The position numbers and the translations under genes were made by a program. Below the pieces are notes generated by a model. That model ran no database searches, was not told where the DNA came from, and worked only from the letters and a program-made list of their open reading frames with translations. A stretch of DNA of 64,000 nt from Schmidtea polychroa (taxonomy: Eukaryota): assembly GCA_044892525.1 (NCBI GenBank), contig CM097887.1, forward strand, positions 16,802,001 to 16,866,000, written 5' to 3'. This document shows positions 1-64,000 of the stretch, piece by piece (the first letter of the stretch is position 1; each line of letters opens with the position of its first letter).

Positions 1-391
1 GCGAAGACTTGTAAACAGTTTCTGTGTATGACGATGTCTCCAGGGGCAAATATGATTTTTCATACGCCATGTTTACAAGTTTGCAGATATTTGTTTCTGT
101 GATTTAGCTAATTTGCAAGTGAGGGAAAGTATGGAATAAAGTTGAATCAGCAATATTGTATACTTACCTGGCGCGAAGAGAAATCTTCGCGTCTCCTGCA
201 TAGTACTGATGAGAGCCAATATATATTTGACTCGGCAGTAATAATATGGACTTTGTCAAATCAGATAAATGATATATACAAAATATACAAATGATATATA
301 AAATACTGTATAAATGAGATTTATGTTTACATAGTATGGGATGCAAAATATTCATTAACCGTTACGCTGCTGAAGTGGTTGAAGAGACATA
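1..391 (-). CDS. Putative spliced exon chain of unknown product (391-331, 250-168, 96-<1)
   Basis: Perfect donor CAG|GTAAGTAT at 168/167. Phases 1-2-1 chain into ...CLFNHFSSVTVNEYFASHTIPYYYCRVKYILALISTMQETRRFLFAPETNICKLVNMAYEK... No family recognised. Confidence 0.3.
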
Positions 392-736
392 CTACGCGTC
401 AATTTATTGACTCTCCGCAGTCTAACGGTCAAATAAGATCCAATGGTTATCTATAGTAACATATTCAACGAACCGGTAATATGAAAATTAAATTTCTTAT
501 TAGATCAATATTTTGTTTTATGTTTAACTCAAGTTTTCTGCACTGTTTTTATACAAACACTCGTAAAAAAAGCAATATCAAAAACTCGTATTAAATATAA
601 AACAAAATATTTATCTACAATCTATAAATAAATAACGATAAAAGCAATTGGAAAAAGATCAATTAGTGATAAAGATAAAAGATTTTGTTAATAAATATAA
701 TTTAGAAAGTTATTAATTAATAATTTAAACACAAAC

Positions 737-877
737 CTCTCTGATGTAGCCGATTTGCAAAATTAACCAGTACTAATAAAAACTGAGTTTCAAAAGCTGA
801 TTTACTGTTTATAATTCGCATGAAAAGACACTGTTTCTCTATCAGGAAATCAATAATATCAGTTTCTAATTTTAAAT
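737..877 (-). CDS. eIF4G: eIF4G exon: W2 domain segment
   Basis: Phase-1 acceptor ttttcag|AT; DLKLETDIIDFLIEKQCLFMRII...FETQFLLVLVNFANRLHQR resembles the W2 pattern L..R..LLQKYL...ELQALYAL.....LEQ. Confidence 0.65.
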
Positions 878-3800
878 CTGAAAAAGTAAATCTGGTAAAA
901 TGGCAAATAATCAATACGGAATAAAAATGGTGAAATAAATAAATCAGTAATAAAGTCCATAATCGATTATTAATATTCATGTCACGTATTTTCAAAATCA
1001 AATAATTGAATATTAAACAGACTGGATTCACTCAATAATAATTATCAAGTGCTCAACAATATAAAAATCAATATATATATAAACGAAAATATTGAGATAT
1101 TTTCAGGAATTCAAACAAAAATTATGGGTAATATGTTGAAGGAAATATAAGCCATCTAAGTAATGATATGAAATAAGCATAAATATATAGGAAGAATATA
1201 TTAATACATATTCCAAATCCAATTATCATTTGCAACAAGCACTTTAAAAAGAAATTTAAAAATCGATAAACATTTTTGATGAAATTTTTAAAGAATAAGA
1301 GAAAATTATCAAAAATGGAAAAGAAAAATATTTTATTACGCAATAATTTTATATTTTTTATTAGAAATATATCTAATTGATAAACGATGGTTTGATAATT
1401 GGCGACTATAAACAAGTATTAGAGAACTATAAATAATTATTAATCATATATGTTCAATGCTATAAATATTGATATCTAATGCTTATTCGCTATGATAGCC
1501 AAAGTCTAAGAAAACTATTTTGTTTCATTGAACGCTTTACGTCATGAAAAACACGTCTATGTTTTTAATTTATCTTACAAAATAATCGTGACTCGATCTT
1601 AAGGATGTAAAGATGAGGGTATTTTAAGCACATCGCGGACATACATTCACTTATACCCTTCAATTTAAAGATATAATATTCAAAATAATTCATCTTCATA
1701 AAATGAAGAGCAAATCAAAGTATAAAATAACATTATTCATTAGTTAATCAATTATTTGTCTATAAATAAAAAGAATATCGACTTATCGATGAGCGGTGCC
1801 AGATTATTCAATTGTGTCAACCGTGTCATCCGATTTTCTTTTATCTGACTCCGTATATCATTTTTTATTTAAATAATAAATACGTCATGACAGCATTTCC
1901 AGTTGTTATTAGCAAGAGAAAATATTAATTAAATAAATAAATCAAATTAATATTAAAAATTATTTATTTAAAAATATTAAACGATCAATCGGAAATGAAA
2001 AATGTCAGACAAACGTGTTTATCTAAGTGGAGCGCTTAAACGTAAGCAAAAAGTTGAAAAGAAAGAAAAAGAATTAGTTAACAGTCAGAACATGATTTGT
2101 TTAACCCTTTTATACGGAGTGTACAATATATTGTACACAGTTTTGTGTGCTGAATATCTGTTGTACCTTTTCGAAAATATAATGTGAGATGTACTTTTTA
2201 AGAAAATTGAAATTTGTTCTAGTACATTTTAATAATTTTTATTTTTTTGCATAATTTGAGTCCCCTTACTAGGTTTGATGGTCTAGATAATTAATTTACC
2301 CCCAGAATTAATTCCCGAATGAAAGGGTTAAATTGGGATTTACGAACATTATTAACTATCAGTCGGAATCGGATATGAACATCATAGAAACTGACATGCT
2401 TTGTTCAGATTCTCAAAAGTTAAATGTAGCTTCCGAAGTAGCTGAAATGTTATTTAACTAACTGTTATTATACGCTACTCCAATAGAGAAAAATTTCGCG
2501 TGGAAACATATTCGCCAATAATTGATAAATTGTCAATTGAAATGGACAGTCGAACAAAAGCTTATGATTCAGTGTACAACTTATTTGGTGTTCTAACAGA
2601 ATTTTGGAAACTTTCAACAAATGATGTGGTTGTTCGAGCTGATTTACTCCAACAACGGTATCCAAATGATTTAGAAAGTTCTTTTTCGGAAGAGCTACAG
2701 CATTTTACACTTTTTATTCAGAATTTCCTTAAAAGTAAAAATCAAGAAGAAAATCAATCAGTTCATTTCCAAACATCGAAGTTGTATTTAAAATATATCT
2801 CAGCTTCATTGTTAGTAAAGCTAGAGGAGAGAGACATTCTCAAAATTGAAGCTCATTAAAAATGAACTTAGAACGTGCATGCAGCAAGAACGGTTAAACA
2901 GCTTGTCTTCAATGTCAATTGAAAGTGAACTCCTACAAAAAATTGATTTTGATGGCGTTATCAATGATTTCATTTTAGCAAAGTGTCAAAATGAAAACAT
3001 GTAATAAATACCACTATAAGTTTTAAATCACGAATATCAATAAGTATGGTAATTGTGATGGAGATGTTATAACTAACAGTAACACCCAAGACGACTGAAG
3101 AAGCGATTGAATTTAATAAATGATTCATTTTTTAGTTAACTTACTTTATAAATAATCATTCTAAAAAAATATTTTCCTCATTTCTTTGTTCATTATACAT
3201 TTATTCTATTGATATCAAATTTGACTAAATACATATATAAAAGACTCTTTAAAGATGTAGTTTTCAGATGTTTAATTTTTGAGATAAAATTATGCCTGGC
3301 AAAAGGGGCCCAGATTTTTTTGGCACAGCCGCACAGGGCCACCTAAATGTTTAATCCGGCACTGTCGATGAGTTATAAAGGGCGTCAGCATTAAACTTTA
3401 TAATAATATAATGTAAAATGAAAAATTCAAATTCGAAGCACTTAATACACTAAATTAAACCAATAAGTGATTAACTAACGAGTAATATTAAATTATTTGC
3501 TAGAAACTCCACAACAACTAAATAAAAGGTGTGTTTATGAGGAATCTTCGTCTTAAAAGATACCTAACATATACATTATTAAAATATGGCGATCGAGTGC
3601 CAGGACTCTTTGTACAATAAACTGTTAAGAAAAAAAAATTCCTAATTAAAATAATAAATGGGTAGGTACATACAATATAATTAAGTGTAGCCTGTATTTT
3701 GTTTTTGTAACATTTCACTTGTTCAAAATCAGCACAGATATTCAGTGTGGATGTAGGGCTCCTTTCATTTCCTTGCTGCATAAAATAACGCTGAAGCACG

Positions 3801-6800
3801 GCCATACATTTTTTGACTCCTGGTTAGTCACAGGCACAGATGACTCATCATCATCATCTTCGTCTAATTTTCATTGTTTTGATTTAATACTGTTTTTGCA
3901 GACTTATCTGAACAAGATTTCATAGAAATTGTCAAACTAGCCATAAACTCAGATTAATTAAAGGAAAACCGTTCAAACAAATTCATGGTCTAGCTATGGG
4001 TAACAACTTTTCACCAATTTTAGCCATTTGCTACATGCATCATTAGATCATTTTTTGGAGATAAAATCCTGATGTGGAAAAGATACATCGATGACATTTT
4101 CATAGTCTCCATGGTACCTATCAATATAATCTTGGCACATGCAAACTCCACTAACACTAATATACAATTCACTCTTGAACTACCTGACCCAGAAGGCAAG
4201 ATTGCTTTCAATTGAAAAAGGCAGTGTCGAAAGTTCGTGAGTATCAACAAACATCGATATATTACTGATTTATAGTCTNNNNNNNNNNNNNNNNNNNNNN
4301 NNNNNNNNNNNNNNNNNNNNNNNNNNNNNNNNNNNNNNNNNNNNNNNNNNNNNNNNNNNNNNNNNNNNNNNNNNNNNNNNNNNNNNNNNNNNNNNNNNNN
4401 NNNNNNNNNNNNNNNNNNNNNNNNNNNNNNNNNNNNNNNNNNNNNNNNGTGAGAAAGTAAAGAGAAAAATATTGGAATATGTTTATAGGAGCAACCTGTT
4501 ATGAAGTGTTTACAATCATCTTGAAAAATATTAATTTTATAAGTTAAACAGCTTATCTGTGACGACAAATAATTAAAAGCATATAAAATATCTAAAAGCT
4601 ATTATATTCAATTTACAAATATCAAAATAATCATTTCAAAATTATTAAATATTTACATGTCTGCATGTTTTTTTCTTATTTTATATTATAATAATCCATA
4701 TAAAAACTTCTAGTAAAACTCAGACACACAAAATGATGTATCTTAATGATAGAAAAATGGTGTAGCTTTATATATGAAATGCTATAGTGAACCAATCACC
4801 ATTTACATTGAAATATATCACATTAAAAGTTACTTTAATGAAATAAAATGAAAAATATGCTTTGATAAAAATTAAAAATGGCTAAATATTATGTTTACAT
4901 AAATAGATATGATTACCGCAAATAAAAGAGAATAGGCAATATGCTAAGGAATTAACGAATCCGACAGTTTGCATTTGTTCAATGGTGAATTTTGATTCTA
5001 AAAGTTCAAAAATGTTTTCGTCATCATTTGGCAAACTTGAAATCAGTTCATTTTTGAATGCATCGGTGAATTCAGTTGTCGACGAATTAGTGTTCTCCGT
5101 CGTATCAAAAATAAATGTTAATTTATGTTTCTCAAATAGCGAAGAAATATCATCGTCTTTCTTTATCAAATCCAATAAATCTTCCAATTTGTTGTCAATT
5201 AAAAATTTGATAACAGAATTTCCAACTCGTTCATTGGCATATTCCAGAATCAAAAATATACATTCAGTGATGTGCTTATTTGGTAATCGGTTCTCGAAAA
5301 CAATTTTATAGAATTCAACATATGAATTTTTATCTTGAATAAATCTTTCGAGAATTTCTGCAAGAAATGTCCAAATTGTTGGAATATCAGTAATGAGATC
5401 GTCTATTAGATCGACGAATTGATTTAATCTAGGTATGTTAAAAATCATGCTATTAGACAGACTGGCAAATAGAAACTTTCAAAACAATTATATAATAATT
5501 TTCAGGGATAACTGCTGAGCTGTCAGTGAGATCATTTTTCATAATCTCTTCAAGCATATCACAATATCACAAATTTTACTATGCAATAGCGAAAAAACGG
5601 TATTTTTAAAAATAAATGATTTGATAAATTATCGGAAAACAATGATTAACAGAAAGGATTTATTTCGCAAAGAATTTTAATTTTAACCCACAAATTCACA
5701 ACATTATTTATTTTTAAACTTACGTAATAGTTTTGTACTGATAAATATATAAATGTTACAGGACAATAATTTGCAGCTTTTATTAAATACAGCCAGTTAA
5801 ATGTAATCTTTTAATTTTCACAGATTTAATACAGCAAAATATTATAAAAATAATATATATTACAATAAAAATATATAAACAAATAAAATAATGATAAATA
5901 AATAATAATTAAATAAACAATAATAAATAATCNNNNNNNNNNNNNNNNNNNNNNNNNNNNNNNNNNNNNNNNNNNNNNNNNNNNNNNNNNNNNNNNNNNN
6001 NNNNNNNNNNNNNNNNNNNNNNNNNNNNNNNNNNNNNNNNNNNNNNNNNNNNNNNNNNNNNNNNNNNNNNNNNNNNNNNNNATCATAATAAATAATAAAG
6101 AAATAATTATAATAAAAAAATAATATAAAACGATGGAATCTTGATTCAAATTTCAAGTTTATTCAAAATGAAAAACGATGAAAATGTTTTACTATGAAAT
6201 AATCCTTTTCAATCTGCGTAAGAAAATAGTTTAAATAAAAGGTTTGAAGCTTTTTGATTGGATCTTAATTTAAATGGAATTTATAATGAAAAATAAATAA
6301 TTAAAAATAAAAAACCAAAAAATAAAAATAACAAAAATTAAAAAAAAAGTAAAATTCGGATGGAGGGAAGAAATAATATATATATATATATAATCAAACA
6401 ACATCATAATTAACCCGAGGAAATAGGAACTAACAAATCATACCCTTCAATGAGTGCCTCCTTTTCCAATTTATTACATGCCACCAAATTAGCCAATTGA
6501 TCTCCAACTAAATGCCGATCTCTTTGCTTTTTCTCCATAATTTTATCAAGCCACTGATTGATTAACTCACTGATTTTCAGCTGACAACCCCAAGCTGTCA
6601 TCTAATGAAAGGTTATTTGAACAAATTTCAACCACTCAAACAAACATTTAGTGTATGGGTTTCTAATAAATTATCCAACAGTTCTTCTCCGTCCATTGTC
6701 ACAGCATCATCTTCACTTTTACTTTCACATGGTGAAACAGATCTCACCGGAGATTCTGAACTGATTATGTTATTATCTTTGATATCATCTTGTGCTGACA

Positions 6801-9800
6801 AGATAGCATATTTAGATAAGTGAGCTTTATTAGAAGGCTCATCTGTGATTTTATTGGGACTGAATCGATTTTGCGAGTGTTTATTTGTCGAAGAATATTT
6901 GGTTTTTGTGCGTTTTTTACTAATATATTTTACTAGAAAATTTTAATTCCGATTAAAAACGAATACTTGTCGACATTTTTCCATTCTGACTGATCTTTTT
7001 CCTTATTAGAATTCCAACTTCCATATGAGGGTTTCAATTCTAAACTTTCATTTGGTCCTAATGACAAAGAATTCAAATCTATTGACTGATTGCGATTCTG
7101 TTGTTTAAACTCTTAATTTGTATAAATTTTAAAATACCAGTGTTTATTGTAATTTAAATTTGCTAGTTCATAAAATTACTTTGAAAATACATTATAAAAT
7201 TATCAAAAATTGAAATCCAATTACTGGAATTGGAAGCAGTAGTGATAAGATTAAATGACAAAATGCAATAGGAATAAGACATTTGTTCAGTATCAATAAT
7301 ATTAATGACACTGTTAGGTGCAATTAAATTTAAATCTTCCAAAATTTTTTTAATAATTACAATTTTAAATTTTATCATTTTTTTCTGAATATTTAAACTG
7401 TAATTGATGCAATTATTAATCACAAATATAATTACTTTAAATTAACCTCTTAAGTGGTTTATTTCGTCAAACGAAATGCGCTCCTCGTCGGCGAGTTTTG
7501 TTATCCGCTAGCGTATATATACGTCTTGTTACAAAAAAAAATATAATCTTATTGGATGATATTTATTAGGATAATATGTTAACAAAAGTAATATTTATGA
7601 TATATTTTTATTCGTCTTATACGTTTTGTAATGCATATGTTAATGAAGTATAAATCCGTCATAGCCACTCAAGAGGTTAAAATACTATAATATATTTTAA
7701 TATCATATGATATAATTCAATATAAATTTTACTATACAAATTTAACATTAATAGTTATTTCAACTAACAAATCACACTTATAACATTTAAACTATATTAA
7801 TTTTTAAATAGGAGTTTTGGAACTCCTCGCAGACACTATTGACAGGAAAGGCAGTTAGTATACACCACTGGTTGGTATATAATTGATGATTCAAGTTTCA
7901 ATTATGGTCTCATAAAGAATTATTTAATATCTAAAATGACTGCGCTTACAACGTGTGCGATTCATGTCAGCAAATTAAATAATAATTTAGATCATTTTAC
8001 CTGAATAAATTGTATTGATTTCATTAAAAAATATGTGCAAATTTAAAGTTAAAATAAATTATAAAAAACGGTAAAATTGTATGTTACAATTACAAATAAA
8101 ACACAACAGTATAATAAATTACAGTTTGGAAGTGATTAAAAAGTGGAAAATTTTACATAAAAATGAAACACAATGGAATTTTAATTATCTAAAAAATTCT
8201 TTAGCTTTTCAGCATTGATATATAATAAGTTTTATTGTTTTTTGATAACAATAGTTCAACAAATTGATGACATAGTTTTTGTCGCGTATAATTACGATAA
8301 TCACTTATGAATAATAATTTTATTGATCTATTGTGATCAAACATTTGAATATTTGAAATAATTGGGTTTAGAAGTGACTCATTAAATGTAAAAAATATAT
8401 AAATTATAAGAAAATTGTGTTTTGAAATAATCGTGATGTAGGGCTCGTAATATGGTGAATACATGAAGTTCAACAACAATAAATGGCATTAATGATGTTT
8501 ATTTTATAACCTACAGTAATCCCCAAACGAACATAGAACGATATTTATATTTTTATTTCTTATAAGTCGAAAGATCACTGTGAAGGTTCATTTGGAAAAC
8601 AAAAATGAAAAGACAAAATATTATTATGCAACTTAAAGGATTAATTTTAATCCTTCTATGGCAAATTTTGTTTTTTTATTTGTTTGAATATTTTATACTT
8701 AAATTTTCAACAAACTAGAGATTTCCTGGATTATATTAAATTTCTATAGACGAATGAGACAGTAATATGATAATTAATTTGTATATTTTCTCACTAGATT
8801 AATTTTAATATGTCCGGAAATGTTCCATAAGTCACAAAAGTTGCATTTTAAATTTTAATTTGACTTATTTAGATATTATCAACCCACTAAGTTGAAATTT
8901 TATAAAATTAAAATATAAAAATTTTACAAACTTATTAAAATTATTCGTTGAAAATAAATTATTTTAAGTCAACTTTTTTCAGATTTTTTCGAAAATATTT
9001 GAAAATCTTAAAATAGTTTGAGTAGATAAAAATTATGGAAAACGTGAAATTTTGACATCAGTTATTTACAACGAAGCATATTAAAAAAAATATCAAATAC
9101 CACATATGCTGATGATGACACTGAGCCATGTTTAAACTTGTTGGACAGTTTATTTTCTTCAGCAATTTCTACTTGTTTACACAAATTTTAGGTTAATTGT
9201 TTAAATAATGCCAATATTTTCCATTAAATGATTGAAATTTTTGTGAAATCGATTAAAGAAAATATAAATGTATAAATATGATTTGACTGTCCTGACGAAT
9301 TCTCGGAAACCGTCATTGAAAGAACAAATATTTATCGTCATTTCCTTTTCTATAGACTATCGATTGATATAAAAAATATCGATTGATAGTCCAAAAGAAA
9401 AAAATCAATGACAAGGAAGATGTACTAATAGTATTGAAATACGTGTCATTTCTAGCAATAAATCCTAATTCTATGGTTTCGCTTCTAATTTCATATTTAA
9501 AGATCACATTCTAACCCTTTAACTGGTGGTGGTAGCTAGAAGTAAATAGAGCTTATAAATTTTTACATGCCTATGTAATTTTAGTTCTTGTTTTCTTTCT
9601 TAGGTAGATATAAATGCCATAAACAACATAGTATAAGTCAGTTAGTATAAACGCTCTGAAGAAATTCAACTTGGGCTTTGTTATATAAATATTTATCGAT
9701 TTTAAAAACTTATTTCTGCATGAAAGAGCTCAAATGTAACTGAGATTAAAGCCAAAAAAGAATAAAACTTTTAAATAATTTATTATAATTATTTTGAAAT

Positions 9801-12800
9801 TTGCTGCTTCGGAAAAATAAAAAAATTCAATAGTTTCGACCGAAATTACATTTGAGCGCTAAAGTACAGCCAGCGTTAGATTGATGACGCCACTAGTAAG
9901 ATCTAATATTCTTTTATGGTTTAAAATATTATAACAAATAATTTTTATTTATTATTAGATTATTTTTGTGGATGCTATAAAAAAGAACTGTGCTTCACTG
10001 TTTAAAATTAATTAAGTATTAATATGATCCTATCGTAATTTATTCCCGGAAATAGCACTCATTTTAACCCTTTAGCCGATTTACTGTATTATTACTAAGT
10101 GACATGGGAAATATGCAACTACTGAAATGATATCAAAATATATAATTAAATTATATTTTATTGTTGGATTCAAATTAATAATATTATTCTAATTATTAAT
10201 TTCTGAATTCATAAACGATTTTTTCCAAATCAATATTTATTTCAATACATAAATCTATATTATTATCAATATTCAATATTCAAACAAATTTAAGAGATAA
10301 TAATTTCAATATAATCAATTAGACTTCAAATATTTATAAAAATTCATTTAAATTTTTTAAAAATAATCGTATTTTTTGTAAAAATTTATTCATTTTCAAT
10401 TTCATTTTTTTTATTTTTTTTATTTCTTCTACGTTTTAATATTCGACTTCTTTTTAATTTCACATTGTATTTGTAATAAATCAACAACCACTTTCAATAT
10501 TTTTCATTTCATTTCTTTAACATTTTAAAATCTCACATTATTAAATTCATCTTGATCTGCTAAAATCTTTAATATTTTGATCAATAAAATCTTTTATCAT
10601 CACTTGCACATATATTTTACAACGTTTAAGTTTTCACATAATGTAATATCTGTTAGTTGATGTCAGGATTTTAAAAATAATTTGTGAAAAAATTTAAAAT
10701 TTTAGTAAAATATGTAATACATTATTTTAAGATTTGCCATAAATATACATGACGTCATTTTGGCTCAACAAGTCAACATTAATTATATTTCAAACATTAA
10801 ATTTCTAGAACATTAATAGAACCATTTGTATAGGTGTTGGTGACATATTTCACCTTTGAAAACACATATAAATCATTGAAAAACCGAATACTGATACAAT
10901 GCACGCTAACCAACATTTTTTCTATATTTATTTTTATTGTGTTACTAGGTAATTAGTTATGATTGAATTGACTTTAAAAATGCCTTTATTATTTATAATT
11001 ACATTTTTAAAATATATATTTTAGGGTTGTTCCAATTTTATTCATAGAAAATGACAAATGTCACACCAGTAGAATTATAATGAAGATAATTTTATGATAA
11101 AAGTAAAACATTGATATAGAAAATTAAGATTACTGAGTTCTGATTGATTCTGAATAGGTTTTGTATTGAGTCGATTATTTGATTTTAACGTTGGGAATTT
11201 TAATGCTGATATAGATTTATCATCGCTTGCATCCTTTTTCACTTCTTCCAATGTTTTGGGACGAACCATCTTCTGAGATTGTACTTCACGTAACAACCAC
11301 TTCCTTTCACTCATTTCAATAATATCAAGAATTTTACATCGAATTCTCGTTCCCAACAGATCAGGAGTTTCAAGCATTCCAGTCATGTTTTTAATGTAAT
11401 CACTCATCTTATCACTATGTTTTTCATCAAATTTTTTCCCGCATGTTTCTAGGAGTTTACACAGAGATAACATTGCATCTTCATCATTTGGCTTTGGAAG
11501 CAAGGAATTAACACAGCAATGAATGATTTTAGGCTTTAATAAGTCATGAACATATAATTCACCAATAAACCTAAAAAATAGCACATCACATTAAGGAAAT
11601 TTTAGATAAATGATTACACGTTACGTTCTCGCATTTAGAACCGCAAACTATGATAACATTGCAAAGCAAAATGAAGAATTTGAATTAAATTAATTTATGA
11701 TAGCTTAATTTATTTAATATTTATGAATGCAAAAATTAGAGTTGTTTTTATATAATCTACATCTCGATTACCATAAAAATTTTAACGAAAATTTGGGTTT
11801 AACTTGTTATTTTTAAAGAAACTTTGAAAAATTAATTAATTTCTTCATTATTTAGTGGGAAATGGGCGTAAACAAAAATTTCCAATACTAATATTAGTTA
11901 AGATCTTACGCATATGAAGATTTTTGTAAATTTTAAATAAAATCAATATTTCGATAGCATAATTTTTTTATAAATATTGTATAGCTATTCATCCGCCGTG
12001 AATGTAGGTAACCTGATGATGATAGTCATGCTATCGAAATATATAGTGAAAAAGATGTACGAATGGCGATTATTATTAATAAAATCTATACCGTGTTTAT
12101 TTAAAATCAATATTATTACAATTTATGTCATTCAGTAAAACAAACTTTGAATAAATGGGCTGAATGTTGTAATTCCGGAGTTGTGATGAAAATATTACTC
12201 CTATTTCGGGTGCTCATTCCTTTTCTATTTTATACTCACTCTCCTCAAAGAAAAACAAATGTGATCAGTTTAACTAGTGAATCTAAACGACATTTTTATA
12301 AGCCGGCTTTAAAAGCGGCACCGGATATTTAATTGAATCTGGATCCAAATTTTAACTCCAGAATCTTGAAGGAAAGAATTTATTTTTACTTGAGTAATTT
12401 ACCGTTGCTGTCTTAGATGCCGATTACTTAAAAAACTTTTTAGGATATAAATCATTATGTTATTAAAATAAAAATTCTACATGCCCCTTTATCTACATAA
12501 GTGACTCGTTATCACGAATGGAAATAATTTCTCGCGGACCCTTGTATTATCTGTCAATATGAATCCATTTTTAATTAATTTTTATCAAAAATGAAAACCA
12601 AGAAGATCTAAATGGGGTTTATTGGGAATATACAATAATTACCTTTAACGATATTAATAGTTTAGTTTGATTACTTCTGTCTGTATTGATAGCTACAATT
12701 TCAAAGTACATTTACATGAACCTTACAATTGCAGAAGTGAGGGGAAGGTATATAATAATCTCAATTATAAGTATGGTTTAAATGCATACATGCATGTTTC

Positions 12801-13003
12801 TAATAAATTTAAAGCACTGCCTTTTATATATACTCCCATAATAATAATTGACGGGGATAAGTGTAAAAGGTGCACCAAGATTAATCCGCATGAAAAATAA
12901 AGTGGTTTTTCATAAGTTAGGGCTAACTGTGTGATTACCAGAAATTATACAAACATATGCCAATATTATTAATTATAATATAATTTTCTAGTTGATCTTT
13001 CTG

Positions 13004-13084
<81 letters not shown>

Positions 13085-16039
13085 TTATAAGAACATTTTT
13101 CAATTTCCACCACTGATTTCTTTTCAATTGACAATTTATTTATTAAATTGCTGGACTATGAATCAGTTAATATATCGATGATTTGTATTGTTATCAGCGC
13201 AAATGAAAAATTATATAAAATATAACAAACATCACTTAAATAATGTTGATTTTCTGTAATTTAATAACTGTTTGATAACTTTAATTCGCATAATTACTCC
13301 AAAAATATGTTTTGATTTTCCACCATTCTGCTAATTCTATATAGATTGAATTTGACTCTGAGAAGTAGTTGTAAATAAACTCAATTTCTTAACCGATACC
13401 TATTGTAATGGTTATAACCTATCATAAACCTTTCAATTTCAAATATGTGCCTTTCCTATCACGTTAAGCACCTAACTTGAAAACTATTACATATTCAACA
13501 TTCTAGGAATCAAGAATATATCGCAATATTTTATCATAATCCAAGGCAACAGATTAAGAATATGTTCAACATTTTTCATAATATTAAAATAAATGTTACA
13601 TTATATGTTCTTTCAAGGAAAGCAAGAAATTCCATGAGGCCTGTAAAGCACAGTTTATAAATGTCGCCAAATGGCAATCAGCGAGCCATAAATTCAGTTA
13701 CGCTGCTATTTTAAAGTTGAAATGAAAATAAAATCAATTTGCTGTAAACAACATTTTTATTTTAATAATATTTAATGATTATAATTATATATGGATAAAA
13801 GAAATAACTTAAGAAAAATATATAGGAACTTGAGATAAAAACAATTGACATTAATACTAGAACGACTGAAGGAAATCTATCGAATAAAAGGCATGAACTA
13901 ATTAAGCAAATCTGTTTCATATAGGGGAAAATGCTTGTTGCTTATCAGCATGTTGATTAGGAACATAAAAAATATAAAATATCTGTTGCGAAAATTTTCA
14001 GAAAATTAATTGTTTTTAATACATATTTTTTAGCTTTTAAGTAAATTCAAATTTCAGCAACAATTTTTTTATATTTTCACTTCTTTTTTCTTCATTGTTG
14101 CTTTCAATGTGAGCTTAAATTCCAATTCATAATTAAAACTATGCATTTTGACTTTTTAAAATTTCATTAATATTTAAATAGAATTTTCTAAATTGTTGTG
14201 ATTGTTTTATTTCATCTTGAGCTATTTCATTTTCTGAACCTGATTCTGAGTTTTGACGATTTCCAGTTTGACCACTATGATTGCTGTTCTTCGGGAGAAA
14301 AAAAATCTTTGAAATAATCATTCTACAAAAGGTTTTATTTTAGATTTTCATTTTGTTTTGAATTATTTTCTTTAATTGACATCATTTCTTTATTTCTTCG
14401 TTTTTCCATTTCCTTTTCCAGGATATCCAATAAATTCAGCGATAGTTCAATATTTATGTTTTTTTAATTTTCCCAGAATATAAAATTTTTTATTACTATT
14501 GTAATTAAATTTGCTTCATTTTCATTTCTTGAACAGCTAGAATTAATATATTTTTCAAACCGCTAACAAAGTTTCCTTCGAAGCGTTCTAATTCAAGTTC
14601 AATCATTTAAAGCTTTATTCACCCAATCAATTAGTTTTAAAAATCTATTTATAGCTGCTGATAATGGTCCCAGCGCCTTTTTGCATCTAATATCAATTTT
14701 GAATCGTTTTCTTCATTTTGTTGTATATTCTTTAAAAAATTTCTCAGCTCAAATTGATGAATTTTTAAAAAACTTAATTATTTTTCTCATTCTGTATAAT
14801 GCAGATTTAAGATCAGAAACTAATTCGTAATTTTCCAATATTTCTTCCATTAGTATATTTTCATAATGATTCATTTTCCTCATATTCTTGGTTCTTTTCC
14901 CATCATAGTCTTCTTCGTTTTTAGTCTTGTTTTCACCTAGTTCTAGAACGTCTATATCTGAATCAACCTCTAAGTACTGCAATATGAACTGCATGATTGT
15001 TGCACAATTGTTTTTCTGTTGCAGTAATTATACAATACTTAACCATTACATTAGTACCATCAATTGTTAATACAAAAATATCCCCTGTCAAATTTATTCC
15101 AAATTCTTTTAAAAAGTCCTCCAATTTCTAGATTTTTTCTCTAATTGAAACAAGCTCAATGACAAATTTCTTTGAATTTTAAGAACTCCAAAAAAAGCGT
15201 ATAAATACTTATGTCATTATTTCAGCTATAGTATTTTTTGGGTTTCTGCACACTAACATTTGAAATAATTTTAAATATGAATAAGTACCATATTTAAAAT
15301 TTTAGGGACCATTATAAATATTTCACTAACAATATAGATTTTGTGATAGCAATTTTACATTCTGAAAACCCCTAAATACGTTTGTTTACCCACATAGAAA
15401 AACCGCTTTCTCATTTCCATAAAACATATTTTGGACGATTTGTACAAAATGTAATGTAATAACCATTTATTACTCTTTAAAAAATTGTTTTCTATTACAT
15501 TTCGACTACAACAATATAAACAATATAAATGAGAATATTTTTTTTATTTCAATCATATAGCAATTATTATATTGTTGTTGGTGATATGTATTTATCGATT
15601 GTGCACTATCGACCAATAAAAAACCAAATATTGATCATAAGTTTAAAAAAGAAATTGATGAAGAAAAGTCATAAAAGATAGTAAATTTTAATTATGCAAG
15701 TTAATAATAATAAAGAAATTATTATGTGATCATTAATGCAAAAGAAATATTATGAATTATTATGTTTGCAAATAAATCAAATATACACAAAAACGGACTT
15801 TGTAAAACCAAACGCAAAGAATGACAGTCATTCAGATAATACAGTGCAAATTGTATCTTGTCTATGTTGTAAAAAAATCGTTCAAGTGGCGCTTTCATAA
15901 TTTTGAAATACGTGTAATGAGGTTTCAGTATACCAATTAAGAACCTTTGTCTTACCAAATATATTTAATGTTATTTAATTTCTAATATCAGCTTTCCGTA
16001 AACCTTTTAGGTTTAAATTATAGTTCTGGTCAAAATCCC

Positions 16040-16115
<76 letters not shown>

Positions 16116-16669
16116 TAATGAAGTTGTTTTTAAACTTTCTTACGGATTAGTTATTTTTGAATTTGGTTTAAATTTTAATTAAGTATTTATTTTATTATTC
16201 TATTTTAGGTACCCTCAACTTTACGATGATTCTTTGGGATTAATATATCGAGAAATTTATGAAATAAAATTTGGATAAAAATCAATCAAATCTTTTAGAA
16301 ATTTATAAAAATTATAGTCTACCTAATATTTCCAAAATATTTGTCTCGAGCTTTTTTAATTTGCTCCTCAATATCTGAACGATAAAGATTTTTCAATTTT
16401 TCATCTACTTCTTCTTCAACTTTTTTTTCCCAGTGATTTTTCACCGATTTCAATTGATCCTAAGAAAATTCAAACTCGAAAATAATTTAACTATATAGGG
16501 AAAATTAACTTGTAAAGGTGTTTCAAACATTTGTTTGCATCTATTTAATAGGGATGATTTAAAATTCCACTTAGAATCATTGTCATCATCAAGTTTGGCA
16601 ATATTAAAACACAAATTAGCATATGTGACACTGTATGCTTCTTCCTTAACAGCCTAATTAATAATGATA

Positions 16670-16753
<84 letters not shown>

Positions 16754-19700
16754 GAAAAATAAAAATAAATGACTTTAATTTCTTTTAATGAGTTCTTTTA
16801 CACTCGTCATATAATAAAGTTATTTGAAATATTAAGTTTTATAGATCAAATGAGATTTGTATAAACACATTTTGACGCCTACAAATACGTAAACATATAC
16901 TAACAAATTGGTAATTTGAACAATTTTTATATAGGCTGGTAGTGACAATAATCTAGATAGAATTACAAAATTTAAGATTAACGTGTTTCATAAATTATAC
17001 GTGGAAATATATTTTTATAAAAAAACGAGCATTTTCATACAGTAAATGAATAAATTAATATTACTCTATTTTACAATATTTTTCATGCTATTAGACCAAA
17101 TAATATTTTCTTTTTATCAACAAATAAAAATATGGGTTCTATAATTGGATGTAATAGATAATGCATAATTTATATTGTAGATCATAAGTTCAATATAAGC
17201 AAAAATTTCGCTGTGAAATATTAATATTCGTCAAATCGAGAACCTTCAAAATGAATAACTTTGAAAAATGTCAATTATAAGCTGGTAGAGAATTTTATTC
17301 TGTCTCCAATAAATTAAAGATCTTTTGAGAAATATTTCTTATGTTTTGTTAGAAGTGAGAATTTTGAAAATGTAAACTTCAAAATATTTCACATATCACC
17401 TTATTATAGAGAATTAAATTGTTTGAGAAAATTAAGTTCTCTCAGAAATTCACAAATTCCTTTACAAAATATTAATGTTTTAGGAAAGCTCAATAAAATT
17501 TTAAATATTTTAAAACAATACTCAAATACCTTTAAAATAATCCAATTATCAATAATCATCAGAAAATAAAAAAAAATTCCGATTTTTATAAAAATTCTTC
17601 TAAATCAAGTGCAAATAATACAAACACATTTATAAATTGTTATTAAAATCCTATCATTTTCCGCTGATTTAAACACATGCGACCCAATTAAAACAAGTCA
17701 ATGTAATAAAAATGTTAAATTGTATTCTAAGACACTTTCGTTCTCAATCTGATAAATGGTTATCGAAACAAATAGGCATTTAAATATAAATAAATAATGC
17801 ATTAATTGTGAAAACAAAAAATCCGCAAAACTATGTCCTGAATAAATTTCTTAAATGAATTATGTATATTTTAGAAAATATTTTCAATCAGTTTGTTCAT
17901 ATTTTGAAGAATCGACTATTGAGTTTCTACTTGAAATGTAATTTCTAGAATTATTTCACTGTTCCAACAAATCTCAGAAATAAAATTCTACTAATCAATA
18001 GAATTACTTCTGCGAAAATAATGTCATTTTTTCAATATTGATCGACAGATTTTATGGAGGAAAACATTCAATAATACAAAACAAAGCTTTTCGTGCTTTA
18101 CTGGTCAAAATTTATTATCAACTCAGACACAGCTTAATAACTGTAATATTTTATGACCAAATTTACCCCCTGTAATACAAATTCCTAACCCAACTGAAAT
18201 CCAAATTAACAGCAAGAGAAAATTGCATAAAAATTATAATGTTTACACATAGCTGATTTCTTTAAACTTCAAGCTCCAATTACAAATGTATAAATACGTG
18301 AACCAATATTTATAATTAAGACAATGGATTATATATTTTTCTGGGTCAATGACAACATGAAAACATACAAAAAATCATAACAAATTTGTAATCTATAATT
18401 ATACTTGAAATTTTTCACATAATAAATATTGAAAGAATTAATTTACTTCTTTAATTATATAAGAGTCACTCAGTAAATGAAAGCAAATAATGCTATTATG
18501 CAACTGATCGACTTTTATCAACTTTTAATTTCAATCTTACCGGGTGCATAATTTGTCTATTTTAATGAAATTTGTTTTTTTTTAAATTGTTACGATGTTA
18601 CTTATTAAAGCTTAAAAATTTGAATATCAATTTGTACCTAGGGGCCATCTACGAAAGGCATCATGCGCCTGAAGAAGAGGAAGAAGTTGTTTTCAGAAAT
18701 GTGACGTCACATGAAATTAGATCAAACATCAGCACTAAATTTGATAACCGTAATTATCACCACACTTAAACAACACTAATAATAATGATTATTTCTTTTC
18801 TAATTTTTTGACTATTTACATTTTGTTTAGTTCACCGCCATACTTCAGATTAAAATAGTTCTGATCATTGAATTTTTTTATCAAAATTTTTTTTAGCGGG
18901 ATACAGAGCTTTGGGATATATTATTTGAAGGTGCATATAACTTTTTGTGACTAGGGAGTGTAAAATGGGCTAAATTGTCGTGACGCCATTTATTGACGGC
19001 CCCAGACTAAATTTGGAAAATCATATTATTTCAAATGGTCGTTTAACTGATTAAGTTTCAGTTATTATTATTTTTTAGACATTCTTAATATATTCGAATA
19101 ATAGGTTAATAATAATCAAATAAGATATCTACCAGTCTGCCCAATAAGTACCCAGACTGCCGATGATAGAATATTTTTTGATAATTATTTTTGTTATCAT
19201 AAGTTGCATGTATAATGGAATAATAGGTTATTGAAATATTTAGTTACATTGAATTATTCTTTATTTGTTTTCGAGAGCGTCATTTCAGAATTTCACGCAA
19301 GTCATGCTACATCCAGTGAAATGTCGCAGTGCAATAACATTTTTCATTATGGGTGGAGACAAAAAAGTGACAATTTTAACTCAGTTGATGGACAGACTTA
19401 CTAATGTATTAGTCAGTTAAGACATGGTCGAGAATCAGTGTTTGGTAATGAAATATGTGGTCGTCCATGTGAAAGTTCTGATGAAAAGAAAGCGCAATGT
19501 GCCAGGATCGTGAGTGAATCACCACGAGAAAGCTTTTCAGAGACATTGAACCATTTTGAGTGACTTCGGCATTCTAAAATTGGTATCCAGATTCGTTAAT
19601 TGCTGTCTCGCCATGTAGATGTGTCCAAACTGGCTGGAATGCTGCTTGGCAAATATTCTCATCTCCGAAGAGCATAGAGATAACTTCCTGAAGAATATCA

Positions 19701-22700
19701 TCACTGAGAATGAAATACCACCCGCACTCTATGTTAACTAATCAAAACGAGAATCCAGGTTAATCTGGTTCCAGGAAGTTCCGATTAGACACATCCCATC
19801 GGAAATCCATGATGCTGAAAATTTTCTGGGATCAAGCAGTTGTTTTATTCGCCGATTTTGCGGGAAAAGATGCGCGCATAAACTACATTGGTCTTATACA
19901 AAAGTGCAGACATGTTCGACGAAACCCACATTACTATCCACTGTAACTATTGCAAGATAATGTACCTATTCACGAAAATGCCGAAATAATAACAATGATT
20001 GTGAAAAATGGATTTGTGTTGCTGGATCACCTTCCATACAGCCCGGATCTCGCACCAAGCGATTTTTATTTATTTAGCCACACGAAGAGACATTTGAGAG
20101 GCCAAATGTTTGAAAAGGCTGATGATATGCGTCAGAATATGGAGGATTTCATGAAGGAGCAACCACCAATTTTCTACAAAATATACTTTCCTGGAACTTC
20201 TTGAGCGCTGAAAGAAATGTGTGGTTCATGAGGAGTCTTATGTTGCAAAAATGGTATAAGTGTTCCTGTGTTGTAATATGGAACTTCTGGAATTTCGCCT
20301 TCTTATTTAGTCTGAGTATTTATTGTGCTCACCACGTATATGACAGTTTATAAATAAATGGAAAAATTAGACAATTAAAATATATGACAAAAATTGAAAC
20401 AGAATTTTTTCACGAGTTCAGAATTATGAAATTGTGTCGTAGATATCACAGCATTTATTGATAGGCATGATAAATTATATGAAATTTGTCAAATAAATAA
20501 ATTAATAATTTACACATTTTATTAATTTTTATCAAAACAATCATTATAACTTAAACATTTTTGATAATTAATGGTTTGAAAGTAATATATGAAATAATCG
20601 AAACTGGGACTTTAATTGAAAATAGAAATCCTACCTTATCGAAGATTTCCTCAATTAAACAGTCGATGCAGTCATCAATTTTGACATTTTGCTGGTCACT
20701 TGACTTTATAATGGTTTTGATCTCGTTGATGCATAATGAGAAATTCTGAGGTGCAATTTTATTTAATATACACTTTAGATTACGACGACAATTTTCCAGG
20801 TTTTTATTAAGAGAACACTCTTCCTTCAATCTTAAATGTGGCGGTAGATAACCATTGACTATCCGACTAAGTGACCCCATTCTAGGTGATCCGATGTTAA
20901 TAATTTTTCCAAACCTTTTACTTTTCCCATAGAACTAAACCAAATTGGAATTAATCGTATGTAAATATTACATATTGGTATCGAATGAATTTATAACATT
21001 ATTCATATGAAAAATGAATTTATAACATTATTCATATGAAAAATTCAATTATATTATATCCAGCTGTAAAAAATAATTCATCAAGTAGCGATTGTGATAA
21101 AGATAAGCATTGAGTTTTAGCGTGAATTGTAAATTCCAGCGTAAAATTTTGTGAATTATTATTATTACAAATAAGCAAATTCGGCATATCTTACAAAAAA
21201 TGATTAAAAAATTTGAATTGTTTTATTAAAATATTATTGAGTATTGAAATTGTTTCTATTACACATTTTTGTGACAAGTTAGAATTAATTTTGTAACATT
21301 ATCGCAAATTATAGCATAGTTTTCATTTATGATGTGTAAAATATACAGAAAACTATCCATGATTTATCATATTCTTCAATTACTTGAACCCATAAATGGT
21401 GATCTAATTTATCCGTCCGAAAAAACAATCCACTTAACCCTTTCCAGCCCAAATTTTTTCAAAACAAAAAAAAATATATGCAGTAAGTAGGTACCAAAAC
21501 TACTTATTTTATCATAAAAATACAAATTTACAAATTTAGTGAGATAAAAATTGTGCCAACTGTTAAAAACATATCTTACTATAGTTCTCACTAGTTACTG
21601 CCAACCGTTTTGGTGTTAGAGAGAAAAAAACTGAGTTTTTAACTAATGATTCCATTTGGAATCACTGGGCTGGAAAGGGTTAAAATAATATTAAACTGTT
21701 CTGCTTTATTGAATCACTCAATTTCTGGATTTGAACATGCGGTCACTTTATTATTCTTTAATTTATCCTATTTTACCTTTTTCATCGAGATGATGATTAT
21801 TATTTGAGAACGGTTGAAATTATTCAGAAATGAAGCAAAAACATCGGTTAGATATTATTCTTTTATTTTTTATTTTATTATCTTTTATGTAATTAATTGA
21901 AAACTAAAAGTTCTATTTAGAACTAGATAATGACCTATCGATAACCTTATATTATTAATTACTGTTTACACATTCATCCCTTACCTGCTTAGTAAACATT
22001 CAGTTCAATATGCTGCATCCTGATCATTAACTAATAATTTGTTGCAAATAATATATAAATTTATAACAAATAATACATAAAACAAAACAAATAATGTATA
22101 ATTTATAACAAATAATAAAAAAATTTATAAAAAATAATATATAAATTTAAAAAAAATAATATAGAAATATAGAAAAAATAATATATAATTTATAAAAGAT
22201 AATATATAATTTATAAAAAAATAATATATAATTTATAAAAGATAATATATAATTTATAAAAAATAATATATAAATTAAAAAAAAATAATATATAAATTTA
22301 AAAAAAATAATATATAATTTATAAAAAAATAATATATAATTTATAAAAGATAATATATAATTTATAAAAAATAATATATAAATTTATAAAAAATAATATA
22401 TAATTTATAAAAGATAATATAAAATTTATAAAAAATAATATATAATTTATAAAAAATAAAACAAATAATATTTAAAATATAAAAATTTATAAAAAATAAT
22501 ATATAAATTTACAACAAATAATACATGAAAATATAATAAATTACATTTAGATTATATAAACAAATAATGTATAATTTATAACAAATATTAAAAATATTTA
22601 TAATAAATAATATATAATTTATAAAAAATAATATATAAATTTATAAAAAATAATATATAAATTTATACAAAATAATATATAAATTTACAACAAATTTTAA

Positions 22701-23645
22701 CTAGAAAACTTTCAGTAGCTTATAAGAACAGAATTTCCGAAATTTCCAAACTTATCTCATCATTTATCAAAATTAAAACAACAATATATTAATTAAAACA
22801 ACGGATAATGTAATGCACGAACATTTAAATATAAAAAAATTGGACATGTTTTAGACTTTGGAACTGATTTATTCAAATTGAAAACTGAATTAGACAAAAG
22901 AAAAAAAACTTACTTCTAACAATTTCGATGCATCAGTCGGCTAGATTGATATAAAACAAATTATATATTTAAAAAAATATTACCGTAGTGTTAATAATCT
23001 CTTTGCATTCGAATTTTTCTAAAGTAGAAGGCAATTTCTGACTTCTTGTGGATTTCCCAATTTCTATCAATGAATCTCGATGATAGATCTTACGCTCATT
23101 TTCATCTAGAATCGTTTTGCTATGCAAATCAGTATCCGATGAGGAAATGATTTGATTAATTAATTTATCCTCAAATAGATTGTCTAATTTGTTTGGTATA
23201 GACTGTGATTGTTTAATTGATTGGGAGGACAAAAGTAAGGAATTTGGTTTTAAGATGGTTTCTTCGAGGATTTCTGGTTTAATAGTTTCAACTTCTTTAA
23301 CCGAAGTGACAGAAACAGATATCACTGGTAATTCTAGTTTTCCATCATAAGAATTTGTTGATTCTTTGGAAATCATTAAATTAGGAATAAGTGGTTGTGA
23401 TTGATCCGATGGCTTTATTTCATCAATTAAAATGTTCTTTGATTTAGAAATCTTATTCAAATCAAGCACTTCATTCTTAGTGGGATCAATGACCGTCAAC
23501 GGTTTACTTTCACGTTTTTCAACTTTAGCTCGTTGAGAAGAATCGGGAACAATTGTATTATAGAAGTTTTGACTAGCTTGTGGCATGTAATTAGGATTTT
23601 GTATGTAGTTATAATTATACGGATTAAAATTGTTGTAATACACAC
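737..23645 (-). CDS. eIF4G: Eukaryotic translation initiation factor 4 gamma, spliced gene (first and last exons unresolved)
   Basis: Phase-consistent GT-AG exon chain: 23645-22984, 20934-20635, 16653-16510, 16459-16323, 11570-11134, 7111-6967, 6919-6646, 6601-6444, 5428-4917, 877-737. It encodes the eIF4E-binding motif (KIYHRDSLI), MIF4G (LKCILNKIAPQNF...YANLC...GNIRFIGELY), MA3 (DLITDIPTIWTFLAEI) and a W2-like segment. Confidence 0.9.
1794..3364 (+). mobile_element. Internally deleted hAT DNA transposon
   Basis: TIRs CGGTGCCAGATT / AATCCGGCACTG; perfect 8-bp TSD TCGATGAG (1786-1793, 3365-3372); transposase N-terminal relic (2002-) and C-terminal dimerisation relic (...LKLIKNELRTCMQQERLNSLSSMSIE). 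Confidence 0.9.
3720..4215 (+). mobile_element. Degenerate Penelope-like RT fragment
   Basis: Frameshifted translation DLSEQDFIEIVKLAIN...KPFKQIHGLAMGNNFSPILAICYM...KRYIDDIF...IQFTLELP. Confidence 0.75.
4220..4278 (+). repeat. Dispersed ~150-bp repeat family A, copy truncated by gap
   Basis: GGCAGTG(T/C)CGAAA.TTCGTGA.TATC... shared with 13081-13200 (-), 49455-49600 and 54970-55115. Confidence 0.7.
4917..5428 (-). CDS. eIF4G: eIF4G exon: end of MA3 and start of W2
   Basis: cctag|A TTA gives (G)LNQFVDLIDDLITDIPTIWTFLAEIL...FVNSLAYCLFSFIC; donor G|gtaatc. Confidence 0.85.
6140..6290 (+). repeat. Dispersed repeat family B
   Basis: CTATGAAATA.TCCTTTTCAATCTGCGTA...TTTTGATTGGATCT also at 45636-45790; both copies lie just after an N gap. 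Confidence 0.65.
6444..7111 (-). CDS. eIF4G: eIF4G three exons (7111-6967, 6919-6646, 6601-6444): linker and start of MA3
   Basis: 47-nt and 44-nt GT-AG introns restore one frame; ends WLDKIMEKKQRDRHLVGDQLANLV...LIEG. Confidence 0.75.
7446..7676. mobile_element. piggyBac-type MITE
   Basis: TTAA|CCTCTTAAGTGG ... CCACTCAAGAGG|TTAA. Confidence 0.75.
11134..11570 (-). CDS. eIF4G: eIF4G exon: end of MIF4G domain
   Basis: (R)FIGELYVHDLLKPKIIHCCVNSLL...LCKLLETCGKKFD...RIRCKILDIIEMSERKW. Confidence 0.92.
12005..12050 (+). ncRNA. Minimal hammerhead-ribozyme-like motif (PLE type)
   Basis: CTGATGA-T-[GATAG tcatg CTATC]-GAAA-TATATA; core intact, stem I weak. Confidence 0.55.
13006..13080. repeat. (TA)n microsatellite
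   Basis: Direct reading. Confidence 0.95.
13081..13200 (-). repeat. Dispersed repeat family A copy abutting (TA)n
   Basis: Reverse complement of the 49.5 kb and 55.0 kb copies. Confidence 0.65.
14140..15200 (-). pseudogene. Degenerate hAT (Ac-like) transposase
   Basis: LYRMRKIIKFFKNS and KLILDAKRRW motifs, with stops and frameshifts. Confidence 0.5.
16042..16114. repeat. (TA)n(TG)n microsatellite
   Basis: Direct reading. Confidence 0.95.
16323..16653 (-). CDS. eIF4G: eIF4G two exons (16653-16510, 16459-16323) split by a 50-nt intron: MIF4G core
   Basis: AVKEEAYSVTYANLC...FKSSLLNRCKQMFE | DQLKIGE...KARDKYFGNI(R); missed by the ORF track. Confidence 0.88.
16660..16750. repeat. (TAA)n/(TGATAA)n microsatellite abutting an eIF4G splice acceptor
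   Basis: Direct reading. Confidence 0.95.
18641..19003. mobile_element. PIF/Harbinger-type MITE (degenerate)
   Basis: Imperfect TIRs GGGGCCATCTACGAAAGGCATCATG / CGTGACGCCATTTATTGACGGCCCC; TSD not conserved. Confidence 0.5.
19290..20336 (+). mobile_element. 5'-truncated mariner (DD34D) transposon relic
   Basis: LQDNVPIH...LDHLPYSPDLAPSDFYLF; right TIR ...TTATTGTGCTCACCACG|TA. Confidence 0.85.
20635..20934 (-). CDS. eIF4G: eIF4G exon: start of MIF4G domain
   Basis: FYGKSKRFG...RRNLKCILNKIAPQNF...LIEEIFDK; ttag| and |gtagga boundaries, phase 0/0. Confidence 0.88.
21438..21679. mobile_element. piggyBac-type MITE
   Basis: Perfect 14-bp TIR CCCTTTCCAGCCCA, TTAA on both sides. Confidence 0.88.
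22050..22700. repeat. AT-only minisatellite, unit ~21-23 bp (ATAATATATAATTTATAAAAA)
   Basis: More than 20 degenerate tandem copies in an eIF4G intron. Confidence 0.9.
22984..23645 (-). CDS. eIF4G: eIF4G exon: N/Q/Y-rich N-terminus and eIF4E-binding motif
   Basis: Acceptor cctcag|GT at 23645, donor ACG|gtaata at 22984; contains Y-HRDS-L-I (YxxxxLphi). Confidence 0.85.
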
Positions 23646-24418
23646 CTGAGGAAATATTTTCATATAAATAATGAAGAGTGTTAACAAACTAATTAAGTAT
23701 CATGAATATTGATTTCTACTACTCTATTAAAATATATCTCATTTATTAAATCACAAGCTATTACCTATCAAAAGTGACGGAGCAATTTTTTAGTTTCGAT
23801 ATATTAAAATCGCGGCTGAAAATTTATATTTAATTGTATTCAAAACATATAACCATAAAAAAAATTATTAGATTATTAGATGGCAATATAATGAAATTTG
23901 TAATAATTACACATTTTCAAATTGTGATTAAATTAGAGTAAGAAAATTTGTACTTATTCTTAAGAATTTTAATGACCCATTGTAATCTAATATCAAAAGA
24001 ATTTCTTACAGTGCAATAAATCCCAAAAATAATTTTCCTTGTGTCTATTTAATAAATGTATTAATAAAGTTATGTCTGAAACAGATTTTTATGCTATATA
24101 GCTCCTATGCTTGTTATTCCCATATTCAAATATTTGAAGAGGACAATTAGTCACTTTTGACCTATGAATCGACTCAAGAAATTTATAGTAGATGAAATTT
24201 TACCCGATAAATAATTATTATAGTTACAAAAAATCTACCAATGCTCTAATAAATGCATATTTTACATCTCTAGATTTTTAGTTTCATAAAAACATTAGAT
24301 TAGATCATTCATCAAAGGAGATGGAAACCGGACCTTTTACACAAATAGGTAAAATTTGAGTTAAATTTTCTTTAATCAAATGGCGAGTCAGTCATTATGT
24401 GAATAATTAAAAAAATTT

Positions 24419-24422
<4 letters not shown>

Positions 24423-24482
<60 letters not shown>
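24423..24482. repeat. (TA)n microsatellite
   Basis: Direct reading. Confidence 0.95.
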
Positions 24483-24486
<4 letters not shown>

Positions 24487-25353
24487 TCGATTTTATTATG
24501 AATAAAACAAAAAATAAACATTAAAAATGTTTGAAAACCCCAACATAAGATGAAGAAAAATTCATTATACTTTATATAGCTTCACTTTAATAATGACCAG
24601 AAATTTTCTTTGTCAGTATTTCCTTAACAGTATGTATCACCACCTATTCCCATTCTGTTGTGAATATATGATGTTTTAGTAAAAAAATAAGTTCCTCATA
24701 TTTTGCTGAATAGCCTATATACATATACATATACATTAGTTTTTCTTTTATCTATTGTCAATCTAATTCAAAAGCATTTAACCTATTATATTATCAGTTA
24801 TTTAATAATCTTCCATATAATGCTACCTATCATACGGTTAATATTGATATATCAATGTGATTATCTTTCAATTAACCACTTTCAGTAAAGTTAATTCAAT
24901 TTATCCTTATTTTTCTTTAGATCCGCAGTTCTCTATAAAAAATTAGTAGTTACAAACAGCTAACTAATTTTAGAATAGCATTTATATTAGACTTAATCAG
25001 AAATGAAAGAAATAGGTTGTTGGAAATTGCTTGTAACAGTTACTTTAAATTATTATTTAATAAAGATCGTTTGTTTGAATATGCCTACATTGATACTTTA
25101 TTTGTAAAAAATTATCGAAGAGGATACTTGTAGTGAATTAAAAATATCAAAAACTTTAAATTGGAAAAAAAACATTTATATTATTATGAAATAATTCATT
25201 TGTTTAAATATTCGTGTTTTTTGTTTGATTTAAAAAAATATTATCTCTTGGGCCCTACACACCACCCGCGCGTCATCACCTTCTTCATACAATCTTTCGG
25301 ACCTAAACTCGTTTCTGTCAATGTAGACGTTACAATAAAGGTGTCCAAACTCA

Positions 25354-25899
25354 TTGACACACTACAGCGACATTTTTCATACGGCGGTCCCCTGTTGCTT
25401 TCTTTTAATGGCACTTTTTGACGCCGGTGTCACCTCAGGGTCCACTATTATATCATATTCCCCTATATATGGCGGAGCACCATCTAGCGTAGATAGTGAC
25501 CCCGAAATTGAGGATAAGAAGCCCAAAACAGTCACAAAAAAGCTGAGAGTTGCCCGCGGTGCCGCCTCCGACCAGAGTTCAAAGGCCAACGTTAATTGCC
25601 CATTCTTTCTGGACGAAAACCAATTTCCCTCGACTTGGTTGCTTACACTCAAAGCCCTTCTCGAAAGTTGTTGCGTAACTTCGTCGAGAGATAAATTCTA
25701 CCGAATTTTATCTCTCATCCCTCAAGAACATTTAGGTCGTCTTTTTTCCGTAATTCGTCGCACAACTCCGAAAACTTGTATAACTCCTTTCGAGGAACTC
25801 AGTACCGGCTTGCTGAACCTATTTAAAGTCTCAAGACAGGAGATTTTCTCCAAATATTTTAAAGCCCAGTTTTTTTTGCAGAAAGCAGAAAAACACTAA
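25354..25899 (+). CDS. gag: Ty3/Gypsy-type Gag N-terminal domain ORF (no pol visible)
   Basis: PFFLDENQFPSTWLLTLKALLESCCVTSSRDKFYRILSLIP...PFEELSTGLL..F..S..E fits the PxF...PxxWF..xE..F....IT....KF...I..L gag pattern; locally GC-rich. Confidence 0.65.
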   Translation: MTHYSDIFHTAVPCCFLLMALFDAGVTSGSTIISYSPIYGGAPSSVDSDPEIEDKKPKTVTKKLRVARGAASDQSSKANVNCPFFLDENQFPSTWLLTLKALLESCCVTSSRDKFYRILSLIPQEHLGRLFSVIRRTTPKTCITPFEELSTGLLNLFKVSRQEIFSKYFKAQFFLQKAEKH

Positions 25900-28479
25900 A
25901 TAAGAAGTATGACTTGAAAGTGTAAGTTATCATACAGGTAAGCACAATTGAGTGAGACATGTGACATAGGTAATAAGAAATTACAGAGTGATCAACACAC
26001 TTCTAAAGTAGCGGCTCTGGAAAAAAGTTTAGGACATATTTCCAATAAAATTATCATAAAATTATCAACCAATTGACAACCGACAAATCATAATAAGACA
26101 ATTACCACAAATAAAGATTATAAATACATAGTTAAGTTAGACGAGTTTTCTTTAATAGATGCAGAAACACAGTTACGATTATTCAAAATTCTATCCAGTA
26201 AGAAAATTATAATAATTAAAACAATAATAAGATGAAATTTTTAATTAATTTTTTATATCTCATTCTAATTAAGAATGTATTAAGTGACCAATTAATTTTT
26301 AGAATTTGGAATTTGGATTTTATATTGTCAATTTCAATTAGAATAGAAAATTACTTGTATAAAATAAAAAACTCATCATTTAGATTACTATTCAGTGCCA
26401 ATAAATATAATCTATTTTTACTGATGTTAAACAAAATAAACCTTTGCAGCAAAATGTATATTAAATGATGAAATATATATAACACAAGACTTATTTGTTT
26501 TATTTTAACCACTTAAACAATCACATTAAGATCTGATTAAGAATAACCGTTGAGCTTTTTAAAATGAAAAAAACAAAATCGCTAATGGGTAAAAAATAGG
26601 TCATTGGCACAAATCAATATTTATTCAAATATTCCTGTGCTCAATAACTGAGTGCAAGTGTAATATTTGAATATATTGATTGATTACCATTATTGGCAGG
26701 GGAAATATTAGGAAATAGACAGGGTTTCATATAAATGTCTGTCCAAAGGATAAATAAAATTATTTACAGCCTTATATTGATTAAAAGTATTATTAATTAG
26801 AATCTTGAGGGTTATACAAATAAAAAGCGAATTGCCAAATAATTCATGCATTTTATTCAAAAACAAATTAAAATAAAACTTTATTTATATGATAGAAATT
26901 CTCTTCTAACTACAGTGACATCTCGCTAATTCGAATAAATGAAAACTGTGCTCGTGCGGATTACCGAATTTCCACCAAAAGACAACAAAAACGAGCGTTT
27001 AAGACAAAAGCAAATATATACTAGTAGTGCATCAATTAATTTATGTATATGAATGAAGTATTTAACGAGAAAAACAACTGTACTGTGATGTAAAATTTTA
27101 AAAATGAATACATAGGTTTATGTTAGTAAGGAAAATTTAATTTGTATTCCATTGTAATGATGAGTGTAATCCATGAGCTCCTTATGCATGGACTATTATT
27201 CTATTGAGAAAATGATTGCCACTGCAAAATTAAGATTATAACGTGATACTTACAGGTGAGTGACAGCTCATGGTATTGGAAATAGTAAAACAAAGTGACG
27301 TAATTCGTATATGTATGTATGGAAAGGTTAAAATTTAGAGGCAATAGGAACCTATACTTCTTTTCTTTTTAACTGTAAAGGAACACAAGCAGTATTAACA
27401 AAGCACTGTACTAGAACACTGGAGGACTTGGACTAAAGAGATATTTTATTAGCTAGACACACTATAGTAACAAATAAAACCCTTTCAGAGCAAGCTATTC
27501 ATTCATGAGAAAAATATATTTAGAAATTGACTTTGACTTCACAAGCATCCTGAAACCTTTGCAACTTGTGGGAATGATTATCATTGAAAAAAGATCCAAC
27601 TCAAACACAATGGAAAAATCTTCAGTAATTGATTAATTCTTATTTACGGATAAAAATGGGTTAATCTTACATGCATATCATTATTATAGTTCAGTTAATT
27701 GATTTATACATCTAATATTTAATTTAGTTATATTTACTAGGAGGCTTTGAAAAACAATTTCAATATGATGGAAAAAATTCCAAATTCAACCGCAAAGATT
27801 GAAAGCACTAATAGCAGCAGAGGACAATAAACAAAAACAAGAGATATTATCCATATCTGCAATTTCGAAATATTTGGTCAAATTCATAAAAGAACCGAGA
27901 GAAACAAACTAGCGACCAAATCAACTGCGAGAGTTGTCTTCTTAATCCAAGCTATTATATATGAAGATTCATTCGGTGCATTATAAGAATTACAATTGAA
28001 GATATTAACAGTACAGATAATAAATATGTTTGCTTACGGTAATAAACAATTTAATAAGGGAATTTAATTACACTTTTCAATTAATAGTAATCGTTTTAGA
28101 CAGGTGCAACAGTGAGGTCATAACTATGTTAGGGATGTTACCAGATTAATGTCAATGGGTTCCGTTATTTATTAGAATGTATTTGTCTATGAAATTGGTC
28201 TAGTTTTACTTCATTCATTAGCAAATTTGAATGTCATAGAATAATTTTGAAATAGAAATCTATTGAAAGACATTCTGGAGAGGATAGACCATCTTTTATC
28301 ACTTTTATTTATAACATTAGTCAATTTCAAATATATAGATATCAATATTATTTTGTTTATAATAATGGTTTACGGGAAAGTTTTAATTGGATTAAGTTTA
28401 GTGGGAGGCTATTGGGGAAAAAACAATTGCAAAACGTACGTTTGTTTGTCATCAAAGTTATTATTTTAAATCAATTATT

Positions 28480-28600
28480 TAATCAATTATTAAAACAATT
28501 ATTTAATTAATTATTTAATCAATTATTAAAACAATTATTTAATTAATTATTAAATCAATTATTAAAACAATTATTTAATCAATTATTAAATTGATTATTG
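28480..28600. repeat. Short AT-rich tandem repeat (AATCAATTATT/AAACAATTATT units)
   Basis: Direct reading. Confidence 0.85.
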
Positions 28601-28749
28601 AATTATTAAATTTTTCTTTCATTTCTATTTCCAATTTCATTTTTATGTTTAAAATATACATTCGGTGTTTTCAGACTTTGTTTTTAACATTTTAATGATC
28701 ATTTCGACAAAATAATCTAAAAAGGAGGAAAATAGTCAAATTGAAGAAC

Positions 28750-28880
28750 AATGTGACAATAAATATGTCACAAGGACAAAGTTTTTAACATGTTGGAATC
28801 CATTTACCTAATCCAGTGTTTAGTCATGGTCAATTATAATTGGCTTGTTCACGAGGTCGGAAGCGCGAAACCATTAAAGA
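28750..28880 (+). mobile_element. Helitron Pif1-helicase C-terminal relic
   Basis: VTINMSQGQSF*HVGIHLPNPVFSHGQL*LACSR. Confidence 0.8.
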
Positions 28881-29239
28881 ATTCCGAAACAAGTCTCCAA
28901 GGAAAACTTTTTGAACGATTGAAATTAAACAAATATATCCTGTATAAACTATCAAGAAATTTGCAACAAGGGAAAACACGAAATTATCACCATCATCCTG
29001 AAAATGTGATCGAGACATGAGAATGATAGCTTATTTTGAAGGTATCGGTAATAAATGACAAACTCTGTAAGTTTCCGCTTCAAATAGATCGAATGCAACA
29101 GGGTTTTATACATTTTATTCCTTTTAAAAAAATGACCTCAAAACATCTTTTTCAATCTTGTGTTTTTAGAATATTTCACGGATTGCAATTTGCAACAAGT
29201 ATAAAGAGTTTACCAATAGGAACAATGTGACTTTAAAAT

Positions 29240-30460
29240 GTCATAACAACCATATTTACAATGTTATAAATATCACTAGTTGTCATTTGTTTTGAGTATA
29301 CCTTGATAATTTACCATTGCTGCTGCATCACGAAAGAATCACGATGAAAATTAGCAAAATTTAACCTGAATATGCATTCCATTTGAATAATGATTATGAT
29401 TTAAGTGGGAAATTGGATCAGGAAGAAAGAGAAAAGGGCTATGATTGTCGAGAGAAAGCTGTAATAGAAGATCTTGAGTATATCTGAAGAAACAAACATT
29501 CCAACAGTCAGTGTTCACAGAATTATCAAAACATAGAGAAGAAATTTCGGTTGTTAAGTGATGATCAAAAAGTAAAGACTGAATTGTACATTATTAACGA
29601 AATGAATGCGTTGACAATGATAAAATGAAGTTTGTATTGCATCCTTTCACTTATGAACGATATCACGACGATATTCCGAGAAAGAAATGTCTATTAAACA
29701 GTAAAAGAAATTCTCCGAGCACCCTAATAATTGAATGGAGAAAGTATCATCGTTGAAAACAAAGAGTCATTCTTTTTAACATTTAGAAAATCGGTGAAAC
29801 GTATAAAAGAGAAGTTCAACATTGTAATCTACCTAAAATAATAGATAATGAGTTTGTATTAGAAATTGAGTATGTAGAAAGATTTAGAATTACGAATAAG
29901 GATAATATGAATGAAACCATGCTGGGAATTGCATGATTTAATGAGCATGATATATGCAGAAAATGGAAGGTCTGTCATAGACATATAGCTAAATCAATAG
30001 AAGATTTTGATTACTCTTCAATCCATTCCGCCTTAAAGAAAATCTTGATATTATGTGTAAGCACTTGCAAAACTCAACCAGAAACACGGGCACACATATT
30101 TAATCATTGCCTAAATAGAATAAATGTCAGAAGAACTAAACATTCAAATGTTTTAAAGGTTGTTGGAGAATATCTAATATCAATAGGTATAAATGTAGAT
30201 ATTGAAATGCCTCCAGAATGAATTGAATCAACAACACTCCAACCAGATCTACTGATAAAGCCTCAAAGAAATAACTTATTCCATATTCTTGACCTTAAAG
30301 TTCCATATGATAGTGAAAACTTCTATGGATATAAGATTTTGAATTGGAAAGTTAAATAGCTGTAAAACAACGATCTCAGCAAGAGTAATTGGAACACTGG
30401 GATCATGGGACCAGCCAAATGACTCAATATTATCAAAAATTGGTCTCTCAAAAGCAAAAA
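29240..30460 (+). mobile_element. Degenerate RLE-type non-LTR retrotransposon 3' half (NeSL/R2-like)
   Basis: Zinc knuckle (CK)..CKTQPETRAHIFNHC, then PDLLIK and ILDLKVPYD endonuclease motifs; many stops. Confidence 0.6.
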
Positions 30461-32507
30461 TTAAACAGCAAAAGCTGTAGCTATATCCAGTTACCATATT
30501 TATAGACAGCATATAAGCAGCTAATTTTTTTAGTACTATCAGAAACTTTCTAAGCAGAATATGTTTTATTCAATGTTACAAAATATATAAAATGGAAAGA
30601 TGGAGCCTGAGCTCTGTTTTATAGCTGTTTATTGTAGTGAAATAAACTGTTATTTTTCCACGCCAATTGCAAAACTGGACAATGAACATGATTTGGTGAA
30701 TTAATAGGATTCAGAAAGATATTGCAAATCATAATAAAGAGATATTTACAGCGTTAATTGCACAAGGAATGATGAATATGCTTACGAATCGTTAACCAAT
30801 GAAGCTTTCCTATTTTCCTGTATTATTGCACTAATGTGATTATCTAAGTGGAATGATTTCAGTGAAAATCGTGTCTTTATAATCTACGGGCATAAAAACT
30901 AACGTCCTCTTTCAACAACGACTCCGGAAACTTCGAACTCATTGGTCTCATTAAAGCTACGTCTGGTTCAAGAGATTATTAAAGCTAAATTTTTTTAATT
31001 TCAAGCTTCTATATTGTAGTATTTTCTTACCGAATGAAACTTAACAGAAGATGAAGCTCGTTAATGGAATTATCTTAATTAGCCAATCACATTAGTTAAA
31101 GTTTATCTTTCCAATAACTTTAGAACGACGCTTATTTTCAATCCGCCCGGCTTTCCAATGATGCTTACAGTCCCTCTATTTATTTTAATTGAGAATTTGA
31201 ATATATTAAAGAGCAATATTTAAGAGCGTGTTACTCTTAACCCCTCCTACGTATTTCTATGTTGTTTACATTATCCAATGCACTTGGCTAAGATTATCGA
31301 TAACAACAGTTCCGATAATGGTTTTCATTTCATTTATATACTTCTCTAATAAATGTTTTACGTTCATTAATTTATATATAGCATATAGTTAAAGTTTAAA
31401 TTATTTCAAATATATTTGAAAAAAAGAAATTCCAAATTCATTTTTAAATCAATTTTATAACCAGTACAAACATTAATGAAAGCATATCAAACTGAGTTAT
31501 CATAGCAAAGAATTAAATAGCATAAAATACAATGATGTCTTTTTATAGGTCATAATACGAGGTTTATTTATTACATTTTTTAATATAAGTTACGAAATAT
31601 TATTATTATAAAATTATTGAGTAAGCATATATTTAGATAATATGAAAACAATAGCATTAATTAAGGATATTGGAATTGTATATATTTCAACAAAATTCTC
31701 ACCTGGATAATTCATAACTGGCTAAAATAAAAACCGATTAAGAGATTATGTAAATAAAATGAGTATAATATATTTCAATAAAATACAAATTCGATAAAAT
31801 CAAATCAAAATTTACCTGTTGATAAAATCCTTGATTTATGCTCTAAAATATGAGAAATTAAATTATTATAACGTTATATAATAACGTACATTGATATTTT
31901 GCGATGGTTGAGAAATATTACTAAAAATAATTACATTAAAAATATTAGATCAATCAGTTATAATGAAATTTTAATAAAAATCTGCAATAAAGGAATAAAG
32001 ATTTAAATTTAATTTACTCGTATTTTTGAGGCGGAGCACTATAATTCATGTCAAAATTGAAACGTTAATACATTTTATCACACTAGCATATTTTAGTTTT
32101 ATGGAAGTAAAAATTATTTACTGTAGCTAAACAAAGCAAAAACAATATTTAATAATTACAAATTCAAATTTCAAAATAATGAGAATTGATTTTAAAAACA
32201 AAAGTAATTTCACGGCAACATTTAATTTACGATTTTTTGGAATACCACAATTAAATTGAAATTATGCATTTTAAATTGATCAAAACCCAATGGTAAAAAA
32301 TACATCTTTTTGTATAGAGATGCTTTTCGCTAATTCTTTATAATTAGAAATGATTTTGAAATAATTAAAAAATTTTTATAAACTTATTTATTTTATTTAC
32401 TTAAATTTATTAAAATATTAAAAAAAAATTCTGTTCGGAATATTATTTCTATATAGTTAAATTTTAAACATATATAATATTTGATAGTTGTTTTTGTTTT
32501 AATAATA

Positions 32508-33785
32508 CAGTGAAACCTCTCTAATAGGACCACCCTTGGTTCCGGACCAAAAGTGGTCTTTACTAGAGGTGGTCCTATTAGAAAGGGTTTTATTTTTATA
32601 AAGAAAACTAGACTTAAATTGAAGATTTTATTATAAAAGCTCATCTAATGTTGTTTGTCTCTTCGATTTGGCTTCACTGTTATCAAAAACTACAAAAACT
32701 ACTTTTGTTCAGCTTGAAACATTATGTCAACTAATTTATTGTCACCCAGTTCCATTCCAAGATTCTTAATCTGCTGAATATAAGATAAAGATGTTTTTAA
32801 ATCAATTTTTGGTAAATCAGATTCTTCTTCGTTTGGTTCAGAAACCTCACTTGATGCATCATCCAAACTAGTGTAAGAAGAAATCAGTTTTTCTTCCCAG
32901 TCACTCTCAAAACAGTTTTGTTCAAGAGAAATGTCAAGCTCACTAAGGTCAAAGTCGAAATCAAGCTTCTTAGCTAAATCTGTTACGTCTTGTTCGATCT
33001 CAGTTATAATATCTGGTTTAACCGTGATATCCGAGCAGAACCCACATTTTTTAAAACAGCTCTCAACTGTTGACGGCTTAACAGTATTCCAAGACTCCTT
33101 TACAAACTCAACAACATTAGAGAGATTGATTTTTTTCAACAACTCTTCTACATTGGCAGTTGTTTCATAAAACGACAATAATGAAGAGAGCATTCTTTTT
33201 TGATATTCCAGCTTGAAAGATCTAATTATACCTTGGTCTAAATGCTGAGATTTGCTGGTAGTATTTGCAGGAAGAAATGAACTTGGTACACTTGGTACAT
33301 CGAACTTGGTACACCATTCCTTGAAAATTGTACTGGTCATCCAAGCCTTTCAATTTGCATGCCATTCAACACCCATTTTAGACATATCGATGTTTTTGAA
33401 GCACCTAGGCCTTAAAGATTTATTAATTATGACCGGTGGCTCTTTTTCTCCCAACATATTAACACAAAGCATGATTGTTATTCTTTGTTTGGATTTTTTA
33501 CTTCCATATGTTTTTTCTCCAGCACGACCCAAAGATTTCCCTGGCAACATTTTATAGAATAAAGCAGTCTCATCTATGTTGTAGATATCTTTCTTTTCAT
33601 AGTTTGTAATAACATCTGGGATTTTCGAAAACCAATCTGAAAAGTGGTTTTAACGAGAGGGGTGGTCCTATTATGGAGGGTTATTTGTCCCAGTAAACTA
33701 CTGTGTAAATTTGGTTCCGAAGAAATAGAGGTCTTAACTAGAGGTGGTCTCTTTAGGGAGGTGGTCTTAAGTAGAGGTTTTACTG
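32508..33785 (-). mobile_element. pogo/Tigger-like transposon, internally deleted
   Basis: TA|CAGTGAAACCTCT...AGAGGTTTTACTG|TA; frameshifted DDE_1 transposase (33620-33350, 33340-32699: DETALFY, RITIMLCVN, WHAN*KAWMT, QHLDQGIIRSFK); N-terminal HTH missing. Confidence 0.9.
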
Positions 33786-34982
33786 TATATTTTTTAGAAA
33801 CGCCTTATGAATAAAGTATAATTTGTATCAGTTTATCTGCTTCATTGGCGGCTGCTTCCTTGAGACAGGTAAAATAGTACTGGTTTTAGATACAGGTCAT
33901 TATTGTGAGCACACCAGCGTCCGCCCTGTCTACGTAAAAACACAAACAAGCGTAATTAGAGATTAAGTAAAACTTTCTCTTTGGTAGAATTAATAACAGG
34001 TACACAAGTTTATGTTAGTACTGAGAAAATTTGATAATATAATTACCTGAAATTTATAAGTTTAGAACAATGCAAAAAGACTCTGAGCTTAATATGTACA
34101 CTAATCTCCATTTTTTGAAGTAGAACCATTAGGATGACATAAAAATACTACTACATCGTAATCCATAACTAACCGATAGCATTAAGCAAAATGATCTAAT
34201 ATGATTTACTTTTCGTTCGATCATGACATCTCGAAAAATTAGAATCCTATCTTTTCCGAACATAGAAAAAGGTGGCGCTAGATTCGAATAAATATGTTTT
34301 ATCTAAGATCATTGTCAAAAACATGCGAGTCAGTTTAATGAATGCTGCTGAAGAAGCGAATTATGAGTTGACTCAATCAATGTAAAAGCCCTAATAATAG
34401 TCCCATGCTAGTGGCCAATGCGGATCGAAAACCTGCTACATCGACATGGAGCGTTGACGTGGATACAATAGGAAACGCAATATGAGTCTCTACGTCCAAG
34501 AACCAAGCATCCAGCATCAGAGAAAAGAAAGCTACGACACGAGATTCTATCGAAAACTTTTTTGAGATTCGGGTATTGAGCGTCAAATTTATACTAATAG
34601 ATATTCTAAAGTTAGAATGAAAACTATTCATCACCAATTGTAACGAGGCAAACAAAATAAATCACTCAAGTATATAAACCGTTTGACGCGGAATTTGGTC
34701 AATAATATCGGTGACGTTGGCCCACAATATTAAATTTTAAGAAAATAAATTTAAAAAAGTACATTAGTAATTTAATAAACATATTTATTATAATAATAAA
34801 AGTTTTGTTAATAATTGCAACAAAAATTAATTAAATAAATAATTAATTAAATTTTATTAATTAAACAATTTTTTTTAATATTTCACTTTTTTCTGTGATT
34901 ATATCCCTTACTCTATTATTGTCAATGTAATTTGAGTATCTTTTTCATACGCGATGATTAAAATGCTTCCAAATGTGTTTGA

Positions 34983-36270
34983 CTAAAATAATTTCTGAGT
35001 CGATTTACAATATATTTTAACTTTGAAAAATCTCTCACAAGATGCTTCTGTTGATGATAAAGTAATAATAAATTTGTACGCTAAAGGTAAATTTGAATAT
35101 GCTAGTGTAACCAGATAAAATTTTTGCAAAATTCTATAACAACATACAATACAATTTCTGCATGATTTGCATGATATTACTGTATTAATCTCTTCATCAT
35201 CTTCTTCATCACAAAAAAATTCACTTGTATCTTCTGCAAAAGTACCATTAAAAATTTCCCACTTGTTTTGAAAATCTATTAGTTCAGCCTTTAAAATTTC
35301 CTTCGTAATATTTTTATTTAATCTTTGATATATTAAATTGGTTAAAGGTTCAAAAATGTGACTAGATATATTAATACTTGAAATTTGTTGGAAATTATTT
35401 GGATCTAAATAGAATATGTCATTATAATGAGAATCAATTTTTAAAAATCGTTTATTCATGTTGCTGGTAAATGCATCCATTATAACATTATATACACTTA
35501 TACGAAATCAATCATTAGAATTATCCGTTTTATTTCCTTTATTTGTTTGACATAACATTGTTTCAATTTGAATTTCGATTTCTCTCTTGTCTAGTTCTTC
35601 TTTTGCAGTCAATGCAAAATTTACTGCTGCTTGATATACAGTATCAAAATCCCTTTGTATTTTAGAAAGATTTCCAGTCATATTTTCTACAACACCAAAT
35701 GCAATTGCAATATCCATACCTGATGTTTGTAAGTATGATGATCAATGTAATGTTTCTTCAAGTATTCGTAAATATATTTGAGCTGTTAAAATAATATCAT
35801 ATTATAGAAACGCGGTCAAAATAGTTTTTCCTCGAGGTCTAATTCCTTTGTTAAACTTTTCGGATTTAGAGATTTCAGAGAAAGTCTGCAGAACATCGAC
35901 GACAAATATAATTCCAGATCTACTATTAAATGTACCAAACATTTTTCTTAATGTCATATCTTTGACCCACTAACGTGTTTCTCCAATAGTAGAAGTAAAT
36001 TTAAATTTACTAAATTCTCGCCGTACGTTGAATCGTTTAGAAGCTTCTTTAAAAAATCCGCACATTTTATTTAAGATACCGAATAGCGAGATGGCTTCTT
36101 TTGTCAATCATTGAGTTAAATAGAAATAGAAAGAAGTTACAATTGTAAAAATTTAATTTAATTTCATTAAAAAAATAAAAAACTTGATTATATTTGTAGG
36201 CCCGTGGGGATTTTGGGCCGGCAGGCCCACCGGGATATCCCAGGTATCCCGGTGGGCCAGTCTAGCATTG
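34983..36270 (-). mobile_element. hAT transposon relic with left TIR
   Basis: TIR-like CAATGCTAGACTGG at 36270, 14-bp subterminal palindrome GGCCCACCGGGATA/TATCCCGGTGGGCC; GETR*W motif and dimerisation motif LSSTEASCERFF. Confidence 0.75.
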
Positions 36271-36971
36271 ATGTGAATGTAAATGTAATTATAAGATAAA
36301 ACATACTCCGACCACACACTACAATACATCCGTGATGATCGATAAATGACACTAATAAATAACACGAGGAGGAATACTTACAGATAACATTAGAGATCAA
36401 TACATGAGTCAATTATCACTATGGGTATCACGCAATTTTTCATAAAAAGATGAAAGATTATGATATTTTTATTGAACAAAATAAATTTTTAACTCTTAAA
36501 TTTATTATCCATAGACAAGGAGCTCAATGTTTAAATTTACTAAAGAAATTTAATTTTTATATTTTAAAACACCTAATAAAATAGGACAGTAAATTATTCA
36601 TTTAGAACTATAATTATATATTTTATGTAAATTATATATAAATTATATATAAAACCCAATTAACAATGAATTAATTTTATGTTCAAATTTATAAAATTTA
36701 TAAATTAAAATCCGTTTTTTCATATTGTGTTTTAGCGTTTAAATAAAATACGTTCTAATATAACGGGTAATTTGATTTCAATGACAACTAAATATATTTT
36801 GACCTAGATGTAATGTTAATATTAACTTTTGTTTCATTTATCAAAATAAAATTGAATTTGCTCTATAAAATATTAAATAAAAATAAAATTTTTTGAAGTA
36901 ATATAAGTAGATAATAATTGAGCTAGATTATCTCAATGTCATTTGTCACAACTTTCTAGAAATGAAGCACA

Positions 36972-37327
<356 letters not shown>

Positions 37328-37778
37328 TAAAAACTGACAATTTTCTTAATTAAACTACTCATTAATTACAAATTATATTTTAATTGAAATTAATTAATTA
37401 TTGTTTAATAAATTGGTTTGCATTGAAAAATAATTTTTTCTATAAATTTATTAATGATTTAACTAAGAGATTTTTTTAAATTTTGTATATAAATTTTTAT
37501 ATTGATAAAGTGTCCATAAAAGTTATTATTATTTTATTTAATTATATATTAAATTTTAATCTAAAAAATCAACTTATTGTGGGCAAGGAGGAAATGGGAG
37601 TTTTGGAGGTGTATATAAGGTTTAAATGTAAGAAATGGTAATTAGTTTAATAATTAATAAAAAGAAATCAAATGCGTCGAATGCTTAAAACTGTCTTTAA
37701 AACGACCAAATCTCGCGGTTGCCATAAAAATTGTTGCCGGATTATCTAACCACAATAAAAGTGCCCTACATATCCTGG

Positions 37779-37846
37779 AAGTGGAAGGGGAAGGGGAGGG
37801 GGGGAGAGGGGGAGGGGGGGGGGGGAGTTCCTCTATATCCGGCCGG
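37779..37846 (+). other. G-rich tract with G-quadruplex potential
   Basis: More than four G>=3 runs, including a long uninterrupted G run, in AT-rich surroundings. Confidence 0.6.
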
Positions 37847-38348
37847 TTCACATATATGGATCAAGGCGAAAAGTGGGAAACAAATTCAAATCTCCACTAT
37901 GGAATTATGAAGCAGATTGAAATATATAATATTTAGTACAACATATTATCAAGGCGGTATATCAGGATAAAACTGAAAAGAGTATGAAGAAGCAATGTCA
38001 CTGTAGGCATTCCTTGTCAAATGATTGGATAATTGAAAACGGAACTGAGCGATATACATTGCAGGGTTCTCTCGGGTATAATTGATCAACTATTTTTAGG
38101 CAAGATGATATTACCTGCTCTTCTATCTCAATTTAATCCGCTAGGCTTATTCTTTGGTATAATGAATTAATCTCGTATCTGCCATTTATTGATTCTATAA
38201 TCTTCGTTTAATAAGCTAACTGATTACCGCATTTTTACTACTGTGAACACGTCATGCGCTAATGGACCGAGCACAGACCAAGCGGCAGGTTTCATTATAC
38301 CTGAAACCTGTAAAGGATGTTACTCAGAACTTTTTGATTTATTATATT

Positions 38349-39148
38349 NNNNNNNNNNNNNNNNNNNNNNNNNNNNNNNNNNNNNNNNNNNNNNNNNNNN
38401 NNNNNNNNNNNNNNNNNNNNNNNNNNNNNNNNNNNNNNNNNNNNNNNNNNNNNNNNNNNNNNNNNNNNNNNNNNNNNNNNNNNNNNNNNNNNNNNNNNNN
38501 NNNNNNNNNNNNNNNNNNNNNNNNNNNNNNNNNNNNNNNNNNNNNNNNNNNNNNNNNNNNNNNNNNNNNNNNNNNNNNNNNNNNNNNNNNNNNNNNNNNN
38601 NNNNNNNNNNNNNNNNNNNNNNNNNNNNNNNNNNNNNNNNNNNNNNNNNNNNNNNNNNNNNNNNNNNNNNNNNNNNNNNNNNNNNNNNNNNNNNNNNNNN
38701 NNNNNNNNNNNNNNNNNNNNNNNNNNNNNNNNNNNNNNNNNNNNNNNNNNNNNNNNNNNNNNNNNNNNNNNNNNNNNNNNNNNNNNNNNNNNNNNNNNNN
38801 NNNNNNNNNNNNNNNNNNNNNNNNNNNNNNNNNNNNNNNNNNNNNNNNNNNNNNNNNNNNNNNNNNNNNNNNNNNNNNNNNNNNNNNNNNNNNNNNNNNN
38901 NNNNNNNNNNNNNNNNNNNNNNNNNNNNNNNNNNNNNNNNNNNNNNNNNNNNNNNNNNNNNNNNNNNNNNNNNNNNNNNNNNNNNNNNNNNNNNNNNNNN
39001 NNNNNNNNNNNNNNNNNNNNNNNNNNNNNNNNNNNNNNNNNNNNNNNNNNNNNNNNNNNNNNNNNNNNNNNNNNNNNNNNNNNNNNNNNNNNNNNNNNNN
39101 NNNNNNNNNNNNNNNNNNNNNNNNNNNNNNNNNNNNNNNNNNNNNNNN
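38349..39148. other. Largest N gap (others: 4279-4448, 5933-6081, 40597-40784, 44257-44532, 45454-45635)
   Basis: Direct reading. ORF-track entries spanning X runs are artefacts. Confidence 0.98.
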
Positions 39149-40090
39149 GAAATATTTTTTCTTTCCTCTGTTGGCTGACACTGCCGGAGATGTCCGCCCA
39201 ACGAGGATGTTCCACCAGGATCTAGATGTTCTTTAACTCTTTGGTGCAAGGTCCTGAGTGTACTTCCAATGTAGATTTCATTGCATACATTGCACGTGAT
39301 GCAATAGACGATGTTTTTTCTAAAGCACATATCTTTCGGTGTCTGGCAGTTATTCATTGTGCAATTGTTTTCTCTATTTATGTTGCCTGCCAGAGCCCTT
39401 CTCAATGTCCAAGATTTATGTGCTATCCGAATTGGAAGACCGGTACGTTTAAGTTCTTTCAGGATCTTGAAGTCGAGTATGTCACTGATGAATGGGATAT
39501 TCAGATAGAAATATTTCTGATTCTTTTGTGTTAATTCCCTAGATCTTCTTGGGGTAGAATTCATTCTTTCAATGTCCTCACCTTGGTATCCGTTTCGGTG
39601 TAGGATTTTATTGAAATTTGATTGTTCTTTAAAGTTTTCGTTTTTCTCCGTGCATCGATTGGCTATTCTTCGTTTCTCGTTTCTTATGACATGTACTTTC
39701 TGTAAGTATGGAAGCGCTGATCTTTGGTGCATAAACCGTATGTTGGAGTATTTCCTTCTATTTTGATTTTCAAATCCAATAAATTGAGGGATCCATCTTC
39801 TTCCGGATATTCGATTTGGAACTTAATATCTTGATGAGCCGCATTGAATGTATGAAATATTTCCTCCGCTTCTTTTCTGTTTTTGGTCGTGATGAAGATA
39901 TCATCTACATATCTTGCATAGAAACCGATGGGTTGTATGGTCCTCAGTGTCTGTCGTTCGAGGTTATCCATAAAAATGATTGCTAGCAGTCCTGATATGC
40001 TAGAACCCATAGGCAGACCTTTAACTTGTTTATAGATATTTTGTTCAAAGGTAAAATAGGTGTTCTCGAAAATAACAGTAAGTAGTTTGG
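39149..40090 (-). mobile_element. Penelope-like retroelement (RT C-terminal half plus GIY-YIG endonuclease), 5'-truncated
   Basis: YKQVKGLPMGSSISG...RYVDDIF...LNLLDL; after a deletion/frameshift near 39730, KNIVYCITCNVCNEIYIGSTLRTLHQRVKEH; 3' end lost in the gap. Confidence 0.92.
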
Positions 40091-41649
40091 TGATATTCTC
40101 GATATTCATAAAGAAATTATAAAAAATTAAAAAAAATAGAATAAATTAAAAAGTAATAATTAGAATAATATAGAAAAAAATTTTAAAAAATAGGGTTTGA
40201 AAATCAAAATTGACACATTTATTGAAATATTTAAATAGCATATATAAGTAGTTATTGGAGGCTTTATTTAAAATATTTTCAAATATTTTATTAGGCTTCT
40301 AGAAGCTAATTATAGAAGCTGTAAAAAATTTAAAAATTTTTAGTTTGTGTCATTTTGAAATTTTAAATGTAAAAATTTTAAAAGTTTTTAGTAAAACAAT
40401 TCATTATATTTACAACCAATGAGAATTAAGAGAAAGGAAATAAAAGAAAGATTGAAAGGTATTTTGGGGAAGAACATTGCTAAATTCCAGGAGATTGACA
40501 AGGACTATCTTATAGTCGAAAATTCTTTCATTAAATACATTATTTGCAGCAAAAGGCTTAAATTATCATTTTATTGTTTTAAATAATAAATGCTGCNNNN
40601 NNNNNNNNNNNNNNNNNNNNNNNNNNNNNNNNNNNNNNNNNNNNNNNNNNNNNNNNNNNNNNNNNNNNNNNNNNNNNNNNNNNNNNNNNNNNNNNNNNNN
40701 NNNNNNNNNNNNNNNNNNNNNNNNNNNNNNNNNNNNNNNNNNNNNNNNNNNNNNNNNNNNNNNNNNNNNNNNNNNNNNNNNNNNATATCTTTACCTTCTC
40801 TTTATGGATTTTCCTTCTGTTCAAATGAAAACATACTTTAAAATGTATTCATATTCCAGAGAATTTTAATAATTCAATCCTTTATATGTTATATTTAATT
40901 CTTCTCTGAAACATTTTGATGGTTAATAATAAGTTAAATTGAATATAAATACACAACTTGAAAAAAATACTCAAACGTCGAAAAATCAACGTCCAATATA
41001 TGAGATTTCATAATATTTTATTTGCTATCAAATTATAAATAGAAAATCTTTAGTAATCATAGAATAATATCAAATTTCCAATCAATATTTTCATCATTTT
41101 GATCTGATCGCAGGATTATATGAGATTATATTGTTTTTCATTTTGTAAGAAAATCTTGATTTTTCTACACTCTGTATTGATGAATCCGTTGCTCTGACTT
41201 AGTGGCTGAGTTATCTTTGGAGGACAAAATCTGTTAATAATTCTAACATATATTTTTGCTTGAATTTTTTGGATTTTAAACCATCTTTAAATTCTTGAGA
41301 AATTCAATGATTTTCATGTTCAAATCACGCACTTGTTTAGTGTTTCCTTCAACAATTGCATGTTTTGGCTGGCCTCGACGTTCATCATTATATTATCTTT
41401 ACGGCTTTCCTTAAATTGTTTTTGATAAACAAAGACCATCAGAAGCATTTCGAAACATTTACTATTGAGTGGAGCGTTTCTTTTGGATTTTTGCCTTTTT
41501 CTAAATACAACACCTAATGCTTGCTCTTTGGTTTTTATTCTCATTTCGACCATGGTGTACGAAATACTATCTGTTTATATGCCACAACGCAAATTTTAAT
41601 TACCGAAATGCTAATAAAGTTTGACAGAATTATTATAGGACTTGATTAT

Positions 41650-41720
41650 GAGAAACGCCACTCAAACACGTTTCACACTATATATCTCGACAGATGTCCT
41701 GTCATCATCAGGTAGGATAG
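41650..41720 (-). ncRNA. Hammerhead-like motif, paralog of the 12.0 kb motif (core GAAA changed to GAGA)
   Basis: CTGATGA-T-[GACAG gacat CTGTC]-GAGA-TATATA-GTG...AGTGGCG. Confidence 0.45.
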
Positions 41721-42749
41721 AAAATCCAATAGATATTATAGATTTAATGAATAAATTACAAAATTAATTAAACTCAGATAATTGAACAGTTTTTAAAATG
41801 AAAATCTTTATTCATCTTACCAATTAATCACTAAAAGTATTTTTAAAAGAAAAATTTTTCACTCAATAAATTAACCATTCAATAAATTTGAAAACGACAC
41901 CAACAATTTGTATACACTCAATTTACCATCCAAACTAGTTAAAAACATTCAAAATCCAAGTTTTCACAGTATTTTGCACATTACTTTTCTGATCAAATGA
42001 TCTTATCAACAAATCTTTACATATTTACATTGCAAATAATTAATAAAAAATTTAAAGTCGGGAATGTTCACTAATATTGTTTAACCCTTTAATGTATACA
42101 CGTCATACTACTGCGTTCTGTAACAGCAACTAAAAAAGTGCGTCCGCGAAAGGGTTAATTCTTTCCAGTCGACAATTTTCAAGAATGTTCAATAGTTTTA
42201 TTAATTAGGTTAACAGCATAATTATTCTCATATTGATTTTGCTCCAGTTATTGCATAATCTTTCATGCCAATAATAATAAAATAATTTCACTAAAATACC
42301 GAAAGAAAATATTAAATTAATCATTTTTAATTAATTAAGTAGAGGACTTTGGGAAATGTGTCCCGTTGGCTTGAAAACTAATTTTACTAAAAAACTTTTT
42401 TCAGACCTTACATCCTAAAAATATATTTTCAAGAATATTTCACTTGTTTTTATAATTTAATCACTTGTTTAAATGAAGTGATTTAATTTTTTAATTAATT
42501 ATATATATATTTTTAAATTAATATTTATTTATTTATTTTGATTTATTTTTATAATTATAATATTTTACGTATTTTTCTATCGATATTTTTGCAATCAGGA
42601 TTTTTTGGTCAAATGTAAATCTGAAAATCACACTATAGTTAGAGGGTTTTTTTTTACGTCTCTATATCAAATTTTTAATTAACGTTTTGTTTAAAATTAC
42701 TTTTAAAATTACAAAATTACTTTAAAATATAAATGTCACTTCATACATT

Positions 42750-43600
42750 TTTATTGTAAAGTAACTTTGTTTAAAGAAGTTTGAATTTTTAAAAATAAAT
42801 TTTTTGTTTAAATGAAGTGATTAATTTTAATTTAAAGTAATTTTGTTTAAATAAAGTGATGTCAATTTTTTAATTAACTTATCTTAATAAATCGATATTT
42901 ATTTTTAAAAAGTAAAACGTTTATTTAAATGAAATTATATAATTTTAATTTATTTGTTTGAAAAAGTTTGAATTTTTAAAAATAAATTTTTTGTTTAAAT
43001 GAAGTGATTATTTTTAATTTAAAGTAATTTTATTTAAATGAAGTGATGCCAATTTTTTAATTAACTTCTTATCTTAATAAATTGATATTTATTTTTAAAA
43101 AGTAAAACGTTTGTTTAAGTGAAATTATATAATTTTAATTTTTTTTCTTTTTAATTGCGTGAATAATAAAAAATTATTATAATTGATAATTGAAAACTAA
43201 TTTTGGCGAAGTTTTTTAATTAAATAATATAATATATAGATTGTACCGATAAATAACGTAATTACCATTTTTGAAATAATTTTTTTGTTTAAATGAAATG
43301 ATTAACTTGTTGTTTAAATAAAGTGATATATATTTAACAAAGTTACACTTTTATTTAAATGAAATTTTATAATTTAAATTTATTTGTTTGAAGAAATTTT
43401 TAAAAATATGTTTTTTGTTTAAATGAAGTGATTAATTTTAATTTAAAGTTATTTTGTTTAAATAACTTATCTGAGAATAAATTAATATTTATTTTTAAAA
43501 AGTAAAACGTTTGTTTAAGTGAAATTATATAATTTTAATTTTTGTTTAAATGAAGAAATAATTGAAAGCTAATTGAAAACTAACAAAAGTGATAGATTTT
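42750..43600. repeat. Degenerate tandem repeat, ~180-bp period, built from TTTAAATGAAGTGAT submotifs
   Basis: 42770-42950 nearly repeats at 42955-43140 and partly at 43350-43560. Confidence 0.75.
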
Positions 43601-44844
43601 AATTTAAAGTAATTTTCCCTTAAAGAAGTTAAATTAATGTAACAAATAGTTTATTTTCAAGTAAACAAAAATGTAAATTATTGAAATTAATATCCAAAAA
43701 GTTAATAATTAAATAATTAAAGTTTATCTTGATATCATGGAAATTTAAAATAATAATTGAATAATAATTGCGTTAATTTTTGTTTGAAAATTTTACAATA
43801 AACAGAATTTTCAATAAACTAAAGCGGCCTAACATGTGCTGGATTTACTTTTACTGTTGAATCGACAGCACTCTGATTTTATCTTAACCTGCATTTCTGT
43901 CTGTTTCTTTTCCATTGCATACTATCACATCCACTTGAAATTCTCCCATATATAGTTTGTCGTTATGCTTGTCGGGTCACAAAATTGATTTTTATCCCTA
44001 AATAACATGAAAAATGCCACTCTAAAAAAATTGCGAATAAAAAATATAGATTGGAATAATACGAAAATATTTTTTCTAGTGCTTTGCAAAATAATTTTTT
44101 ACTATTTCCGCTAAAGATTGTTTATGAATCTTTTACTCTAAATCTTTTTCCAATAGCATTTTGACAATTATTACATCTGAAACATTTCTTGATTTCATAC
44201 ATTTTGAATTTGTTACTGTTAGGATATGAATTTCCAACTTTTTAGACTAAATTATANNNNNNNNNNNNNNNNNNNNNNNNNNNNNNNNNNNNNNNNNNNN
44301 NNNNNNNNNNNNNNNNNNNNNNNNNNNNNNNNNNNNNNNNNNNNNNNNNNNNNNNNNNNNNNNNNNNNNNNNNNNNNNNNNNNNNNNNNNNNNNNNNNNN
44401 NNNNNNNNNNNNNNNNNNNNNNNNNNNNNNNNNNNNNNNNNNNNNNNNNNNNNNNNNNNNNNNNNNNNNNNNNNNNNNNNNNNNNNNNNNNNNNNNNNNN
44501 NNNNNNNNNNNNNNNNNNNNNNNNNNNNNNNNTTAAATAATAAAATATTTAAAATATTTGTCGAAGAATGTGCATCTTGATTTAAACACATTTCAACTAT
44601 TTTATTTGATTTCCAAAGATCTGTAATAAACAGCAGACATTCCATCCGTTGTCATTAAAGACGTATTACTTGAAGAAATTTCTTCTAGCTCCAAATTAGA
44701 ATTTGTCACTTCATTCTGTTTATCCTTTAATTTATATCAAAATTTTCTCTATTGAATAGTTGGAAATAACATATAGTTTCTTTAAAACAATTATTTTACC
44801 TAAATCTATTTTATTACATAAATTGCTAATATTTTCTTCATGAG

Positions 44845-44846
44845 TA

Positions 44847-44906
<60 letters not shown>

Positions 44907-44930
44907 CAATAATAATAATAATAATAATAT
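44845..44930. repeat. (TAA)n microsatellite
   Basis: Direct reading. Confidence 0.95.
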
Positions 44931-44959
44931 AAATAAAAACGCCAAATCCAATATATCTC

Positions 44960-45453
44960 CATTTTCAAGTTCTGGATAACTGTCGACTGAGCGAATTGAC
45001 ACAATTTTATGTTTAGGTTCACATTTTTGTATTTGGAATCTTATACCGTTTGCGTAAATATTTTGAACAAGAAGTTTTGTATTCTATGTTGTAAAGTGGC
45101 TTCTAATTCCTGTTTTTTTTAACTTCGTGTGTGTTAGTGTATTTCACGTCCTACTCAGATTGTGTTCAGATCTTGGTTATTAATATATTTATGTCATACC
45201 CATCATCTCCGTTCTCAAGTTCTTGATCACTATTGACTGAACGAATTGATTAATATTAGTAAACACAATTTTGTGAAAAATTTATTGATATATTGCATGA
45301 TTTCAACTTTTGTGAATTTTGAAAGTTTGAATTGAGAAAACAGAATTTTATGAATTTTTAGCAAAATTATATAAAAAAAAATTAATGAATTAGTTTGTTT
45401 AAAAAAGAGCAATTTAGATTGATTTAGTTTGAATTTCAATTCAACCTGACGAT
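44960..45453 (+). mobile_element. Diverged copy of the PLE-derived 3' region found at 55.6-56.1 kb (opposite orientation)
   Basis: Collinear similarity to the reverse complement of 55640-56110; ends CCTGACGAT at the gap edge. Confidence 0.8.
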
Positions 45454-46698
45454 NNNNNNNNNNNNNNNNNNNNNNNNNNNNNNNNNNNNNNNNNNNNNNN
45501 NNNNNNNNNNNNNNNNNNNNNNNNNNNNNNNNNNNNNNNNNNNNNNNNNNNNNNNNNNNNNNNNNNNNNNNNNNNNNNNNNNNNNNNNNNNNNNNNNNNN
45601 NNNNNNNNNNNNNNNNNNNNNNNNNNNNNNNNNNNCTTCAAATGTCAAGTATATTCAAAACAAAAATCAGTGGCAATGTTCCGCTATGAAATAGTCCTTT
45701 TCAATCTGCGTATGCAAATAGTTTTAATATGATCGTTTTATTAGAATAACTCGCCTTTTGATTGGATCTAGATTTAATTTCAAAATAAAATTTATTCCAA
45801 TAATTTTATTTTTTAAAAACTTTCAATTTTAAAATAGATAATTAACATGAAAAATATCTTGCAAATATTAATAAATATGCTTAAAATCGAATAATTTCTC
45901 ATTTTTTCAACACTAGATTTTCTTAGGTGAGGGTTGAAAAGAATAGATAAGCATGTATAATGTTTCTAAATTGGGAATGACAGCAATAGCTCCATGTGAA
46001 ATAGTACAGTTATAGAACCCCTACATAAATATAGAAAGAAAATTAATTTAAGAAAATCTTAATCTATGCTAAATTCTTTTTGCGAAGCTTTAACTTAAAA
46101 ATAGTCGTTTTCGAATTCCTAAAAAGGACTTTTGACATCTACAATAAAGCTATAATTTTTAACTGTGCACATTTGTTTGTTTATGTTTTTATCAATAACT
46201 AATTTAGGATGCATATTATAATTTGGGTAAATGTGTATTCGATACATAAGGTATACACATGTTAGAAAAGGCTTTTCTTTTTATTGATTTTGTTAAGATA
46301 AATAAGGGTAAATAAACAAACTAAAATACCAAGTTTTCTCTCGCAATTAGTTAACAAAACTACTGACAAATGTAAGAAAAAGAACTATTTCAAGACAGGT
46401 CTGATTAAAAAAGACTCATCGAAACTTATACCTCATGGAGTTTGTATAATTTTTAATATCTTTGTAAAAAAGTCATATGGCATCAGATATGAATATGTAA
46501 AATGCATAATATGCATATTTCAAAAAATATCATAAAAATATGTATTTATAGAATTTCGTATTTATAGAAAAATATGTATTTATAGATTTACCCTAAACAA
46601 TAGACCAATTTTCATTTTCTATTTAACAATAATCTAATCTGTGAGACTGAAAACAGTTCAAAGATGAGAAAGATCAAATATTTGAATGATATATCTAA

Positions 46699-47400
46699 CT
46701 AGTATAGCAACCCGTCAAGCATGACGGGAAAAGTTAAAATGATAATGAAAATAAAGTTAATTTTTTGTAAATTTTATTTTAAAAATTTGTCAAGTAACTT
46801 AAAGTTAAATTTTACATGTCAAACATTTCCTGATAAACTATATTGTGAGTGAAATTCCTTCTATTTTTGAGCAACTTTCCTTGTTGTGGCCCTGGAGAGA
46901 TGAATATTTTTATTCTGTCTCGATTTCTTGATCTCGATAAAGTTACGTAGAATTGTCCATGTTAGAAAACCGGGTTGTTCAAAAAGATTCACACATGGTC
47001 ATAAGTCTGTCCTTGAGATTTGTTAATTGCAACAGCAAATTCAGGAATCACTGGGAACTGTCTGCGCCTCAAAATAAACGGTAAACTCACGTCACTTTGT
47101 ACTAAGTCAATCCTTGGAATGTTGACTATATCACCTCGGTTTAATTCTGAAAGTATCTTTGCTTTAATCGAATGCTGTTGTAAACTGGTGATGATAAGTC
47201 TGATAAGTCTAGCTGCATCCACCTGCCTTCAAGCTTTCCGTTGATCCTTAGTTTCATTAGGGTGTTTTTGTTGACGTTGAATTCTGTTCTTCGCACGCTT
47301 ACGTTCCATCTCCTCCGGACTAAGTCTTTTTTGTTAGTTTTTACCCATTCCTTAAAATAGGACCAGTTTTGATTTGATCCGGGACACGTACAACCAAACA
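46699..47400 (-). mobile_element. Internally deleted Helitron
   Basis: 3' hairpin CCCGTCA-agca-TGACGGG (46711-46728) plus CTAG|T; helicase relic RRQFPVIPEFAVAINKSQGQT joined to an N-terminal charged-repeat relic (NETKDQRKA*RQVDAARL). Confidence 0.85.
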
Positions 47401-47479
47401 AACAAATTAATGATGGCTATTATATTATTAATATTTTTGAATAAATAGTTAAACATACATGGCAACGATTTAATTATAA

Positions 47480-47543
47480 AAAAGCGCCACTCAAACATTA
47501 GGTTTTAAAATACGACAGTTTTCCTGTCATCATCAGGTAGTAT
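47480..47543 (-). ncRNA. Third hammerhead-like paralog, core degenerate, interrupted by a hAT MITE
   Basis: CTGATGA-T-[GACAG gaaaa CTGTC]-GTAT...TGAGTGGCG. Confidence 0.35.
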
Positions 47544-47909
47544 CAGGGCTGTAACAAGGCATTATTGCGCCCTGTTTTTTTCACTATTTATTCATCTCCA
47601 GCTATTATAATAGGTAGTAATGCTCTTAAAATTCTTTTGCCAATTGAAAAAATGACAGGGGCCCATTTTGTGGACTAACATTTTACAAAATACACACCTA
47701 CAAAGGGACGCTAATGGACCAGTTCAATCAGCAATGTTAATAATAGGCTTATTAGGGCGTCGTTTTGCAAGCCATTTGATATTTTCTTTTATTTATATTT
47801 TGTTATTTTTTGGTAACATTAAAAAAAATGTTACATTCCAATTTTGCGCCCCTTTCAGATGTGTGCCCTGTGCGACTGCACCACTCTCACCACCCTTATA
47901 ACGGCCCTG
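47544..47909. mobile_element. hAT-type MITE
   Basis: TIR CAGGGCTGTAACAAGG / CCCTTATAACGGCCCTG; 8-bp TSD GGTAGTAT/GGTAGGAT; empty site seen in the 41.7 kb paralog. Confidence 0.85.
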
Positions 47910-48974
47910 GGTAGGATAGAATAACTATAGAAATTATATCATTTGTTTATATAAAAATTATAATTTAAATAATAAATTATTTTTTTATTTTTGCAACTAA
48001 AAAGAAATTTTAAAATATTGACATTTAAAATTATCCGATTTAATAATTTAATAATTATTTAATTTAACAACAATCCATTGAGTGACGCTTTCTTATATCT
48101 ATTATTCTTTACTTTCGTAATTCCATCTCATTTTTTCCTTGATTTTTTATTTACATTTATTAATGTAAAATTTTTACAAAGTTTGGTAAAAAGTTAATAA
48201 TAACGTGAATTAAAAATAAATTATAAAGACCTTTGGAAACGTATCACTCTATAATGAACGATTAGAAAAGATAATGAAAACCATTTGAGACATTTAAAGA
48301 TTTTCTTAGTTATTCTTTTTAATATCACAATATTATGATAAATTAAAGGATCACTTTTCTCAAACGAGATTTGATTTGATGACGCAACTATTGTCAAATT
48401 CCAATCATTGCCACGCTCATCATAATCTGAAGTGTTGAATTTCATAATGATCATTATACTAATATCAAAATTGATCACTACTTGACCGAAGGAAGTTTTC
48501 TGTCATTTGTCCAGTACAGATTTATTATTTGAATTTATATTCAATGAAGATTAAATTTTATATGTAAATTACTGTATAATTTTCACGTAGATTTATTTCA
48601 AAGTGTGTAGAATTTTATAATGAGTTACGATATCTAAATTATTTAACTTTAATTTGCTTAATTAAATTAAATTAAATTATTTATTATTATTATCGTAGAA
48701 AAATACTTTTTAAATGAATATAACTCCAATAGGTAAAATACACAAAATGAACATGTCAACAAACCAGTAATATACCTACGCTTTCGTTTCTTAAACAATA
48801 AGACATGTAATATAATAAGATTTTACATTCGTAATACGGGGTTGCCAGTGTATATTCGCTCAACTTTTACACCTCTGCACCTTTGAAATCACAATTTTGG
48901 AAATCTAAAAAATCTCCAACATCAGACCTGTTTCATCGAGATTGTCTATGCCAATCCTCTACCAAATGTTTTTG

Positions 48975-49250
48975 TTTTTCAAAAAACATTTAATACCAAA
49001 TCACTTGCACAAGATGCGACGCAACGTATATAGGGGAAACACATAGAACGTTCCAAAAAAAACTCAATGAACACATCAAAAACAAAACCAGTAATTATCA
49101 CGAACACTGGAAAAAGTACACAAATCAGCACCACTCTCGTACACGAAACAAAATGCAACATATTACAAGATACGTTCAAAAATACATTATAAAGATTAGC
49201 CACAGAAACTCTTTTTATCAAAAAACATAAACCTCAGTCAACATTCAATT
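48975..49250 (+). mobile_element. Penelope-like GIY-YIG relic
   Basis: YQITCTRCDATYIGETHRTFQKKLNEH...RLATETLFIKKHKP. Confidence 0.75.
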
Positions 49251-49454
49251 AAATTAAATTTCAGGGACATTTATTTAATAAAAACTTGTTAAAAAATTCC
49301 AATTACAAAATTAAAAAAATAATAATATAAGAAATATCTAAAATCTTAATATCATTTAAAATGTAATTTCAAATTAAAATTTACCAAAAATCTAACATAA
49401 AATACAAAATAAATTTATTTTTTCCTATAAGTTTTTTCTTATAATGATCAAAAT

Positions 49455-49600
49455 CACTCAGAAAAAGGCAGTGCCGAAAATTCGTGAATATTAAAAAATA
49501 TTGATATATTTATTGATTCATAGTCAAGCTTTTTTAATAAATACAATGTCAATTGAAAAGAAATCATTGGTGAAAATTGAAAAAAGTTCTTATAATATTA
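49455..49600 (+). repeat. Dispersed repeat family A copy
   Basis: AAATCACT...GGCAGTGCCGAAAATTCGTGAATAT. Confidence 0.75.
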
Positions 49601-50339
49601 TTAGATGTTATTATATGAATATTTTCAAAAAGAATAACACATACAGTTGTCTTGACATAAAATCTTGATTGTGTACCTAAACTGAAACAAATCTATCCCA
49701 TAAATACATTATATTATTTCATAAATGAAAGATATATTAACAAAAAAAGCAGATCATACACATTTAACCATCCTATAACATGTTAGATATGTTCATAGAA
49801 AATACCGTATTAAATGAGGCTAAGAGCCATTACAAAATGGAGAGATGTGTTCAGAAAACATTTTAAAATACAATAAATATGTAAATCACCCCAGAAACTA
49901 TTTCCACTAAATCCGGTTCGCCAACTCCTTCTTTCACTATTAATTCTTGGACTGGTTTACATAACACAATATACGGCTCATGGCAAATTAATATCCCAAT
50001 ATAATTACGTCACAGTTCTCTAACCGATTGGCGTTTGTTCCTTGTATTTCAAGCCATACAAAAAACTTATAAGTAATTACGTGAGTTATGAATACATAAT
50101 AATGGAGATACTAGATCATATGATACTATAATTTTGATATACTCTTTTATCTTGTATCCTATTATAAACTTAATTTCTATTGTTTCGTGTTTCATTTAGT
50201 GTATTGTACAGACCTCTTACATTGAGTGATCAATTTGATTAAATAATAAGTACTATTAATCTGCTTACAAATTAAGATCATTGTTATTTCTATATACAGT
50301 CTACGGCAAAACAATTAGTAGAATAATTCTTACACAAAT

Positions 50340-52300
50340 ATCAAAGAAGGCTACTTGTTTTATTGCAAATATACAATGTTCGCTGTCTGAAAGCTGTAGT
50401 CATTCAGATGGTCTATTTCCAGAATCCTCGAACTTTTTAGAAAATGATCCTGCAATATTTTTATGACCCTCATCTCCTAGAGTAAAAGTACATGTTATAA
50501 TATATACATATACAAAGTGTTCATAAATTCCATCTGCAATTAACATACCTAGAGCTAAGAACCCTAATGTGTGAGAAAGAACCTGTAAAAAGCAAAAGAA
50601 GATACACTTAAATTCTTTATTGTTCTTGTTAATTTTCAACATGTCCACCATCATTATTATTACAAAGGGAATGCGATTTTGTAGTTTTCTGAAAACATTT
50701 CCGAGTATATTTTACCATCCTATCACCTTACCAGTCTTTCTTGTACGGATTTCTAAAACTCTTTTGACCAGAAGGGTAGATTTTAGTTCAGTCAGTCAAT
50801 GAACACAGTTTAATTTCTCTTTTAATGAAATCATTCATTGTATTTTTCTACTTGTTTTGAAGAATAACATTTTAAAAAGTACGTGATATTATTCAAAAGA
50901 ACTTTTAAAGTGATGAACAATATACCAATTTAATAAACTGCACGAATTGGATTCTTTTATTTCTTTATTTATACTTATGACATTCTCATATCCTAAATCC
51001 AGGAGTTCTAATTCTAATATTATAAAATAAAAAATCTCTAAATGACAATATTAGAAGCTGCTAACACATCGTCTAAATTATTTTTTAAATCCGGTTCAAA
51101 AGTTAACGTCATAATTCCAAGTATTTATTTAATGAAATATTGTATAATTTTCAAACAAATTTTCAGCATTGATCAAAATATTAAAAAAAACCATTTATTA
51201 AAATTTCGATATTTAAAATATATTTATTTACAATGATTTACTAATAAAAAGCTTGTTTAATTTTTCAATTTAAAAATTTCAATTTAAAATATTTAATTTA
51301 AAAATTATTTTAAAAGTTATTTTAATATTCAATTATTTATCATTTTAAATTATCTTAATAAAGCATTGAAATATTTAATTCTCAGCTGAAGACACCTCAC
51401 AAACAGTATTGAAAATAAGTTTTGGGATTTCATTTCATAGTTCAAAAGACATTAAATGATACAGGAGTGTATAGCAAATTTCCGTTAATTAAAAAAACTT
51501 TGCAACTAATAGCTAACTCAAATCAAATAACTTATCTAATTGAATAGTAGTAGGGCCCTTAGGCACAGACATATTAACCCCTATTCTGAAAAATAAAATC
51601 AGTTATTACAGAAATCAGAATAATAGTAAAATTGTTTGTTTAAATAATAAACAATGATGACATATTTGTTTTATTGAAGGTGTAAAAATTTGACATTAAC
51701 CAGTTAAAGTAAAGTAGTAATATTCTTTGACAAAATCATGCATTACAATAAGTTTGGTTACGAGTGACGTAAAATAACAATATTCTTCCAAGAGAATTTA
51801 TCTTCCCTGAAACATGGGGGTTCTTCCCTCAATCATGGATTCATTGCAGTTTTTTTCTTTTTTATCGCGAAATTCGTGATGATAAGTTCAAATTAAATAT
51901 GACAATTCTAATTATACAAAATGTCAACATGAATATACGGTAGAGTTGTCAAAATTTGAAAAACCGTACACAAGACAGTTGTTTAAAAAACTCGCTATTG
52001 ACACCAAAATATTTTAATTGAGAGAATATTAAAAGAATATTAAATAAAAAAGGTTTTTGAAAAATTTTTAAATAATAATAAAAATATGTTATTTTTTACA
52101 TCCCTCTCTAATTAATGGTTTGCAGGTGCTCACATTTTACACTGGTTAATGTTCTTAATGACATTTTCAAGTAAATTGGTAAAAATTTCATATATAATTT
52201 TATAATCTATATAAATAAACGTAGTTGTAATCACTACTGAATTCTTTGTTTTATCATACCATCCGTAATATTTTGTTGAGTCTCATCTTCACATTTACTT
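50340..52300 (-). CDS. Probable exons of an unresolved minus-strand gene
   Basis: Exon-like islands with splice signals: tttttacag|VLSHTLGFLALGMLIADGIYEHF at 50583; LKERSKCEDETQQNITD G|gtatga near 52260. No consistent model could be built. Confidence 0.3.
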
Positions 52301-52342
52301 CTTTCCTTCAAATAATAAGTTTATAATTAGTAACTAACTTAA

Positions 52343-53065
52343 CCATTTGCCGGGCGCGCGCTCAAATATGAGTGCAAAAAATGTGTACCATTTCGGACGA
52401 GCGCTCACATGTGAGCGCAAACTCATATAGAAAAAATATTGTCCTTTGAATAAGAAATCTGATCCTGGGCGTGGACTAACATATGAGCGATATTTCGAAC
52501 AACATTATTTTACGATATTTATGTTCTAAACTGCCATTTCTTAGGTCATTTTTTTTTATAAACACATGTGAATTTTCGGCTCTACACACATGAATTCCAG
52601 GTTCGTATTTTTTTCATATTTTCTAAAATATCAGTTGTCCAATAACCACGCGCACGACTGCATCGTTTTTGAATTGTTTCACTTCGTTCTTCGGACATTT
52701 CGTGTTTTTCAAACTGTTTTTTTGTTTGTGTGTGTGTGTACACTTTGAACTATTTCATTTTTAACTGTTAAAAATATATTTCATTGATTTATAAAATGGG
52801 TTCATCGAGCGGGTTCATTATTTATAGCCTCACAGTTGACTAATTTTATGATGGGACTCTTATTTAATATCCTAAGAGATGATATCTACACAGTGGCTCT
52901 TATTTTTTTTATATAATAACAATAATTAATAATTAGTGAATACAAACTCGGAAAATTAAAAAAGAAATATTTACGTTATATTTTGATTATATACTATTAA
53001 TTAATGATTTAAAAAAAATAGTTTTTTTGACCGAAAACATGAAAAAAAAATCGCCCGGCAAGTGG
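52343..53065. mobile_element. piggyBac-type non-autonomous element
   Basis: TTAA|CCATTTGCCGGGCG ... CGCCCGGCAAGTGG|TTAA. Confidence 0.88.
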
Positions 53066-53116
53066 TTAATTGTTAATTGCATCATAATAAACAATATTCT
53101 TATTTTGTTTAATTGA

Positions 53117-53439
53117 CTAGCTGGGGTACCCGGCGTTGCACGATTCAAGAAATAGTAAAAAGATTCAAAATAAAGAAATTTATTTCAATTCATTCATTTA
53201 AAAAAATAATTTAAAAAAAACAAAAATTTAATTAAAAAAAATTACATGTAATTTATATATCACTTATGATAAAGCTTGTCGACAGACTATATTTTTAGTT
53301 TTTCCTTCTGATGCAAAAAAACACCCTATGACCTGTCCCGAGTCAAATGAGGGTCACGTGCAAAATTTCAGCACCCTAGGTCCAACGGTGGGGAATTCTA
53401 TGGGTAACAAACAAACAAACTTTCATCTTTATATAGTAG

Positions 53440-53440
<1 letters not shown>
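53117..53440 (-). mobile_element. Non-autonomous Helitron (324 bp)
   Basis: 5' A|TCTACTATATAAAG, 3' GC-rich partial hairpin plus CTAG|T; inserted in an A|T site. Confidence 0.8.

Positions 53441-53444
<4 letters not shown>

Positions 53445-53491
<47 letters not shown>
53445..53491. repeat. (TA)n microsatellite
   Basis: Direct reading. Confidence 0.95.
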
Positions 53492-53492
<1 letters not shown>

Positions 53493-53945
53493 AATATTAG
53501 GTTCTTTAATAAAATGAATAACAAACTTTCAACATATATTGAATATAATAAATATTTTACAAACGATTTAATTATATACACAGTAAATAAACTGAATTTT
53601 TGATCAGCAAGGGTCGGGACTTTTCACAATATAAAGCAATATTCACTTGTTAAATGATTCTGAATTTCTTCCCACAATATTTACCATAAAAATATCCCTT
53701 GGGTTTATTAATATTTTCAAATAAATAGCCTGTTTAACACTACTCGGGTTTTCATTAATTCTTATCTGAGATGATAATGCCGATTTCATATAGCTGTACT
53801 AATTTATATATTCAATATAGCTGTTTTTTTGACATTTTTCTTCTGGTAAATACTCGGCTGTCATAAAAGAACATGGAATATAATTACTGGCTTAACAGCT
53901 GCTATCCCACTTATAATCATTAACCTCTCAACTCCCGTTTAGGGT

Positions 53946-54419
53946 ATTGTGACTTTTACCGCCGTTAAATCAAATTAATTTTTAATAAAAAAAATACTGC
54001 CGTTAAATAAAAAAACAACAAATTTATAACAAAATATATTTCAACACCATCATTGGCTATCGATATGTTCCTTGTATTTAGCAAGCGTACAATGCCCTCC
54101 ACAATTAGTACATAGACGAGTATTTGAGAATGCATTTCTCCACAGTTGATATTTGATTAACAATTGCAAAAAAAAGAGAATTCTTCATTTAAAATGTCCT
54201 CCTTGGAAAGTACTTCTTCTTCAATAACAATAAATTTAACACCAGGTGGTCTACTGCGTCCTGTCATGACTAAAACTTCAATGAATTTGACTTCAATTAA
54301 ATTAATATATTTCTAATTAATATATTTTTATAATATATTTATAATATATTCTCATATATTTATTGTATTATAGTCATGAAAAAGTTAATCATAGATTTTA
54401 CGGCGGTAAAAATCACAAT
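53946..54419. mobile_element. MITE-like element with ~27-bp inverted repeats
   Basis: ATTGTGACTTTTACCGCCGTTAAATC / GATTTTACGGCGGTAAAAATCACAAT. Confidence 0.6.
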
Positions 54420-54969
54420 GACAATAATTGCTCTCAAAATTCAAATTTGTTTATATCAATAACCATTTTTTGCTTTTCATACTTTTTATTATATTGTTCT
54501 CCAATATCTTTTCTACCCTGAACCGTTTCAGACGTTCGAATTAAAATAATTAATCATTTATTAATTTTCTGTACGTTTACATTTCGATGCCCTTTACATC
54601 GATTATGCACTTCCTATTTCGGTTTCCATTATATTTTTCCTTGTTATCAATTCTATTCCTGACCATGTTTACACATTTCCATTTCATCTTTTTTCAAATT
54701 AAATTAAATTTTAAAATTATTTTATTTTTACCAAAAGTCGATTTTAACGATTTTCTTCAAAAAAAAATCTGAATAAAAAAACAATGATTTTTTTACCAGT
54801 TTTTTTAAATTTATTTTTTTTTAAATTTAGATAATCAGAAAATTGTGCTAAATTCAGCAAATATTATACTGAGAAAAACTTTTGATTAAAATTGGAAATT
54901 TTGCAAAATTCTATTTTATTAAAGAATACGAAAATTTTACATTTTATTAAATTTTATATTAAAATAAAT

Positions 54970-55115
54970 AAAATCACTTGAAACAGGCAGTGCCGAAAAT
55001 TCGTGAATATCAAAAAAAAAAGATATATTACTGATTTATAGGCTTCAAGCTCTTTTTAATAAATTCAATGGAAAAAAATCAATGGTGAAATTGGAAAAAA
55101 AAGTTCTTATAATTT
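54970..55115 (+). repeat. Dispersed repeat family A copy
   Basis: GGCAGTGCCGAAAATTCGTGAATATC... Confidence 0.75.
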
Positions 55116-55639
55116 TAAATCTGTTTTTTTATAAATATCCCGATGGTTATATTTATACTTAGGGACCCTAAAAATAACGCGCTGATATATGCATTGAATG
55201 ATGCATTTGAATGCATTGAATGATGAAGAATTAATGCATTTTTTGCAATAAACTTTGAAACGCTGTAACTTTATTAATAAAAATAAGAACCGTTAAATTT
55301 GAGACACTTTTGACATGTTTTGGTTTTTTGTCATATTTCTATTTCTGACATTTCAAATAGTCAATTACAATCAAGTTAAAAGTAGTAGTCATACGCCAAA
55401 GCGAGTGAATCATAACTATGTGCTTCCTATGTGTTATTAGTAATAACTTATTACTATTATATAAAACACGCTCACGGTAAATATACGCCATTAATATACT
55501 ACGTCATTAAAATTGTTTCCTCTCATCAGTGTTGTAAATTCACATTGTAAAATAATCAATTTCAGCGTCATCTTTTTGCATATAAAGGATAGTAGAGATA
55601 CGTTCCGACACCTTTTTATCCAGAAAAAAACCACTATAT

Positions 55640-56857
55640 ATCAGATTAAATTGAAATTCAGACTAAATCAATCTGAATTACTCTTTTTTTAACAAACTAA
55701 TTCATTAATATATTTTAAATTAAAGTTCGCTAAAAAATCATAAAATACTGTTTTCTCAATTCAAATTTTCAAAACTTATAAATTTTGCACAAAATTGTAT
55801 TTACTAATATATCAATCAATTCCTTCAGTCGATAGTGATCAAGAACGTGAGAACGGAGAGGATGGGCAGCCATTCCAATGTATGTGGCATTGCACTCATG
55901 ACATAAATATTCACTAACAAATTCACCAAGAAATCCACTAACAAACACGAAATTTAAAAAACAGGAATTAGAAACCACCTTACAACATAGAATACACAAC
56001 TTCCTGTTCAAAATATTTACTCAAACTGTATAACACTCCAAACACAAAAATGTAAACCTAAACATAAAATTGTGTTTGCTGATATAAATCAATTCGCTCA
56101 GTCGACAGTTTTGAAGACATTGAGAACGGAGATGACGGGCAGCCATTCCAATGTATGTGGCATTGCACTCATGACATAAATATTCACTAACAAATTCACC
56201 AAGAAATCCACTAACAAACACGAAATTTAAAAAACAGGAATTAGAAACCACCTTACAACATAGAATACACAACTTCCTGTTCAAAATATTTACTCAAACT
56301 GTATAACACTCCAAACACAACAATGTAAACCTAAACATAAAATTGTGTTTGCTGATATAAATCAATTCGCTCAGTCGACAGTTTTGAAGACATTGAGAAC
56401 GGAGATGACGGGCAGCCATTCCAATGTATGTGGCATTGCACTCATGACATAAATATTCACTAACAAATTCACCAAGAAATCCACTAACAAACACGAAATT
56501 TAAAAAACAGGAATTAGAAACCACCTTACAACATAGAATACACAACTTCCTGTTCAAAATATTTACTCAAACTGTATAACACTCCAAACACAACAATGTA
56601 AACCTAAACATAAAATTGTGTTTGCTGATATAAATCAATTCGCTCAGTCGACAGTTTTGAAGACATTGAGAACGGAGATGACGGGCAGTCATTCCAATGT
56701 ATGTAGCATTGCACCCATGACATATATATTCATATATATTCAATCGAAGCAAGAACCGAAATGGACCAATTTCACAATTTACATCATACATAGCCAATAT
56801 CATTATAATCAATATAATTAAATAAATTGAATAAATTCTTATTATATAAACAAACAT
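55640..56857 (-). repeat. Tandem array (~3.5 x 273 bp) derived from a Penelope-like GIY-YIG 3' region
   Basis: Period 273 (ORF track 56021/56294/56567); units translate (N)IYEYICHGCNATYIGMTARHLRS. Confidence 0.9.
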
Positions 56858-56867
56858 CTTTAAAATA

Positions 56868-56948
56868 CAGGAATACCTCGAACAGTACGGTTAATCGGTT
56901 CTGGAATTTAGCTGTACTATTTGAAACCGGACTATTCGAGGCATTCTG
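56868..56948. mobile_element. pogo/Tc1-type terminal fragment with internal inverted repeat
   Basis: TA|CAGGAATACCTCGAACAGTACGGTT ... AACCGGACTATTCGAGGCATTCTG. Confidence 0.5.
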
Positions 56949-56975
56949 GCGCTAATAAATTTACAGCTTAGTACC

Positions 56976-57249
56976 AGTAGTGTGTTTATATCCCTAACCA
57001 AAACAGCCCTCCCAACAAAACATACCTCCATTACGCTTAAACCATTAGAAAAACAACCTAAAACTTATACTTTTATAGTATTTTAACCCTATATTTTGAA
57101 AACAACCACCCTTAATGGCTCTAACTGTTTTAATCTTTAAAGCCTCAAACTCAAAAGCTTCAAACTAAAAACATAAAGAGAATAGAAAAGAAAATGGTAT
57201 TATGAAAAAGTTAGAGGGCTATTTTGGTTAGGGATATAAACACACTACT
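56976..57249. mobile_element. MITE with ~36-bp TIRs
   Basis: AGTAGTGTGTTTATATCCCTAACCAAAACAGCCCTC / GAGGGCTATTTTGGTTAGGGATATAAACACACTACT (one mismatch). Confidence 0.85.
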
Positions 57250-57355
57250 TGAGGATGTCAACTAGCAAGTTGCTATTTGACTAATTTATAATTTTATAAA
57301 TCTTAATCTTGATGTCTTGAAGAATAAAAAATTTTATGAAATAGTAAAACTGCTC

Positions 57356-57416
57356 TGAGAGGACAGTGGTATTTTTTTTTTTCACTGTCCTCTCAACAGT
57401 TTTTTTGATCCGGATC
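57356..57416 (+). other. 13-bp perfect hairpin followed by a T-run and a palindrome
   Basis: TGAGAGGACAGTG (57356-57368) / CACTGTCCTCTCA (57383-57395), then T7 and GATCCGGATC. Confidence 0.6.
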
Positions 57417-57867
57417 ATTTTTTTATTCAACCTCTTTCGTTTATCGAATCTCTTCCAATATACAAGCTGGCCAGACTCATACATCAGAATCAATTCGATA
57501 ATAGCAGCACACCTTATTATTCGCTTCTCGCTCGAATACGATTTCATCGGCATTTTAAGCGTGCTGCTCGAAAGTACAAATGAATTCGAAAGTGAATCCG
57601 AAAGAGGTCCGAAAACAACTGAGAAATAAATGTGCACATTATAGAATCGATCCGGGGTGTTTTCGAAAGACTGGTGGCGATAATTACCGGTTCACCATCA
57701 CACCCGTTTCAATAATTTTTTTTCATATTTATGTTTAAAAAATAAAATAAATAAAAAAAAATAAAAATATATAAAATAAAATAAAAATAAATAAAATAAA
57801 ATATAAATCTAAGATACCCACACCATTTTCAATATTATTTTCAAATTTTTAATATTATTTTATGTTG

Positions 57868-57949
57868 AAAAAAAACTAACCTCAGATATGATTTGAACCG
57901 CTATCTATTTGAACCACTGTGCCAGTCTAGCCCACTGCGCTATCTAGGT
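57868..57949 (-). ncRNA. tRNA-like Pol III cassette (A box, B box, terminal stem, T8 terminator)
   Basis: ACCTAGA-TAGCGCAGTGG...GGTTCAAATC...TCTGAGGT-TAG-TTTTTTTT; does not fold into a canonical cloverleaf. Confidence 0.5.
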
Positions 57950-58029
57950 TTCAGATTTTTATTTATAAAATTCTAAAAATTAGACTGTCACATTATGAAA
58001 ATGAATAATATATAAATTTAAAAAATAAA

Positions 58030-61000
58030 ATGAAAACAGGGTATCCAATAAAAAATTTTTTTCTAAAAATGAATTGTAATATTTGTAATAAAGTTTTTAA
58101 AAATAAAACTGGATTAATTTCTCATTTAAAATCGAAAGCTCATTTATTAAAAGAAAATAATCTTAATGATACAAATTCAAAACTTTGTCCTAAATGTAAA
58201 GGAAGATTTCTACATTCTGGATATGATAAACATTTTGAAAATTGTATTGGGAAAAATAGAGAAATATTTACATGTCCTCATTGTAACTTTTCAACAAAAC
58301 TAAATTTCTATTATTTAGAACATATAAAAGAATGTAAAAATAAAAAACAAAATTCTGACGATGAGGAATGTCATTCAGAAGGAGAACCTGATCATGTTGA
58401 AAGAGAAAAATATAACTGGGATAATTTTAATCATATAGATGAATTTCAATTAAAAATTAATGGACCTGCAACTCCTGGAGAATATATAAATAAAAATAAA
58501 AAAAATATTAAAAATTCTTTCACTGAAGCTTTAAAAAATTATAAACCGACAAGGTATAATGTTATAAAATATAAAATTATAATCAAAGCAAAATACTGGC
58601 GAGGAGCAGAAGAAAAGACAACTCCTTTAGATGTTGAAATTGGAATACCTTTTAAATATTTATTTTCAACTAAAGGATTTGATAAAACCATCAAAGAAAT
58701 AATTAAAGCAGCAGAAGCAAAACAAGAGGAAGTAGAAAATGAATTAGGAGATTCAAACTTAGTATTCAACTCTTTCCAAACTTTAGTGATTGATTATTGG
58801 AGAGGATTACCACCTAATCCTAAATCTTATATTCCTACACCCTTTACATCTAAAAATGTTATAAACGTACAGAATAATGATAACAAATGTTTCATCTGGT
58901 CAATACTTGCACATTTGCACCCTCAAGAATCAAACCCTCAAAGAGTTTCAAAATACAAACAATATGAAAATGAATTAATATTTCCCAAAGAATTCAAACA
59001 TCCAATGAAACTAGAAGACATTCCAAAATTTGAAAGTTTAAATAATCTTAAAATTAATATTTATGAACGGGTTAAAGGGAAAAATATTAAAAGTAGAGAA
59101 ATTATTCCAATTTACATTTCTGATAGTGGAACCAAGGATAACGAAGTACAAGATAACGAAAACCCTAGAGAAATATATCTTTTAATCTTGGAACAAAAAA
59201 ATAATCAACATTATGTTTTAATAAAAAACTTTCAAGCTTTTACATCACCAGAGAATCCAACTAGTGGAGGAGGAACATGTAAAAGATGTCTTCATTATTC
59301 AACAACTAAAAACTCTATGATTAAACATACAAGATTTTGTGAAAAAGATGAACCAGCTTTAATTACCATGCCTACAGATCCCAAGATGAATTTTAAAAAC
59401 TTTTCAAATTTACTACAAACAGTAGGAGTGGTTTATGGAGACTTTGAATCTATAAATCGTAAACAAGATTTGGTTAACCAATATTTAAAAATAATAGAAA
59501 AAAATAAACTCATGGATTCATGGAACTCCTCAGGAGAGAAGATGAAACCAGAGAGGATGAAAGCCTTTCTAAGAAAAAGAAATAAACCTAATAGTGTTAA
59601 AAAAACTAAACAATTACCTTCTGCTTATAAAATATTATTTAAAAGTAATTATCCTGAACTCATAGAATCTAGAGAATATACATTTCAAGGAACTTTAGAA
59701 GATGTTTTAAATCATTTTACTAAAAGTATAAATGATCTAGAACATGAAATATTTAAAGTATTAAAAACAAAATATGAAATAAACCTTTCAACCGAACAAT
59801 GGGAAGAATATGAAAATTCTTCAAATTGTTGGATGTGTAAACAACCATTTGAGGATCAACTCCTTGAGGAACCTCCAAATAATGAAACTATTGAAGAAGA
59901 AGAACAAAGAATGTTTCATGAAAGACAATCTTCAAACATAAAAGTCCCCGATCATGATCATTTAAAAAAGGAAAATAATTATCGAGGAGCAGCTCATAAA
60001 AATTGCAATCTTAATTGTCATACTCCTAAATTTGTACCTGTTATATTTCATAATCTTTTTGGTTATGACATACATCTATTTATTAAAAATTTAGCAGAAA
60101 ATGCTAAAAACTCCTTCAAAGTTATAGGACTTACAAAGGAAAAATATAAATCAGTTGAATATGGAAAATTAAAATTTATAGACTCGTTAAACTTTCTCCA
60201 AATGTCTCTAGATGCAGTAGCAAAAACAATGAAACCAGAAAATTTTAAAATCACTCGAGAATTCTTGGAAAAAAATAATATTCCTCCAGAAGAATATCCT
60301 ACATGCTTAGCAAAAGGAATATATCCTTATGACTATGTTGACTCGTTTGAAAAATATAATGAAACAAGTCTTCCTAGCCAAGAAGATTTCTCTTCACAAC
60401 TTCAAAAATATCATATTACAGATCAAGAATATTCTCGAGCAAATAAAATGTGGGAATTATTCAATTATTTTAGGAGAATATACAAGTATGTATTTATCCT
60501 TGGATGTTTATATTCTAGCAGATTGCTTTGAAGAATTTACAAAATCTTTAAAAAATCTTAAACCTTACAATTATATAACACCACCCTCTTTAGCTTGGGA
60601 TACTTTATTATATACCATTTGGACTTCAAATATAGAAGAAGGTGATAAAATTATAGATCTTTTAACTAACCTCGATATGTTTAACCAAATTAAAACAAAC
60701 ATTAGAGGAGGAGTCTCTTCAGTAATGGGGAATAGAGAAATAAAAGCTAGAAATGCAATAACTACTAGCCGAAGACTCTCTAAACACCCTGATGATCCAT
60801 ATATGAAAATTAACAATGAGGAATTAAAAGAATTATTAGAAACAATGAAAAATCCTATATTTATACTTTATATAGATGCAACAGCTTTATATTCAGGAAT
60901 TATGACTCAATATTTACCAATGGGTGACTTTCATGAAATATACTCTGAAGATTCCTCAGAAGAATCCTTAAAAGACCTTATGAAAGAAATACTTTCAACT

Positions 61001-62468
61001 CCTAAAGATTCTCCAATAGGTTACTTTGTAGAATGTGACTTATTATATCCAGATGATATAAAATCAGGAACAAGCTCCTGTAAGAAGAAAGATTGATATC
61101 AACGAACTTTCTGAATGGCAAATCTCACAAGATAAACCTCCAACAATGAAACTTCTTTGTGATCAAAAAGATCGAAGGTTTTATCTTTGTCACTATAGAC
61201 TTTTACAGTTTTATCTTTCACGAGGTATGATATTAAAAAAAGTTCATAGTGTCATAAGATTTAAACAGAGACCATTCATGAAGGCTTTTATCGAGGAGAA
61301 CATTAGGTGTCGAAACATTGCAAAAAGAGAAGGTAACCTTTTTAAAGACAATAATTATAAACTTTTAAATAATTCAGTTTTTGGGAAGACAATGGAGAAT
61401 GTTGATAAATATACTCATATTGAACTCCTAACAAATACTACCAAAGACATTAAGCGTTATAATCGCATGCTAGGAAAGCCTACATTTAAAAACGCACAAG
61501 TATTTTCTGAAAATCTTACTGCAATAGAACTAAAGAATTTTGAGAAAACATACAATAAACCAATATTTATAGGGTTTACAATTTTAGAACTTTCAAAATT
61601 ACAAATGTATGAAACATATTATAACATCTTACAACCTATATATGGTTCTAATATATCAATGCATGCAATGGATACAGATTCAATGTTTTTAACAATAAGA
61701 ACTCATGATTTACAAAGAGATATGACTGAAAATCCTATACTTTCAAATTTAATAAATTCATCCGGAGAACTATTTTCATTTAAAGATGAAAAACCTTTTA
61801 CTCCTATAGAAAATGGAATATTTATTCGTGCTAAACAATATTCATACGAAACAATTACAAATCCTAAATTTGAAACTCGAGAAATTATATTTAAAACCCC
61901 ATTAAAAGAGGAAATTATTTCATATAAATATCCTATATTCCCTAAAGGACCTGAGGGACAAGAGGAAAAACCTGTAAAGGATAACAGATGTAAAGGAATA
62001 CTGAGATCAGTTGCAAAGAATCTTTCTCATCAAGATTATATAGATACATTAAACCCAGGTCATAAAGATAAAATTGATGAAATACATCAACTTAAAAGTG
62101 AAAACCATGATATTTACTTGATAGAATCCCAAAAAGTATCATTATCAAATTATGATGATAAAAGATTCATACTAAGTGATTTAAAGACAACTCTTCCTAT
62201 AGGAAATAATTTAATACCGATAATAAAAAATCTTGCTAGTTTGAATAAGTTATATGATACAAAGATTACTGATCTTGATATTTATAATGTTGAAATTATT
62301 TATCCCGAGAGAGAAATCGAGAAACCTTTATATTCTCAAGTTTTTAATCCTATATGTTTAGAACTTAAATATTTTAATACTGATCCTGAATATATAAAAG
62401 GTCTAAGTGATAAAGAATTTAAAGATCATAAATTAATGATTCATAGGTTGGCTTTCAACCATAACTGA
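58030..62468 (+). pseudogene. polB: Protein-primed family B DNA polymerase, split by two frameshifts (ORFs 58030-60531, 60329-61096, 61146-62468)
   Basis: N-terminal C2H2-like fingers; ExoI VYGDFES, endonuclease-VII-like PDHDHL...YRGAAHKNCN, ExoII FHNLFGYD, ExoIII YLSLDV, PolA YIDATALY, PolB KLLNNSVFGKT, PolC MDTDS, RAKQY, CKGI, LSNYDDKR. Confidence 0.92.
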
Positions 62469-62562
62469 AACCAACGATATTTAATTTTTTAATAATTAAA
62501 TGTCGACAATTAATTTAAGCAACTATAGCAACTTGATCTACTTTTTTAAAAATTCATCCATT

Positions 62563-63156
62563 TTATAAGTAAGAATTCTTTAACCATTTTTCTCGTTTAA
62601 TTTTTTTAGAATATTCATTACTTATAACATTAGCACTTTTTAATCTTATAACCTCATTTTTAATATCTTGTATTATTTGATTTGATTTCATTATTTCATC
62701 ATCAGTTAAGATTCCATCTTCTAAAGCTTTTAATTGAAATAAAAATAATTTAGAGATTCCTAATTCTATTGATAAACAAACTTCACGATATAAACTTTTC
62801 TTTTTAGAAGTATAAGATAATGAAACTATTTCAGTTAAGAAACCATCAGCTACAGAAATACTTCCAAGTATTACATGTGCAAGAGTAACAACTGGTAAAG
62901 TTATGGGTAAAATAACTGTTAATATTGCAGATGCAAATCCTAAAGAATAACCTATAACTTTTAAAACTGTATTCCCTTTATTCCATCTATTTTTAATTTT
63001 TTTATAATGCTTTAATAAATCTTGTAAATGTAAGGTTTCTGATTTAAATTCTTTTACTCTCATAATGTCAAGTTCTGTGGGAGCTGAGGCCTTGGAAGAA
63101 TAATATCCTGATGATCTCAATTCTGGGTAAATTTTTTCTTCTCTTACTTCTTCCAT
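62563..63156 (-). CDS. Small Polinton/adintovirus-type membrane protein (GasderminX-like family by pattern)
   Basis: KIYPEL N-terminus, basic KHYKKIKNRW, two hydrophobic helices, LKALEDGILTDDEI; intact 197 aa. Confidence 0.65.
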   Translation of the reverse strand: MEEVREEKIYPELRSSGYYSSKASAPTELDIMRVKEFKSETLHLQDLLKHYKKIKNRWNKGNTVLKVIGYSLGFASAILTVILPITLPVVTLAHVILGSISVADGFLTEIVSLSYTSKKKSLYREVCLSIELGISKLFLFQLKALEDGILTDDEIMKSNQIIQDIKNEVIRLKSANVISNEYSKKIKREKWLKNSYL

Positions 63157-63164
63157 TTTAATAA

Positions 63165-64000
63165 TTAAAAAAATAAGACTTTATTCTTCTGAGCACCATC
63201 TGGTACCAATACTCGGATATCAAAAGAAACTCTTGTTGAGAGGATATCTTTATACAATTCTCTCAATGCTTTACGAACTTCATCAACATCAACCTTTTTT
63301 TCATAAAATATTAAATCTATATATTGTACAAGTGTGCTTTTAAAAATAATATTCTTACTTTTAACTTTATGTAGTCCATGTGAATGAGTATTAACATACC
63401 AATCTCCGTGTGGTAAATCATAACTAGTCATTATAACATCACCCTTTTCAAGCTTACTATTATAATCACATTTCACAAACCATTTCATTCTTTCATTATC
63501 ATCATCAAACAAAAAGAAATAAGGATCAATAATTTTTACAACCATAAAAACACCCCATTCTTTACTGTTTGTTGTTATTAAACTTGGTTCTATAAAATGT
63601 TTATATGTATGGGGTAATAATGTTTTATTTTGTTCTAATTCAGCAGCTCTTTTTCTAATACTATGTGTGGTGTTAATGTGTGTTCCATGAGACTCTAAAT
63701 TTGAAATTCTTTTATTAAATGATGTAATCATCTCATTTATTATATTATATATTGTATTAAATTTAGTATTCATAATTTGTTTATCTTTAGAATTTAATAT
63801 GCTAGTATTTAACTTTACAACTTGTTCAGTTAACAGACTTTGTAACTTGTCAAATTTATCATTAAATCGTTGTTCGATATTATTAAGCTTTGATTCTATT
63901 GAATCAATTTTTGTTGTTAATAAACTTTCAATTCTTGTTGTTGTTAAATCAGTATATTTTTTATTAACTGCATCAGAATCATCAGTTGGACAAGATAAAT
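63165..64000 (-). CDS. Fibre/adhesin-like coiled-coil protein, 5' end beyond the window
   Basis: The frame is open for 75 more codons upstream of the tracked ATG at 63773: LSCPTDDSDAVNKKYTD, then heptads (KIDSIESKLNNIEQRFNDKFDKLQSLL), then an unrecognised ~150-aa domain. Confidence 0.65.
   Translation of the reverse strand, partial: LSCPTDDSDAVNKKYTDLTTTRIESLLTTKIDSIESKLNNIEQRFNDKFDKLQSLLTEQVVKLNTSILNSKDKQIMNTKFNTIYNIINEMITSFNKRISNLESHGTHINTTHSIRKRAAELEQNKTLLPHTYKHFIEPSLITTNSKEWGVFMVVKIIDPYFFLFDDDNERMKWFVKCDYNSKLEKGDVIMTSYDLPHGDWYVNTHSHGLHKVKSKNIIFKSTLVQYIDLIFYEKKVDVDEVRKALRELYKDILSTRVSFDIRVLVPDGAQKNKVLFF

What the first reader, a model, noticed from the sequence alone, without database searches (positions are those of the whole stretch)
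58030..64000. Integrated Polinton/adintovirus-like segment with pPolB and virion-type accessory genes
Seen: a 6-kb intronless block with all exonuclease and polymerase motifs of a protein-primed PolB, N-terminal zinc fingers, an endonuclease-VII-like insertion, and two intact convergent ORFs. Known: this layout is typical of Polintons/Mavericks and adintoviruses. Inference: this is one end of an endogenous virus whose capsid, ATPase and integrase genes lie to the right of the window.
Basis: partly seen in the sequence, partly recalled or inferred. Interest (0 to 1): 0.7.

Follow-up and report, generated by a model that had tools for sequence, protein, structure and literature searches.

The report
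Polinton virus copy with lipase-fused integrase
This is the left half of a complete 14-kb virus-like jumping element (a Polinton/Maverick) sitting in an intron of a host kinase gene; this copy's DNA polymerase gene is broken, and its integrase is fused to a phospholipase domain that is likely packed into the predicted particle and cut free by the element's own protease.

Summary
Confirmed as a Polinton/Maverick; the pPolB is not intact. The element runs from window 56,976 to 7.4 kb beyond the window: 14,432 bp, 986-bp terminal inverted repeats (98.8% alike), AGTAGT ends, a 6-bp target duplication. To the right lie a penton, an adenain-like protease, a pX-like protein, an A32 ATPase, an integrase and a double-jelly-roll capsid gene. 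It sits in a 35-kb intron of a TTBK-like gene and is one of a multi-copy family: 22 of 31 copies have perfect target duplications, and shared substitutions show purifying selection on the virion genes (omega 0.12 against 0.53 for private ones). The unusual part is an in-frame parvovirus-type PLA2 at the front of the integrase, ending in a conserved K-xxx-GxG site like virophage protease sites. It is common among relatives (111 of 120 listed) and I did not find it in print; the scan noted it before elsewhere in this genome (e1-9115377).

The parts
56970..56975 (.). Left copy of the 6-bp target-site duplication (AGTACC); the right copy is at L002:7408-7413
   Evidence: Same hexamer on both sides; 7 of 7 paralogous copies of the host repeat carry it once
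56976..57960 (.). Left terminal inverted repeat, begins AGTAGT; the right TIR is at L002:6424-7407 and ends ACTACT
   Evidence: 986 bp, 98.8% identical to the right TIR
57214..57249 (.). Inverted copy of the terminal 36 bp inside the TIR; each end could fold back on itself as single-stranded DNA
   Evidence: pair I1 (35 of 36); fold z -8.1 against 200 shuffles; present at 30 of 36 or better in 53 of 58 ends
58030..62468 (+). Protein-primed PolB, broken into three frames (58,030-60,531; 60,329-61,096; 61,146-62,468). Order: C2H2 fingers, terminal-protein domain, vOTU, exonuclease with endonuclease VII-like insert, palm
   Evidence: model of residues 1-813: 135-258 Y-family little-finger fold Z 6.8, 271-403 OTU Z 6.9, 464-778 PolB exonuclease Z 5.6-6.1 (all middling Z)
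62563..63156 (-). 197-aa protein with a hydrophobic stretch that looks like two membrane helices; function not shown
   Evidence: No Pfam family; Atlas look-alikes 0.91-0.93 are unnamed, mostly viral clusters, weak DUF4231 lead at 0.82; shared-substitution omega 0.05
63165..64000 (-). 327-aa fibre-like protein (tail-fibre-type repeat, coiled coil, C-terminal domain); starts 148 bases beyond the window (L073:1165-2148)
   Evidence: Weak PDB sequence hits, two of six named tail fibre (E 0.08, 0.25; best hit Gp44 E 0.013); translation
64000..64000 (.). Marker for the 7.4 kb of the element beyond the window (L002 = G000:C3:16866001-16876000): penton 186-1019 (-); adenain-like protease 1016-1456 (-); accessory gene of about 280 aa, broken here, from 1479 (-); pX-like core protein 2346-2864 (-); A32 ATPase 2880-3674 (+); zinc finger-PLA2-rve integrase 3686-5086 (-); double-jelly-roll capsid protein 5104-6396 (-)
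   Evidence: ORFs; Pox_A32 E 9e-10, PF08398 E 2.5e-9, rve E 2.4e-12, PF21738 E 8e-26, Adeno_PX E 5.8e-4 under cut-off; penton Z 11.7-14.0; protease; accessory gene 270 aa or longer in 20 of 31 copies
37316..64000 (+). Host intron (GT...AG) of a tau-tubulin-kinase-like gene that holds the element; it ends beyond the window at L002:8596 (35 kb in all)
   Evidence: Flanking exons match Pkinase profile positions 3-77 and 82-245; TTBK1 E 3e-84; splice sites read; splicing itself not shown

Best explanation
A complete, integrated Polinton/Maverick with 1-kb inverted repeats, a 6-bp target duplication and a full capsid module, whose polymerase gene is broken in this copy and whose PLA2-integrase fusion is likely packaged into particles and likely cut apart by the element's own protease. 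Shown: boundaries, duplication, gene set, breaks, intronic site, multi-copy family, past purifying selection on virion genes. Inferred from known Polinton and virophage biology: active family members replicate as free linear DNA by protein priming (TP-vOTU-pPolB), package it with the A32 ATPase into a double-jelly-roll capsid, and mature by protease cuts at GG/GxG sites. The freed PLA2 and the pX-like peptide would help breach the endosome, and the freed integrase would insert the genome with a 6-bp duplication. This copy can move only if other copies supply pPolB.
For: TIRs, termini and TSD; single hexamer in 7 of 7 uninterrupted paralogues of the host repeat. Gene set. 92 exact hits of the 41-nt terminus, control 0; 22 of 31 fetched copies with a perfect 6-bp TSD. 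Substitutions shared between copies: 116 nonsynonymous to 258 synonymous (omega 0.12); private ones 323 to 158 (omega 0.53), Fisher p 6e-26; MCP 0.10, ATPase 0.07, protease 0.11, penton 0.12. PLA2 part of the integrase has pairwise omega 0.13, its linker 0.44. Among 120 homologues K153 is kept in 98%, G157 in 98%, G159 in 79%, then occupancy collapses in the linker; 101 of 120 have K-xxx-GxG or K-xx-GG there. Mavirus protease cuts GG|X and GX|G, and mavirus integrase and a cleaved hydrolase are found in virions (PMC6048507, passages).
Against: No particle, transcript or cleavage was observed. 0 of 31 copies have all ten ORFs unbroken and 1 of 31 has an unbroken pPolB, so present-day autonomy is not shown; some breaks elsewhere may be assembly errors. 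Protease assignment is below significance in PDB (E 0.11). The residue four places before the predicted cut is mostly K in homologues (F here), not the M/L/I of the adenain rule (rule recalled). The GxGL enrichment (5 against 0.3 expected) was tested on three proteins chosen after seeing the motifs. Homologue counts are biased toward fusions because the query held the PLA2. Omega values use simple counts on related copies in an AT-rich genome.
Confidence: 0.72

Rival explanations
1. Same element, but the PLA2-integrase works uncut: the PLA2 is a permanent appendage that tethers the integrase to the capsid or to membranes, and the GxG is simply the conserved end of the PLA2 fold.
For: The K-xxx-GxG motif directly follows the conserved end of the PLA2 domain and could be structural; G159 is S in 2 of 16 copies; 14 of 115 PLA2-bearing homologues lack both motif forms.
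Against: The same GxGL recurs in two other proteins of the element (pX-like, accessory gene) and in none of the other nine ORFs (grouping post hoc); the motif sits at the edge of a linker that varies in length.
Confidence: 0.2
2. The family spreads inside one nucleus as a self-synthesising transposon; capsid genes are old baggage and particles are not needed.
For: No virion has been reported for Maverick-Polintons (bioRxiv 10.64898/2026.06.19.733378, passages); most copies are broken.
Against: Capsid, ATPase and protease genes show as strong a deficit of shared amino-acid changes (omega 0.07-0.12) as the integrase (0.09) and more than pPolB (0.21); this covers divergence among the present copies, not only deep ancestry.
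Confidence: 0.07
3. The block is an assembly artefact, contaminant or a non-Polinton pPolB (linear plasmid).
For: None beyond the weak PF03175 scores (22 and 30 bits).
Against: TIRs, TSD, capsid genes, intronic site, 40 of 40 scored genomic matches at 96% identity or more on four large contigs.
Confidence: 0.01

Closest known systems
Polintons/Mavericks (polintoviruses; Beta adintovirus / group-1 / pPolB2 type)
   Same: Size, long TIRs, 6-bp TSD, pPolB with TP-vOTU-Exo-palm order (PMC11161782, passages), HNH/endonuclease VII insert (bioRxiv 10.1101/2023.08.22.554363, passages), rve integrase, ATPase, protease, hexon, penton.
   Different: Integrase carries an N-terminal zinc finger and PLA2, and no chromodomain was detected (PMC11071296 passages describe adintovirus integrases with a C-terminal chromodomain). 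No GasderminX or cupiennin gene could be assigned.
PLA2X of Alpha (Mayetiola-class) adintoviruses (PMC8502044, section 3.1 and passages) and CAP of Sf Mavericks (PMC5803895, passages)
   Same: Parvovirus-VP1-type PLA2 with intact calcium-loop and catalytic residues, in a Polinton virion module, alongside a pX-like sequence.
   Different: There PLA2 is its own gene, joined to pX, and marks the Alpha module. Here PLA2 is joined to the integrase, pX is a separate gene, and the polymerase behaves as Beta-type (1 of 28 homologues hits PF03175).
Mavirus virophage (PMC6048507, passages)
   Same: rve integrase and a hydrolase are both virion proteins; the protease cuts GG|X and GX|G; penton fold matches (Z 13.6).
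   Different: Mavirus keeps integrase and hydrolase as separate genes, uses an alpha/beta hydrolase, and depends on a giant virus; no helper is known here.
TBP-carrying Polinton family noted earlier in this genome (scan notes e1-8072688 and similar)
   Same: Same genome, same general class.
   Different: No TBP family hit among this element's ORFs and no extra conserved ORF of 100 aa or more in 31 copies apart from antisense frames and inserted transposons: a different family.

Membership tests
Polinton/Maverick | [quoted passage not shown] | tested here: met
   PF03175 hits and all Exo/Pol motifs; gene present but broken in this copy, unbroken in 1 of 31 copies
Polinton/Maverick | Retroviral-type (rve) integrase | tested here: met
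   PF00665 E 2.4e-12
Polinton/Maverick | Long terminal inverted repeats (100-1500 bp) | tested here: met
   986 bp, 98.8%
Polinton/Maverick | 5-8 bp target-site duplication | tested here: met
   AGTACC on both sides; 22 of 31 copies perfect, 2 of the 9 misses had ends that the script did not find
Polinton/Maverick | Length 13-25 kb | tested here: met
   14,432 bp
Polinton/Maverick | [quoted passage not shown] | tested here: met
   PF21738 E 8e-26
Polinton/Maverick | Single-jelly-roll penton | tested here: met
   Model pLDDT 91.7; Z 12.7-14.0 to PBCV-1, mavirus, Sputnik
Polinton/Maverick | A32/FtsK packaging ATPase | tested here: met
   PF04665 E 9e-10
Polinton/Maverick | Adenain-like cysteine protease | tested here: met
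   Invariant H/D/Q/C; only PDB hits are adenain and S273R, though at E 0.11-0.36
Adintovirus (Starrett et al.) | OTU domain near the N-terminus of PolB | tested here: met
   Residues 271-403 match many OTU chains, Z up to 6.9; candidate Cys and His motifs present
Beta adintovirus / group-1 Polinton | PolB divergent from the PF03175 archetype | tested here: met
   1 of 28 homologues hits PF03175, 26 of 28 hit Endonuclease_7; own fragments score 22 and 30 bits
Beta adintovirus / group-1 Polinton | Clusters with the Terrapene reference in a PolB or hexon tree | not tested
   No named reference sequences were obtained through the tools; fold hits (Drosophila-associated adintovirus 2, MELD virus) do not settle the clade
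Beta adintovirus / group-1 Polinton | GasderminX / cupiennin accessory genes | tested here: inconclusive
   No such family hit; HHpred not available
Alpha adintovirus virion module | PLA2X: PLA2 joined to a C-terminal pX domain as its own gene | tested here: not met
   PLA2 is joined to the integrase and pX is a separate ORF
Infectious polintovirus | Forms particles that transmit the genome | not testable with these tools
   Only indirect: selection on virion genes

The most novel reading that the evidence does not exclude
A widespread, undescribed Polinton lineage makes its membrane-breaching PLA2 and its integrase as one virion polyprotein, cut at a K-xxx-GxG site by the viral protease, so that entry enzyme and integrase are packaged one-to-one; and this animal's family still spreads between cells as particles, which would give a tractable system for the long-missing Polinton virion.
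Probability: 0.4. Interest if true: 0.65.

Novelty: new variant of a known kind. Interest (0 to 1): 0.38.

Why it matters
The element itself is an ordinary member of a well-known class, and this copy is defective. Two points go beyond that. First, the PLA2-integrase fusion offers a simple answer to how a Polinton gets its integrase into the particle, and it gives a sharp biochemical test. Second, a young multi-copy family with selection on its capsid genes supports the view that animal Polintons spread through particles, for which no virion has yet been reported.

Tried and rejected
Free-standing 274-bp mini-element bounded by the terminal and inner AGTAGT arms: rejected; 72 of 78 exact inner arms run on into the TIR, 5 of the other 6 pair as element ends and 1 was not followed up. 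Flip-flop inversion of the segment between the arms: 0 of 58 ends inverted. Recombinant elements with TIRs from different subfamilies: only 1 of 27 passed the set test, so TIR divergence is not used for dating. IMG/VR scan with the integrase found no relative. PHROGs gave nothing useful. Foldseek of the pPolB model against PDB gave no match at E 0.001; its weak Y-family hits fit the published TP fold. Expression: no RNA holder listed; two runs guessed to be RNA cover the pPolB region but are not evidence. Contig depths were not used as copy numbers. One search was a mistaken alignment and carries no information. Kapitonov and Jurka 2006 is not held. The PLA2-integrase fusion was not found in searches, nor in passages of PMC8502044, PMC3671162, PMC4642659, PMC4061559, PMC4028283, PMC5803895, PMC11071296, PMC11131425 and three bioRxiv preprints; figures, Repbase entries, most supplements (one of PMC8502044 was searched, cut when stored) and subscription papers were not seen and may show it. 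The inner inverted repeat was searched once (listing only). No complex prediction was run. The host was not identified by any search; a literature search on planarians followed a recalled hunch only.
Full report
Observation. Against 29 sister copies the two breaks, near 60.47 and 61.07 kb, are short deletions, not single-base slips. Two minus-strand ORFs converge on it, of 197 aa and 327 aa, the second starting beyond the window.

Boundaries. The window is G000:C3:16802001-16866000. An inverted repeat starting AGTAGT at 56,976 led to a partner 14.4 kb away. The element is 14,432 bp, with TIRs of 986 bp at 98.8% identity and AGTACC on both sides. It interrupts a host repeat, of which 7 of 7 fetched paralogues carry the hexamer once; contigs of two public runs show the same uninterrupted junction, which may come from those paralogues. 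It lies in a 35-kb GT-AG intron (window 37,316 to L002:8596) between two exons that continue one kinase domain, closest to TTBK1. Splicing was not shown.

Gene set beyond the window. A 277-aa protein folds with pLDDT 91.7 and matches pentons of PBCV-1, mavirus, Sputnik and an aviadenovirus at Z 11.7-14.0. A 146-aa protein keeps H, D, Q and C in 38 of 38 aligned sequences, and its only PDB hits are adenain and ASFV S273R, though at E 0.11-0.36. Then come a broken accessory gene, a pX-like protein (E 6e-4, under the cut-off), an A32 ATPase, a 466-aa integrase and a double-jelly-roll capsid protein. The 327-aa ORF has weak hits that include tail fibres. The 197-aa ORF has unnamed, mostly viral look-alikes.

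Polymerase class. A model of residues 1-813 (mean pLDDT 69.6; the zinc-finger part is poor) gives, in order, a Y-family little-finger-like domain, an OTU domain and a PolB exonuclease, each at middling Z 5.6-6.9. This is the TP-vOTU-Exo order described for Polintons (PMC11161782, passages). Of 28 homologues scanned (chosen from the 120 listed), 26 hit Endonuclease_7 and 1 hits PF03175; 117 of 120 carry the insert motif. So the insert is the norm in this group, and the polymerase fits the divergent Beta class as defined in PMC8502044 (section 3.1 read). No tree with named references was built.

Family. The 41-nt terminus has 92 exact hits, control 0; 40 of 40 scored pPolB matches are 96-100% identical, from 1,910 first-look candidates, which are not copy numbers. 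Thirty further copies were fetched, chosen by paired termini. None of 31 has all ten ORFs unbroken, and 1 has an unbroken pPolB. Using long unbroken ORFs only, and dropping one of each duplicate pair, substitutions shared by two or more copies give omega 0.12 and private ones 0.53 (p 6e-26); capsid, penton, ATPase and protease give 0.07-0.12. The lineages that produced these copies were therefore keeping their virion genes working. That particles are how they spread is inference.

The unusual part. The integrase ORF begins with a zinc finger and a parvovirus-type PLA2 (E 2.5e-9; the zinc finger is read from the sequence). The fusion is whole in 16 of 31 copies, with calcium-loop and catalytic residues kept in 16 of 16 and pairwise omega 0.13. 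Of the 120 best homologues listed (601 passed), 111 carry both domains (the query favours fusions). The PLA2 ends in K-xxx-GxG, followed by a linker that varies in length; 91 of 120 have that form, 10 a GG form, 14 neither, and 5 lack the PLA2 motif. GxGL also occurs in the pX-like and accessory proteins and in none of the other nine ORFs (grouping chosen after seeing the motifs). In mavirus the related protease cuts GG|X and GX|G, and integrase and a cleaved hydrolase are virion proteins (PMC6048507, passages). Published Polinton PLA2s are separate genes, often joined to pX and tied to the Alpha module (PMC8502044; PMC5803895; PMC4642659; passages). I did not find the integrase fusion in six searches; figures, Repbase and most supplements were not seen. 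The scan had reached the same reading at another place in this genome (e1-9115377); I had stated mine first, and that note is not independent support.

Ends. Each TIR repeats its terminal 36 bp in inverted form, mostly about 220-240 bp in, in 53 of 58 ends, and the left end folds back with z -8.1. It is not a free mini-element and does not flip. It could let a displaced single strand rebuild a double-stranded origin at one end, or be a second binding site for integrase or terminal protein; this is speculation.

Mechanism and odds. Polinton identity: about 0.99, shown. This copy cannot make its own polymerase: shown from sequence. Family spread that needed the virion genes: about 0.85, inferred. 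PLA2-integrase packaged and cut at GxG: about 0.6-0.7, inferred by motif and analogy, untested. Rivals are an uncut fusion and a purely intracellular transposon.

Verdict. A real, complete but defective Polinton in a host intron. The class is well known; the PLA2-integrase fusion is a common but apparently undescribed variant. Interest 0.38.

Noticed in passing
G000:C4:85602416-85602561 (L024:1001-1146): A 146-bp palindrome made of two element termini head to head, with its own 6-bp duplication (AATAAC); either a minimal non-autonomous element or what an internal deletion left behind.
   Followed up: partly
G000:C1:249187262-249190679 (L023): A 3.4-kb element with Polinton ends and a perfect TSD but none of the family's genes; it holds an unrelated 473-aa ORF with no Pfam hit.
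   Followed up: partly
window 55,809-56,732: Tandem repeat of a 273-bp unit, about 3.4 copies, 96% alike, just left of the insertion.
   Followed up: no
window 56,866-56,975 and L002:7408-7470: The element landed inside a high-copy host repeat; 40 of 40 scored matches, 256 candidates.
   Followed up: partly
element ORF starts: Eight of the ten genes begin at an AAAATG, several after TTATTATA or TTACTATA; may be a shared promoter or start context, not tested against AT-rich chance.
   Followed up: no
L004:8437-10000 (G000:C3:16894437-16896000): Fragments of another copy of the same family about 21 kb downstream.
   Followed up: no
L019 (G000:C1:264307460-264322832): A copy whose inverted repeat is 1,202 bp and whose two 6-bp flanks are reverse complements rather than direct repeats.
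   Followed up: no
L031/L059 and L051/L053: Two pairs of near-identical copies with the same flanks, so duplicated after insertion or haplotype duplicates; one of each pair was dropped.
   Followed up: partly
window copy against sister copies, 1-kb segments: The nearest sister changes along the element (L021 for most, others for parts of pPolB and integrase), and the penton-protease region is far more variable (median 77-85%); suggests recombination among copies.
   Followed up: partly
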